The notes under the pieces: model-generated
What the model was told of the DNA's origin: nothing
Database searches by the model: none
What the model saw: the letters and a program-made list of their open reading frames with translations, nothing else
In this document: positions 1 through 47,454 of the stretch, one piece after another
Layout: every line of letters starts with the position of its first letter
Position numbering within the stretch: the first letter of the stretch is position 1
Translations under genes and position numbers: made by a program
Virus record (IMG/VR): IMGVR_UViG_3300033121_000823
Location: 83,348 to 130,801 of that record
Source of the DNA: a virus
Lineage: Duplodnaviria; Heunggongvirae; Uroviricota; Caudoviricetes
DNA length: 47,454 nucleotides
Strand: one strand, 5' to 3'

Positions 1-327
1 TTGTTTTTGTCCAAAAAGAATATCACCTTCATCTACTTCATATTTTTTTATACGGTATCCTTCTTTAAAGAGGTCCAAAAGAACATCATTAAACCAATCC
101 TTCAACTGATTTAACGATGTAAAACCAAAACAAAAATTAGACTGTTCATCATCGGTTAAATTATCCCAAGCTTGAATATCAGCCCATGGAGGAGGAACAT
201 TATCTCTCCCTTTAGAGCGAACATGACTATTCATACGTAGCCAAAATTTGGCTGTTTGGTTAGGATTTCTATAAGGACCATATCCATTCTTATTCTCTAC
301 ACGGAATACTTTGAATTTTTGACCCAT
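1..327 (-). CDS. Conserved-looking phage hypothetical protein, 3' end outside window (109 codons visible)
   Basis: Not in ORF track because it has no stop in the window. ATG at 327 with GAGG 9 nt upstream; open to position 1: MGQKFKVFRVENKNGYGPY...PPPWAD...FCFGFTSLNQLKDWF...EGYRIKKYEV...FGQKQ. Overlaps the phosphoesterase 3' end by 38 nt. Confidence 0.75.
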   Translation of the reverse strand, partial: MGQKFKVFRVENKNGYGPYRNPNQTAKFWLRMNSHVRSKGRDNVPPPWADIQAWDNLTDDEQSNFCFGFTSLNQLKDWFNDVLLDLFKEGYRIKKYEVDEGDILFGQKQ

Positions 328-979
328 TGAGATAGACCTCATCTCCAGAGATTTCTACGTCAACATATGAAAGTTCTGCCAAGCAGATAAATAAAGTGTC
401 ATCATACTTAAACATTCTATTCCTATGATGATGACCAAAAATCCACAATTTTGGTTTGTGAACTTTAAAACATTCATCGAGAAGGATTTGGGTTGCAGAC
501 GTATAGTTTCTTGCAAAACCAAATTTTGGAAGTATATCTGAACTTGACACATATTCCACTACCCTTGATGGACAGTCATGACTAAGCATGACTAGAATCT
601 CATCTTTACACTGTTTGTAGGATTGTAGAATTTTTGACCCGTATTCAATGGCTGGTTCTTCGTCATTTAAAAAGGATTGTTTTCCACCAAGCAGAAAATC
701 TCTATATCTAAGTTCCCAGTCAATAGATTGGGCACCAGAGATATAATGGTATCCACGATGATTACCGAAAATATTTAAACAGTTAGAAGGAGAATGATAT
801 GGCGACCATTTCCAATTATCATGATTCCCCATAAAGAATTTATGGTTGTAATCTATTTCTCCAGCGTCAAAGACGCTGTAGTCATACGACATATCACCAA
901 TTTGTATACTTTCATCGCATTCGGCGATAATCTTCTTATACCCTTCGATTTTTCCGTGAACGTCACCAATAATACGCAT
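290..979 (-). CDS. Calcineurin-like metallophosphoesterase
   Basis: Motifs GDVHG, IGD, GNHDN, LSHD and FGHHH in the canonical order. Confidence 0.9.
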   Translation of the reverse strand: MRIIGDVHGKIEGYKKIIAECDESIQIGDMSYDYSVFDAGEIDYNHKFFMGNHDNWKWSPYHSPSNCLNIFGNHRGYHYISGAQSIDWELRYRDFLLGGKQSFLNDEEPAIEYGSKILQSYKQCKDEILVMLSHDCPSRVVEYVSSSDILPKFGFARNYTSATQILLDECFKVHKPKLWIFGHHHRNRMFKYDDTLFICLAELSYVDVEISGDEVYLNGSKIQSIPCRE

Positions 980-986
980 GATTCAC

Positions 987-1202
987 CTACAAATTGTTGA
1001 TGATTCTTTCTAATGAGAGAAGATTTAACGTCTGAGCATCTCTAACTAACGTGAATTCATATGAGACAATATCTAGCTCTTTTCCATTGATATGTCTATC
1101 CATGACAATTTTGAGAGATTTCATATCTCCATCACTATCAAGATAATATCTTTGGAAACCCTTGTAGCCCCACCTGTAGTAATAGACATATAAAATATAC
1201 AT
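987..1202 (-). CDS. Hypothetical protein (71 aa)
   Basis: Tightly packed, co-oriented with neighbours. Confidence 0.6.
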   Translation of the reverse strand: MYILYVYYYRWGYKGFQRYYLDSDGDMKSLKIVMDRHINGKELDIVSYEFTLVRDAQTLNLLSLERIINNL

Positions 1203-1204
1203 TT

Positions 1205-1516
1205 TTATACCTCAAAGCAAATTTTGTCCTGGAAAAACGAAGGAAGAACTTCCATACCAGCTGGGTCAACTACAATATTATGTGCTAACTTCTCGTAGAT
1301 AGAACTAATATTGTCTTCACCAACAATACGAAATTTAGCTCCAATCTTTACTGTTTCCAGTTTTTGCGGAACATAAACTGTTTTTTCATATATGTGGGTT
1401 ATGGGGAGGCCATTATCAGTTAAGGATACATCTTCCTTAACTTTTTGGCAAAGTAAACTTCCAATAGAAGAAAAATCTACAAACCAACTTCCCTTTGCAA
1501 TTTCAGAAAATTTCAC
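1205..1516 (-). CDS. Hypothetical protein with two tandem small beta-type repeats
   Basis: GTG start with AAGGA upstream; FSEIAKGSWFV...LCQKV resembles LETVKIGAKFR...IYEKL. Confidence 0.65.
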   Translation of the reverse strand: MKFSEIAKGSWFVDFSSIGSLLCQKVKEDVSLTDNGLPITHIYEKTVYVPQKLETVKIGAKFRIVGEDNISSIYEKLAHNIVVDPAGMEVLPSFFQDKICFEV

Positions 1517-1560
1517 AAAATATTCCTTATGAAGATGGTGCTTTTGCCGGTCGTGCCCCT

Positions 1561-1594
1561 ATTATACTAGGTATGACCCTACCAAGCAAGGGGG
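1561..1594 (-). promoter_or_regulatory. sigma70-type promoter, CCCC-TTG class
   Basis: Minus strand CCCCC-TTGCTT-17 nt-TATAAT. Confidence 0.75.
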
Positions 1595-1602
1595 TCTTTT
1601 TC

Positions 1603-2058
1603 TTACGAAGAAAAATCTAGGCAGACCATCTTATCTCCACGAAATCCAACATTTCCACTATGAATATCTTTTAACCATGCTGGCATATTTGAGCAAAACA
1701 TATCTCCTAATTTAGACTCAAAATCGCCCATAATACTGTATAGTTTTTCATATTCTGTCTTAAATAGTGGATGATGACGAATGAGCATAACATGCTCAAC
1801 GAGCACTCCAGTACATCGTTTTGAAGTGAAGGTATCATAAATAAATGTGCCATATCCATCTAGGGCGGCACGCTTATTTTCTTCAAATGAAAAGCTGGAA
1901 AGATTATAGTTAGGAAATACTTTTAAGCCAAATTTATCATTTAGCTTAAAATAACAACAATTAACTCCACTAGCCAATCCTACACACTCATGGTCAAAGT
2001 CTTCCGAATCCATACTGGATTCAATATTAGCAAGAATCTCTTTAATTTTATTTAGCAT
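1603..2058 (-). CDS. Minimal protein-kinase-like protein
   Basis: GLKVF (beta3 Lys), VLVEHV (hinge), KDIHSGNV (catalytic loop D-x-H-x-x-N), CLDFS (DFG-like); ends right after the DFG-like motif. Confidence 0.7.
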   Translation of the reverse strand: MLNKIKEILANIESSMDSEDFDHECVGLASGVNCCYFKLNDKFGLKVFPNYNLSSFSFEENKRAALDGYGTFIYDTFTSKRCTGVLVEHVMLIRHHPLFKTEYEKLYSIMGDFESKLGDMFCSNMPAWLKDIHSGNVGFRGDKMVCLDFSS

Positions 2059-2073
2059 GACCGCGCGAGCCTT

Positions 2074-2553
2074 TTAGTTTAGGTGATACGTATATGCCCT
2101 ATGCCTAATCAATCTAACTCTATCGGCCACGATACAAAGTCTATTATTAGACTCATAGTCAATAGCCAAAACATCCTTGTACTCTAGGATTGATATGTAA
2201 AATGTATCAGACTCGCGAATAATTCTTTCCCCATAATCTATAGCTCCTGCTAGATTATAGAATAGATGGAATCCTGAGATATAGTTAACACTGCTGTCAA
2301 AACTGTCAAGTATTCTTCTATTATACGCTTTTAACCATCTTGACTCGTGGAAGGAATCCATTCCACAATGGTATGATTTTTTACTTACTGGTAGAAAGAC
2401 TTTATATCCAATACCATAATCACGGATTAAGGATACTTTCTTCTTTTCTCTTTTTGTGAGAGGAATAATACCTTCTACCTTTCCAAAAAGATTATAATTC
2501 CCTTCCCAGGTAAGTTCATAATGTTTCCGCCAGATGATTTTAGATAAACACAT
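2074..2553 (-). CDS. Hypothetical protein (159 aa)
   Basis: Co-oriented ORF in the early block; no motif recognised. Confidence 0.7.
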   Translation of the reverse strand: MCLSKIIWRKHYELTWEGNYNLFGKVEGIIPLTKREKKKVSLIRDYGIGYKVFLPVSKKSYHCGMDSFHESRWLKAYNRRILDSFDSSVNYISGFHLFYNLAGAIDYGERIIRESDTFYISILEYKDVLAIDYESNNRLCIVADRVRLIRHRAYTYHLN

Positions 2554-3061
2554 AATTCTAGCTAATTCCTTTTTATTTAGGAATAATTCCCTTGGAAATT
2601 GGTAAGTTTTATATAGACTTCTTAACTTAAAAGGCTATATAGTGTAAGATTAAGAAGAAGGATAGGATATCCAATAAAAGAAAGAAAGTATATCCAAGTA
2701 AATATACAGGAAATCCTAATAAACGTAAGAAAGAACATAGAAAGAGACAGGGAAAGGATAGGAAAATGGAAAAATTGTTAGTTTTTTGCATTTTTTCACA
2801 TTTTTCTACCATTTTTTACACCATTATCCTCTCAAAAACACAAATTTTCAAAAAATTCCTCTAAAAACCTACATAGTCTCAGAAAAATTTTTAGAAAACT
2901 CGCCATTCCAATACCAAAAAGTACGTGAAAACGCACTAAGGGCGTAGTTTTAACCACTAACGCCCACTTTTCCAAAAAACAGCTTTTTCGAATGTATAGG
3001 CGGTTTTATTCTTTTTTCCCTAGGGGAGAATCAAAATTTTCAAAAATGATAAGGGAAGATT

Positions 3062-3268
3062 TTACGCCACTATTTCCTTAATCTTCCGTTGCAACTTCAA
3101 AGTTTCCTCCACATGTCCACTGGCAAACACACTTTCTTCATCCGTAAACGGATTGAATTCGCTCAAAACCCACTCATCTCCCTTCAAAGAAATTGAACAG
3201 AATCCACTATAGAAGTTTTCACCATCACGCTCAAATCCACACTTTTCCAATACTTCGTAGATGTCCAC
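3062..3268 (-). CDS. Hypothetical protein; start revised to GTG at 3268 (MDIYEVLEKCGF...)
   Basis: AAGGA lies 8 nt before GTG 3268, in frame with track ORF 3062..3331. Confidence 0.6.
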   Translation of the reverse strand: MDIYEVLEKCGFERDGENFYSGFCSISLKGDEWVLSEFNPFTDEESVFASGHVEETLKLQRKIKEIVA

Positions 3269-3281
3269 TTTAGTGTTCCTT

Positions 3282-3374
3282 CTATTCAGGAAAAGACATT
3301 TGCTGTTCTTCAAACTCACGCCAATATTCAATGGGCATTTTGCAGTGTTCTTCGGATATGGTGATAAGTTTCAT
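3282..3374 (-). CDS. Small acidic ORF (30 aa, MKLITISEEH...SFPE)
   Basis: AAGGA immediately upstream; its stop abuts the next SD; below track length cut-off. Confidence 0.4.
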   Translation of the reverse strand: MKLITISEEHCKMPIEYWREFEEQQMSFPE

Positions 3375-3449
3375 GTCCTTATTCCACCGCTTTGCCCACA
3401 CGCGGATTTTCATTTTCTTTAATCCGCTAACTTCTTTTGTGTGAAACAC

Positions 3450-3728
3450 TTACAGCCTCACAGCAATAGAAAATGAATCGCTTAGTATCATAACTTCAAA
3501 GCCAAGTTTTTCAAAATGACCTTTTACAGTATTAGGATTGTCACATATACTAACATAAATTCTAAATGTATCGGGTTTATGTTTTCCATCAAAATCTTCA
3601 ATAATTTGAGCAAATTTTTGCTCTACTTCTTGTTCAAGTTGCTTAAGTCGTTTTTCACGCTCTACAGCACTATTATACAAATGAATTTTGTTAATAGCCG
3701 CCATACGAATTTGTTCAGCAGTAATCAT
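3450..3728 (-). CDS. Hypothetical protein, distant member of the local paralog family
   Basis: MITAEQIR...HFEKLGFEV...IAV pattern resembles neighbours. Confidence 0.7.
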   Translation of the reverse strand: MITAEQIRMAAINKIHLYNSAVEREKRLKQLEQEVEQKFAQIIEDFDGKHKPDTFRIYVSICDNPNTVKGHFEKLGFEVMILSDSFSIAVRL

Positions 3729-3767
3729 ACATAATTCCTTACGTTGAAAGGACTTGCCACGCCCACC

Positions 3768-3800
3768 ATTGTACTATGTAGTGACCATCAAAACAAGGGG
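3768..3800 (-). promoter_or_regulatory. sigma70-type promoter, CCCC-TTG class
   Basis: CCCC-TTGTTT-17 nt-TACAAT. Confidence 0.7.
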
Positions 3801-3801
3801 T

Positions 3802-4113
3802 CTACTGGATACGCCCAACGTATCTTAGACGTACACCAATATAGAAAGTTGGGTATTCTTCATCAAAGTCAATATGATGGACATCTAAACATCTATGGTC
3901 GAAATATTCTTTTACACTATCAAATAATAGTTCTTTTGGCAACTCTATTCGTAAAAAGTATTCCTCCAGAGGAACTGTTCCATCATACCTTTCGGCCAAT
4001 CGGCACCACTTACCAATAACTTCCTTATAGAAATTTTCAAGACGAATTTTAGAACTGTTAACGTAAGTGTTTCTCTTACTTAACATCAATACTGCTAACT
4101 CGTTAGGTGTCAT
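3802..4113 (-). CDS. Hypothetical protein, paralog family
   Basis: LENFYKEVIGKW...YDG...VKEYF aligns by eye with 4153..4470 and 4796..5140. Confidence 0.75.
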   Translation of the reverse strand: MTPNELAVLMLSKRNTYVNSSKIRLENFYKEVIGKWCRLAERYDGTVPLEEYFLRIELPKELLFDSVKEYFDHRCLDVHHIDFDEEYPTFYIGVRLRYVGRIQ

Positions 4114-4152
4114 AGCTTCCTCAAATTAATAGGAAAAGAAATGTATGGGCGA

Positions 4153-4470
4153 CTACCGCGAAATATACACTTTCAAAAACCTGTAGAAATATTCATTCTC
4201 AAAATAATACATTACGATTCTAAATCCATACTTTTTCATGTAATCTACTACAACGTCAGCGATTAAATTACCACGTTCAACTTGAACAAACTCATTGTAT
4301 GGGTCTGTACTACCAGTGTAGTTTTCGAGCCGTTCATTCCACGCCTTAATAGTATTTTCGTGGAACGTGTTTAATTTTTCGGCGAGCAACCGATTTTCCT
4401 CTTCCTCTTCTTTTTTAAGATATTCTTTTCGGCGGGCGTTCATGACTTCTAAGATTGCAGAAGCTAACAT
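4153..4470 (-). CDS. Hypothetical protein, paralog family
   Basis: MLASAILE...FHENTIKAWN..LENY...YMKKYGF. Confidence 0.8.
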   Translation of the reverse strand: MLASAILEVMNARRKEYLKKEEEEENRLLAEKLNTFHENTIKAWNERLENYTGSTDPYNEFVQVERGNLIADVVVDYMKKYGFRIVMYYFENEYFYRFLKVYISR

Positions 4471-4480
4471 TTATTGTTCC

Positions 4481-4781
4481 TTATACCTTAAGATGTACGC
4501 GCAAATGACCTAGACGTTCATAGTCATCAGTTTCATACAGTTTACAGATAAAACCCCTGGCCAACATAAAGGCTTGAATCTTTTCTATACGTACGTCTGG
4601 ATGTTTAATGATGATATATTTCTTATCAACATCATTACTTCCATTCTTTTAGCACATCAGAATAGAACTTCTCTAGAATTGCGTTTTCAAGAATGCTCTG
4701 GTCCTTAGCCTTCTTTGTAAGAAAGTATGCCCTACGAGCAGTCATAATTTGTAGTATTTGTTCCGGCGAATACATCTTCAT
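4481..4781 (-). pseudogene. Frameshifted member of the paralog family
   Basis: ATG 4781 (GGAG SD) encodes MKMYSPEQIL...KFYSDVLKEWK and stops at 4635; the +1 frame continues NDVDKKYIII...FMLARGFIC...HLRVHLKV to TAA 4481, matching the paralogs' C-terminal half. Confidence 0.65.
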
Positions 4782-4795
4782 AGCTCCTTCAGTTT

Positions 4796-5140
4796 CTAGC
4801 TTGTCCAAATGTCAGAATTTTCAGTAGGTTTAGCAAGATATACATGAAGAAAGCTTGGTACATCAGACTCATGTACGACAAAACCATGTTGTGCCATATA
4901 CTTTTTTACTATTTCGATATCAACGCCAGGACTCCAAACTGAAACATATTGTTCGTGGGGTTCAAGTATACTATACCGATAATTTTCCAAAAACCGATTC
5001 CATGTAGCGATTGTATCTTCATGAAATTTTTTAAGTTTTCCAGGAATACAAATCTGTTCTGCTAGCTCTCTTTCTTTCTGCTCGGTAATATATTGCGAAT
5101 TTAAAGATTTGATGGATTCTAAAATTTGACTAGCTAGCAT
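4796..5140 (-). CDS. Hypothetical protein, paralog family
   Basis: MLASQILE...FHEDTIATWN..LENY...YMAQHGF...LHVYL. Confidence 0.8.
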   Translation of the reverse strand: MLASQILESIKSLNSQYITEQKERELAEQICIPGKLKKFHEDTIATWNRFLENYRYSILEPHEQYVSVWSPGVDIEIVKKYMAQHGFVVHESDVPSFLHVYLAKPTENSDIWTS

Positions 5141-5143
5141 ATA

Positions 5144-5317
5144 TTATTCCTTAGTTGGTAAATATTTATTAAGAAAAGTTTTCATTCGGCGGCGAGAACT
5201 TCTTTTGGCCGACTTATTTGTTTTACTTGTTCGGTAGAAGCAGCTACAGTCATATTTCTGACTACGACTAACTTCCAGCAGTTTCTTGAATTTTATCATA
5301 CTTACACAAATCTTCAT
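5144..5317 (-). CDS. Small basic ORF (57 aa)
   Basis: MKICVSMIKFKK...RRRMKTFLNKYLPTKE; stop abuts the next gene; SD weak. Confidence 0.4.
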   Translation of the reverse strand: MKICVSMIKFKKLLEVSRSQKYDCSCFYRTSKTNKSAKRSSRRRMKTFLNKYLPTKE

Positions 5318-5623
5318 GAGAGTTAAGAAGTTCTTTCCGCTAACCTCTTTATTTCAGTATAGACCAATCCCCTATACATAATAAAGACAGGCGAAGCAAG
5401 ACTTGAGTACTTAATAGATAGCTAACCCAGGAATAGAGAAAAAGCTAACAGTCGGCTGAAAATTTCTTAGTTCCTATAACTAGCTGACCTTAGCTAACAA
5501 ACCACATACACATTTTTTCTCTATTAAATATTGTCGTTTTAATCTTTGTAGATTCAACCTCGTAAGAGAACAACCCTCGATAGATAACTAACTGTTCCCG
5601 CCATCGCTTATGCTCCTATAAGA

Positions 5624-5652
5624 GACATACTCTGTTTTTGATGCCGCGTCAA
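5624..5652 (-). promoter_or_regulatory. Possible sigma70 promoter
   Basis: TTGACG-17 nt-TATGTC with AG before the -10, as in the other early promoters; -10 is weak. Confidence 0.45.
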
Positions 5653-5795
5653 CCCTTTTTGCGAAATACCTGGAAACTTTTCTAAAATAATTAGCTGACT
5701 GGCTAACTACCGCGACTTGGCCGACTTTTAACGGGTCTAGTTTAGCTAGAACAGATTCAGCAAAATATTTAATATCCGCATCCGTTGCGAAGCAA

Positions 5796-5830
5796 CGAAA
5801 AAGCCCAGACTATCTTGCGATAGCTGGGCT
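5796..5830 (-). terminator. Intrinsic terminator
   Basis: AGCCCAG-CTATC-GCAA-GATAG-T-CTGGGCT followed by TTTT. Confidence 0.75.
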
Positions 5831-5837
5831 AAAAAGT

Positions 5838-5897
5838 TTAGGAGCGACTTATCAAGAATCCTACCAAAATTCCTACGATTATCCCGCAAGTAGTCAT
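5838..5897 (-). CDS. 19-aa hydrophobic peptide MTTCGIIVGILVGFLISRS
   Basis: Strong SD (GAGGGGAG) 6 nt before ATG 5897; TAA 5838 directly before a terminator. Confidence 0.5.
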   Translation of the reverse strand: MTTCGIIVGILVGFLISRS

Positions 5898-5961
5898 CCA
5901 AAACTCCCCTCTAGGGAAAGGGGAGGGAATAACTCCCCCTCCCCACGTTGTTGAATGATTA

Positions 5962-6438
5962 CTAGACGTTAATCACGTTGTCATCATTTTCTGATTCTTG
6001 TGGAGTGTCCAAATCCCCCATTTGTGGAGCATCCAAATCGAAACTGAATTGCGAGACAATATCTGCGATGGCTGCCTTATTCTTTCCACGTCTGGCAGGA
6101 CTTGGCAATTGTTCGTCCAAGAACTTCTCGACTTTCTTTTCAAACGCCTTAAGGTCATCGGTCCGCTTGTGGAGCTGCCAATCCTCTAGGGTACGTCTAT
6201 GCTTTTCATACAAGCTTTTTGCCATTGCATTGCGAGTATTACTCACAAAGGTGGACAATCCTTGGCAGCCGCCCCGTTCGTCCACTTCATATGCAGTCCC
6301 CAATTCAGCATTGAGAATAATCGCAATCTGACCAATGGTTTTCCCGGCTGCTGTTTCGCGTTTCCAGATTGGAAGAAACGCATTAACATCGACAGACTTA
6401 CCCCGCGGTTTACGTGTTCGGTTCAAATTCATACACAA
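5962..6438 (-). CDS. Putative DNA-binding protein (HTH-like N-half, acidic tail)
   Basis: Basic N-terminus, AGKTIGQIAIILN (HTH-like pattern), acidic C-terminus; function inferred. Confidence 0.7.
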   Translation of the reverse strand: MCMNLNRTRKPRGKSVDVNAFLPIWKRETAAGKTIGQIAIILNAELGTAYEVDERGGCQGLSTFVSNTRNAMAKSLYEKHRRTLEDWQLHKRTDDLKAFEKKVEKFLDEQLPSPARRGKNKAAIADIVSQFSFDLDAPQMGDLDTPQESENDDNVINV

Positions 6439-6490
6439 TTCCCCTTACAAAGAAACTAAACAACTCTATCCAAAGCTAGCAACGTGCTAG

Positions 6491-6808
6491 CTATTTTACA
6501 CTGTAGTGAAAAGCAGACTCCCTTAACTTGTCGAGAATAATCTTATAAAAGATTACTCGACGTTCCGTTCTACTCAATCTTCGACCGTTTCGCCGAAAAT
6601 GTTTTCGTTGGGAAAACCTTACGATATTCCCATTTTCCATGACAATCCCAGTTTTTAGCTGGGACGCAATTCCATCTCGCAATTTTCGATGTTCAAAACT
6701 TTCTGCCTTAAAGGCAGGATAAGTGAACACGCGAACTGCTTTCCTTAATTCTTTTAGGACGTCACTTGTCGCAACAGTCCTTTGAACACTCTGTTGAGTA
6801 TCCATCAT
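6491..6808 (-). CDS. Basic hypothetical protein (105 aa)
   Basis: Directly downstream of tandem promoters; Arg/Lys-rich C-half. Confidence 0.7.
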   Translation of the reverse strand: MMDTQQSVQRTVATSDVLKELRKAVRVFTYPAFKAESFEHRKLRDGIASQLKTGIVMENGNIVRFSQRKHFRRNGRRLSRTERRVIFYKIILDKLRESAFHYSVK

Positions 6809-6817
6809 TATGTCCCC

Positions 6818-6920
6818 ATTGTACTAGCTACTTCCCATCGACGCAAGGGGTGTTTTTCATTCTCACAACCCCCGTTTCCATGCCCCTATTCTACTAGCTT
6901 GTTCCCTATCATGCAAGGGG
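6818..6920 (-). promoter_or_regulatory. Two tandem sigma70 promoters (70-bp duplication), CCCC-TTG class
   Basis: CCCC-TTGCAT-17-TAGAAT (6888-6920) and CCCC-TTGCGT-17-TACAAT (6818-6850). Confidence 0.75.
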
Positions 6921-6954
6921 TGTTTTTTATTCACCCCTAACCATTCCCCCCCTC

Positions 6955-7266
6955 ACAAGTGTATTTATACTATGTCCTTCCCGGTGAGGATACCCCCCAT
7001 CCGGCGGCGGGTCTGGATTGGCTGGTACAAAACCCTTTATTATACTTTCTACATTCCAATAAGTCAACACCCCCCGTCTGGCGACGGAAGTAGGTTAGCT
7101 AACTCGTTTTTTCATTTATTATACTATCTTGCTCCCTGGCTGGCTACCCCCCCATTTGGCGAAAGGACTATATTGGCTGAGTCAATCCCCTATTTGGCGA
7201 ATGGGTTAGGTTAGCTGTGACATAAATAGTCACCCAGAAACGTCCCACCGCCAATTACGGTAGGAC
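6955..7266 (-). repeat. Regulatory cassette A: hairpin, 4 x 38-bp unit, 3 promoters
   Basis: 13-mer boxes at 7018, 7095, 7173, 7211; -10/-35 pairs at 6964/6987, 7039/7062, 7118/7141, each 17-nt spaced; hairpin 7242-7266. Confidence 0.75.
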
Positions 7267-7282
7267 CAGACGACTTTAGAAA

Positions 7283-7471
7283 CTACTTGGCGTCATTCAA
7301 ATCGGCAAACAGTGTTTCACTGAAAAACTCTCGCCGTCTTGCAGCCAACACATCGGGCGGAATCATTGGTTGGCACTGTTCATGTTGGCCTTTGGTGCGA
7401 TATGATTCGCGACCAAAGGACGTACGGATATCCGGGATACCTGGAGCCACAAAAATTTGCGTAGCAGTCAT
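7283..7471 (-). CDS. Hypothetical protein (62 aa)
   Basis: GGAGG SD 6 nt before ATG. Confidence 0.7.
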   Translation of the reverse strand: MTATQIFVAPGIPDIRTSFGRESYRTKGQHEQCQPMIPPDVLAARRREFFSETLFADLNDAK

Positions 7472-7579
7472 GACAATCCTCCAAAGAACTAACCAAGATA
7501 TACTCGAAGTGAGTATAGCTAAGTAGATTCTTCGCGGACCTGCCCAACAGGATGGGCAGGTATGGTTTGACGGTGTGGA

Positions 7580-7837
7580 TTATCCTACCCAACTTATGCG
7601 GTATCGTCCATATTCACATGTTTCGTCAAGATTAATTAGGTCGAAATTGTCGACCCCTAATGCGAAAACTTTAAATCCTCCATTCTCAAGTCTTTTCCTC
7701 AATTCCTGATTTAGGATTACACCCGAGATACCAAACTCCCCCCTGTTGGCTGCCCTTGCAATCCTTTTCTTAATTTTGGAAAAAGAGTCCTGATTTCTCT
7801 TTTCAATCGCTCGACTCCTCGCTTTCGATGCATCCAT
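7580..7837 (-). CDS. Hypothetical protein; start revised to MDASKAR at 7837
   Basis: GAGGA SD 8 nt upstream; ASKAR...IKKRIARAANRG...LENGGFKV...RISW resembles a common small phage protein pattern and loosely the 3450..3728 gene. Confidence 0.7.
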   Translation of the reverse strand: MDASKARSRAIEKRNQDSFSKIKKRIARAANRGEFGISGVILNQELRKRLENGGFKVFALGVDNFDLINLDETCEYGRYRISWVG

Positions 7838-7868
7838 TGTACTATCCTCATCCCGAAAAAACAAGGGG
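7836..7868 (-). promoter_or_regulatory. sigma70-type promoter overlapping a translation start
   Basis: CCCC-TTGTTT-17-TACAAT; the -10 overlaps ATG 7837. Confidence 0.55.
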
Positions 7869-7905
7869 TAGTTTAGTCGTCCCATTGACTCCATTAACCG
7901 CCCTT

Positions 7906-8130
7906 ACAAGTGTATTTATACTATGTAGTTCCCTAGCTCGCTACCCCCCGTATGGTGAAAGGAGTAAGTTGGCTAACTCGTTTTTTCATTTATTATACTA
8001 TCTACCTACCTGACTAACAATGCTACCTTTGGCGAATGGGATGACTTGGCTGGGACAATAGCTCGTTTGGCGACGCAAGTAGGTTGGCTGAGCCAACAAA
8101 GAAACCCCGCTGGAGCGTCCTCCAACGGGG
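7906..8130 (-). repeat. Regulatory cassette B: terminator, 3 x 38-bp unit, 2 promoters
   Basis: Boxes at 7969, 8046, 8084; -10/-35 at 7915/7938 and 7992/8015; terminator 8097-8130. Confidence 0.75.
8097..8130 (-). terminator. Intrinsic terminator
   Basis: CCCCGTTGGAG-GACG-CTCCAGCGGGG followed by TTTCTTTT. Confidence 0.8.
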
Positions 8131-8481
8131 TGGGTCTTAATCTCGGACCATTGGTCGCCCACTCCAATGTGCCCATAGCCGATATTATTGGGCTACCACT
8201 CTTATCGGCGTGGAGTGGCAATCCCTTCAGTTGGGACCGTCGCGAATATACACTAATCTTCTCCTGACATCGTTGACTTGTATCAAACTCTCTGCTGGGA
8301 ACTTTTTTTTAGTTCATCGTTGATTGACTCGTTGCATAGCGGCGACTATGCATCCACTTGCCAAGTGGCGTTTACGGTTAATTCGAGTTTAGTCAATCTC
8401 TCGATGCGAGATAGAGTTTCGTCAGTTTGGGTTAGTCCCCCTAACCCTTCATCACTGTTCTCTATGATATTCTCCCTTACA
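8097..8481 (-). ncRNA. Candidate ~385-nt structured non-coding RNA, family not recognised
   Basis: Bounded by promoter (-10 at 8488-8493) and terminator; no credible ORF; about 11 stems read by eye plus a 7-bp loop-loop complement (8178-8184 with 8203-8209). Confidence 0.6.
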
Positions 8482-8487
8482 GGATTG

Positions 8488-8695
8488 ATTGTACTAACTA
8501 GGTCACTGGCTTGCTACCCCCCATATGGCGGCGGGTCTGGTTTGGCTGACTCAAAACTATTCATTATACTTGCTTGTTACCTAACTAACTATCCCCCATT
8601 TGCCGAATAGGTTAACTTGGCTAATACAATCACCCACTTGGCGAATGGGTTAGGTTAGGTAAGTCAACGAAGAGACCCCGATTTCTCGGGGTCTC
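8488..8695 (-). repeat. Regulatory cassette C: terminator-like hairpin, 3 x 38-bp unit, 2 promoters
   Basis: Boxes at 8542, 8617, 8655; -10/-35 at 8488/8511 and 8563/8586; 10-bp GAAA-loop hairpin 8672-8695. Confidence 0.75.
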
Positions 8696-8709
8696 AGTTG
8701 GTTCAGTTG

Positions 8710-8916
8710 CTACTTCACTTTCACAACCTTACCATCTTTCAACTCAACCTTGGCGTACCAAGTGTGAGGCTTCGGATAATGCGGTCCTCCGACCGCAGTT
8801 GTTCCGTTCTCGGGAACTGTCCCGAGTCCAGGGGCAAACACACTGACAGATTCTCCGGAAGAAACGGCCTCTTTTAGAGCCTTCTTTGTCTTGAAGTTTG
8901 GCGATACGTAGAACAT
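8710..8916 (-). CDS. Small hypothetical protein; start revised to MFYVSPNF at 8916
   Basis: GGAG SD before ATG 8916; KTKKALKEAV...GGPHYPKPHTWYA...KDGKVVKVK. Confidence 0.75.
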   Translation of the reverse strand: MFYVSPNFKTKKALKEAVSSGESVSVFAPGLGTVPENGTTAVGGPHYPKPHTWYAKVELKDGKVVKVK

Positions 8917-8986
8917 GTTTTGAACTCCAAAAACACCCATGAGAACCTGCCCCACATTGGGGCAGGCTATTTACCGACTTCCACTA

Positions 8987-9190
8987 CTACTTCTTGTCCT
9001 CCCATTCCTTAATGCCATACTGCTTCGCAGTCTGGGCAGTCGTGATTTTCTCCCACCCCGCCTCCGTTGGGGACATATTGCGACCGCACGCCAGACAACG
9101 CGTTCCGTTGCGTCTTGCCATCACTACCTTGGAAATCATACGGCGAGCACCACAATCGCACACATGCAGAATCGACAATCCCTTAGCCAT
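8987..9190 (-). CDS. Small zinc-ribbon protein; start revised to MAKGLS at 9190
   Basis: GGAG SD 8 nt upstream; CDCG...CLACG cysteine pairs. Confidence 0.7.
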   Translation of the reverse strand: MAKGLSILHVCDCGARRMISKVVMARRNGTRCLACGRNMSPTEAGWEKITTAQTAKQYGIKEWEDKK

Positions 9191-9233
9191 CGGAAAATCT
9201 CCAAACAAGTTAAAGTTTCTGACCACTGTGACC

Positions 9234-9363
9234 ATTGTACTTTCTACCTAACTAACTAACTACCCCCAGATTGGCGAAAGGGGTATATTGGGTGAGTCAA
9301 TCCCCCATTTGGTGAGGGGAGTAGGTTGGGTATGCCAACGAAAAAGCCCCGCTTTCGCGGGGC
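9234..9363 (-). repeat. Regulatory cassette D: terminator, 2 x 38-bp unit, 1 promoter
   Basis: Boxes at 9288, 9326; -10/-35 at 9234/9257; terminator GCCCCGC-GAAA-GCGGGGC-TTTTT at 9341-9363. Confidence 0.75.
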
Positions 9364-9372
9364 GAGTTTCTC

Positions 9373-9567
9373 TTAATATCCGATAATTCTATCGAAGATA
9401 AGAGGATAGAAAAAACTGTCTGCCCCGCAGACTAATTCCCCTGATTCCCTACCGTTTACATACGATAGAAAATCGTTATGTGGGATTCGTCGTAAGAACG
9501 CTCGTTCTTTTTTCTTTTCAATTTCAATCTCTTCCGCAATCATCCCAACTTGAAACCATGTCAACAT
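9373..9567 (-). CDS. Hypothetical protein; start revised to MLTWFQVG at 9567
   Basis: GGAGG SD; N-terminus nearly identical to 9982..10197. Confidence 0.7.
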   Translation of the reverse strand: MLTWFQVGMIAEEIEIEKKKERAFLRRIPHNDFLSYVNGRESGELVCGADSFFYPLIFDRIIGY

Positions 9568-9584
9568 ACTTCTACCTCCAAAGA

Positions 9585-9607
9585 GGGGCGAGCAAACCAC
9601 TCGCCCC
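9585..9607 (-). promoter_or_regulatory. Leader hairpin GGGGCGAG-TGGTTTG-CTCGCCCC
   Basis: Perfect 8-bp stem just upstream of the SD; near-copy at 9945-9967. Confidence 0.65.
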
Positions 9608-9621
9608 GAGTTCGTGAAACA

Positions 9622-9834
9622 CTACTTCCCGTTGAATCGGTCGGCCCATTTTTGGGCCGTTTGCCGTTTCTCGTCCATTGGTTCAGTTCCCTCCCATAAG
9701 AGGAAACACTTCAGCGGAACCCGTCGCATCTTTCGGTCGAGTCCGATAACCTCAAAACCGGGTTTCGGCTCATCCACTCGTTCAACCGTTGCCGTACCAA
9801 CTAGGAACTCTTTTCCTTCATACATTCCAACCAT
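9622..9834 (-). CDS. Hypothetical protein; start revised to MVGMYEG at 9834
   Basis: In frame with track ORF 9622..9900; follows the stop of the 28-aa ORF by 1 nt. Confidence 0.65.
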   Translation of the reverse strand: MVGMYEGKEFLVGTATVERVDEPKPGFEVIGLDRKMRRVPLKCFLLWEGTEPMDEKRQTAQKWADRFNGK

Positions 9835-9835
9835 C

Positions 9836-9922
9836 TTACTTTCCCCTATACAGAATCTCGAAGTAGACGCACGCACAAGCGTACGCCATAAACCCGCCAA
9901 GAAACCAAGCCAACCACTCCAT
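9836..9922 (-). CDS. 28-aa single-TM protein MEWLAWFLGGFMAYACACVYFEILYRGK
   Basis: AAGGA SD upstream; hydrophobic core with basic tail. Confidence 0.6.
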   Translation of the reverse strand: MEWLAWFLGGFMAYACACVYFEILYRGK

Positions 9923-9944
9923 TAGTATATTCCTTTATCCAAGA

Positions 9945-9967
9945 GGGGCGAGCGAACCACTCGCCCC
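9945..9967 (-). promoter_or_regulatory. Leader hairpin GGGGCGAG-TGGTTCG-CTCGCCCC
   Basis: Copy of the 9585-9607 hairpin. Confidence 0.65.
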
Positions 9968-9981
9968 AAGTTTCTTAACGA

Positions 9982-10197
9982 CTATTCACTCATGTTTACC
10001 TCGACTCTTATACACGCCTTCCAAATTGATTGCTTGCTCAAAGTATTCTGCGTACTGTCCTCCAAGTGTTCCATCATCATTTCTAGGCCAGCAAAGAACT
10101 CGACTGCCGCTTCCTTTGACGGGAAAGATGGAATTCCAAGATATTCACGCTCGACAATCGCTAGGGCAATTACCCCAGCTTGAAACCATGTAAACAT
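9982..10197 (-). CDS. Hypothetical protein (71 aa)
   Basis: MFTWFQAGVIA start; GGGGA SD. Confidence 0.7.
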   Translation of the reverse strand: MFTWFQAGVIALAIVEREYLGIPSFPSKEAAVEFFAGLEMMMEHLEDSTQNTLSKQSIWKACIRVEVNMSE

Positions 10198-10216
10198 GCT
10201 ATTGTCCCCTAAAAGT

Positions 10217-10265
10217 GGGGGGAAAGAACCATTTTCCCCCAGTTTCGTTTCGTCATGGTTCGACG
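10217..10265 (-). promoter_or_regulatory. Two-hairpin element with complementary 7-nt loops
   Basis: CGUC-GAACCAU-GACG then GGGGGAAA-AUGGUUC-UUUCCCCC on the minus strand. Confidence 0.55.
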
Positions 10266-10272
10266 TTTCCGA

Positions 10273-10737
10273 CTAGGATAGTCGGATAGTTTCCGTAAAC
10301 TCGCGAAGGAACCTTAGTTCCCCCGCTTCTGTGGGGGATTCGATAATCCCCTCTGTTTCGTCCGCTCCAACCTGATGGGTTATCGGGATTTTATCCCAGT
10401 CCCCATTGAATTGGGCGGCTAGACAATTTTGGGCTTTAGCCCAATTTGCTAGCTTATCCAAGTTGGGGGGAACTACCGTCCACCCTTTCGCCCCTTCTAC
10501 CCACAGAATGGAGCGAATAGCTTTGGCTAGTTCTAGCTCCCTTTCAAACTTCTCAGTCTGGTCGATACTTTTCTTGTGAGAGTTATTGTTAACCCATTCC
10601 GTTACATGAGTTTCGGCAGGGTCAACCTGAATAATTTTCCCATATAGGGGATGTTTTGAGATACGGCAGATAACCGTATCACCACCGTAAATTTCTCCAT
10701 ACCCCTTCTTGGGGACTTCCCTATAGCCTATCAACAT
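10273..10737 (-). CDS. Hypothetical protein (154 aa)
   Basis: Overlaps upstream gene by 7 nt; no motif recognised. Confidence 0.75.
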   Translation of the reverse strand: MLIGYREVPKKGYGEIYGGDTVICRISKHPLYGKIIQVDPAETHVTEWVNNNSHKKSIDQTEKFERELELAKAIRSILWVEGAKGWTVVPPNLDKLANWAKAQNCLAAQFNGDWDKIPITHQVGADETEGIIESPTEAGELRFLREFTETIRLS

Positions 10738-11066
10738 TCAAAACCTCCCTCCCCCAACTGGGGGACTTCTTGCTTCTCCCTCTTAGGGGCAGGAGATTTC
10801 CCCAACTTGTCGGGGGGAATAATATCCCCTAGACTTTCCACTACTTCCAGACTTCCGTTCATTCTGTCGAACCGATATGAACGGAATGTTACGCCACCCC
10901 TTCGGAGTGTACCTACGTCGATATATTGCTTACCGACATAGGAAACTTGCCCCTTTACGGGATAGGGATTAGATAGGACTATCCTATCCGTCCCATCCTT
11001 TTGGGGAAACGTACTTATCTTTTGATAAGTAAACTCTACCCATTCCCCTACGCTGGGGATTATCAT
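10731..11066 (-). CDS. Hypothetical protein (111 aa), first gene of the leftward block
   Basis: GGGG SD before ATG; beta-rich N-part, low-complexity C-tail. Confidence 0.7.
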   Translation of the reverse strand: MIIPSVGEWVEFTYQKISTFPQKDGTDRIVLSNPYPVKGQVSYVGKQYIDVGTLRRGGVTFRSYRFDRMNGSLEVVESLGDIIPPDKLGKSPAPKREKQEVPQLGEGGFEC

Positions 11067-11513
11067 GTCAATGCCCCTATCTGTTGATTGTGTACGCTAC
11101 TCGCCCATACTGTTCCCCTAGCCCATGTGTAAAGCTAGGGTAATGTGGCGAGTCTCAAGTTGTGAAAGAGCGAAGCGGGGCATTCTCTCGCCCCGCGTTC
11201 TGATTTTATCGGCGAGTCAACAGTTTGGAAATAGGGTATTTTCCAAGTTTCTTGTAACTTATTATCCCGCAATAGTTTACGTCGCGAGAATTCCGCAAAA
11301 ACGCCTAGACTGGACATTTGGTATTTAGTAATTCGTCCCATTAGTGTATCGCTAGTTCGGATGGGTTTATCCCCCCCATTCTATTTCCCCCGTTCGGGTG
11401 GGTTTACCCCCCAAAAAATGCCGGGGGTTCCATCAACAATACACGTATTTCATACATATTGTATCACCCAAACTACTCCTTTCATCAACCGTAACTCACG
11501 CCCCAACTTATGC

Positions 11514-11557
11514 TTACGCACTTCAAAGTTGCAAAATATAATATTCCTACATATATA
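11514..11557 (+). promoter_or_regulatory. Possible sigma70 promoter(s) for the phage sigma gene
   Basis: TTACGC-17-TATAAT (11514-11542) and TTGCAA-17-TATATA (11529-11557). Confidence 0.45.
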
Positions 11558-11592
11558 CTTAGAGGAATTTAATATATTAATAGGAAAAAAAT

Positions 11593-12150
11593 ATGCACAT
11601 TACCCCACAACAACTAGAAGAGATAGAAAACGTAGCTAAAAGGCTAGCACCAAAATACGTCTTTCCAGGTTATGACCTAGAGGATATTATTCAGGAAGCT
11701 ATTATCATTGGCCTTAACAGTTTTCAACTGTATGATGAAAGTAGAGGAACTTTTTCCGCCTACATGTATGTCCATATTAATAATCGTTTAAAGACGCTTA
11801 AGCGCGACAAGTACTATAGGCCGCTTCCAATGAATTGCAAGGAATGTTTAGGGGCAAAGAGTTCCGTAAATGAAGATGAGTTATGCCCAACTTGCCAGAG
11901 CAGGGCAAAACGTAATGAGACAAAACGTGGAATCGCATCACCAGTTAATATTGGCGAAATTGATATTGAGGAAGCTCGCGTCGAAGACGCGTTAGAGATT
12001 GAGGAAGCTAGGCAAAAAATTGCCGATAAGCTTCCAATGGATATGCGCGAAGACTACCTACGTATGCTCGATGACTTCTACGTTCCAAAGGCCCGCCGTC
12101 TATTAATAGAAGAGGAAATAAGAGGAATTTTACATGAATCAACCGAATAA
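11593..12150 (+). CDS. Phage sigma-factor-like protein with Zn-ribbon insertion
   Basis: Region-2 pattern EDIIQEAIIIGL...YDESRGTFSAYMYVHINNRL..LKR; CKEC-x12-CPTC; helical C-terminus. Confidence 0.8.
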   Translation: MHITPQQLEEIENVAKRLAPKYVFPGYDLEDIIQEAIIIGLNSFQLYDESRGTFSAYMYVHINNRLKTLKRDKYYRPLPMNCKECLGAKSSVNEDELCPTCQSRAKRNETKRGIASPVNIGEIDIEEARVEDALEIEEARQKIADKLPMDMREDYLRMLDDFYVPKARRLLIEEEIRGILHESTE

Positions 12151-12916
12151 ACGCGGCCCTTGGTCAGCCGAAGAAAAAATGTATATGGAGGAAAACGCCG
12201 CCCGTTTAACTCCAAAGCAAATGGGCGAATATTTACAGCGCGACCCAGAGGCCATTGAACGCTATATCAAGGGCGGAATGTACGGACAGAATCAACGTAC
12301 TATAAAGACGGCTGAAAATTACCTACTCCGTTCCCCAACCTGGGAGGACTTAAAACAACAATTCACAAAGGAAGAATTGGATATGTTCTTATATCATTGG
12401 GGCCGAATTATAAGTCAATTCAAGGATGACGTGCTTCCTACGGAAGAATTGCAAATTATAGACACAATTAAGTTGGATATTCTCATGAATCGTATATTGC
12501 GAACACAGTATGAAACTAATAAGACAATTAGTGAACTCGAACTGAAGATGGTGCAAACGGCCGACCTTAACCTCCTAGACAACTACAATCGGCAGTTAGG
12601 GATATTGCGTGCATCCTTGTCAAACACGGATAAGACATACCAAGACATGCTTTCCAAGAAAGAAGGAATCCTCAAAAGCATGAAGGCAACGCGTGATTCG
12701 CGCGTAAAGGTTGCCGAAAATTCGCGCCAGAACTTCACGATGTGGCTCCGCCAAATAATAGAAGATAAGGATACTAGGAAGGAACTTGGCCTATACCTCG
12801 AAAAGATGCGTATAGCAACAGAGTTCGAAATACGGCGACTATCCGAGTATCACAAATACGCGGACGGCGCACTAGACCAACCATTACTAAATGCGGAGAC
12901 CGCGAACCATGAATAA
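12134..12916 (+). CDS. Putative terminase small subunit (Myb/SANT-like N-terminus, coiled coil)
   Basis: KRGPWSAEE...Myb-like start; position upstream of TerL; TerS role is positional inference. Confidence 0.5.
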   Translation: MNQPNKRGPWSAEEKMYMEENAARLTPKQMGEYLQRDPEAIERYIKGGMYGQNQRTIKTAENYLLRSPTWEDLKQQFTKEELDMFLYHWGRIISQFKDDVLPTEELQIIDTIKLDILMNRILRTQYETNKTISELELKMVQTADLNLLDNYNRQLGILRASLSNTDKTYQDMLSKKEGILKSMKATRDSRVKVAENSRQNFTMWLRQIIEDKDTRKELGLYLEKMRIATEFEIRRLSEYHKYADGALDQPLLNAETANHE

Positions 12917-13889
12917 GACGGCAATAATCACCGGAATTACCGGCCAAGACGGGTCATACCTTGCGGAAAACTTGTTAGGGCGCGGCTATAAGGTAGTTGG
13001 CGTGAAACGGCGTAATTCAACGGCTAACACTGGCCGCCTCCGCAACATAATGACACACGCAAACTTCTATCTGGAAGAAGGCGATATAACAGATTCCTCT
13101 TATGTATTTTCTTCTCTATTAACTTATAAGCCAACTCACATTTTTAATTTAGCTGCCCAAAGCCATGTAGCAACATCCTTTCATCAACCTATGTTGACGT
13201 TTGACGTTACTGGGAAGGCAGTCCTGAATTATTTGGAAGCAATAAAATTGCTATGTCCGAGCACCCGATTCTATCAAGCTTCTTCCTCGGAAATGTTTGG
13301 AAGCTCGGTTACTCGTCAAAACGATGAAGCCTTCCAAAATGAATCAACGCCATTTATGCCACAATCTCCTTACGCTGTTGCGAAGCTATCAGCTCATCAC
13401 TTAGTCCGTTTATATAGAGAGTCCTATGGACTATTCGCCGTTAGTGGAATCCTATTTAATCACGAAAGTGAAAGAAGGGGTGACCTGTTTGTAACAAAGA
13501 AAATTACAAACTATGTTAGGTCGCTACGCGATGGCACTCAAAAGTTTTATCTAGAACTCGGTAACATGGATGTATTCCGCGATTGGGGACATGCCGAAGA
13601 TTATGTTGAGGCAATGAGATTAATGATAGAAGCCGACGAACCGGACGACTTCGTCGTTGGCACTGGCGAAACACACAGCGTACGCGAATTTGCCGAAATA
13701 TCCTTCTCGTTAATAGGGAAAAAATCAAGTGATTACATCCATATAAATAAAGAATTATTTCGGCCCTCCGAAGTAAACTTCTTGCGCGCGGACGCACGAA
13801 AGATTCGCGAAAAACTAGGGTGGCAGCCAAAAATATCTTTCGGCGACCTCATAAGGAGAATGCTCAATGATAATACTTCAGGATATTAA
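12909..13889 (+). CDS. gmd: GDP-mannose 4,6-dehydratase
   Basis: TGITGQDGSYLA, NLAAQSHV, YQASSSEMFG, SPYAVAK, GILFNHES, RDWGHA; start placed at MNKTAII. Confidence 0.95.
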   Translation: MNKTAIITGITGQDGSYLAENLLGRGYKVVGVKRRNSTANTGRLRNIMTHANFYLEEGDITDSSYVFSSLLTYKPTHIFNLAAQSHVATSFHQPMLTFDVTGKAVLNYLEAIKLLCPSTRFYQASSSEMFGSSVTRQNDEAFQNESTPFMPQSPYAVAKLSAHHLVRLYRESYGLFAVSGILFNHESERRGDLFVTKKITNYVRSLRDGTQKFYLELGNMDVFRDWGHAEDYVEAMRLMIEADEPDDFVVGTGETHSVREFAEISFSLIGKKSSDYIHINKELFRPSEVNFLRADARKIREKLGWQPKISFGDLIRRMLNDNTSGY

Positions 13890-14325
13890 GGAAAAGATAC
13901 CGTGGGACTTCACGCTTTACAGTGATGTTTCGGCGCAAAAAGTTAAATACATGAAGACTGGCGACTACACGGTTGAAGGTCACGAAAAATCAATATGTAT
14001 TGAAAGAAAGCGAACGACCGGCGAAATATCTTTAAACCTTGGTAGTAAATATAAGCAATTTAAGGATGAATTTGACCGTATGCAAGCCTTTGAACACCGT
14101 TTTGTAATATGTGAATTTCCACTATGGTTAATAATGGACTTCCCAAAGAATTCCGGCATTCCAAAGTTTAAGTGGAAGTATTTACGGGTAAATGGCAAGT
14201 TTCTATACAACCGCTTCATGGAACTATCTAACGAATATAATGTTCCCGTATGCTTTACAAATTCCTCGCTAGAAGCGCAAGACCTAGCAATAGCCCTAAT
14301 AAGAGATAGAGTATGTCCAACATAA
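13867..14325 (+). CDS. ERCC4/XPF-type PD-(D/E)XK nuclease
   Basis: TGDY...ICIERK motif followed by F.DE.DRM. Confidence 0.8.
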   Translation: MIILQDIKEKIPWDFTLYSDVSAQKVKYMKTGDYTVEGHEKSICIERKRTTGEISLNLGSKYKQFKDEFDRMQAFEHRFVICEFPLWLIMDFPKNSGIPKFKWKYLRVNGKFLYNRFMELSNEYNVPVCFTNSSLEAQDLAIALIRDRVCPT

Positions 14326-17300
14326 AGAAACGCCTTGAGGATGCGTGGTTAAATATTCCCGGCGAACTACAAGATTCAAAAATCTTCAATCCATTAGAGA
14401 CGATTCCGCCGTTCTTTGAAGAATCGCCGCACCTATACATTCTTTCCCTATTACAAAAACCCGAATACTTATGTTTCGCGGCCAGAGAAATACTTAATGT
14501 TAAGTTATTGCCAATCCAAGCGATGATGATGAGGGAAATGTGGACGCATAAATTTCCAATGCTGATTGCTAGTAGAGGTTTTGGCAAGTGCGAGAAAAAT
14601 TCTTACGTAGAAACTGAAAGCGGCTTCGTAAAAATAGATGATTTAGTTGGAAATATTCCAACGATGACACGTTTATATACGAATAATTTGAAGTTGCGTG
14701 GAATTAATGGATATCAGCCGGTTGAATATGTTTGGAAGAATAATAAGGAAGAATTAGTATGTATAGAAACTGAAGCTGGCTTCAAGAAGATATGTACTAA
14801 GAATCATCCTATAATGACTGTACAGAATGATAAAATAGATTGGCAAGATGCAGGTACTATCGTTGAAGGAGCATATATTCCGATAGTTAGAGATGATAAT
14901 TGGTTTCCAACTCACAATAATATAAATGAGGATTTAGCGTATTTATTTGGGGTTTTAGTCGGAGATGGCGGCTATACAGTTAGAGGAAAAATTACAATAA
15001 CAACAGAAGATTCTGAAATAATAAATAGATGTAATGAAATAGCATTAAAGTATTTTGGAAAAATTTTTAAAAGACAAAAAAGGAAAATATCATATTTATT
15101 GTGTAGTACTTCTATTTGGGATAGACTTTTCTCGGAATTTGGATTTAACAGTTTTGTATGTGCTGAAAAAAGCTTTCCAAAAACTATTCTTCATGCAAAG
15201 AAAAGTACAGTTGCAGCGTTTATTAGTGGTTTATTCGATACTGATGGATATACATCTAAAGATAAGAAATGGTTAGAGTATTGTTCTAAATCTGAAGACT
15301 TAGTAAAAACCTTACAATTTGTACTAACAAAGTTTGGTATTATTTCAAGAGTAAAAAGTCGTCTTAATAAGAAGTATAATAGAAGATACTATTATCTATA
15401 TATATTTGGAGATAATGTAAATATATTTTATGATAAGATAAATTTTAAACTTACTAAAAAAGTAAACAAATTAAAAAGTATATTAACTATAAAAAGTAAT
15501 ACAAATAAAGATATAATTCCGCGTGGATTGTTAAAAAATATTCCAAAGCGAGAATTTTCTAATAAAAAGAATATTACTTATAATATAGCTAAAAAGTATT
15601 CTGGTAATGAAGAGATTATAGCCAAGAATTACTACTATGATAAAGTAAAAAGAATTACTACTTTGGAAGATTATACATATGATGTGTATATTCCTAATGA
15701 CCATTCTTTTTATGCTGACGGCTTTATATCTCATAATAGCTTCACGCTTGCAGTATATTCTCTTCTACGAATGCTTCTACTTCCTGGTCGCCGTATAGTT
15801 ATCGCTGGTAGTGCTTTCCGTCAATCAAAAATCATCTTCAATTATATGGAAAATATATGGAGAAACGCACCTATACTTCGAGACTTATTTTCTGGCGATG
15901 AGTTTGCTGGTCCACGTAGAGAGCCAGATATGTATAGATTCCACCTAGGAGATAGTCTTACACAGGCGATTCCAGTTGGTGATGGTCAAACAATTAGAGG
16001 ATTACGTGCTAACGATATTATAGTTGATGAATTTGCATCAATCTCGCGTGAAGTCTACGAAGTAGTTATTCAAGGGTTCGCGGCCGTTAAGTCTGACCCA
16101 TTCTCCGGTGTTGAGTTTGAGGCGAAGAAAAAACTTTTGTTGGAACATGGAGAAAATCTAGATTCGCTAGACACTGAACAGAACCAAAACAATGAAAACC
16201 AAATTGTTATTTCTGGTACTGCTTTCTATGACTTTAATCACTTTGCCGAATACCACAAAAAATATCATAAAATAATTACTAGCCAAGGTGACATATCTAA
16301 GGTTTCCGAAGTAATGCAAGACTATGAAAAGGAGTCTGCGTTTGATTACAAACAATATAGTATAATGAGAATTCCATATGAGCTTATTCCAAAGGGCTTC
16401 ATGGATGAAGGTATTATATTGGCGGCCAAAGCTACTAGCAATACTGGTCTATTCAGTATGGAATATGGAGCCGTATTTAGTAAGGATTCTTATGGATTCT
16501 TTAAGCGCTCACTGATAGAAAGTTGTGTCGTTTCTCATGAAAATCCAATATCTATCAATGGAGAAGAAATAACATTTACAGCAAAAATGTATGGAGACCT
16601 TAATAAGAAATATATATATGGAATTGACGTAGCGTCCGAACAGGATAGATTTGCTATAGTTATTTTGGAGCTGCATCCCGAACATAGAAGAATAGTACAC
16701 GCATGGTCTACAAATAGAAAAGAGTTTAACCAAAAAGTTAAGGATAATCTTATTAAGGAAACTGACTATTATGGGTATTGCTCTAGAAAGATTCGTGAAT
16801 TAATGAAGCGGTTTCCATGTGAAAGAATCTTAATGGACTCTCAGGGTGGTGGTATTGGTGTTATGGAAGCATTACACGATAATGACAAACTACAAGAGCT
16901 TGAACATCCTATTTGGCCAGTAATTAATCCAGAAAAGCCTGCTGATACAGATGGAAAGCGTGGATTACATATATTGGAAATGGTTAACTTTGCTAGTAGC
17001 GAATGGACTTCCGAAGCTAATCACGGAATGAAGAAAGACTTTGAAGATAAAATATTGTTATTTCCATTCTTCGACTCTGTCGCAATAGAACTAGCAACAA
17101 TAGAAGATGGAAGAACTGGCAAACTATACGATACGTTTGAGGATTGCCTATTAGAAATTGAGGAGTTGAAAAACGAACTTTCCATAATAACTATTACTCG
17201 CTCCTCAAATGGAAGAGATAGATGGGATACTCCAGAAATTAAACTTCCAGGCAATAAGAAGGGTCGCCTACGTAAAGATAGATACTCGGCACTGTTGATG

Positions 17301-17456
17301 GCAAATATGGGCGCAAGAACCTTGCTACGTAAGCCTTATGTTAAGTATGCGATAGATGAAGGTGCTGGCGGATTCGCCGGTTCAACGAAAAGTAAGGGGG
17401 CAAAATATACTGGACCAGAATGGATTACTCAGTCTCTAAACGATTTATATAACTAA
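14313..17456 (+). CDS. terL: Terminase large subunit containing an intein (about 664 aa after splicing)
   Basis: Walker A SRGFGK|S split by intein, Walker B IIVDEF, RNase H-like nuclease YGIDVA ... DSQGGG ... KDRYSA. Confidence 0.92.
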   Translation: MSNIKKRLEDAWLNIPGELQDSKIFNPLETIPPFFEESPHLYILSLLQKPEYLCFAAREILNVKLLPIQAMMMREMWTHKFPMLIASRGFGKCEKNSYVETESGFVKIDDLVGNIPTMTRLYTNNLKLRGINGYQPVEYVWKNNKEELVCIETEAGFKKICTKNHPIMTVQNDKIDWQDAGTIVEGAYIPIVRDDNWFPTHNNINEDLAYLFGVLVGDGGYTVRGKITITTEDSEIINRCNEIALKYFGKIFKRQKRKISYLLCSTSIWDRLFSEFGFNSFVCAEKSFPKTILHAKKSTVAAFISGLFDTDGYTSKDKKWLEYCSKSEDLVKTLQFVLTKFGIISRVKSRLNKKYNRRYYYLYIFGDNVNIFYDKINFKLTKKVNKLKSILTIKSNTNKDIIPRGLLKNIPKREFSNKKNITYNIAKKYSGNEEIIAKNYYYDKVKRITTLEDYTYDVYIPNDHSFYADGFISHNSFTLAVYSLLRMLLLPGRRIVIAGSAFRQSKIIFNYMENIWRNAPILRDLFSGDEFAGPRREPDMYRFHLGDSLTQAIPVGDGQTIRGLRANDIIVDEFASISREVYEVVIQGFAAVKSDPFSGVEFEAKKKLLLEHGENLDSLDTEQNQNNENQIVISGTAFYDFNHFAEYHKKYHKIITSQGDISKVSEVMQDYEKESAFDYKQYSIMRIPYELIPKGFMDEGIILAAKATSNTGLFSMEYGAVFSKDSYGFFKRSLIESCVVSHENPISINGEEITFTAKMYGDLNKKYIYGIDVASEQDRFAIVILELHPEHRRIVHAWSTNRKEFNQKVKDNLIKETDYYGYCSRKIRELMKRFPCERILMDSQGGGIGVMEALHDNDKLQELEHPIWPVINPEKPADTDGKRGLHILEMVNFASSEWTSEANHGMKKDFEDKILLFPFFDSVAIELATIEDGRTGKLYDTFEDCLLEIEELKNELSIITITRSSNGRDRWDTPEIKLPGNKKGRLRKDRYSALLMANMGARTLLRKPYVKYAIDEGAGGFAGSTKSKGAKYTGPEWITQSLNDLYN
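14589..15737 (+). mobile_element. Intein with LAGLIDADG homing endonuclease (residues 93-475, 383 aa)
   Basis: Starts Cys after GFGK, ends ISHN before Ser; LFGVLVGDG and FISGLFDTDG blocks; visibly more AT-rich than flanks. Confidence 0.93.
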
Positions 17457-17457
17457 T

Positions 17458-17475
17458 GGCGTATATACTATTGTA
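17458..17475 (+). promoter_or_regulatory. Putative late promoter motif
   Basis: GGCGTATA-N6-TGTA before the portal start. Confidence 0.5.
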
Positions 17476-17503
17476 CCAATTCAATTACAATAGGATTAAT
17501 CAT

Positions 17504-19609
17504 ATGACCGAACAATATATCACTGGTGACAACTGCTTTTCTTCCTATGCAAAGGAAAATATATATGAAGATAACTTTATCACAAAGGGCAATAATGGAA
17601 GCAGAACATTCCAAAATTTTGATACAAATATTTCCGTAAAGTCCGAGTATTTACGTCAAGACTATAACTATTTCCGCGTTAATGAAGCCGTTCCAAAGAG
17701 ACAAGAAGATAGAACTGCAATGTGTATCGACATATATAAACAGAATGGAGTAGTCCATAATGTTATTGACTTGATGTCAGATTTTTCTTCACAGGGTATA
17801 CGCTTCCAACATCCAATTCCATCAATTAATAGATTTTATGAAGTATTTTCAAAAAAGGTTGGAGTAAAAGAGCGTTCAGAACGATTCGTAAATTACCTTT
17901 TAAAAGGTGGTAGTATAGTAATTAAGAAGAGCTATGCCAAAATTGGAGGAAAAATAGAAAAGAAGTGGAAGGCAGCTTCTTCCGATTTGGAAATAAAAGA
18001 AAAGTTAATAGAGAAAAAAGAAATACCAATCCGCTACACATACTTTCTACCAACGGCTATTGAATTAGTTGGACAAGAAGTTGCCCAATTTATTGGAAAG
18101 CCAATCTATGCAATCCGCCTACCAACTTCATTTCGAAGTACTGTAAATCAGATTGGAAAGAAGATTGACGATAAAATATTAGAGCAGTTGGCTGAACAAA
18201 TTCCTGCGGATATTCGCCAGCAAATAAAAGATAATGCTCCCTATATTATTCCCGACCAAGATAAAATATCTGTATTCCACTATAAGAAGGATGATTGTGA
18301 TTCTTGGGCCGACCCATTAATCGGGCCAATCTTGAGCGACCTCTTACAACTTGAAAAGTATAAGTTGGCCGATATCTCAGCTTTAGATGGTGCTATATCA
18401 AATATTCGTCTTTGGAGATTAGGTATTATTGGAGACAATCCACAAAATACAATCTTACCAAATAAGGCAATGATTAATAAGTTACGAAATATCTTAGCAA
18501 ATAATCCTGCCGGTGGAACTATTGACCTAGTTTGGGGACCAGAATTAGATTTTAAGGAATCAAACAGTCAAGTATGGCGTTTCCTAGGTGCCGAAAAATA
18601 CGAACCTGTATGGAATGCTATCTATGAAGGATTAGGAATTCCTCCAAGTATGCGAGTTTCTGGCAAAGGAAGTTCTGGTACTGGAAATTATGTTGGCCTA
18701 AATACTCTTGTCAAGCGCCTGCAATACGTAAGAGATATCTTAGTTAGTTTTTGGCAGCAAGAATTAGCTTATATTCACGAAGCAATGGGCTTTCCAGGCG
18801 AACCGCCCAAAATAATATTCGACTTTATGGTGTTTGCCGATGAAGCAGCGGAAAAGAAGTTGTGGATTGACCTCTATGATAGAAACTTGGTCAGTGCTGA
18901 AACTATTCAGGAGGTATTCGGCCGATATCCACGTTTTGAAAAGACACGAGTTGTTAAGGAATATCGCTCTATGGAAAATGGCACGTATCCAGATAAGGCT
19001 TCGCCATATCATAATGCAGATAAAGACCACGAATTAAAGAAGATTGCCCTACAGGGTGGCAGTGTTACACCGTCTGAAGTTGGTCTAGATTTGGATGAGA
19101 AAAAGCCGGGCGAAATTCCAGCCATGGAAAAGCAAGCTAAACTTACGCCGAAAACCCCTACATCTTTTCCTTCTACTAAAAAGGGCGGTAGCCCTGGTAG
19201 ACCTAAATCAGTTAAGGAAACTAAGAAGAGAAAACCAAAGCCAAAGGGCAGACCGAGTACAAAGGCTTCAATATTTACTTGGGCAACTAATGCCTATGCC
19301 AAAATAAGCGAAATAATGAATCCGGTCTTACTAAAAACTGTTTCTAAGACAAATATGAGAAAGCTTACTGAGGAAGAAGCAGATTCCTTTGAACTAATAA
19401 AGTTTAGGGCATTATGCAATCTTACTATTTTCTCCGAAGTTAATGAAGAGTCGATAGACCTTACGGGAGAAGCTTACAAAAATGTATATCCAACTTTTGC
19501 AGCAGCGTTGAAAACCTTCAAGTCAATTAATCAAAGAGACCCATCATTAGATGAAGTAAGAACTCTCTATATATCATCTTATGTATTTTTCCTATTAGAT
19601 GGTGTATAA
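17504..19609 (+). CDS. Portal protein
   Basis: Between TerL and protease; size and helical content fit; start placed at MTEQ (AGGA SD). No diagnostic motif confirmed. Confidence 0.8.
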   Translation: MTEQYITGDNCFSSYAKENIYEDNFITKGNNGSRTFQNFDTNISVKSEYLRQDYNYFRVNEAVPKRQEDRTAMCIDIYKQNGVVHNVIDLMSDFSSQGIRFQHPIPSINRFYEVFSKKVGVKERSERFVNYLLKGGSIVIKKSYAKIGGKIEKKWKAASSDLEIKEKLIEKKEIPIRYTYFLPTAIELVGQEVAQFIGKPIYAIRLPTSFRSTVNQIGKKIDDKILEQLAEQIPADIRQQIKDNAPYIIPDQDKISVFHYKKDDCDSWADPLIGPILSDLLQLEKYKLADISALDGAISNIRLWRLGIIGDNPQNTILPNKAMINKLRNILANNPAGGTIDLVWGPELDFKESNSQVWRFLGAEKYEPVWNAIYEGLGIPPSMRVSGKGSSGTGNYVGLNTLVKRLQYVRDILVSFWQQELAYIHEAMGFPGEPPKIIFDFMVFADEAAEKKLWIDLYDRNLVSAETIQEVFGRYPRFEKTRVVKEYRSMENGTYPDKASPYHNADKDHELKKIALQGGSVTPSEVGLDLDEKKPGEIPAMEKQAKLTPKTPTSFPSTKKGGSPGRPKSVKETKKRKPKPKGRPSTKASIFTWATNAYAKISEIMNPVLLKTVSKTNMRKLTEEEADSFELIKFRALCNLTIFSEVNEESIDLTGEAYKNVYPTFAAALKTFKSINQRDPSLDEVRTLYISSYVFFLLDGV

Positions 19610-19618
19610 GCCAATGGA
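19601..19618 (+). promoter_or_regulatory. Putative late promoter motif
   Basis: GGTGTATA-N6-TGGA, running into the GGAGG SD. Confidence 0.55.
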
Positions 19619-19628
19619 GGTACAAAAA

Positions 19629-21026
19629 ATGAATGTATTTAAAAGTGAAATAGAAGATGGAATATCTGAACAAGTGGCTAAGGCTAATTCTATCGCCTTT
19701 ACCTCTACAATCAGTGTAAAAGAGCTACCGCAAGAAGCCTTGGAAAAGGCTTTAGCTATGCAATTTCAGCCAATAACACAAATAGATTTATTCTACTATG
19801 AAAGCATCCTAGTTTCCACAGGCTGGAATAAAAATGATGATGTCTTTGATATTAGGGAAGTAGTTAAGGCGCGAAATACTCCAAGTAATAAACCAGTTAA
19901 CTATATGCACAATGAAAAAGATATAATTGGGCATATGACATCTTCAATATTAATGTCTGAAGGTAAAATTTTACCAGATACTATTAATGAATATCCAGCT
20001 ACGCTTGATGTAATCGTTGGTTCCGTACTTTATAAGTACTGGGAAGACCAAGAACAAAGAGAACGTATAAATAAACTTATCGCAGAGATAGTAGATGATA
20101 AGTGGTGTGTAAGTATGGAATGTATATTTCCACACTTTGATTATGCTATAGTTACACCTAATGGTGAACAAAAGGTTGTTGCTAGAAATGAAGAAACAGC
20201 CTTCCTATCAAAATATTTAAAAGTTTTTGGTGGAAAGGGTGAATATAAAGGATACAGGGTTGGTAGATTACTAAGAGATTTCACTTTTAGTGGAAAAGGA
20301 ATAGTAGACAACCCAGCTAATCCTAGAAGTAAAGTTACAGATACTCATATGAACAGAGCGGAATCTTTTTACGGTGCCGCAGCCTCAATACAAGATATTG
20401 GGTTAAATCAAGAGGAGAAACAAATGTCAAAAGAAATAGAAACTGTAGCAAAGTCTGAATACGACTCTTTAGTTGAAGAATTAAAGGCGTTAAAGGCAAG
20501 TGCTGCCGAGCAAGCTCAGAAGGAAATCGACGATAAGATTAAGTCGATTAGTGCTGAAGTAGATGCTCATAAAGAAATTATTGTTCAAAAGGATTCGGCA
20601 ATTGCCTCCCTAACTGAACAACTAACAGCCGCTAAGAGTGAACTAGAAACTGTGAAGAAAGAACTACAAACTGAGAAATTAAATGTAGTTAAGGCATCAC
20701 GTTTAGCAAAACTTTTAGAAAAGGGCGTATCAGAAGATAAGGCCAAGTCATTAGCTGAAAAGTTTGCATCAATTAGTGAAGAATTATTTACTGAACTTGT
20801 AGATGCCATTCCAACTGAAGCTAAGAAGTCTGATGAAGATATGGAAAAAGAAGAATGCGCCAAGAAGGCCGCTGAAGCTGCTAAGGCTTTAGAAGATGCA
20901 AAGACAAAAGAAGCCGCAGCTTCAATTCCAAATGACAAAAAGGCTGATGATATAATTGCTAAAGCTTCCGCATGGTTTAAGCCAAGCGTAGATAGCTCAA
21001 TCCCACAAAAGAAAAGTAAGAAATAA
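19629..21026 (+). CDS. Prohead protease-like domain fused to coiled-coil scaffold
   Basis: WNKNDDVF, PVNYMH...IIGH, VSMEC, FSGKGIVDNPANPRS N-domain; Ala/Glu/Lys coiled-coil C-half; position before capsid genes. Confidence 0.8.
   Translation: MNVFKSEIEDGISEQVAKANSIAFTSTISVKELPQEALEKALAMQFQPITQIDLFYYESILVSTGWNKNDDVFDIREVVKARNTPSNKPVNYMHNEKDIIGHMTSSILMSEGKILPDTINEYPATLDVIVGSVLYKYWEDQEQRERINKLIAEIVDDKWCVSMECIFPHFDYAIVTPNGEQKVVARNEETAFLSKYLKVFGGKGEYKGYRVGRLLRDFTFSGKGIVDNPANPRSKVTDTHMNRAESFYGAAASIQDIGLNQEEKQMSKEIETVAKSEYDSLVEELKALKASAAEQAQKEIDDKIKSISAEVDAHKEIIVQKDSAIASLTEQLTAAKSELETVKKELQTEKLNVVKASRLAKLLEKGVSEDKAKSLAEKFASISEELFTELVDAIPTEAKKSDEDMEKEECAKKAAEAAKALEDAKTKEAAASIPNDKKADDIIAKASAWFKPSVDSSIPQKKSKK
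20424..21026 (+). CDS. Putative nested scaffold protein (200 aa) from in-frame internal start
   Basis: GAGGAG 6 nt before in-frame ATG 20424, at the start of the coiled-coil region. Confidence 0.55.
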   Translation: MSKEIETVAKSEYDSLVEELKALKASAAEQAQKEIDDKIKSISAEVDAHKEIIVQKDSAIASLTEQLTAAKSELETVKKELQTEKLNVVKASRLAKLLEKGVSEDKAKSLAEKFASISEELFTELVDAIPTEAKKSDEDMEKEECAKKAAEAAKALEDAKTKEAAASIPNDKKADDIIAKASAWFKPSVDSSIPQKKSKK

Positions 21027-21044
21027 TAATAGGAGATATTTACA

Positions 21045-21506
21045 ATGGCATTAAAAGCTGATAGACTATCATTAGACTCTGACATTTCGTTCTTCATGAA
21101 CGAAGTTGCTGAAAGAGGCGGTATTGTTACTATTAGCACTGTTGGTTCTGGCGCTGCTATGGACCAGTCAAGTGCTTTAGCAACTTACGCTGCAAGCCCA
21201 AGCGGTAAGCAAGCCCTAGGTGTTCTAATGTGCGATATGGTCAACAATGACTTAACAAGAATACACGAAAACTACTATAAGGAAGAAGTTCAAAAAGGCG
21301 GTAAAATAACAATTTGGACTAAGGGCCAAGTAACAACCGATATGATTCTTCCAGGCGAATCTCCTGTTGCAGGTAGCAAGGCTTATGTCGCTCACTCTGG
21401 TAACTTGGCGTGCAAAGACGTAATTGGCAGTTGCCAGCAAGTTGGAATCTTCCTATCGTCTAAGGACGAAGATGGATTCGCTAAAGTTTCAATAAACCTA
21501 CCATAA
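21045..21506 (+). CDS. Putative capsid decoration/cement protein
   Basis: 153-aa Gly-rich beta protein between scaffold and major capsid; positional. Confidence 0.6.
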   Translation: MALKADRLSLDSDISFFMNEVAERGGIVTISTVGSGAAMDQSSALATYAASPSGKQALGVLMCDMVNNDLTRIHENYYKEEVQKGGKITIWTKGQVTTDMILPGESPVAGSKAYVAHSGNLACKDVIGSCQQVGIFLSSKDEDGFAKVSINLP

Positions 21507-21527
21507 ATATAAAGGGAGATTAATAAT

Positions 21528-22535
21528 ATGTCGATTTTAAAGTTAGAAAAACCAGAACAGGACGTAATTGACCTTATCGTTCGTTCAGGTGATATGGACC
21601 AAAATGTATCTATGGCCGGACAGCTAGATTTAGCTAAGGCCCTAACAATGCCATTACGCCAAGGCGTATTGGTAGGAGATATTGCTAGTGGTCTTTATCA
21701 AGTTCTACCAATGCTTCCAGGTTCATCGGTTGAATTTCCATTAGACCTTATCGCTCCTGGTGAAGAAGCCGACTTCATTGCCTACACAAATCCTGGTAAT
21801 GGTCGTATTCCAGAACGTCAAGTAGAAGGTGATTACCTAACGGTTCCAACCTACGGTATTACAAGTTCTATCGACTGGTTACTACGTTTTGCCAGAGAAG
21901 CACGTTGGGATGTTGTTGGTCGCGCTATGCAAATTTTCGCAGCTTCATTCGTTAAGAAGATTAACGATGATGCATGGCACACTCTACTATCGGCTGCCGC
22001 TGATAGAAATATTGTTGTGCATGACGCCGATGCTACTGGTGGCCAATTTACTAAGAGATTAGTAAGCTTGCTAAAGACTACAATGATTCGTCAAAGTGGT
22101 GGTAATAAGACATCTATCAATCGTGGTAGACTAACTGATATCTTCCTAAGCCCAGAAGCTCTAGAAGATATTAGAAACTGGGGTCTAGACCAAGTAGATG
22201 AAATGACAAGAAGAGAAATCTTTACAAGCGCTGAAGGAACTCTAACAAGAATCTTCGGAGTTAACTTGCACGACCATGATGAATTTGGTGAAAGCCAAGA
22301 ATATCAACTATTCTACAGTGGTCAACTAGGTGGCACATTACCAGCCGGTGACGTAGAACTAGTAATTGGTCTAGATATGCAGTCAAATGACTCATTCTTA
22401 ATGCCAGTAAAGCAAGAAGTAACAATCTTCCCTGACCAATGGTTGCACAGACAACAAAGAGCTGGTTATTACGGCTGGGCAGAAATGGGCTTCGCAGTAT
22501 TAGACAACAGACGGGTAATCCTAGGTTCGTTCTAA
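21528..22535 (+). CDS. Major capsid protein (HK97 fold expected)
   Basis: 335 aa after protease/scaffold, strong SD, followed by terminator; C-terminal GYYGWAEMGFAVLD..RVILGSF. Confidence 0.85.
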   Translation: MSILKLEKPEQDVIDLIVRSGDMDQNVSMAGQLDLAKALTMPLRQGVLVGDIASGLYQVLPMLPGSSVEFPLDLIAPGEEADFIAYTNPGNGRIPERQVEGDYLTVPTYGITSSIDWLLRFAREARWDVVGRAMQIFAASFVKKINDDAWHTLLSAAADRNIVVHDADATGGQFTKRLVSLLKTTMIRQSGGNKTSINRGRLTDIFLSPEALEDIRNWGLDQVDEMTRREIFTSAEGTLTRIFGVNLHDHDEFGESQEYQLFYSGQLGGTLPAGDVELVIGLDMQSNDSFLMPVKQEVTIFPDQWLHRQQRAGYYGWAEMGFAVLDNRRVILGSF

Positions 22536-22558
22536 TACAATCCAAATAAATCAACATT

Positions 22559-22585
22559 GCGGGTTGCATTGCGACCCGCTTTTTT
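22559..22585 (+). terminator. Intrinsic terminator after MCP
   Basis: GCGGGTTGC-ATT-GCGACCCGC-TTTTTT. Confidence 0.85.
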
Positions 22586-22644
22586 GTATACTACACTAGC
22601 GCTGCCGCTTTGGCTGAACTGGTTTTTAGGAGGACAACGAGGTA

Positions 22645-24231
22645 ATGTTAAGAGACGATAAGACGTTTGAGGTGTTTGGGTATCATATTGATAGCCTTTC
22701 TATTAAGTCATCGAAGGAAATATGCTTGGAGTGCGACTATTGTCATAGTATATTTAATAGAAAGAAAAAGAACAGGACGAAGTCTAATCTAATTTTAGAT
22801 AAGGACGCGTGTGATAAATGCGGTGTCCAAAAAAGAGAAGAAGTATGCATGATACAACACGGAGTAAAGAATCCTGCACAACTATCTAGCGTTAGGCAAA
22901 AAATAAAAGATAGTAAAAATCATATAGATTATGATGCTGTATCATTAAAATATAAGAAGACTATGAAAGAAAAATATGGTGTCGATAATGCCATGCACTC
23001 AAAAATTCTTAGTGATAAACAAAAAGATACGCTTAAAAGTAATTATGGAGTAACTAATCCAACACAAAGTAATGAAATAAAAGAAAAAGTAAAGCAAAGT
23101 ATGCTTGAAAAATATGGAGAAACATCTTTTTTAAAGACTGACGAATGTAAAAAGAAATTTATTGATAAGTATGGAGTAACAAATCCATCATATCTTCCAG
23201 ACCATATAGAGAAGCGTAAAGAGACATGTTTAAAGAAGTATGGCGAGGAACATTATCTTAAAGTAAAAGAAAATGGAAAGATTCATGGTCAGTTTGTGTT
23301 ACAGTCGAAGATTAATAACGGATTAATAAAGCTATACGATGGCAAACCAATATCAGAATATAGAGATTTATCTGGATATTCAGATTCGCATTTCAGAACA
23401 TTAATACATCAACATAGTTTTGATATTGCGCGAAGCATGACTCCGCACGTATCTTCATTAGAAAAAGTTATAGATATATTTCTTAAAGAGAATAATATAG
23501 AATACACTAAGGGAACTATTAGTGGCTATAGACCAGATTTCATAATAGAAAATAAGAAGGTTATAATAGAGACTGATGGTTTATATTGGCATAGTGACGC
23601 TGTCTGCGAGGATAATTCCTATCATATTAAGAAGAGAGAAGCCTATAATGCGGCGGGTTATAGAGCGCTATTCTTTCGCGAAGACGAGATAAGAGATAAA
23701 CTACCAACCGTAAAATCCGTAATACTAAATAGCCTAGGAATGTCTAAGAAGATTTATGCCCGCGACTGCGAACTTATATGGGGCCACCAAGAAACAATGG
23801 TCGCCGGAACCCATCTTATGGGCGCTGGTGCTGGCACTATTTTTTCCCTATTAAACGGCGGTGAAACCGTCGCATCCTTTCAAGTAAAACGAATTAATGG
23901 GAATGATTGGGAATTGTCAAGATTTTGTACGGCGAACGGTATAAGTGTTATCGGAGGATTCTCTAGACTACTTACAGCCTTTGAAAGGGAGATGAAGCCT
24001 GATTCTTTAAAGACCTTCATAGATATGAGATATGGAAGCGGGCACTATTTAACTAAATTTGGCTTTACAGAAGAAACGTGTTACGCAAGCTTTAGATGGA
24101 CGGACTTAAAGAATACATTTCCTAGAACGCGGTTTCGTAGCAATTCTGGATATGATAAGGGAATGTATAAGATATGGGATTGTGGTCAAAAGAAGTTCGT
24201 AAAGGTGTATAAAGTAGTGGATACACTTTAA
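22645..24231 (+). CDS. Free-standing homing endonuclease, Hef-like/DUF559-type, with Zn ribbon and KYG repeats
   Basis: CDYC...CDKC; six (K/N/Q)(Y/H)G repeats; RPDF...IETDGLYWHS PD-(D/E)XK core; C-terminal KIYAR...RFC...VIGGFSRLL...IWDCG block typical of Hef-like phage endonucleases. Confidence 0.8.
   Translation: MLRDDKTFEVFGYHIDSLSIKSSKEICLECDYCHSIFNRKKKNRTKSNLILDKDACDKCGVQKREEVCMIQHGVKNPAQLSSVRQKIKDSKNHIDYDAVSLKYKKTMKEKYGVDNAMHSKILSDKQKDTLKSNYGVTNPTQSNEIKEKVKQSMLEKYGETSFLKTDECKKKFIDKYGVTNPSYLPDHIEKRKETCLKKYGEEHYLKVKENGKIHGQFVLQSKINNGLIKLYDGKPISEYRDLSGYSDSHFRTLIHQHSFDIARSMTPHVSSLEKVIDIFLKENNIEYTKGTISGYRPDFIIENKKVIIETDGLYWHSDAVCEDNSYHIKKREAYNAAGYRALFFREDEIRDKLPTVKSVILNSLGMSKKIYARDCELIWGHQETMVAGTHLMGAGAGTIFSLLNGGETVASFQVKRINGNDWELSRFCTANGISVIGGFSRLLTAFEREMKPDSLKTFIDMRYGSGHYLTKFGFTEETCYASFRWTDLKNTFPRTRFRSNSGYDKGMYKIWDCGQKKFVKVYKVVDTL
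24204..24226 (+). promoter_or_regulatory. Late motif with inverted repeat GTGTAT-N10-ATACAC
   Basis: GGTGTATA-AAGTAG-TGGATACAC, inside the last codons of the endonuclease, before AGGAG SD. Confidence 0.6.
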
Positions 24232-24244
24232 CAAAGGAGAAAAT

Positions 24245-24688
24245 ATGCCTGCATTATCAAACTATGCCGAATCCGGCATTCTTAATATGTTATTTCGTTC
24301 AAACAGTAACAGTTTTGCCGCACCAACACGGCTAGCAATCGGCTTATGTAGTTCTGTACCTACAGAAACTTCAACCGGCGCTAACTGCTCTGAACTTCCA
24401 TTTGCAAATGGCTATGGTAGAAAAGACTTGGGTGCGCCGTCTAATGCCACTTGGACTGAAGTAGTTCAAGACCCATCTTCAAGCGGATATATTGAAAATG
24501 TCTCTGTCCTCCAGTTTGGTCCAGCTACCGCAGATTGGGGCTATGTAAGTGGTGTTGTAATTTGCGACAGCTTTGGAGTTGGCTCTGGAAACGTACTAAT
24601 GTACGGTGCCCTACCAACGCCTAGAGATATAAAGAATGGAGATATTTTCCAGTTTAGTGCTGGCGCAGTTGACATTTTCTTTTCTTAA
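24245..24688 (+). CDS. Virion structural protein (family often annotated as tail fibre protein)
   Basis: LSNYAE..IL..LFR...P...GL....P...E.P..NGY.R...GN.L.YG.L...R.I..GD...F pattern. Confidence 0.7.
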   Translation: MPALSNYAESGILNMLFRSNSNSFAAPTRLAIGLCSSVPTETSTGANCSELPFANGYGRKDLGAPSNATWTEVVQDPSSSGYIENVSVLQFGPATADWGYVSGVVICDSFGVGSGNVLMYGALPTPRDIKNGDIFQFSAGAVDIFFS

Positions 24689-24703
24689 TAGGAGAAAACA
24701 AAT

Positions 24704-25264
24704 ATGGCCCTAGTGACAGCAATCTCAAAGATAGATAAAACTGTACTTCACAATGCGGCCGAGCATAAATTATCCGCCGATTGGGTAATCAACCCTTCGG
24801 CGGAAATTCTTTCGTCGGACCCCGCCCTATGGATTTTTGAAGGAAACAGCGTGCGTCTAGCAACTCAAGAAGAACAAGATATGATATATTTTCCTCTATT
24901 AAAGGAAGAGAAACTTCGTGCTATTGATGTTTGGTGGAGACAGAAGGAAGAAACGGGTATTCGTGTTCAAACTGGTGATATAGATATTATGTTGGCTATT
25001 ACGCCAGACGATATTGCACTAATCAACGGTGTATATACGACAGCTAAGGAGACAGTTGCCCTTGGAATAAAAACATTATCCGATACCTTTCAACTTCATG
25101 ATATTGAAGGAAATATGCATCTATTTACTCTTACTCAGCTTACTTCCGTATTATTAATTTATTCTCAATCAAGAGCAGCTATTCATGCCGTAAGAAATAG
25201 TAAGAAGAAAGCAATTTCCATTGCTACAACAAAGGTGGAATTAGATTTAGTGGAGATACCATAA
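24704..25264 (+). CDS. DUF4376-like fibre assembly protein
   Basis: C-terminal KEEKLRAID......ETGI......TPDD..LI...helical block. Confidence 0.55.
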   Translation: MALVTAISKIDKTVLHNAAEHKLSADWVINPSAEILSSDPALWIFEGNSVRLATQEEQDMIYFPLLKEEKLRAIDVWWRQKEETGIRVQTGDIDIMLAITPDDIALINGVYTTAKETVALGIKTLSDTFQLHDIEGNMHLFTLTQLTSVLLIYSQSRAAIHAVRNSKKKAISIATTKVELDLVEIP

Positions 25265-25755
25265 TGGCAAGTGGAGATACTCTTTGTTTTTTTAATGCTA
25301 TAGATAATTATGCACCCGTTTCTGGTAATGCTACGTTTGACATTAGAAATGTACGCGTATGTTTAGATTTCGATTATGTAACAGAAGAGTCTGCGGTATT
25401 TAATGGGTATATGCCCAGTTACTATACTGGGAGTGGTATTAAAACTTCTATATATTTTGCTGCTACATCTGGAACTAGTGGTACAGTTGGATGGAAAATA
25501 TGTTTTGAAAGAATAGGCAATCAAATACAAGATATTGACAGTGATGGTTTTAATTCAATTACTACTTCTAGTTTAACTACTGTTTCTGGAGATGCTGGTA
25601 ATATATTTGTAAATAGTTCAGACATTCCACCTGGAACTGGTACTGACTATATTAGTGCTAATGAGTTATTTAGATTAAAAATTTCTAGAGACGTTGCTAA
25701 TGATACTTTAACTGACGACGCAGAATTATATGGTATAGAATTGCGAGAATTATAA
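25264..25755 (+). CDS. Virion structural protein (beta-sandwich likely)
   Basis: Coupled ORF in structural operon; LDFD...W....RD..NDT..DAEL pattern. Confidence 0.65.
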   Translation: MASGDTLCFFNAIDNYAPVSGNATFDIRNVRVCLDFDYVTEESAVFNGYMPSYYTGSGIKTSIYFAATSGTSGTVGWKICFERIGNQIQDIDSDGFNSITTSSLTTVSGDAGNIFVNSSDIPPGTGTDYISANELFRLKISRDVANDTLTDDAELYGIELREL

Positions 25756-27944
25756 TGAGTTTTAGAATTCAGAATGGTTCATCTGTTAATATAAATATAA
25801 ATTTTACTGCTAATCAAAGTAGTTCATATGAAAATGCATTTACTATAGGATACTGGTATAGAAAAAATACAACGTATACTAATAAAGTAATAGGCGTAAG
25901 TAATACTGCTAATAATCATTATATCATACATGGTCTAAACTTTTTAGGTAGATTTATACATTATTTTAGTCATACTGGTGGTGTAGAAAATCAAACTTAT
26001 ACTATAGTACCTACTAGTGGTGTCTGGTATTATGTTATGTCATATGTATCTTTTGACGGCATGAATACTACAATACGAGGAACTATATTTAATAATACAA
26101 TTTTACAACTAACTAGTAGTTCAAGAAATTTTTACCCTTTTGATAAGTTAAATATTGGCGGAGGCGGTGCATCAGGTCAGTATGCTTCTTTATCTGATGT
26201 AACATTATGGAATAAAAAGTTGGAAATGAGTGACTATACACAATTATCAAAAGGTATACATTCACTTAAAATATGTCCTAATAATATTACGCACTATTTT
26301 CCATTAAAAAATATTTTTGAATTTAATGATAATCTTTTTGAAAAAAATAGTTTTACATATTCAGGTTCTAATTATTATTATGAAAAAAATGATAATCCTA
26401 AATTATATTATCCTAATTCATATAAAAATTATATTGGGCAAACGTATACAGAACAGCCTCCATCACAAAATATTCAATATGGAACATCAACTTTCTATTT
26501 AAATGGCTCAATATATACTCCATCATCACTTAATATGAATGGAGCTTCTAGCTTTTATAATTCAGCTAAAGTAGACACAACATACCAAAGAATAATTCAA
26601 CCACAAATACTCTTTCTACAAGATTCTATTATTCAGTCATCTTCTTCAAAAGTGATTGGAGGAATAGTAATATTTGATAGTGATAATGCTATCCAACTAA
26701 ATTCTAATAGAATTATACAGCCTACAAGTAATGTTTCTAGTAACATGAATAGCTCTGCAACAGGTTCATTAATCGCGAATAGTATGATTAATCTTCCTTC
26801 AAACTCACTGAATAGCAGTGTCCCGCACTGCATAATGAGTCCGCACATTACATTAAATAGTGAAAATAATCTATCTCCAGTAAGTTCCCTATTAATAAAT
26901 GAAACGTCAAATTTATCTGTTTCAACAAAAATAACTCCACAATCACAAAAAATAATACAATCAGTTTCTAACTTTTTAGCATCGTTAGATACGACAGCAT
27001 TACCATCAACGACTATCTCATCAACTCTTAACTTCATACAAGAAAACAACTTAACAATAATTCCATCCATAGTATTTAATTCGCAGTTTACCGGAAGTGC
27101 TAATAGTGCATTAGGAACCACTACTCAAAGGTTACTAAATAACTCAATTTCTATTAGTGGAAATAATATATTTTCGACACTTTCTTCACTTATAATTAGT
27201 GGATTATTTGGACCTAACGCTGATTCTATACTTGACTCCTCATTAATCCAAGTAGATACGGGTGAAACCCTGTACGGCGAAGCCGTATTCCAAACCTTAA
27301 CACGGTTAGGATTATCTCCATCATTATTAGTGAATGGAATGGGACAGTTAGCATCAAATAGCATATCCAACATAGATTCCGTTCGTATAATCTTGCCAAC
27401 TGTGGAATTAAGTGCAGACACAAATACTTCAACAGTTTGTTCCTCAATCATAAGTGGAATTACACAATTGGAAGTCTTTTCTAATTTGGATGTTTTGTCT
27501 CAACGTGTGATTAGTGGAAGCTTCAATACTTCATCAGATTCAATACTACTTGGAAATTCAAACCGTATAGTTAGTGCAGATTTAGAATATAAATTAGTAT
27601 CGGACTTTCTAACATTATCAACAAGGATACAAGGAGGAACATTAGTCTTATCTAATAAAGCTTCAGTAGATAGTGATGGATTTAGAATCGTAAACGGAGT
27701 ATTAGTATATGAAGCTGATTCTAGTTTGCTATCTTTTAGTACGAATGTATTAGATTCTTCAGTAAAAGTCCTAGTAAATTCCAATCTATCTTCTTCATTT
27801 ATAAAACTGACAATAGTTCCGATTACTTTAAAAATAGCAAAAAACATAGAAATAGACCTTCCAATTGTAAAAACGTACGAAACTTCCTTAAAAGTTAATA
27901 GAGAAAAAGAAATACAGTTAAAGATACGTAAGGAATACACATAA
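25755..27944 (+). CDS. Fibre-like protein: LamG/ConA-like N-domain plus 20-aa repeat shaft
   Basis: FTIGYW...WYYVM...LNIGG...LSDVTLWNKKL...LS.G (LamG-like); Ser/Asn/Ile-rich 20-residue period from residue 279. Confidence 0.7.
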   Translation: MSFRIQNGSSVNININFTANQSSSYENAFTIGYWYRKNTTYTNKVIGVSNTANNHYIIHGLNFLGRFIHYFSHTGGVENQTYTIVPTSGVWYYVMSYVSFDGMNTTIRGTIFNNTILQLTSSSRNFYPFDKLNIGGGGASGQYASLSDVTLWNKKLEMSDYTQLSKGIHSLKICPNNITHYFPLKNIFEFNDNLFEKNSFTYSGSNYYYEKNDNPKLYYPNSYKNYIGQTYTEQPPSQNIQYGTSTFYLNGSIYTPSSLNMNGASSFYNSAKVDTTYQRIIQPQILFLQDSIIQSSSSKVIGGIVIFDSDNAIQLNSNRIIQPTSNVSSNMNSSATGSLIANSMINLPSNSLNSSVPHCIMSPHITLNSENNLSPVSSLLINETSNLSVSTKITPQSQKIIQSVSNFLASLDTTALPSTTISSTLNFIQENNLTIIPSIVFNSQFTGSANSALGTTTQRLLNNSISISGNNIFSTLSSLIISGLFGPNADSILDSSLIQVDTGETLYGEAVFQTLTRLGLSPSLLVNGMGQLASNSISNIDSVRIILPTVELSADTNTSTVCSSIISGITQLEVFSNLDVLSQRVISGSFNTSSDSILLGNSNRIVSADLEYKLVSDFLTLSTRIQGGTLVLSNKASVDSDGFRIVNGVLVYEADSSLLSFSTNVLDSSVKVLVNSNLSSSFIKLTIVPITLKIAKNIEIDLPIVKTYETSLKVNREKEIQLKIRKEYT

Positions 27945-27945
27945 C

Positions 27946-28260
27946 ATGAGTGACGAATATGAAATACATGTAGATAATGTCGGCACAACATTTAAGTGTA
28001 CGATTTTAAACGGCGAAGGCATAGAAAATGTTAGCGGGTCAACTACAAAAAATATAATATTTACGCGGCCAGACGGAACTAAACTAACTAAGTCCGCTTC
28101 CTTTTATACAGACGGAACTGACGGCATAATAACATATACGGTAGTTGCTGGCGATTTATCAGTGGCGGGTCTATGGCGGGTGCAAGGGTATGTAGAATAT
28201 TCGGCATCTGAACAATACTATTCCAACATTAAAACTTTTATAGTATATGGGAATCTATAA
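27946..28260 (+). CDS. BppU-like (baseplate upper protein N-domain) protein
   Basis: VGTTF..TI......I.F.RPDG....A....GTDG.I.Y....GDL..AG.W..QG.V...F.V..NL. Confidence 0.75.
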   Translation: MSDEYEIHVDNVGTTFKCTILNGEGIENVSGSTTKNIIFTRPDGTKLTKSASFYTDGTDGIITYTVVAGDLSVAGLWRVQGYVEYSASEQYYSNIKTFIVYGNL

Positions 28261-28754
28261 TGGCATGGCAAAATGAAATAACAAATATAGTTCGCAACTT
28301 AATAAACGACCCAGACGGCGATACTTACGCAGATTCTAGGGTCGAGCAAGTTATTCTTGTGGCCGCCCAACTATTATTGAATAAGGTAGATTTTTCAAAT
28401 ACGTATACGATAGATGTAGACCTTCTATCATTAAGTCCAGACCCAACAACGGTTAGTCCAAAGGATAATGATTTTATCAATTTAGTTAGTATACAGGCGG
28501 CCGTAATCTTCTTAAAGGGCGAAGCAAAGACGCTTGGTGCAATGTCCTATAAAGTTACAGACGGCCCATCAAGCATAGACGTAAGTGCAGCTTATAAGGC
28601 TGTTCAAGAACAAGCTAAGGAAATGCAAGACTTACTAGATTGGGCAATCTTAGAATTTGGAACGGGAAATAGTGGAGGTCAGGCTATTCTAACTCCATAT
28701 ACAGTAGTTACTCAACAATCAAGATTTTATAATCTTTTTTACCCAAGGGGATAA
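28260..28754 (+). CDS. Putative head-tail adaptor
   Basis: 164 aa, MAW..E....VR.LIND...YAD.R pattern; position. Confidence 0.6.
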   Translation: MAWQNEITNIVRNLINDPDGDTYADSRVEQVILVAAQLLLNKVDFSNTYTIDVDLLSLSPDPTTVSPKDNDFINLVSIQAAVIFLKGEAKTLGAMSYKVTDGPSSIDVSAAYKAVQEQAKEMQDLLDWAILEFGTGNSGGQAILTPYTVVTQQSRFYNLFYPRG

Positions 28755-28757
28755 AGT

Positions 28758-28943
28758 ATGGCAACAATACATATTATAGATAGTAATAAACAAAATATTG
28801 AAGGTAGTGCAGTTATAAATAATAATGGATTAAAAATATTTACGGGAACTTATAAAATAGACCCAAAAATTAATAAACCATTACTTCGAGTTAGTGGTGT
28901 TCTAGAAGAAAGATTTGACGACCCAACATACTATGGCAATTAA
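28758..28943 (+). CDS. Hypothetical protein (61 aa)
   Basis: GGGG SD; overlaps next gene. Confidence 0.5.
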   Translation: MATIHIIDSNKQNIEGSAVINNNGLKIFTGTYKIDPKINKPLLRVSGVLEERFDDPTYYGN

Positions 28944-29451
28944 CATTCCTCAGTCCTTATGGGACAAATACTATGAAGCAGCAGACCTTTTTATAAACGA
29001 CAATCATATTGGCCGTTTATGCAAGGTTGTATATCCGCCCAAACAAGTAGAATGTACAAATTGTGTTATATCTTTAAGTGGTAGTTCTACATCCAACACG
29101 TATAAGCATGGCGGGCCAGCCCCATTCAATATTGGAAGTTGCCCGTTGTGTGGCGGAAATGGTTACACTCAACAAGAATATACAGATACGCTTCGCCTAC
29201 GTATTTATTGGACTAAGAAAGATATGGCTAGAATCGCCGCCTTCAACAAGGCCGGTGGTGCCTCTATACCTGATGGTGTAGTTCTAGTTATTGGTTTTAT
29301 GTCAGACATCCAAAAGATAAGACAGGCCGCAGAAATACTTCTTGTTAGTGAGAATACGGTTGAAGAATATCGTTTTAAGTTAGAGTCTGAGCCATATCCG
29401 CACGGTTTTGGAAAAAATCGTTACTTCGCCGCCTATTTAAAGAGGACATAA
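28933..29451 (+). CDS. Putative head closure/neck protein with Cys pairs
   Basis: CTNC and CPLCGGNG; start placed at MAINIP; positional. Confidence 0.6.
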   Translation: MAINIPQSLWDKYYEAADLFINDNHIGRLCKVVYPPKQVECTNCVISLSGSSTSNTYKHGGPAPFNIGSCPLCGGNGYTQQEYTDTLRLRIYWTKKDMARIAAFNKAGGASIPDGVVLVIGFMSDIQKIRQAAEILLVSENTVEEYRFKLESEPYPHGFGKNRYFAAYLKRT

Positions 29452-29453
29452 TA

Positions 29454-30095
29454 ATGGGATTTAAGATATTAGAATCAGACGCCCAAATTAAAAAAATGGT
29501 AATGGCCGCCCTAGAACATGATTTGAATACACATGTTTTGGCGGCCGCAAGAGCTGCTAAGCCGCGTATAAAAGACATGGTCGCGAATGTGTTTCGGAAG
29601 TCTGATACATATCTTTCACTATTAAATGGTGATTTATCTGGAGAAATGGGTTTCTATAAGGGAACGTCTAAAGACAGAGTAGAAGCAATTCTATTTAAGA
29701 TTGCAGACCTAACAAGTATAAAGTTTTATCCTATAAAGTTACAAAGAGATACTTTTAATGGTGGTATTCAAATAGGAATACTTAAGGAAGATTTTTCCGA
29801 CCTTCTAAATATGACTGAAGCTATTATTGACGTTGGAAGATATACACTTCCATGGTTAGAATGGTTACTAAAAAGAGGCGATGAATATATTTTTGGTGAG
29901 TACGCTATAATATTTAAAAATGCTGGACGTAGCGGTATGGCTATTATGACAAAAACAGAAAAAGTTACACCCTGGAGAGTGGATAGTGAACACTCTGGAA
30001 CACAAACTAATAACTGGCTGACTAGGGCGGTTGATGCTCACTTCGAGTTTATAAAGGAAAGTCTAATAACTATTCTTGAAGAGGAACTAAACTAA
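29454..30095 (+). CDS. Putative neck/tail completion protein
   Basis: Position; LPWLEWLL..G and W.V..E.SGT..NNW..RA blocks. Confidence 0.55.
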   Translation: MGFKILESDAQIKKMVMAALEHDLNTHVLAAARAAKPRIKDMVANVFRKSDTYLSLLNGDLSGEMGFYKGTSKDRVEAILFKIADLTSIKFYPIKLQRDTFNGGIQIGILKEDFSDLLNMTEAIIDVGRYTLPWLEWLLKRGDEYIFGEYAIIFKNAGRSGMAIMTKTEKVTPWRVDSEHSGTQTNNWLTRAVDAHFEFIKESLITILEEELN

Positions 30096-31054
30096 TGGCT
30101 ATTACAAGCTTTAATGGAGTGGGCGAAATATCAGACCCATCAATAAATGAAATTATTAAAGATAATCTTATCTCATATCTTGATTGGGGTTTTCTTGAGG
30201 CTGGTGGCTTTGGTAATGTTAATATACCTAGCTCTGGCACTAACTATATTGAAAAGTTAAGACGAGTAGACGACCCAAGATATACAAATGGAACTGTTTG
30301 GGAAGCACAAAGAAAGAATTGGGTTTGGGAAACCAACCTAGAGCGAAGTACACAGCCAATAGAAATATCTGGAATCTATGTTAATAATACTTTTTGGCCA
30401 AAGAATAGTGGCTATTATATGGATTATCCTAATGGCCGTGTAGTATTTAACTCGCCCATGCCAGCAGCCTCAAGTGTTCGCCTAAATTATTCTTATAAGT
30501 GGGTATCCATTTTGGATGGTGATGCTCAAGAAGATGTTGCACAGATACAGTATAGGTCTTTCAAATATGATACAAATATTCCGGTCAACTCAGGTAACTG
30601 GCAAAGATTGGCTGATACAAGGGTGCAACTCCCAGCCGTATTAGTACACATCCCAACCAAGAAAACATATCAAGGTTATCAGTTAGGTGGCGGCCAATAT
30701 GTTCGTATGGAAGTTCTCTTAGATGTAATAGGAGAAGACAAGGTATCAGCTACTAGAATCGCGAACGCTATATCTCAACAAAATGACTCAACAATCTATG
30801 TGTATGATACAGAGCGAGTTGCAGATGATGATAATTATCCGCTGGATTATAGAGGTTCGCCGAAAGATTCTGCTATGACATACCCAGAACTTATAGCTTA
30901 CACTGGAGATGGTGGATATAGATATATCGACAAAATCATGAATAGTAAAATGACATTTATTAGAACTGAAGAACAGGGAGTCCAAAAATTAAATAATAAT
31001 ATTTGGCACTGTCCAGTTACTATGACAATCGAATTAGTGTTAAATCAGATATAA
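30095..31054 (+). CDS. Putative tail terminator/completion protein
   Basis: Directly before tail tube gene; LPAVLV..P......QLGGG. Confidence 0.55.
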   Translation: MAITSFNGVGEISDPSINEIIKDNLISYLDWGFLEAGGFGNVNIPSSGTNYIEKLRRVDDPRYTNGTVWEAQRKNWVWETNLERSTQPIEISGIYVNNTFWPKNSGYYMDYPNGRVVFNSPMPAASSVRLNYSYKWVSILDGDAQEDVAQIQYRSFKYDTNIPVNSGNWQRLADTRVQLPAVLVHIPTKKTYQGYQLGGGQYVRMEVLLDVIGEDKVSATRIANAISQQNDSTIYVYDTERVADDDNYPLDYRGSPKDSAMTYPELIAYTGDGGYRYIDKIMNSKMTFIRTEEQGVQKLNNNIWHCPVTMTIELVLNQI

Positions 31055-31055
31055 T

Positions 31056-31078
31056 GGTGTATATATTATTGGATACAC
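31056..31078 (+). promoter_or_regulatory. Late motif with inverted repeat GTGTAT-N10-ATACAC
   Basis: GGTGTATA-TATTAT-TGGATACAC before AGGAG SD of the tail tube gene. Confidence 0.65.
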
Positions 31079-31100
31079 TTAAAAATAGGAGATAATCTTA

Positions 31101-32144
31101 ATGGCAAATAATAGAATTTTCTGGGCTATACAAGGGTTTGGACTTGCAAAGCAGTCTACAACCAGCTTTACAGCCGTACACGGTTTACAAAGTCTAGGTA
31201 TTACAACTACGTTTAATCTTGAAGAAGCATTTGAACTTGGCCAGTTGTCTATCTACGAAAACATTGAAAACATTCCAGACGTTGAAGTTACTGTTGAAAA
31301 GGCAATCGACGGTTATCCACTTCTTTACCATCTTGCTACTAGAGGCTATGCAGCTAATACGTTGACAGGTCGTGGCAATCAGCAATGTAACGTAGTATTA
31401 AATATTTATGGTGATACACAAAGTGCTGCTTCTGGTACGCCAATCAATGAAGTTTACATGAGCGGTATGTATATTTCATCCGTATCTTACACAATGCCTG
31501 TTGATGGATTTTTCACTGAATCCGTTACATTCGTTGGTAGTAATAAGGAATGGAGGCAGTCGAACTATCTACTAACTGGCACTCTATTCGATGGCGATGA
31601 TGCTCCGCTAAATGCTGCTTCTGGATATGGTGGTATTCAACGTAGACAGCACTTCAAGTGGGATGTAACGAGCGTATCAAATCCAGACGGCACATTACTT
31701 CCTGGTGGAGTTGGTGGAATCGCCGGTATTAGTTCTAGCGGAACAAACGATAAGACTGGTAATCAGTTGGCCGTTCACGCAACTAACGTAACTATTGCCG
31801 CTGACTTTGGTCGCGAGCCAATGAATGAACTAGGTAGAAAGGGTCCATACTATCGTTTCATGAACTTCCCAATCGAAGTAACATGCGATGTTGAAGTATA
31901 TTGCTTAAGTGGCGATAATGTTAGTGCGACAGAAGCCGGTGTTAATTCCGATGGAACTAACTTATCAAATAAGACAATTTACATTAAACTAAGTGATGGA
32001 ACGGCGTTCAACTTAGGAAATAAGAATAAGTTAGCTTCGGTTGATTATGGTGGTGCTGACGCGGGCGGTGGTAACGCTACTTGCACATACAGATTCCGTA
32101 ACTTCAACGACCTAATTATCACTCATCCACAAGACCCAGGTTAA
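31101..32144 (+). CDS. Major tail (tube) protein
   Basis: 347 aa, strong SD, own terminator; GLQS.G.TT.FNLE..FELGQL..YEN.E..PDVEVT.EK..DG. Confidence 0.75.
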   Translation: MANNRIFWAIQGFGLAKQSTTSFTAVHGLQSLGITTTFNLEEAFELGQLSIYENIENIPDVEVTVEKAIDGYPLLYHLATRGYAANTLTGRGNQQCNVVLNIYGDTQSAASGTPINEVYMSGMYISSVSYTMPVDGFFTESVTFVGSNKEWRQSNYLLTGTLFDGDDAPLNAASGYGGIQRRQHFKWDVTSVSNPDGTLLPGGVGGIAGISSSGTNDKTGNQLAVHATNVTIAADFGREPMNELGRKGPYYRFMNFPIEVTCDVEVYCLSGDNVSATEAGVNSDGTNLSNKTIYIKLSDGTAFNLGNKNKLASVDYGGADAGGGNATCTYRFRNFNDLIITHPQDPG

Positions 32145-32165
32145 TCTGGCGAGTGTTTTTAATAT

Positions 32166-32193
32166 AAAAGGGGAATAATCTTCCCCTTTTTTT
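32166..32193 (+). terminator. Intrinsic terminator (possibly bidirectional)
   Basis: AAAAGGGGAA-TAATC-TTCCCCTTTT-TTT. Confidence 0.8.
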
Positions 32194-32208
32194 ATTGGAG
32201 GATTTAAG

Positions 32209-33198
32209 ATGGAACAGTATGAGAAGGAATTACATATAAATAGAATAAGGTCTGGCTATACTATTATTGGCGATATAAGAATATTACCGCCGACACCACG
32301 CGTAGAGTACGAGGCATCCATTATTAATAGGGAAATAATGTTAGATGAATCGTTGATGGGCGAAACTGAGATGCTGCAATACCTCATTGAGGAAGGTATG
32401 TGGACAACAAAAGACCAGGAAGAAATAGGAATAACTGAAAAACATATAGAATATTGGAAGGGCGAACTATTCACAAACTTCTTTTATGAAGGCAAGCGTG
32501 AGACTATGCGCGGCTATTTGCGGGCGGCCGAACAACATCTTTTTTCCCTATTAAATAAGCGAAGCGTAATAGAATCATATTGTAAGATGGGAATTGCAAA
32601 TTACAGTAAAAACATATATATATTTATGAATTCAGCCTTCTATGAGGATGGAACTAAGGTTGATTGGAGTATACATGACGTGACGGCAGTGATGAATAAG
32701 TATTATAATGCTACACTTCAGCCAAAACAGCTAAGAGAATTAGCCAAAAGTCCAATATGGTCCTCATTATGGAGTATTTATAGTAAGAGTGGAAAACAAA
32801 TGTTTGAAAATATTCATCTTACGGCAGAACAGCAACAGTTAATTCAGTGGACTTCTGTCTATGAAAATGTCTATAGCTCTCAGGATTGCCCATCTGACGA
32901 AGTCATAAATGATGACGATGCGATAGATGGATGGTTTATAGCTCAAGGAAAGAAGCGTAAACAGTATCAGAATGAAACTATGATACGCGAATCTAATTCA
33001 AACTTTGGAAAACATGCTGAAAATTATATAATGGCTGAAAATAAAGAACAAGCCGAAAAAATAATGTCCATGAACAGTCCTCAGGCTATGGCTGTTATGA
33101 AATCAAGATTAAAGCAGGTTGAAAAAATGGGAACTATTAAGGAACAGGACTTAATGGATGTTAAACAAAGCATAATGATGGCTCATAACAGGAGATAA
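32209..33198 (+). CDS. Hypothetical, possible tail assembly chaperone
   Basis: Between tail tube and tape measure; P..EVI.DDDA.DGW block. Confidence 0.6.
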   Translation: MEQYEKELHINRIRSGYTIIGDIRILPPTPRVEYEASIINREIMLDESLMGETEMLQYLIEEGMWTTKDQEEIGITEKHIEYWKGELFTNFFYEGKRETMRGYLRAAEQHLFSLLNKRSVIESYCKMGIANYSKNIYIFMNSAFYEDGTKVDWSIHDVTAVMNKYYNATLQPKQLRELAKSPIWSSLWSIYSKSGKQMFENIHLTAEQQQLIQWTSVYENVYSSQDCPSDEVINDDDAIDGWFIAQGKKRKQYQNETMIRESNSNFGKHAENYIMAENKEQAEKIMSMNSPQAMAVMKSRLKQVEKMGTIKEQDLMDVKQSIMMAHNRR

Positions 33199-33199
33199 T

Positions 33200-33544
33200 A
33201 TGGAAGACAAACTTACTATCCTATTTAAGAATAGGAAGGAACGGGAAAAGAAACTAGATGAAGATTTTAAGAAGTCTTCAAAGCAAAAGCTTCAAAAGGC
33301 TTGCTCTACAAAAATTCGTACAACAATGATTGGTGCTTTGGATATTATAGAAAAGCACTTAAGTAAGCATTGGGAAGAAGATTCTGAAGGTGCCGAAGAA
33401 CTTCAAAATGTATATGAAGAAATTCGTCAAGAAATACTGGATAAAGGTAATACTCAGATTCGTAATTTAGAGAAAGAATTCGAACAGTATGAGATTACTT
33501 GGTTAAGATATAGTATGCAACTACCTATAAGACATGGAGATTAA
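33200..33544 (+). CDS. Hypothetical helical protein
   Basis: Coupled ORF in tail region. Confidence 0.65.
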   Translation: MEDKLTILFKNRKEREKKLDEDFKKSSKQKLQKACSTKIRTTMIGALDIIEKHLSKHWEEDSEGAEELQNVYEEIRQEILDKGNTQIRNLEKEFEQYEITWLRYSMQLPIRHGD

Positions 33545-33547
33545 GGA

Positions 33548-34348
33548 ATGATTAGAAATAAGATTGAAGTTAAGTCGACTGATAATGATGGTAAGGAAGT
33601 TACAGTTTACGTTATTAGGCCAAACTCGCGAGAACTAACTGATGCTCAAATTGTTGCTGGTGGTGTTCTAAAGAATGCTCTAGACAATAAGGCATTACTA
33701 CGCTCTCAACTTCGTGAATACATGGTCCAAAATGGAATGTGGGACGAGAAGAAGGAAGAAAGACTAGAAAAGATAGATGCTGAAATAGTCGACGCTCTTA
33801 CAAAGATAAAGAAGGGTGGTATGAAGCTTAATGAAGGCAAGGAATTAGCTCTAAAAATTAAGGCTAATAGAATTGTTAAGCTTATGTTGGAGGCATCGCG
33901 CAGACAACTAGATGAATATACGGCGGAATCTCAGGCAGAGAATGCCCGTTTTGATTACTTAGTAAGCGTATGTACAAAGAATGAAAAGGGCGAAAGGGTA
34001 TTCGAGTCGTTGGAAGATTATAACGCTCGTGCTGACGAACCTTTTGCTAAGGATGCTGCATCTAAACTGGCATCAATAGTTCATGGATATGACCCAGATT
34101 GGGAAAAGAAACTACCAGAGAATCAATTCCTACTAAAATATAAACTTGTTGATGATAATCTACGTCTAGTAAACAAAGATGGACATTTTGTAACTAGTGA
34201 TGGAAAAGTAATAGATGAGAATTATAATTATGTAGATGGAAATGGTAATATAGTTGATGAGAATGGTGTATTATTAGATAGTGACGGACTACCAAAAGTC
34301 GACTCTGAACCATTCTTAGATGATGATGGAAATCCAATCACTGTATAA
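33548..34348 (+). CDS. Hypothetical, possible tail chaperone, with C-terminal D/N-G repeats
   Basis: Position before tape measure; 7-aa repeats at C-terminus. Confidence 0.65.
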   Translation: MIRNKIEVKSTDNDGKEVTVYVIRPNSRELTDAQIVAGGVLKNALDNKALLRSQLREYMVQNGMWDEKKEERLEKIDAEIVDALTKIKKGGMKLNEGKELALKIKANRIVKLMLEASRRQLDEYTAESQAENARFDYLVSVCTKNEKGERVFESLEDYNARADEPFAKDAASKLASIVHGYDPDWEKKLPENQFLLKYKLVDDNLRLVNKDGHFVTSDGKVIDENYNYVDGNGNIVDENGVLLDSDGLPKVDSEPFLDDDGNPITV

Positions 34349-34369
34349 TACCAAAAAAAGGAAAGATAT

Positions 34370-34405
34370 AGGGTATATTGGTTTTCGCCGATATACCCTT
34401 TTTTT
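34370..34405 (+). terminator. Intrinsic terminator
   Basis: AGGGTATATTGG-TTTTCG-CCGATATACCCT-TTTTTT. Confidence 0.8.
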
Positions 34406-34421
34406 ATTTAGGGGCAAATAA

Positions 34422-37400
34422 ATGGCTAATGGTTTTAAACTAACTGCCGAATTACTACTACAGGCACCAACAAAAGCAAACGTATCTGCCGTAACGTCAG
34501 AATTGCGTGCAATGCTTAAGGATGTTGACGTAAATGTAAATGCTAAAGTTGGTTCAACCTATACTAAACAAGTTAAGGCCGCAAATACCGCGACATCAGA
34601 ACTAACTGATGTGATTGAGTATGCCGATACAACAATGTATAAATTCGGCCATCAAGTTGGTTTAGCTGCTAAGCGTTTCGCAGCCTTCACAGTTTCAACT
34701 GTTGGTCTTATTGAGCTAATGCGTGCATTTGGAACTGGTATAAAAGATGCCGTCGCCTTCCAGCACGAAATGGTTAAGATTGCCCAGGTTAGTGGAAAAG
34801 TTACTTCCGGCGTAAAAGAACTTGCTGCCGAAGTTACAAGACTAAGTATTAATCTTGGTACTCAATCAAATAAACTTTTGGAAGCATCCCAAATCCTAGT
34901 ACAAGCCGGTTTGTCAGTTGATGATACTAAGACAAGTCTTGAAGCGCTAGCAAAGACATCTATCTCGCCAACCTTCGACGACATCATTGATACGACTGAA
35001 GGTGCTATTGCTATTTTCAGTCAGTTTAAAATTCAGGCTGAAGATTTAGAATCTACTTTGTCCTCAGTTAATGCGGTTGCCGGTAAATTCGCCGTAGAAT
35101 CTTCTGACATTATTACAACAGTTAGACGTACTGGTGGTGCCTTCAAAGCTGCCGGTGGCGACCTAAATGAATTAATTGCTCTATTCACTTCTGTACGTGC
35201 GACAACTCGTGAAAGCGCTGAAAGTATTGCTACTGGTTTCCGTACTATTTTCACGCGTCTACAAAGAAGTAGAACAATCGAATTCTTGGATAATCTTGGT
35301 ATTAAGTTAAGAGATACTAATAATCAATTCATTGGACCATATAAGGCAATTGAGGAACTATCTAGAGCCTTGAACGGTATTAAGGGAACTGACCCACGCT
35401 TTAGTCAAATCATCGAAGAATTAGGTGGTTTCCGTCAAATCTCAAAAGTTATTCCGCTTATTACAGAATTTAGTGAGGCTCAAAAAGCCTTAACGGTTGC
35501 CCAATTAGGTTCTAAGTCGTTAGCAATCGACGCTGCAAAAGCTCAAGAATCATTAGGAATTCAATTTACGAAAGTTGGTGAACGCTTTGATGCCTTAATT
35601 CGTAAGTTTGCCGACACTAATACATTTAAGTCGCTAGTAAAGGTTGGCCTATCACTAGCTAATGCTTTTATTGATGTGGCGGAATCATTAGAAACTGTAC
35701 TTCCATTACTAGTTACATTCGGCGCAGTAAAACTTAGCACACTATCTAAATTCTATGTTCCTGGTATAGGTAGTGGTCTAAAGGGAGAATCAGCTACTCC
35801 AGCAAGAGTTCGTCGATTAAATAGTGGCGGCCGCGTATTTGATGGTGGAATAAGAATTCCATCTTTGGAAAAGGGAACTGATAAAATCCCAGCAATGCTA
35901 TCTAAGGACGAGTTCGTAATTAAATCATCATCGGCAAAGAAAATAGGCTATTCAAACTTAGAACGGCTAAATAAGTTTGGTTATTTTTCTAAGGGTGGCA
36001 GCCCATCTTATATTCCATCTTCCGGCGAAGACGTTATGAATACTGTCTATAAGTCTGTAGATATTATTGTTAAGCAAATTGCCGAAAAGATTGGTCTTGC
36101 CATTAATCCAGATGACATCAAAAGTATGATTCAAAGAGCGTCTGGAAGTAGTTTTAGAAATGATGCTGGTAAGCCTTTAATGTCTGCCGGTGCTGCTGGT
36201 CAGCATGAAACTTTAGACGGTTCTGCTATTCTTCTAAAAGATACAATTAATGTATTCGCTGATAATATAGCAGAATTAGGGCTATCTACAAAGAAAATAA
36301 GAGAATTTTTGGCTCACGAAATTGGCCATATTATTGATTATAATTCTCCAGGTGAACGGTCAAGTAATGTTTTAGATTTATCTCCCGTAAAGAGTGGTTT
36401 TTCTGAGAACATTTCTACTATCAAGTACAATAATGCTACGCAAGAACAGATAGCTAAACATAATGAATATATGCTTAGAAATAGTGAAGTTTTTGCTGAC
36501 TTATTTGCAACGCTTGTAAGCGATATTGATTCACAAAGTCCAAAAAGACTCCAAAAGATGAAAGAGACTGTTGTAGATAAGGGCTTTCCATCTGGTTTTG
36601 ATAGCACTATAAGAGAAATTGTTTCTTCTAGATTTAATGCTGGAAGGATGCAAGAATTTGCACTTGGTGAGCCAGAACCAAATGGATTTAGTGGCTACGA
36701 GAGAAAATATAATTATAGACCGGACCTTCCTCCACTCAATGAGGATGTTCTATCTATAGAAAGAGGAGGAGCAAATCCCGATAAGGATAAGGCTTATCAA
36801 AGAAGAATAAAAGATTTGGAAAAGCGTCGTGAACAAAAAATTAGAGATAGACGTCAAATGTTCTTGGATAGACAAAAGGAAATGTCTGGAAAGTACAATG
36901 ATGATACTATTCCATATATGGAAGTTGATATGGGTAGCATCCTTCAACTTGGTAAGCAACACGCTCTATCACTTGGCCGTCCTACGGCGGAATTCTTTGA
37001 AAATGTAAATGATAGGGCTACTGGATATGCTGGAAGAAAGGTATATCGTAATTTTTCTACACCATTTGGAAAGTTTAATCGTCGATTAGGGCAGAACGAT
37101 AATGGAACATATGATGCAAATGTTAAGACGCAAAGTGAAATTACTGCCGAACAGCTAGAAAACGAAAAGAAAGCTAAGAAAACTTTAAGAATACGTTCTT
37201 TAAAGGATGGTGCTCTCGTATCTGGACCAGAAGTAGAAGAATGGCAACGTAAAAACGCGGAACGCGCTAATAGAAGACAAAAACTTCCTGACGTAGAAAA
37301 TACGTATGAACTAGCAGATAAAATAAATGATTTGACTGGTCAGAAAGAACCAGACTGGATTACAGAACTATATAGACAAAAGGAACAAAAGGCCAAAGAA

Positions 37401-40400
37401 TTATTCCTACTGCTAGAACGTACTGATACTACTCCACGTTTTGATACTACGGGGTATGGCGGTTTTGGTAGGGGTGGACGTGGTATACTTCCACCATTAC
37501 CAGTAGGATTTGACCAGCCACCACCTAATGAGCCAAATAGAAAATATAAGGAGGCCCGCTACTACAAAATTAATGAGAAGTCAGAGGAAACCCCTGAAAA
37601 AATGGGCCGCCTGGGAAAATTCTTCAATAAAGTATCTAGCCGCACAATTGAAGGCGACCGTCAAGATATAGCTAATAAGGTTCTATTGGGCATCGGTCTA
37701 GCTAACTTCGTATCAAACTTAACAGAGTTAGATGATTCATTGAAGCAGGTAGTTCAGACGTTCACAAAGCTTGGCACTACTTTTTTCACTATTAATAGTT
37801 TAAGCAGTGAATTTAACTCTCTATTATTCCACGAAGGAAAGATGAGACGTGCAAATAGACTCGACGTTAGAAATAGTACTGTAGTTGACAGAAATGATAA
37901 AAAGATTAGTAAAATAGAAGAAAATCTAAGTTATAATAAGGGGTCAGTAGTTGGATATGGAATTCTAGAACAAGAATTACTGAGAAGAGACAGAGAAAAA
38001 TCTAGAAAGGCTTTTACTGAACCAGAAATAGTAAAAGAAGATGTTAGACAGTCGTTAAATGAAAGAATAGAAAATGAAAAAATAATACGTTCAAAATTAG
38101 ATAAGACAAAAGATAAAAAAGCTTTTTCGCAAAGTGAAAATAGACAATTTCAGTTAGAAACTGTATTATCACAATTAGATGATTTTGATAAATTAGATAA
38201 AGCTATAAATACGTCAAAGCAAAATATTAAATTTTTAGAAGCGGCTAGAACACAGTCTTTAGTAGTTAATGATGTAGAATCAGCTAATAAATACGCAGTT
38301 AATATACAAGATGAATATAAAGTCCTTCAACAGTATGAGAATGAAAAGAAAAAACAATATGAAAATACAGCTAAGACAAGAGCAGAATTATCTAAGCTTC
38401 AAGACAAGTTAGAAGCTCACTTAAGTGCTCGTCAAGAATTACGAGCAAAAAGAGAAAGAGCGGTAGCTACAGCACGTTCACAAATAAAGGCTGCTCAACT
38501 TGCCGAAAGATTCTCACCAGTAGTTTCACTAGCGTCAACTTTAGGAATTGCTGGCGGCGATATTGTGTCTGAATATGCTAAAAAAGATATTAAGAATAGA
38601 AGCAGTTTGTATCTTGGTGCTCAAACTGCGCAAGGTGCGGCATTTGGTGGCCAGTTAGGTTTTGAGGCTGGTAAAATTGGTGGAGCTACAGGTCAAATAG
38701 CCGGTGTTGTTATTGGAACTGTTGGTGGAGCACTATATAGTTTTCTAAAAGCTACAGAAGAAGTCTCAAATCAACTTAAAAAGATATCCTTTGATAAGGA
38801 ATTCAAAGCTGTTAGCAAGAGTTTTGAGGGTATAGCTAGCGGTGCTGATAATTTATCAGCAAACATAGGAACATCTTTAATATCTTTCAATAAATCATTT
38901 GATACATATTTGAAGACAACTGGAGATATACGTCAAAATCTTAAGGGTGATTTAACTCAATTAAGCGTTCCATTAGATACAATAATTAAGAAGGCTATAG
39001 CTCAGTCGAAAGGTGACACATCAGCATTCAACGCTTTGATTGACCAGACAACTATAAAGAATTTTGCTGGTATTACTGACCAAAATGTATCAGACGTTAA
39101 TAGGTCAATATATGAACAGTTGACTAAGGCTGCTGAAGATGCTAAAAAAGTAATAGTAAATGCTGACGCTCAGAGCGTCGTAAACGCTTATCAGGCAAGC
39201 TTAGATAATTTGAATAATACATTCAATGAATATATTGAAAGTGTAAACAGTGCATCTAATTCATTAAGCATACTTACTGATGGAACTGTTAGTTTCGCCG
39301 AAGTGTCTGACGACGTATCAAAGATGTCGCCACAGCGTTTTTCTCAAATGGTTGCTAGCGCGAGTAGAACTGCACAATTCTCTGGACAATTTGGTCAAAA
39401 GATTGTAGACCGTTCACAACAAGCATACGAGGCTTCTAGAGTTATTCCGTATGTACTTCGTGAGGCTCTTACTTCTGGTGGATTAGCTGGCAATGGTTTA
39501 GACTATTCTATAGTTGAATATTTTAAAGGTAAGAAGAATGCTGACAATACTCCTAAATATGATGACCAAATAATAGCAATTATTCAATCGTCAGTATCAA
39601 AGACATTGGGTGCTGAATTAAAGCCAGAAAATTTAGCTAAAAAACTTATTGAAGATTTTGATGGAACTGTTAAAGAGTTTAGAGAAGCTCTTGAGAGTGC
39701 TAGTAAAGGTCTAACAATATTCAGTAAATTTAATGTAGAAAATTTAAAACAGATTCAAGAATTCTATCAAAAGAAAAAGGAGATAGATGAAAGAATACTA
39801 GAATTATCGTTAAAAGAAATTGACATAAGAGAATCTATACAAGACCAAATAGCTGAGGTTACTGGTAATAGTCGTGGTCGTGTCTCCGACACGTTTAATA
39901 GAGAAAGAGCAAGGGAGATGCTTGGGGCTTTCGGCAACCTAGAAGGTAATGTCGATGCTATTGCCGCGCAATTAGCCGCCTCTCAACAATTTATTGAACA
40001 AAATGAAAAGAGTGTAGCTAGCGGAGCTGCTTCAAGCGACCTTGCAGACCGATTTAACAGGGAAATTGATAAAAGAGATGCCTTTATTAAGGTGCTAGAT
40101 TTCTACACGGACGTTACTAAGACTGCCGCTGAAGCGCAAGAAAAGTTTTCGGCAAAATTAAATTCATTGAAGATTCGTCAATCAATTTTAGATACGAGGG
40201 TATTTGGCACAAGAGAACAAAAGAGAAACCAAGAAAGAGTTTTAGAGAATGTAAGAAGTTTTGCAATGACTGCTAATCCAGACTCCGTCGATGAGTCTGT
40301 AAAGCAGGAAGTATTCGACCTATTGAAGAGTATTGGAAATGCAAGTATCCCCGAATTAACTGGTAATAGAACGGCCAAGGAATTATTGGATACGGCACGC

Positions 40401-42395
40401 TATAACGATTCCTATACGATGGCTAGGTCATACGGGGCTGATGACGCTACGGCTAGAACTTATGCTGATTCCCAAGTAAATATGGCTAATCAGCCAGACG
40501 TTCAACAAGCTATTATTGAGTTAGCAAACGCGCAAAGCACATCTTTGAATGCGATTAATACATTAGATACGCACTACAATGGTATAAGAGATACAATTTT
40601 AGATAAGTTGAATGATATTCTAACTAACTTTACTACTAATCTAAGTGCTATTTTAGCTAGAGAAGAAGTTCGTGGTTTACAGCAACAACAACAAGACACC
40701 TTAGCAAAGTTAACTGGATATTCGCAAAAGAATGCTACATTGAGAAATGCTGTATCATTTTTAGGTTCTAATTCAAATAATCCAAACTTAGTTAATGAGG
40801 AAAGTTTGACTAAATTAGTAGCAAGTACTTCTCAATTAAGAAAAGACTTTGAAACATTAAAAACACTGGGTAATATACCTCTTGGTAGAGATGCTGAAAC
40901 TTTCAAAATATTGACAGGTTCCGTAGAGCAATTCTACAACCAGAGACGTCAAATGGGTATTGCTGGCGGTGGAACTGGAAATGAAAGCCCAAGATTATCT
41001 ATTAAAGAATTTGATTCTGTTTTAGAAACACTTAGAACAACATTAGCTTCTAAATATGATGCTAATTTTGCTCAAGATATTGTAACTCAGATGAGACAAA
41101 ATGAATCATTAGCACCAGTTAATAGTTTTGTAAAAGCTGAATCAATATCATCAGTTTTCGAGGAAGCATTTAATAAAGTTAGAGTTGGTAAGATAGCAGA
41201 ACTTGGGGAGGCTCAAAAAAGAACAAATGAAATATCTTCACTACTAGGTGTATCTTCATCTACTTTATACCAATATTTAAGTAGTGGTATATCAAAGGAG
41301 ATGACACTTGCTTTTGAAGGTACTAAAGTTTCATTTAATGCCATGAATGATGAAATTGTCAAGCTTAATGACAGTTTACGAACTATAAATGCTACATTAA
41401 ATGCTATTCCTCCGCAGTCAGTTCCAAGACCTCCAATTAGACGTCAAGCTGGTGGAGAAGTTCCTGGCATTGGAAGTGGGGATACAATTCCATCATTGCT
41501 TGAACCCGGTGAATTCGTACTTAATAGAAACGCCGTTAGAGCAGTTGGGGTCGGAAGACTTACTAGTTTGAATAATGGAATTTCTAGATTTCAAACTGGT
41601 GGGTTAGTAGGAAGAAAGATAAATACGATTGAAGATGCGTCCGCATATGCTAGAGATTATGCCAGAGAAACCTTAGGTATTAAAGATGGTAATTTTAGTG
41701 CATTAAGAGGAATGTTTACTTTTGCCTATATGAAGCCAGAAGACGCTATTGCTGCTAGAGAAAAAATTGGATATATTCCTCAGGCATTTTTTAGAAGAGG
41801 TGAAAAGAAAATATATATCCAGAAAGATAAAAATATTGATGCTTCAATAATGAATCATGAAATTGCCCATGCTATTGACGCAAGATTTGGTAACGATTCA
41901 ACTGTAGCTAGCGAACTTCAAGGGTCAAGAATACAGCAATTCATGAATAATAGCGGATATTCTGATATATATAATAGGATGTTAGATACTCAGGAAATGG
42001 AATATCGTAATACTGGTAGCATGAATCCTAGTGATATAGATAAGTGGAAAAAGGCCAGAAGTAGACCTGCTGAAGCCTTTGCTACATTTATGCAACAAGA
42101 TACTGAAGCTAGAAAAAGATTAATTGGTGAACTATTTCCTGCTGAAGCTACATCAAATTTTAATGCATCAGTTACAAAATTCAGTTCATCGGCCGCTTCA
42201 CTAGCAACCGCCCTAAATAGTTTCCCGCGCGAATTAACGCTAACAGCGAATCATAGAGTAGAAATTGTAATAACTGGCGCTCAAGCCTTGCAAAATATGC
42301 TTCCGGCCGTTACAGAATTAATAGTAGCAAAGGGTAAGGAACAAATCAACAATATGTTGAAGACTAAATTTCCAACAGTAGGATTGATGCCATAA
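34422..42395 (+). CDS. Tape measure protein (TP901-type core) with two zincin-like domains
   Basis: N-terminal AQVSG...L..EV..LS...AS..L.QAG...ALAK...A..FAV.S.D...L.A core; HEIGH (res 632) and HEIAH (res 2479) each with downstream E-x-F-A. Confidence 0.88.
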   Translation: MANGFKLTAELLLQAPTKANVSAVTSELRAMLKDVDVNVNAKVGSTYTKQVKAANTATSELTDVIEYADTTMYKFGHQVGLAAKRFAAFTVSTVGLIELMRAFGTGIKDAVAFQHEMVKIAQVSGKVTSGVKELAAEVTRLSINLGTQSNKLLEASQILVQAGLSVDDTKTSLEALAKTSISPTFDDIIDTTEGAIAIFSQFKIQAEDLESTLSSVNAVAGKFAVESSDIITTVRRTGGAFKAAGGDLNELIALFTSVRATTRESAESIATGFRTIFTRLQRSRTIEFLDNLGIKLRDTNNQFIGPYKAIEELSRALNGIKGTDPRFSQIIEELGGFRQISKVIPLITEFSEAQKALTVAQLGSKSLAIDAAKAQESLGIQFTKVGERFDALIRKFADTNTFKSLVKVGLSLANAFIDVAESLETVLPLLVTFGAVKLSTLSKFYVPGIGSGLKGESATPARVRRLNSGGRVFDGGIRIPSLEKGTDKIPAMLSKDEFVIKSSSAKKIGYSNLERLNKFGYFSKGGSPSYIPSSGEDVMNTVYKSVDIIVKQIAEKIGLAINPDDIKSMIQRASGSSFRNDAGKPLMSAGAAGQHETLDGSAILLKDTINVFADNIAELGLSTKKIREFLAHEIGHIIDYNSPGERSSNVLDLSPVKSGFSENISTIKYNNATQEQIAKHNEYMLRNSEVFADLFATLVSDIDSQSPKRLQKMKETVVDKGFPSGFDSTIREIVSSRFNAGRMQEFALGEPEPNGFSGYERKYNYRPDLPPLNEDVLSIERGGANPDKDKAYQRRIKDLEKRREQKIRDRRQMFLDRQKEMSGKYNDDTIPYMEVDMGSILQLGKQHALSLGRPTAEFFENVNDRATGYAGRKVYRNFSTPFGKFNRRLGQNDNGTYDANVKTQSEITAEQLENEKKAKKTLRIRSLKDGALVSGPEVEEWQRKNAERANRRQKLPDVENTYELADKINDLTGQKEPDWITELYRQKEQKAKELFLLLERTDTTPRFDTTGYGGFGRGGRGILPPLPVGFDQPPPNEPNRKYKEARYYKINEKSEETPEKMGRLGKFFNKVSSRTIEGDRQDIANKVLLGIGLANFVSNLTELDDSLKQVVQTFTKLGTTFFTINSLSSEFNSLLFHEGKMRRANRLDVRNSTVVDRNDKKISKIEENLSYNKGSVVGYGILEQELLRRDREKSRKAFTEPEIVKEDVRQSLNERIENEKIIRSKLDKTKDKKAFSQSENRQFQLETVLSQLDDFDKLDKAINTSKQNIKFLEAARTQSLVVNDVESANKYAVNIQDEYKVLQQYENEKKKQYENTAKTRAELSKLQDKLEAHLSARQELRAKRERAVATARSQIKAAQLAERFSPVVSLASTLGIAGGDIVSEYAKKDIKNRSSLYLGAQTAQGAAFGGQLGFEAGKIGGATGQIAGVVIGTVGGALYSFLKATEEVSNQLKKISFDKEFKAVSKSFEGIASGADNLSANIGTSLISFNKSFDTYLKTTGDIRQNLKGDLTQLSVPLDTIIKKAIAQSKGDTSAFNALIDQTTIKNFAGITDQNVSDVNRSIYEQLTKAAEDAKKVIVNADAQSVVNAYQASLDNLNNTFNEYIESVNSASNSLSILTDGTVSFAEVSDDVSKMSPQRFSQMVASASRTAQFSGQFGQKIVDRSQQAYEASRVIPYVLREALTSGGLAGNGLDYSIVEYFKGKKNADNTPKYDDQIIAIIQSSVSKTLGAELKPENLAKKLIEDFDGTVKEFREALESASKGLTIFSKFNVENLKQIQEFYQKKKEIDERILELSLKEIDIRESIQDQIAEVTGNSRGRVSDTFNRERAREMLGAFGNLEGNVDAIAAQLAASQQFIEQNEKSVASGAASSDLADRFNREIDKRDAFIKVLDFYTDVTKTAAEAQEKFSAKLNSLKIRQSILDTRVFGTREQKRNQERVLENVRSFAMTANPDSVDESVKQEVFDLLKSIGNASIPELTGNRTAKELLDTARYNDSYTMARSYGADDATARTYADSQVNMANQPDVQQAIIELANAQSTSLNAINTLDTHYNGIRDTILDKLNDILTNFTTNLSAILAREEVRGLQQQQQDTLAKLTGYSQKNATLRNAVSFLGSNSNNPNLVNEESLTKLVASTSQLRKDFETLKTLGNIPLGRDAETFKILTGSVEQFYNQRRQMGIAGGGTGNESPRLSIKEFDSVLETLRTTLASKYDANFAQDIVTQMRQNESLAPVNSFVKAESISSVFEEAFNKVRVGKIAELGEAQKRTNEISSLLGVSSSTLYQYLSSGISKEMTLAFEGTKVSFNAMNDEIVKLNDSLRTINATLNAIPPQSVPRPPIRRQAGGEVPGIGSGDTIPSLLEPGEFVLNRNAVRAVGVGRLTSLNNGISRFQTGGLVGRKINTIEDASAYARDYARETLGIKDGNFSALRGMFTFAYMKPEDAIAAREKIGYIPQAFFRRGEKKIYIQKDKNIDASIMNHEIAHAIDARFGNDSTVASELQGSRIQQFMNNSGYSDIYNRMLDTQEMEYRNTGSMNPSDIDKWKKARSRPAEAFATFMQQDTEARKRLIGELFPAEATSNFNASVTKFSSSAASLATALNSFPRELTLTANHRVEIVITGAQALQNMLPAVTELIVAKGKEQINNMLKTKFPTVGLMP

Positions 42396-45274
42396 TGGGA
42401 ATAATCACAATAAAACCTAATAAGATTAGCGGCTTTCAAAACTGGTATACCAGCTCAGGTACGCCAGTTGGAAGCGGCTCCGTAGATTTTATAAATGAAG
42501 GAGCTTCCCACCCAACGGTTGATAATACTTATATATCCAATTCTGGAAATGACTATATCTACTTACATTTTAAGGGCGATGATGTCTCACCATATTCGAA
42601 TATAAACAGTGCCATTCTAAGAACACGTATGTGCGGCGACAGCCTGTATAATGGAGGCGCGTATCTATATAATTCATTTACTAATACTTATAGTCATGAA
42701 ACAGTTAAATATTTATTAAATGAACAAAATCAAGATAGCTTATATGGAAATCCATATACAAAACTAAGTACATACCAAACATTTGATAATAATACTACTG
42801 AGGTAGACTTGGCGAGTAGTGGTTCGTATGGACTTTTACTTATATTTTCAACGATAGATTTTACATTAAATGTAGCGGAAACAGCAAAGTATAACTATCT
42901 CGCCGGAACAGTCTTTAAAGACTGCATAGTAAAAGTTGGCTCACTATCTGGCCTTTGTATAAGTTCGGCCGAAATACTTCTTGACTGTGATGAGGGAAAT
43001 GGCTTCGCAATGAATGTTGTTGGTGGAGATGGGGTAATAAGGAAAGAAGATATGCGAGGCGTGCATCTATCGAATATGCGATACTTTGGCAACGAATCGC
43101 CGCACCCTACTGGTTTCTTTTCCTATTACACCTTTTTTGAAGGTAGTGGAAATAGTCGGAGTAAGTTTGGTTTCTTAACTTCTAAGGAAATGCAAACAAG
43201 CTACACTACGCGTAGCGTTGATAGAGAGCAGTATAATTTCTATACTAATCCAATACCGATGACAAGCGGGCATCCATCCAACTATGTTAATGGAATTTGT
43301 ATGGAAGGTAGTGGTAGTAATCCAGGATGCTTTTATTTGGAAGCTAACAATTCTACTATTCTTTCAAATGCTTGGACATATTACTTAGCATTTTTTCCAA
43401 AAGATACAAATGATATTAATGATGAATTCCGTCCATTATTAAGATACGGTGGTGATGCTACTGGAGGATATCCAGACGAGAGCTTTTGTTTTTATATAGA
43501 GCCGAATGATGGTGGACATGCACTTCCATATGATTATTTGTCAATAACCTATAAAACTACTGGTGGAACTGTAAAAGTAAAGAATCTATATTCGTCAAAC
43601 TTCAAACCGTTTCATAATGCTTCCGAACCAATTAGAACTATTATAACTTATAGTGGAGAAAGTTTTGCTTCATATAATAATCCAAGTGGAACTATTAATT
43701 TTTATGTTGAAGATAATAGTGTAGTAGATGAACATAAGAAAGCTTATTTCAGATATATGGGGTCTGTATCCGACGAGTTCTATAATGAAGATAGATTATA
43801 TGATAGTGGTGGAACTGTAAGTATTGGTGGAACCCCACAATTTAATGGAGGGCTTTATTCACTAGAGGACAATAATGGCAAAACTATTTTTACAGAAGTC
43901 GGCCACAACTTTTTATACTACAGTGGAATTAAGACAGTTGACTCGGTTCAATACTTAGATAGTCCAAGCTTTGAAAAGTTAGTTACCTCTAGAAAAAATG
44001 CACAAGATTATATAAGTGAAAGTGGCGATGGAAAGTACGTATCTTTTGATTTTCAGCCAATGTGGACAAGTGGAAATCCAGCAAATAATAATAGAGTTGA
44101 ATTTATCCATATTAATATTGGGTCTGGTAATCCATCCTCATATGAAATGATAAATAGCCGCTTAGCACATGATGGATACATAACTATAAATCCAAGTTCA
44201 ACATATGTGGAATATATGTATGATGTTCATACAAATCATCCATCTGGAGTCGATTTAATATTCAATGTGAATAATAATAGTCAGCATGGAAATAATGGAT
44301 GTTTTTCATTTGAAACAAATAATCCTAGCGGAACTTATAGTGGCCGCCTGTATAATCCTAAGATTTATGGCGGCGATGCTCCTCAGCTTTACGGCGATGA
44401 CGAAAATATATTCTTCGACATAATTATGCATACGCATCCAGGAAACTACACAACTCGCGTTGATTTACATTATGCGCGACTATATATTGACAATATTACG
44501 GTAGCAACTACAGGAACAAACAGTATTCCTCTGTATACTACTAGTAGCGAAACCGAACTAACTAATAGTTTGGAACTTTATTTGGAAGGATACTCATCGA
44601 CAAATAATGATATTGACCTATTCTTGAATGGTCATATATCAACTAATGAATCAACATACCTGTATATTAAGAGTGGAATAAGTGTTAGTGGCCAAATAAC
44701 AATGTATACAGATGGTATTGGCGTAGAAAATACAACTATTCCAATGTATGTGGCTGGACCGACCGTAAGAAGTTCTAGCGGAAACATTCCATTATACTTA
44801 CTTGGAACGGCGAATAGCGGAGAAAGTGCTAGACTTTCCATGTATATGGAGGCCGAAGACCTATATAGTGACCGCGTCCTTCCACTAGTTATTACTGGGT
44901 CGCCCATTACACATTCTTCTTCTATTAACTTGTTTATAAGACATGATAATGAATGGAGTGGAGATAACTTCGACCTATACTTAAAGGGGCCAGGAGGCGC
45001 TACCAGCGGAGTTCCATTCCATATAACTGGATTGGGTACAACAAGCGGCTCAATACCACTAAATACAGAATTCCCACTATTTATTGCTCGTGGTAGTGAA
45101 GATAGCACAGACGAAAGACTACGCCTATTTATTGGCGGGCCAGAAGGAGTAGTAAATAGTACAAGTATGTATATTGCCGGTGCATATATACACAGTTCTT
45201 CAATTCCAATGTCAATCGAAGGGTCGCCAATAGATATTACAGCTTCAATCAAAAATTATATACACGGATTTTAA
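42395..45274 (+). CDS. Tail fibre/spike-like protein with C-terminal (P/x)LYI.G repeats
   Basis: After tape measure; aromatic/Gly/Asn-rich beta domains; repeats from about 44520. Confidence 0.65.
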   Translation: MGIITIKPNKISGFQNWYTSSGTPVGSGSVDFINEGASHPTVDNTYISNSGNDYIYLHFKGDDVSPYSNINSAILRTRMCGDSLYNGGAYLYNSFTNTYSHETVKYLLNEQNQDSLYGNPYTKLSTYQTFDNNTTEVDLASSGSYGLLLIFSTIDFTLNVAETAKYNYLAGTVFKDCIVKVGSLSGLCISSAEILLDCDEGNGFAMNVVGGDGVIRKEDMRGVHLSNMRYFGNESPHPTGFFSYYTFFEGSGNSRSKFGFLTSKEMQTSYTTRSVDREQYNFYTNPIPMTSGHPSNYVNGICMEGSGSNPGCFYLEANNSTILSNAWTYYLAFFPKDTNDINDEFRPLLRYGGDATGGYPDESFCFYIEPNDGGHALPYDYLSITYKTTGGTVKVKNLYSSNFKPFHNASEPIRTIITYSGESFASYNNPSGTINFYVEDNSVVDEHKKAYFRYMGSVSDEFYNEDRLYDSGGTVSIGGTPQFNGGLYSLEDNNGKTIFTEVGHNFLYYSGIKTVDSVQYLDSPSFEKLVTSRKNAQDYISESGDGKYVSFDFQPMWTSGNPANNNRVEFIHINIGSGNPSSYEMINSRLAHDGYITINPSSTYVEYMYDVHTNHPSGVDLIFNVNNNSQHGNNGCFSFETNNPSGTYSGRLYNPKIYGGDAPQLYGDDENIFFDIIMHTHPGNYTTRVDLHYARLYIDNITVATTGTNSIPLYTTSSETELTNSLELYLEGYSSTNNDIDLFLNGHISTNESTYLYIKSGISVSGQITMYTDGIGVENTTIPMYVAGPTVRSSSGNIPLYLLGTANSGESARLSMYMEAEDLYSDRVLPLVITGSPITHSSSINLFIRHDNEWSGDNFDLYLKGPGGATSGVPFHITGLGTTSGSIPLNTEFPLFIARGSEDSTDERLRLFIGGPEGVVNSTSMYIAGAYIHSSSIPMSIEGSPIDITASIKNYIHGF

Positions 45275-45277
45275 AAA

Positions 45278-46738
45278 ATGGGTAAAGTAATATACGATGG
45301 AAAAAGACTAATTCCGGCCCCTTTCCTGTCTATTCAAAAGAATGGCGAAAGAAAGGGGGATGGAGAGTTAATAGGGAAAAAATACAGTATATCGCTACGC
45401 GGAACCTTAGTTGCGTTTAAGGGGTCACCAACTAGTAGCGGTACATGGTATGACCAGTCTGGGTATCCAGCCGATGAAACGATTGGTAGTGATTCTCGTT
45501 TAGGAGCTTTGCTAAGAAAGCAAGAAGCGCTCCGCGAATTATTTAGCGTGGATGGTCGTACATTAGAAGTCCAAAGTATGGACGGAACCCAACCATTTAA
45601 GTGTAATCCACGAATTCTATCAATCGACGTAAATGAAGGTATTTGGTATGATAGAGTAGAATACACTATAAATATGGAGGCAGATAAGGTATATCCAGAG
45701 GATGATTCAACAGACGGCCTACCATATATTTCGGATTTCTCCGAGTCATGGAATATAGATACGAATGAGAATCAACTTGAAAATTATGATGGCACTCAAA
45801 CATATACGTTAAGACATTCTATTTCGGCGCGAGGTAAGCGATTTTATGATGAGACGGGGACACTAAGTAAGCCTGCTTGGGAACAGGCTAAGGACTATGT
45901 AGTTACGCGACTTGGATTCGATAGCCAAATTCTATTATCTAGCGGCGTAATAAATCTTCCATCCTATTATCGCGGCTATAATTTAGTGCGTTCCGAGGAT
46001 ATTGATGAGGCGGGCGGAGGATACTCTGTATCGGAAAGTTGGGTAATTTCGAGCGGAAACGCCGTAGAAACTTTTAACATTAAGAAGGAGATACAACTTG
46101 AATCTCCATATACAACTGTAACAATAGATGGTGAAGTAATTGGTTTTGAAGATAGGGATGATGATATGTCTATTACATCTTCAAAGTGGACTAATGCTCA
46201 AGCAAAATATGCAAGTATTAGTGGATTAGCACATGCGAGAGCACAGAATTTTACTGGTCTACAGTTAAATATTAATCCTTTAACTTTTAGCCAAGGACTA
46301 AATCCTTATAATGGAACTATTAGTTATGGAGTAACATATAATAATCGCCCAATGAACTTAATTGAAGGCGCAAAAACTGAAGTCATAAGTATTAATGATA
46401 GTAGACGCGGTGATGTATTTGCTTCAGTATTTTGTATTGGAAGGGATGAAGGGCCTATATTACAATATATGGGAGCTTCAACAGAGGCTACGCGTTCACT
46501 AAACATAGAGTGTATTGTTCCAGTCGAAAACTTTACAGATAGGTCAGTATCTACGATACAATCTTTAGTGAGAAATCCGCGCGAAAATCCAGCTTACTCA
46601 AGCACAATAGAAAACTTAATTTACGCCGTGAATCCTAAGAATAATGGCTTCACATTATCATATAAAAGTTCGCCACAGGAAAGTTGGAACTTTTTAACAG
46701 GACAATATTCATATAATATAACATGGACTTACGAATAA
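45278..46738 (+). CDS. Tail tip/baseplate-type structural protein
   Basis: Position; repeated beta modules ending Y.I..(E/T)Y; no exact family recognised. Confidence 0.6.
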   Translation: MGKVIYDGKRLIPAPFLSIQKNGERKGDGELIGKKYSISLRGTLVAFKGSPTSSGTWYDQSGYPADETIGSDSRLGALLRKQEALRELFSVDGRTLEVQSMDGTQPFKCNPRILSIDVNEGIWYDRVEYTINMEADKVYPEDDSTDGLPYISDFSESWNIDTNENQLENYDGTQTYTLRHSISARGKRFYDETGTLSKPAWEQAKDYVVTRLGFDSQILLSSGVINLPSYYRGYNLVRSEDIDEAGGGYSVSESWVISSGNAVETFNIKKEIQLESPYTTVTIDGEVIGFEDRDDDMSITSSKWTNAQAKYASISGLAHARAQNFTGLQLNINPLTFSQGLNPYNGTISYGVTYNNRPMNLIEGAKTEVISINDSRRGDVFASVFCIGRDEGPILQYMGASTEATRSLNIECIVPVENFTDRSVSTIQSLVRNPRENPAYSSTIENLIYAVNPKNNGFTLSYKSSPQESWNFLTGQYSYNITWTYE

Positions 46739-46797
46739 CGGAGGTTTTAACTGCTTATGAAAATCCAACAAAATCAAAAGAAATCGGTTAAAATCGC

Positions 46798-46826
46798 TTG
46801 CTTTTTAACCCAAAATGTAGTATATT
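46798..46826 (+). promoter_or_regulatory. sigma70-type promoter of inserted cassette
   Basis: TTGCTT-17-TATATT followed by AAGGAG SD. Confidence 0.7.
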
Positions 46827-46839
46827 TAAGGAGTGAAAC

Positions 46840-46998
46840 ATGAAAGTCACAAAGGTAACGAAAGAGTATTTCGAGATAGAGGACGAGAAGGTTTATTTCT
46901 TTGAGCCGTTGGAAAAAGAAATATCCGTTGAGGATATGCAGAAGATTGTGGACGCAAACGAGAAATTAGTTAAGGAGTTGAAAGATGGGAAATTTTGA
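46840..46998 (+). CDS. 52-aa acidic ORF MKVTKVTKEYFEIEDEKVYFFEPLEKEISVEDMQKIVDANEKLVKELKDGKF
   Basis: AAGGAG SD; stop overlaps the MTase start region; below track cut-off. Confidence 0.7.
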   Translation: MKVTKVTKEYFEIEDEKVYFFEPLEKEISVEDMQKIVDANEKLVKELKDGKF

Positions 46999-47431
46999 TA
47001 GCAACCGATTTAAGAGCACGAATCAAAGTTGGGAAACACCAGACGATTTATTTGCAAAAATAAACAGTGAATTTAATTTCACAAGAGATGTCTGTGCATC
47101 TTCAGTTAATGCAAAATGTCAGAATTATTGGAGTGAAGAAGATTCTTGTTTAGATAAGGTTTGGGATGGGGTGAACTGGATGAACCCGCCATATAAAAAC
47201 ATGAAACAGTTTATCAAGAAAGCGTTTGACCAACGAAATAATGCCGTAACTGTTTGCTTAATACCAGCAAGAACCAATACTAAGTGGTGGCATGATTGGT
47301 GTATGAGGGGAGAAGTTTTATTTATTTGTGGACGACCCAAATTTAAGGGTTGTGTTCATGGACTTCCTCAACCCCTTGCTCTTGTAATCTTTGGAAGAAA
47401 ATCTCGTGTTATGGGGTCTTTCTTTCTATGA
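46985..47431 (+). CDS. Phage-type DNA N6-adenine methyltransferase
   Basis: WETPDDLF, DVCAS, WMNPPY, CLIPARTNT.WWH. Confidence 0.9.
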   Translation: MGNFDSNRFKSTNQSWETPDDLFAKINSEFNFTRDVCASSVNAKCQNYWSEEDSCLDKVWDGVNWMNPPYKNMKQFIKKAFDQRNNAVTVCLIPARTNTKWWHDWCMRGEVLFICGRPKFKGCVHGLPQPLALVIFGRKSRVMGSFFL

Positions 47432-47454
47432 AAATCTATAAAATCACCGAAGCC
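47428..47454 (+). CDS. Partial ORF start MKIYKITEA; possibly an IS607-family serine recombinase (TnpA)
   Basis: ATGA overlap with MTase stop; only 9 codons visible; resemblance to MerR-HTH N-termini of IS607 TnpA is from recall. Confidence 0.4.

Follow-up and report, generated by a model that had tools for sequence, protein, structure and literature searches.

A 2.4-kb stretch of a Caudoviricetes phage genome carries 12 copies of a 38-bp unit, all on the minus strand, which are arranged with terminators and promoters into four modular cassettes and are more strongly conserved in related metagenome phages than the genes that they flank. The phage is IMG/VR record IMGVR_UViG_3300033121_000823 (130.8 kb, and only about 69% complete), and the window analysed here is a 47,454-nt stretch covering positions 83,348–130,801 of that record. 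The phage is present in samples of the JACCDG/JACCDT metagenomes and of the runs SRR33465452-3, DRR623196 and DRR623199. Judged from the DNA, the unit is predicted to be a sequence-specific protein site, likeliest that of an activator, coupled to promoters of the main host sigma factor and carried within exchange cassettes that resemble the promoter-early stem-loop (PeSL) cassettes of other phages; we give this reading about an even chance of being correct.

The 38-bp unit and the anatomy of the cassettes

Read on the minus strand, each cassette consists of a terminator, two units and a promoter, followed by zero to two additional unit-promoter pairs (Table 1). This gives one, two, two and three promoters in the four cassettes, as an earlier note on this DNA had described. 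There are no orphan units, as each is followed directly by a promoter or by a single further unit that itself leads into a promoter. A GC-rich, stable hairpin opens each of the four cassettes (−20 to −26 kcal/mol, z −3.3 to −5.5), and the promoters follow these hairpins within 76–230 bp. The 3' arm of the second hairpin in cassette 1 is formed by the start of the first unit, and a compensatory change is found there in the relative L038. Between this cassette and a 105-aa ORF (6491–6808) sits a pair of promoters of the ordinary early type and, counting these two, five promoters are stacked within 400 bp. Promoter P3b is directed into an ORF-free cargo of 373–385 nt (about 8100–8488).

Table 1. 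Features of the four cassettes and of the adjoining ordinary promoters, in window coordinates and in minus-strand order.
Feature	Position	Strand	Details
Cassette 4 terminator hairpin	9346–9363	−	7 GC pairs, then TTTTTCG; −19.9 kcal/mol, z −3.6
Cassette 4 units, adjacent pair	9301–9338 (distal), 9263–9300 (proximal)	−	47.7 and 45.5 bits
Promoter P4	9234–9262	−	TAGTTA, 17 bp, TACAAT
P4 predicted targets	8987–9235; 8710–8955	−	zinc-ribbon ORF, 67/82 aa; 81-aa ORF
Cassette 3 terminator hairpin	8672–8695	−	10-bp stem, tail UUCGUUG; −23.4 kcal/mol, z −5.5
Cassette 3 units, adjacent pair	8630–8667, 8592–8629	−	matrix scan
Promoter P3a	8563–8591	−	TAGTTA, 17 bp, TATAAT
Cassette 3 third unit, alpha subtype	8517–8554	−	beta-subtype unit at the same place in relative L007
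Promoter P3b	8488–8516	−	TAGCAA, 17 bp, TACAAT
Cassette 2 terminator hairpin	8104–8131	−	12 pairs, tail TTCTTTGTTG
Cassette 2 units, adjacent pair	8059–8096, 8021–8058	−	both without G-run
Promoter P2a	7992–8020	−	TTGTTA, 17 bp, TATAAT
Cassette 2 third unit, beta subtype	7944–7981	−	matrix scan
Promoter P2b	7915–7943	−	TAGCGA, 17 bp, TATAAA; predicted target 85/104-aa ORF 7580–7894
Cassette 1 hairpins, two	7242–7266, 7217–7233 (span 7217–7266)	−	
Cassette 1 units, adjacent pair	7186–7223, 7148–7185	−	matrix scan
Promoter P1a	7118–7146	−	TAGCCA, 17 bp, TATAAT
Cassette 1 third unit, beta subtype	7070–7107	−	matrix scan
Promoter P1b	7039–7067	−	TTGACT, 17 bp, TATAAT; 11/12 consensus positions
Cassette 1 fourth unit, alpha subtype	6993–7030	−	matrix scan
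Promoter P1c	6964–6992	−	TATCCT, 17 bp, TATAAA
Two ordinary early-type promoters	6818–6916	−	CACCCC-TTGCAT-17-TAGAAT; CACCCC-TTGCGT-17-TACAAT

The unit consensus on the minus strand is nnG-N4-A(G/C)C(C/T)AA-N3-A-N2-CC-N3-C(G/A)CCA-N3-GGGGG, and each unit starts at the higher coordinate of its interval in Table 1. The box starts listed in the earlier note (7018, 7095, 7173, 7211, 7969, 8046, 8084, 8542, 8617, 8655, 9288 and 9326) proved to be the + strand ends of these 12 units, and the spacing given there holds, being 38 bp between adjacent units and 75–78 bp across an intervening promoter. When the consensus proposed there was searched with a spacer of 10 (not about 11) and at most two mismatches, it recovered all 12 units among 15 matches in the window, compared with 0.75 expected, and none of 100 shuffles reached 15. 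In a genome scan with a weight matrix derived from the 12 window copies, the units score 37–53 bits and the next best site 18.6 bits, the best site in shuffled genomes reaching 16.5 bits; no further units were found in the other 128 kb of the phage record. This agrees with the suggestion that the motif is specific to a phage lineage. Similarly, two DNA patterns searched against IMG/VR gave only two chance single matches, a two-unit pattern searched in the genomes of 185,579 species gave 17 single matches, about the chance number, and no unit arrays, and DNA comparison with a phage GenBank collection gave no match.

Among 26 distinct units from the window and its relatives, mean column identity is only 77% and paralogous units are only about 50–80% alike, yet eight columns are invariant, including A8, C10, A12, A13 and A17. 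Unit subtypes exist, alpha and beta among those named. An inverted thirteenth unit at 11459–11496 (17 bits, one mismatch to the earlier consensus) was treated as doubtful: it overlaps a minus-strand TGnTACAAT promoter, is without a G-run, has its next −10 box 40 bp away instead of 23, and its second core is not kept in a relative. A coding repeat was also rejected. A + strand ORF (6972–7214) does span cassette 1, but 38 is not divisible by three, and L038 and L040 shift the frame through changes in G-run length.

The sequence TTGGCTGAGCCAA at 8084–8096 is, as had been stated, a perfect 5-3-5 palindrome. The step from a near-palindromic unit to a dimeric regulator, however, finds no support in the 26 distinct units, in which the palindrome is perfect in two, reaches four of five pairs in eight, and shows a mean pairing of 55%; its left arm is not conserved, with G3 as the only invariant position. 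No other symmetry centre in these units is better than 5-3-5, and the dyad expected of a dimeric operator was not found in them. The unit resembles a direct repeat instead, with GCCAA at positions 9–13 and 26–30, and by our own reading of the column alignment its conserved blocks have a period of about 8 bp and not of one helical turn. With blocks so spaced and no convincing dyad, the unit fits no familiar regulator geometry, which counts against the protein-site reading.

Conservation in relatives and exchange of cargo genes

Conservation of the motif in related phages, which the earlier note had named as a check, is pronounced. Between the window and a relative, identity is 93.5% for the units (391/418), 85.0% for the −35 to −10 promoter segments, 82.0% in the remaining intergenic DNA and 77.1% in coding DNA (Fisher p 3e-17 for units versus coding and 7e-8 versus intergenic DNA). 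Within the unit, the motif core diverges by 3.5% and the remaining positions by 10.2% (p 0.008), which argues for position-specific selection. The units of cassette 1 give the same picture, being 94–97% identical across three relatives, and the cassette 4 pair is identical to that of relative L007 at 38/38 and 35/38 positions. Distal units are conserved as well as proximal ones, and one distal unit is 38/38 identical. No orthologous cassette has lost its weak TAG-type −35 boxes, though one A-to-T change would give TTG, and the number of promoters per cassette is unchanged in the relatives.

All of the cargo proteins are orphans; the ten ORFs beside the cassettes belong to no Pfam families, have just two weak matches in PHROGs and have few homologues. 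When cargo was compared between relatives, three gene slots were found to differ, with breakpoints at or inside cassettes, as in the PeSL shuffling that the earlier note had cited. In the slot between cassettes 3 and 2, positions 8133–8505 of the window and 3437–4419 of L007 are unrelated, and the breakpoints fall inside cassette 3 and, on the right-hand side, at the cassette 2 terminator. On the upstream side of cassette 1, the first unit is where homology with L038 begins, and in the slot after cassette 2 a protein of 104 aa faces one of 105 aa that is just 36–40% identical over part of its length. With cargo that differs in relatives and breakpoints at their borders, the cassettes thus behave like PeSL promoter-terminator cassettes. 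The contigs of the relatives break at the cassettes, and one of them, L008, starts and ends in the same unit-promoter module, an arrangement that repeat-bounded assembly explains as well as would the mini-circles that arise in PeSL systems when flanking cassettes recombine.

It is conceivable that the units have no binding partner and are pure PeSL-like homology patches held similar by gene conversion. Differing cargo at the cassette borders is consistent with this, as are the unit-promoter blocks that recur between cassettes at 61–85% identity and a comparison with relative L040, in which cassette 1 is 94–100% identical to the window and the gene behind it 72%, pointing to recent exchange; the conservation of PeSL modules over about 100 bp has itself been proposed to serve recombination (PMC2839356). 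What gene conversion leaves unexplained, however, is why the core diverges three times less than neighbouring positions of the same unit, why promoter spacers tens of bp away are much less conserved, or why paralogous units as dissimilar as these share eight invariant columns. We assign this explanation a low probability. Part of the high unit identity could be due to frequent recombination or gene conversion of the cassettes.

Promoter register and the predicted role of the unit

All eight cassette promoters have a −35/−10 spacing of 17, and in six of them the −35 box departs from the consensus (five TAGnnA and one TATCCT); both features had been claimed previously and were recovered here. 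A consensus promoter scan passes only three of the eight. The −10 boxes are TAYAAW in all cases with AG in front, and in this they match the 11 ordinary early promoters of the phage, which are of the GACCCC-TTGACA type, implying that the same sigma factor is used and that only the upstream part differs. The units keep a fixed register with these boxes, the distance from the end of the promoter-proximal unit to the −10 box being 23 bp in six promoters and, in the other two, 24 and 25 bp. The proximal unit covers about −73 to −36, ending right at the −35 position; ahead of it, at the first promoter of every cassette, lies a second unit at about −111 to −74. Such a register points to a role in transcription more than to replication iterons or a partition site.

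From the anatomy, statistics, conservation pattern and cargo exchange we infer that a protein binds the unit, and we derive a likely sign and source for it. The predicted binder would dock on the unit directly upstream of the −35 position and, as an activator, would replace −35 recognition at weak, conserved TAG-type boxes that have a good −10. The cassette genes would thereby form their own expression class, delayed-early or middle. The cassettes also double as homology patches for cargo exchange among related phages, so that a swapped-in gene inherits terminator, predicted operator and promoter. The binder is probably phage-encoded, given that the motif is limited to one phage lineage and to 2.4 kb. 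A more specific proposal, which we put forward tentatively and which is rather less likely to be right, is that the units are docking sites for a phage factor of no known family, standing in for the −35 at host-polymerase promoters, that swapped genes automatically join a timed regulon, and that output is set by the stacked pairs.

The main alternative for the sign of regulation is that binding of this sort represses the promoters or shuts them off. A good −35 (TTGACT and TTGTTA) is present in two of the eight promoters, which are nevertheless preceded by units, and a repressor or a general enhancer fits this as well as an activator does. If a repressor or shut-off factor used the unit as its operator, bound units flanking tandem promoters could occlude or loop them, silencing strong early genes later. 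Units do lie on both sides of five of the eight promoters, those separated by a promoter are about 7.1–7.4 helical turns apart and so roughly in phase (adjacent ones are not), and the five promoters in 400 bp at cassette 1 suggest high expression that possibly needs shut-off. Operators usually overlap the core promoter, however, whereas here the unit sequence ends at exactly −36; the last promoter in a cassette is flanked by a unit on only one side, and the weak TAG-type boxes, unneeded in a pure repressor model, are kept by selection. We consider repression unlikely.

The unit could also be part of an extended promoter read by RNA polymerase itself, either carrying one of two phage sigma-like proteins or being a phage-modified host enzyme, with no separate regulator. 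Sigma-70 region 2 is found in two proteins of the phage (window 11593–12150, + strand, and genome 48418–48567, − strand), the unit opens with a TTGACT-like hexamer followed 17 bp on by TCGCCA, and similarly contains AGCCAA and, after 17 bp, ATGGGG; the ordinary promoters of the phage are likewise conserved well beyond both hexamers. Yet promoters of a phage sigma factor should be found genome-wide, and the units are confined to 2.4 kb. TTG is absent from three unit subtypes, positions within the supposed spacer are invariant, the distal units are largely out of the usual reach of RNA polymerase, and the −10 boxes are those of the ordinary early promoters. No phage RNA polymerase gene was found in the record (about 69% complete) with PF00562, for which the controls worked, or with PF00940, for which the controls were also silent and which thus had no positive control. 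An extended promoter is, in our judgement, distinctly unlikely. A search of IMG/VR for relatives with the sigma protein as query found none.

For a phage-encoded binder acting at these promoters, Pfam searches of the 131-kb record (about 69% complete) with HTH_3, HU/IHF and Ogr/Delta gave no match while the controls worked, and a search with the MotA C-terminal domain gave no match, with the control genomes also silent. The zinc-ribbon cargo protein was considered as a binder and is not supported, its distant homologues sitting in contigs without units; its AlphaFold model (pLDDT 58) is too poor for fold comparison.

A host global regulator might instead read the unit, for example Spo0A as in phi29, tying expression to host physiology. 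The + strand of 6/12 units contains TGGCGAA, one mismatch from the 0A box TGTCGAA (PMC2731898), and the phage capsid protein has a distant likeness to its counterpart in Bacillus phage G. A Spo0A site, however, consists of two such boxes 3 bp apart (PMC2731898), and each unit has a single imperfect box with no second one at that distance. In addition, 4/22 units have A in place of the G in the CG core, and Spo0A has no need of the invariant A8, C10, A12, A13 and A17, making this a very improbable explanation.

Slighter still is the probability that the units act as RNA, whether the role is that of a hairpin, of a processing site or of a target for the ORF-free transcript next to them. Where promoters stand in tandem, transcription from the upstream one runs through the unit between them, and unit 8096 and its orthologue show a change that preserves a small stem. 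Against this, RNAalifold found no consensus structure in 26 units, a stem between C-run and G-run is no better than in shuffles (469/500 reach the observed value), duplex energies between units and the 8100–8488 transcript equal those of shuffled units, and a terminator precedes the first two units in every cassette. No known RNA families or tRNAs were found in the window.

Comparison with known systems

PeSL cassettes have been described in T4-type phages (Arbiol et al. 2010, PMC2839356; Comeau et al. 2014, PMC4122927). Like them, the cassettes described here are composite repeated modules that combine a stem-loop or terminator with a sigma-70-like early promoter, lie among small orphan genes in a variable region, and are conserved over about 100 bp or more, with insertions and replacements between close relatives ending in the modules. 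Unlike PeSL cassettes, they add one to four 38-bp units between terminator and promoter, their −35 boxes are mostly weak where PeSL promoters have a strong consensus, and they carry up to three tandem promoters (five with the ordinary ones). The upstream DNA also differs, being AT-rich in PeSL cassettes and here a GC-containing 38-bp unit ending in a G-run. The phage itself may fall outside the T4 type; its capsid protein bears only a distant resemblance to that of Bacillus phage G.

Activator-dependent phage promoters include the late promoters of P2 with Ogr, Mu Pm with Mor, and the middle promoters of T4 with MotA/AsiA. The A3 promoter of phi29 also belongs here, as it depends on p4 and has no usable −35 box (PMC2731898). 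Six of the eight cassette promoters share with this group a good −10 and a poor −35, together with a conserved element at a fixed distance upstream that would take the place of the −35, and probable use of the host polymerase. The element differs in being 38 bp long, asymmetric, stackable and situated inside mobile cassettes; its sequence matches none of the sites of those activators, and no activator gene was recognised in the record of this phage (about 69% complete).

Sites of AraC-type class II activators such as araI are about 38–40 bp long, extend from roughly −73 to −35 and contain direct repeats. The unit is similar in length, in abutting the −35, and in having direct and not inverted repeats, but this is an analogy of geometry only, as the spacing of its GCCAA repeats is 17 bp inside a unit and 21 bp from one unit to the next, whereas that of the araI repeats is 21 bp within the site, and no AraC-family gene was identified. 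In the host-takeover module of Bacillus phage SPO1, small early genes are densely packed and each group has its own strong promoter and terminator; SPO1 also encodes sigma factors for later classes. The phage studied here has a comparable run of small genes with promoter and terminator groups, and it encodes two sigma-like proteins. No repeated operator-like unit is known to us in front of SPO1 promoters.

If the unit is indeed a regulator site, the 38-bp motif would provide a direct handle on a novel phage transcription factor, with the practical limit that both phage and host are uncultivated. Promoter-terminator cassettes that shuffle orphan genes are already known, and those described carry plain strong promoters. 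Here the mobile cassette also bears a repeated element under stronger constraint than the surrounding proteins; were this element a regulator site, regulation too, and not just expression signals, would move between phages as a module.

Organisation of the cassettes and their surroundings

Read on the minus strand, the four cassettes all open with a GC-rich hairpin of high stability, at -20 to -26 kcal/mol and z values of -3.3 to -5.5, and two of these hairpins pass a terminator scan. In every cassette the hairpin is followed by two adjacent copies of the 38-bp unit and then by a promoter; cassettes 3 and 2 have one extra pair of unit and promoter each, and cassette 1 has two. The parts follow the rule terminator, unit, unit, promoter, (unit, promoter) x 0 to 2, which bears out the 1, 2, 2 and 3 promoters per cassette claimed in an earlier note on this DNA, and every unit belongs to a cassette. 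From the end of each promoter-proximal unit to the -10 box there are 23 bp in six cases and 24 or 25 bp in the others. The -10 boxes are TATAAT, TACAAT or TATAAA, each with AG just before it, and the hexamers 17 bp upstream are TAGTTA (twice), TAGCAA, TTGTTA, TAGCGA, TAGCCA, TTGACT and TATCCT. Most of these -35 boxes had been described as weak, and a consensus promoter scan indeed accepts only three of the eight promoters. Different cassettes have blocks in common (promoter and unit, or two units and terminator) at 61-85% identity, and the unit subtypes, each present once or twice per genome, are combined differently across the four. Since whole blocks are shared, the cassettes are mosaics of one another.

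In those spacers of unit-linked promoters that the table lists (e.g. TAGTTAGTTAGTTAGGTAGAAAG), AG recurs every 4 nt from -35 to -10, which places TAG stops in all three frames. On the plus strand, the listed junctions between a promoter and the next unit read TTGGCT, 16-17 nt, then TATACT or TATTAT. These promoter-like sites point backwards and combine the unit box with the neighbouring -10 box read in reverse; they could produce antisense transcripts or be a by-product of fixed module length.

Coordinates of features (window positions unless stated otherwise)
Feature	Position	Strand	Details
Cassettes 4 to 1	9363-6960	-
G+C-rich island	~6000-14000		43-48% G+C
Protein with sigma-70 region 2	11593-12150	+	185 aa
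Second protein with sigma-70 region 2	genome 48418-48567, outside window	-	~154 aa
Ordinary early promoters (AG before -10)	1568, 3775, 6825, 6895, 7843	-
Spacers with AG every 4 nt	9240-9262, 8569-8591, 8494-8516, 7998-8015, 7124-7147	-
Backward promoter-like junction sites	7018-7046, 7969-7996, 8542-8570	+
Degenerate unit	11459-11496	+	17 bits
Cargo, possible non-coding RNA	8100-8488	-
Direct repeats	11350-11410	-	two copies
M(L/F)TWFQxG family, window	9373-9600, 9982-10197
M(L/F)TWFQxG family, contig L007	1332-1463, 1736-1954

An IMG/VR virus record of 130.8 kb, estimated to be ~69% complete, ends with the 47.5 kb of the window. Small genes without known families occupy the minus strand up to ~11.1 kb, and plus-strand genes take over at 11.4 kb, packaging and structural genes coming after the sigma-like gene; the capsid protein distantly resembles that of Bacillus phage G. 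The second sigma-like protein also has a clear region-4-like helix-turn-helix, and the presence of two such proteins points to a phage sigma factor cascade of the SPO1 kind. Two direct repeats, GGGGGG(T/A)TAAACCCA(C/T)CCGAAC, stand where the early and late gene blocks diverge. The G+C content of the genome is ~35%, and the island of higher G+C includes, besides the cassettes with their orphan genes, a sugar epimerase gene and the sigma-like gene. A zinc-ribbon cargo protein has distant homologues in contigs of 46-57% G+C, suggesting import from phages of higher G+C content. A family of small paralogous proteins starting M(L/F)TWFQxG differs in copy number between the window and its relative. 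Each gene of this family comes after a GC-rich hairpin (GGGGCGAGTGGTTYGCTCGCCCC), so the UGGUU 'loops' pointed out earlier fall within these hairpins, ahead of the genes.

Conservation of the 38-bp unit

A weight matrix made from the 12 copies scores the units at 37-53 bits, against 18.6 bits for the highest-scoring other site anywhere in the 130.8 kb and 16.5 bits for the best in 20 shuffled genomes, and the units are limited to 2.4 kb of the genome. The consensus of the earlier note (spacer of 10, at most two mismatches) held, recovering all 12 units among 15 sites where 0.75 were expected. Exact-pattern scans of IMG/VR gave two single matches without unit arrays and then none, and no DNA matches were found in the phage GenBank collection. 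A two-unit pattern run over metagenome contigs gave 17 loci, with 4-8 units each on contigs L006, L007, L008 and L020; in the genomes of 185,579 species it gave 17 single matches, close to a rough chance estimate and none with further units. Homologues of the 105-aa protein behind cassette 1 provided four more unit-bearing contigs, L038-L041. L007 and L006 overlap at 98% identity, both have the same units as L020, and the stretches of the window to which the three align adjoin and overlap. As a composite relative they are collinear with the window from 11509 to 1272 at ~75-87% identity and have the same four cassettes, 12 units and 1, 2, 2 and 3 promoters. All unit-bearing relatives form one lineage.

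Conservation of the motif, proposed earlier as a check, was found in this relative, whose units are 93.5% identical to those of the window (391/418), compared with 91.8% for terminators, 85.0% for promoter segments from -35 to -10, 82.0% for other intergenic DNA and 77.1% for coding DNA (units versus coding DNA, p 3e-17; units versus other intergenic DNA, p 7e-8). Within the units, the 21 motif core positions diverge by 3.5% and the 17 others by 10.2% (p 0.008). When cassette 1 is compared with three relatives, the units are 94-97% identical, the promoter spacers 72-100% and the gene behind 72-87%. Only tens of bp separate these spacers from the units, so the identity gap cannot stem from a more recent common ancestry of entire cassettes. 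Purifying selection acts on the units in a position-specific way. Every orthologue also retains the TAG-type -35 boxes, which are one substitution away from TTG.

In an alignment of 26 distinct units from the window and relatives, eight columns never vary (G3, A8, C10, A12, A13, A17, C25 and C28) and two more, C27 and A29, hardly do, identity averaging 77% per column; most units end in a run of five to seven G. The 13-bp near-palindrome of the earlier note is perfect in only two of the 26, with a mean pairing of 55% and a left arm that is essentially free except for G3. What recurs instead is a direct repeat, GCCAA, at unit positions 9-13 and 26-30, with a distance of 17 bp between copies inside a unit and of 21 bp from one unit to its neighbour, and the dimeric regulator drawn from the palindrome thus loses its basis. 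A thirteenth unit, inverted and degenerate, lies ~100 bp before the sigma-like gene in the window; it has no G-run, overlaps a minus-strand TGnTACAAT promoter-like site and is conserved in the relative in its left half only.

A putative regulator of the stacked promoters

The unit is likely a protein site. As a coding repeat it fails, since 38 is not a multiple of three and an overlapping plus-strand ORF shifts frame in relatives. The units match no known RNA family or tRNA, contain no conserved hairpin and are not complementary to the neighbouring ORF-free transcript. They are probably not promoters for a phage polymerase, no gene for which was found (by PF00562 with working controls and by PF00940 without a positive control), or for a phage sigma factor, since the two sigma-like genes would need genome-wide promoters; the motif is local, and its invariant bases fill the would-be spacer. 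The heptamer TGGCGAA, which differs from the 0A box at a single position, occurs in half of the units. Real Spo0A sites consist of two 0A boxes 3 bp apart, and the units are not good Spo0A sites, as their invariant columns differ from those of the box.

Eleven ordinary early promoters, all on the minus strand of the whole genome, follow a highly uniform pattern, wwwwGACCCC-TTGACw-N14-TAG-TAYAAT, in which the hexamer before the -35 box is GACCCC or CACCCC, preceded by a T/A-rich stretch. At 6825 and 6895 alone does this GACCCC form the 3' arm of a hairpin, and at the other sites it appears to belong to the promoter. The -10 boxes and preceding AG are identical in the unit-linked and ordinary promoters, implying that the same (host) sigma factor is used and that only the part upstream of -30 differs. 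We infer that a regulator would be bound at the units, most simply an activator compensating for the weak -35 box. The marks of such a regulator here are an element that covers about -73 to -36 and keeps a fixed distance from the -10 box; weak -35 boxes maintained by selection; and another unit, no less conserved, that extends from about -111 to -74 and is largely out of reach of the polymerase. The main alternative is a repressor that shuts off the stacked promoters: five of the eight promoters have units on both sides, and units also precede both promoters with good -35 boxes.

Whether activator or repressor, the putative unit-binding factor may well be encoded by the phage, as suggested by the limitation of the motif to one lineage and one locus. 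Searches of the phage record (~69% complete) for HTH_3, HU/IHF and Ogr/Delta gave no matches, with controls that worked; a search for the MotA C-terminal domain gave none either, its control also being silent everywhere. Since all relatives are of one lineage, co-occurrence with the motif offers no way to pick out a binder. An obvious suspect is the zinc-ribbon protein encoded behind cassette 4. However, the distant homologues of this protein follow ordinary promoters that lack units, and its structure model is too poor for a search.

Cargo exchange and comparison with PeSL cassettes

When cargo was compared between relatives, as the earlier note had proposed, three slots were found to differ among close relatives. 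The slot between cassettes 3 and 2 is filled in the window by 373 bp that contain no sense-strand ORF of at least 30 codons, and in L007 by 983 bp of unrelated sequence encoding ORFs of 86 and 72 aa. On the left, the two sequences part inside cassette 3, past the first -10 box, and the last unit of that cassette belongs to the alpha sequence class in the window and to the beta class in L007; on the right, the break falls at the base with which the terminator stem of cassette 2 begins. Behind cassette 2, the protein of 104 aa in the window and 101 aa in the composite relative has its place taken in L040 and L008 by a 105-aa protein that is 36-40% identical to it over ~60 residues. In L038 the gene preceding cassette 1 is unrelated, and homology to the window starts at the first unit, whose 5' end is the 3' arm of a hairpin preserved in L038 by a compensatory change. 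L040 and the window share 94-100% identity in cassette 1 and only 72% in the gene that follows it.

This window cargo between cassettes 3 and 2 (see table) has two promoters and a strong terminator. It contains no sense-strand ORF wholly inside it, no Rfam family and no tRNA; two sense-strand ORFs of at least 30 codons run into the terminator and units. This cargo may be a non-coding RNA.

In the promoter-early stem-loop (PeSL) cassettes of T4-type phages, recombination between promoter and stem-loop modules inserts, deletes and replaces orphan genes (PMC2839356, PMC4122927), and cargo replacement at the cassettes described here behaves in the same way. The PeSL-like gene shuffling suggested earlier is thus supported by the three differing slots and by breakpoints bound to cassettes. 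The 1082-bp contig L008 starts and finishes in the same module of beta unit and TATAAA promoter, which enclose two cargo genes. The contig may be an assembly fragment bounded by repeats; a circular molecule of cargo and cassette, of the PeSL mini-circle kind, is the less likely reading. In structure and evolution the cassettes agree with PeSL, while the plain strong promoter of PeSL is absent, and what is new is a stackable, strongly constrained 38-bp unit added to a PeSL-like cassette.

Follow-up and report, generated by a model that had tools for sequence, protein, structure and literature searches.

Mobile regulatory cassettes termed PeSLs (promoter-early stem-loop) have been described in the T4-type phages RB49 and phi1 as carriers by which small orphan genes are shuffled (Arbiol et al. 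2010, PMC2839356). In RB49 and phi1, recombination between flanking PeSLs excises or inserts an ORFan and leaves a single chimeric cassette behind (Arbiol et al. 2010, PMC2839356). The locus described here, in a 47,454-nt stretch of DNA from an uncultured virus of the Caudoviricetes (hereafter the window), has the appearance of such a module, with an unusual payload: between two repeated cassettes lies a stretch of about 350 nt in which a conventional gene is missing. From its sequence, this stretch had been predicted to be a novel structured noncoding RNA (ncRNA) of about 385 nt with a 7-bp kissing loop and an expression cassette of its own. The analysis below supports the cassette and the missing gene, places the module among the accessory elements of the phage, and offers a different reading of the payload.

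Genomic setting

The window makes up the final 47 kb of an IMG/VR virus record (IMGVR_UViG_3300033121_000823) of 130.8 kb, the completeness of which is estimated at 69%. Small genes on the minus strand fill positions 1–11,341 and are followed by larger plus-strand genes, among which is a match to a major head protein. A 1047-aa protein encoded at 14313–17456 (+) carries an intein with a LAGLIDADG domain. Directly past the major-head-protein gene lies a homing-endonuclease-like ORF of 528 aa (22645–24231, +), which has 26–28% identity to jumbo-phage and Campylobacter-phage ORFs, a few of these being annotated as homing endonucleases. Within the early (minus-strand) arm, the 105-aa ORF at 6491–6808 is clearly coding, given that its frame is kept in two siblings, that changes are mostly silent and that a 9-nt indel is in-frame.

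A second type of promoter, CCCCTTG-N17-TACAAT, is found on the minus strand at 6810–6932, 7828–7880 and 9233–9240. Its −10 box overlaps or abuts an ATG (TACAATGG), which suggests leaderless mRNAs or mRNAs with a very short leader. One copy is located within the 104-aa gene, just 5′ of an internal ATG, so that this gene may yield two products.

Layout of the module

Four repeated cassettes, which share repeat families D1–D5, occupy positions 6950–9363. Their −10 boxes (TATAAT or TACAAT) align with each other, and the promoters of cassettes A and B match 10–11 of 12 positions in a consensus scan. Terminator-like hairpins are predicted at 8131–8104, 9363–9346 and 8695–8672, where each forms a cassette's left end. 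On the minus strand, taken in the 5′ to 3′ direction, the locus consists of an 81-aa gene, a terminator hairpin, cassette C, the ORF-less stretch (the cargo), a second terminator, cassette B and a 104-aa gene (Table 1). The product of the 81-aa gene has 1207 homologues, and 86 related loci were collected; the terminator that follows this gene (GAGACCCCG...CGGGGTCTC, then TTCGTTG) can be aligned with those of cassettes B and D.

Table 1. Features of the module and of related early-arm sequences (window coordinates)
Feature	Position	Strand	Basis or remark
Early-operon leader, non-coding, before the first early gene	11067–11440	−	Conserved in siblings
Upstream early gene, 81 aa	8710–8955	−	ORF; belongs to a widespread family of small phage proteins
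Hairpin terminating the 81-aa gene; doubles as left end of cassette C	8665–8695 (hairpin 8695–8672)	−	Sequence reading
Cassette C: repeated operator-like boxes and two putative promoters	8482–8666	−	Repeat families D1–D5; four-cassette alignment
Shine-Dalgarno-like AAGGGAG	8472–8478	−	Belongs to the right end of cassette C
Cargo body, ORF-less, hairpin-rich	8133–8481	−	About 350 nt; 385 nt including the terminator
Frame downstream of the Shine-Dalgarno site; candidate small ORF, fossil or unconventional	8346–8465	−	ATA 8465–8463, 39 open codons, TAG 8348–8346
5′ domain	8311–8465	−	Stems checked; present in minimum-energy and centroid folds
3′ domain with two alternative folds	8149–8237	−	Hairpins with complementary loops, or nested 8-bp and 7-bp helix
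Intrinsic terminator, also the left end of cassette B	8097–8131	−	12-bp stem and T-rich tail
Cassette B, leading into the 104-aa gene	7901–8095	−	Repeats and cassette alignment
104-aa gene	7894–7580	−	3′ of cassette B

The original prediction had two promoters pointing into the stretch, a strong terminator closing it and no Shine-Dalgarno-plus-ATG reading frame of useful length in between, and each of these sequence features is borne out on the minus strand. Cassette C has its −10 boxes at 8568–8563 (TATAAT) and 8493–8488 (TACAAT), with a predicted transcription start near 8481. Its −10 boxes are perfect or nearly so and its −35 hexamers match at only three of six positions, which is why these promoters are absent from the list produced by the consensus scan; they are putative, and are assigned by homology with the sister cassettes. 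The closing terminator has a stem of 12 pairs (8131–8104), eight of them G-C, a 4-nt loop and a T-rich tail. Minus-strand positions 8222–8698 contain no ATG, GTG or TTG frame of at least 20 aa, and neither does 8481–8133; canonical-start frames within the unit all fall short of 20 aa. A 110-aa frame on the plus strand was dismissed: it runs antisense to a repeated promoter cassette, its coding scores are negative, and a protein search with the plus-strand frame produced no candidate. The cargo is present as a single copy in the 130.8-kb record, and its composition is ordinary. The layout thus agrees with the proposal that the stretch is carried by a promoter/terminator cassette of its own on the early strand, and the cargo appears to be a real ORF-less early transcription unit, the probable payload of a PeSL-like mobile module.

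The Shine-Dalgarno site at the right end of cassette C has counterparts: in cassette B and in the sibling phage L163, the same motif (TGTAAGGG) stands 5′ of the 104-aa gene's start. In the form TGTAAGGGAG, common to cassettes B and C and to L163, it is followed by ATG in cassette B and by ATA, with no gene, in cassette C.

The module in sibling phages

Siblings of the phage were reached by following the flanking proteins to their homologues in assemblies from Logan and NCBI. The alignment with one of them, L163, which lies on a 184-kb contig and is about 81% identical in the flanks, runs from the 81-aa gene down to position 8470 of the window and then passes straight to cassette B and the neighbouring gene. 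Exactly where the window has cassette C, the cargo and cassette B, L163 has a single chimeric cassette. Its left half is 89% like the left half of cassette C vs 66% like that of cassette B, and its right half is 86% like the right half of cassette B vs 63% like that of cassette C, with the crossover near the first −10 box. Left and right halves are only 63–66% alike between neighbouring cassettes, compared with 86–89% for the matching halves in a sibling, which identifies the halves as orthologous, recombining units. It follows that the cargo, together with one cassette-equivalent, is an indel between close relatives. The comparison of these sequences shows the module to be accessory, and apparently dispensable in the closest available relative. 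Three other sibling contigs end in cassette C and one starts in cassette B; these contigs are uninformative as to the presence of the cargo, since assembly breaks at repeats would give the same pattern.

Searches for relatives of the cargo

The expectation that the stretch is not a recognised RNA is confirmed by the covariance models of Rfam 15, which have no match in the whole window at gathering thresholds. At a permissive setting (E<=10), region 8000–8600 gave only two chance-level matches, to unrelated families, and ARAGORN reported no tRNA or tmRNA. The cargo is unmatched by blastn in the INPHARED phage records; in IMG/VR, pseudo-protein scans with each half of the cargo brought up no relative and two motif scans gave 0 matches. 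Blastn, nhmmer and tblastx comparisons with about 175 fetched loci revealed no homologue of the cargo, and a covariance model of its 3′ domain, run against 1.1 Mb of related phage DNA, found only itself. The sole match of a single 20-mer scan of JGI metagenome contigs (locus L167) is attributed to chance, because only those 20 bases are common and they lie in seemingly bacterial coding sequence. Pseudo-protein scans of both halves also found no relative in 185,579 bacterial and archaeal species genomes; an RNA mimic derived from a host is therefore not supported. Translated frames used as bait in two protein collections, one of 1.84 billion representatives and one of 5.8 billion clusters, retrieved no homologue. 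Taken together, these searches go part of the way to placing the cargo outside any detectable RNA or protein family.

Likeness to the early-operon leader

The sole detectable relative of the cargo would be found in the same genome, in the leader that precedes the first early gene (Table 1). This leader is about 380 nt long and has a mean column identity of 88% in four phages (the window; L163:3540–3927; L164:1–361; L165:1–324). Some 25 nt upstream of its Shine-Dalgarno site is a long hairpin (ACUCGCCAC...GUGGGCGAGU) that is invariant, and two promoter-like sites are located in the region, at 11485–11458 and 11231–11203. A 68-aa ORF that can be read at 11341–11135 is probably not a gene, because an indel breaks it in a sibling.

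When a profile of the leader was run with nhmmer against the 130.8-kb genome, the cargo was the best match other than the leader itself, with an E-value of 0.06–0.12 per block. The second block lies at the same spacing in both sequences (263 vs 264 nt). Local alignment of the cargo with the leaders of siblings gave z-scores of 6.5–7.8, matched by none of 300 shuffles; with the phage's own leader, the z-score was only 2.5. Among 1740 tiles of the genome, tiles of the cargo had the highest scores outside the leader (50 and 46), the next score being 41, which is a small margin. The first shared block, around GGGGGACTAACCCAAACTGAC, consists of a G-run hairpin followed by CCCAAACU(G/A)AC; the second is a hairpin ending in GGAGTGGGCGA, with GGAGUGGGCGA at the end of its 3′ strand and a bulged G.

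The cargo is thus like the leader in its length, in its strand, in its position after a TACAAT-type promoter and in two collinear blocks. Unlike the cargo, which runs into a terminator, the leader runs into a Shine-Dalgarno site and the first early gene. The middle parts of the two cannot be aligned, global alignment gives 51% identity, and the covariance model of the cargo's 3′ domain misses the leader. The likeness is weak, then, yet it is the best in the genome and it is collinear. In our opinion, this moderate evidence makes it fairly probable that leader-type sequence gave rise to the cargo, as a diverged copy or as a patchwork. A different origin, as a decayed copy of the neighbouring 104-aa gene, was rejected: there is no similarity (z from −1.2 to 0.9), and the resemblance at the start is too short.

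Folding and the complementary loops

The stems of the original prediction stood up well. Twelve of its 14 pairings are exact reverse complements, and in each of the other two (ATCCC/GGGAC and TACCACTC/GAGTGGCA) one pair reads A-C on the plus strand and G-U on the minus strand, so that they form on the minus strand only. The 5′ domain comprises a long hairpin (8465–8411), a small hairpin (8411–8399) and a junction with two perfect hairpins, closed by 8398–8391 pairing with 8329–8322. Dinucleotide shuffles had been named as the yardstick for the fold, and the minus-strand core (8133–8481) folds better than shuffled sequence with a z-score of −3.1, or −5.1 when the terminator is included; the 5′ half (8310–8481) reaches −3.85. 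The plus strand gives −1.8 and −2.9. Perfect local hairpins of at least 6 bp number five in the cargo vs 0.62 expected, a count matched by none of 500 shuffles.

It should be noted that these values do not exceed the local genomic background. Two neighbouring ORFs, at 6491–6808 and 10273–10621 (both minus), fold with a z-score of −5.3 vs −3.1 for the core of the cargo, and the first of them, the 105-aa ORF, has six perfect hairpins of at least 6 bp vs 1.07 expected. (The second region is also given as 10273–10737, minus, among the early ORFs that fold at −5.3.) Perfect palindromes are enriched across the early arm, coding genes included. Hairpin richness is a trait of the whole early arm and no mark of an RNA gene. 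In this genome, fold z-scores and hairpin counts thus fail to separate RNA genes from coding genes.

The exact complementarity of the two loops (GCCGATA/TATCGGC) is real, whereas the kissing loop does not stand as separate evidence: the minimum-energy fold has these seven base pairs in a nested helix, with GCCGAUA/UAUCGGC inside an 8-bp outer helix. The nested fold of the 3′ domain has a predicted energy of −38.3 kcal/mol, compared with −29.7 kcal/mol for the hairpins as first proposed plus about −9.3 kcal/mol for a loop-loop duplex, so that the two folds come out about equal in the energy model. Only one motif, a 9-mer, is repeated inside the cargo. A K-turn or C/D-box (GUGAUGA...CUGA) was also looked for and discarded, there being no canonical stem beside the putative G-A pairs; the match to snoR35 had an E-value of 1.3.

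The frame behind the Shine-Dalgarno site

Six nucleotides downstream of the Shine-Dalgarno-like AAGGGAG, an ATA codon opens a frame of 39 codons that ends in TAG (Table 1). The codon log-odds score of this frame is 0.221, compared with 0.021 and −0.110 in the other two frames and with 0.07–0.22 for real small early genes. Such a value is attained by 3.4% of wrong-frame windows, 10% of stop-free ones and 75% of true coding windows. For the 20 codons past the TAG the score drops to −0.02; it is 0.138 for the last 50, and cassette C, which is non-coding, scores 0.150. Of the five stops met in this frame over the length of the cargo, three are TAG, and the genome encodes a tRNA with anticodon CUA (genome positions 82180–82252), a suppressor that could conceivably read them. 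No sign of AUA starts was seen elsewhere in the phage genome.

With phmmer, the 61-aa frame obtained by reading through the TAG returned six hits among 1.84 billion representatives, and those inspected (P0002, P0003 and P0005–P0007) are unrelated: the matches are to long, mostly repeat-bearing proteins and sum short motif matches such as LxLTVNATY. P0005 (327 aa) has a C-terminal Ribonuc_2-5A (KEN-like) domain and four tandem repeats of DELLSRADELKKLRLELERTWQL, which are 40–48% identical to residues 12–38 of the hypothetical frame. The possibility that P0005 is a relative was considered and judged a coincidence of motifs boosted by repetition. A gene gated by an amber codon was likewise considered and rejected, as the frame homologous to the start of the neighbouring gene reads GTG ATG AAG GGT TAG GGG GAC TAA, that is, six codons even with read-through.

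Part of the same region is shared with another cassette. Past their last promoter, cassettes A and C (6905–6950 and 8425–8481, minus) have in common a Shine-Dalgarno site, ATG or ATA, GGTTAGGGG and a hairpin. Cassette A has here a mini-frame of five codons (ATG GTT AGG GGT GAA TAA). The letters common to A and C are shifted by 4 nt between the cassettes, which indicates that what is conserved is the nucleotide sequence and not a peptide.

Discussion

What the cargo is can be argued in several ways. The original prediction held it to be a dedicated early ncRNA of about 385 nt, with hairpins, a three-way junction and a loop-loop contact, serving as a sponge, decoy, scaffold or ribozyme. Its cassette setting, the missing ORF and the missing family have all been upheld, and the RNA does fold better than shuffles, with the minus strand ahead of the plus strand, more perfect hairpins than expected, G-U pairs that are valid only on the transcribed strand and an exact 7-nt loop complement; possible paralogy with the conserved early leader would add to these arguments. 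The statistics are, however, matched or surpassed in two nearby ORFs, of which one is clearly coding, a nested helix equals the kissing loop in energy, and an RNA of this kind has neither an Rfam family nor a homologue in the collections searched and is missing from the closest relative. We therefore regard a dedicated structured ncRNA as unlikely, roughly one chance among four, and the effector role proposed for it is pure inference. A small protein gene, decayed or unconventional, of some 39 aa, or 61 aa if an amber suppressor reads the TAG, seems to us slightly less probable than that; this judgement covers jointly the ways in which its start might be explained, namely an ATG mutated to ATA, a rare AUA start, and a polymorphism or contig error. 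The ribosome-binding site and its 6-nt spacer, the gene-like score of the 39 open codons, the preponderance of TAG among the stops alongside a CUA-anticodon tRNA, and the fact that every other cassette of the row carries an ORF all speak for a gene. Against it are the missing ATG, GTG or TTG start, with no sign of AUA starts elsewhere in this phage, the purely unrelated repeat proteins returned by phmmer, and the codons past the TAG, which are not gene-like. Moreover, non-coding cassette C scores 0.150 in the same test, a 39-codon ORF would leave an untranslated tail of about 215 nt, and the part of the frame that resembles a sibling's leader meets a stop codon in that leader.

Least probable of all, in our estimation, and rather improbable in itself, is an element that acts at the DNA level, or a plain spacer, with palindromes that serve recombination, protein binding or replication and transcription that is incidental. 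Perfect Watson-Crick palindromes are the same on both strands and are enriched over the whole early arm, and the region is a recombination hotspot, as such an element would have it; the better fold of the minus strand with its strand-specific G-U pairs, the single repeated 9-mer and the unremarkable composition argue otherwise. The explanation to which we give most weight, while holding it at slightly under an even chance, is a non-coding payload, leader-derived or patchwork, that is functionless or acts as a decoy at most. Several observations stand against a gene-less payload of this kind: folding that beats shuffles and G-U pairs valid only on the transcribed strand would fit a selected RNA structure; the likeness to the leader is weak in E-value, in z-score against the phage's own leader and in tile margin; and the gene-like codon usage over 39 codons fits a former gene better than it does a copy of the leader. 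A combination of these ideas, in which the cargo is a functional early ncRNA of about 385 nt, a paralogue of the leader RNA moved as PeSL payload, is doubtful; we would put it at little more than one chance in five.

If the cargo is indeed a non-coding payload, it would be carried by a PeSL-type pair of cassettes (terminator, promoter and Shine-Dalgarno site) that belongs to the hyperplastic early arm in this large, T4-like phage, and would contain no working gene. Host RNA polymerase would start at the two cassette-C promoters, copy about 350 nt and stop at the 12-bp terminator, with early RNAs of roughly 385 and 460 nt as the result. RNA would thus be made, with selection on its structure not demonstrable. 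Should this RNA be active, its likeliest role would be that of a decoy for whatever binds the blocks shared with the leader. Recombination between flanking PeSLs leaves a footprint such as the chimeric cassette seen in L163.

PeSL-type machinery appears here in a very distant uncultured T4-like phage and with a payload without a gene. A dead payload would show how such modules decay and are lost. A functional RNA would mean that RNA genes, too, are moved by PeSL cassettes, and its link to the leader would then provide a concrete binding or decoy hypothesis; were it a leader paralogue, it would be the first RNA gene known as PeSL cargo and the founder of a leader-like RNA family in the T4-like clade.

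Comparison with known systems

The original prediction had likened the stretch to GOLLD and ROOL, large ornate ncRNAs associated with phages and bacteria that have reportedly been studied by cryo-EM. Members of these families are roughly 580–800 nt long. The comparison amounts to an analogy, as no covariance model matches the cargo. What they have in common is a phage-genome RNA (predicted in the present case) of unassigned role that is rich in hairpins and may form a loop-loop contact. Unlike GOLLD and ROOL, the unit described here is shorter, at 385 nt, and has no family and no covariation, and its loop-loop pairing is intramolecular and replaceable by a nested helix.

The comparison with PeSLs goes considerably further. 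As in RB49 and phi1, the cassettes are repeated intergenic sequences of about 100–250 bp in a hyperplastic early arm; they combine a stem-loop terminator, one or more sigma70-like promoters and, at the 3′ end, a Shine-Dalgarno site, all predicted here from sequence. Again as in those phages, they flank small accessory units, and in a close relative one chimeric cassette stands where this phage has two with the cargo between them. Unlike the PeSLs described so far, those of the present phage, a distant one from RB49, have additional operator-like boxes of 38 bp and up to three promoters, and the cargo between them is an ORF-less stretch of 350 nt instead of an ORFan. By this analogy, the flanking cassettes appear to act as PeSL regulatory cassettes do in T4-type phages.
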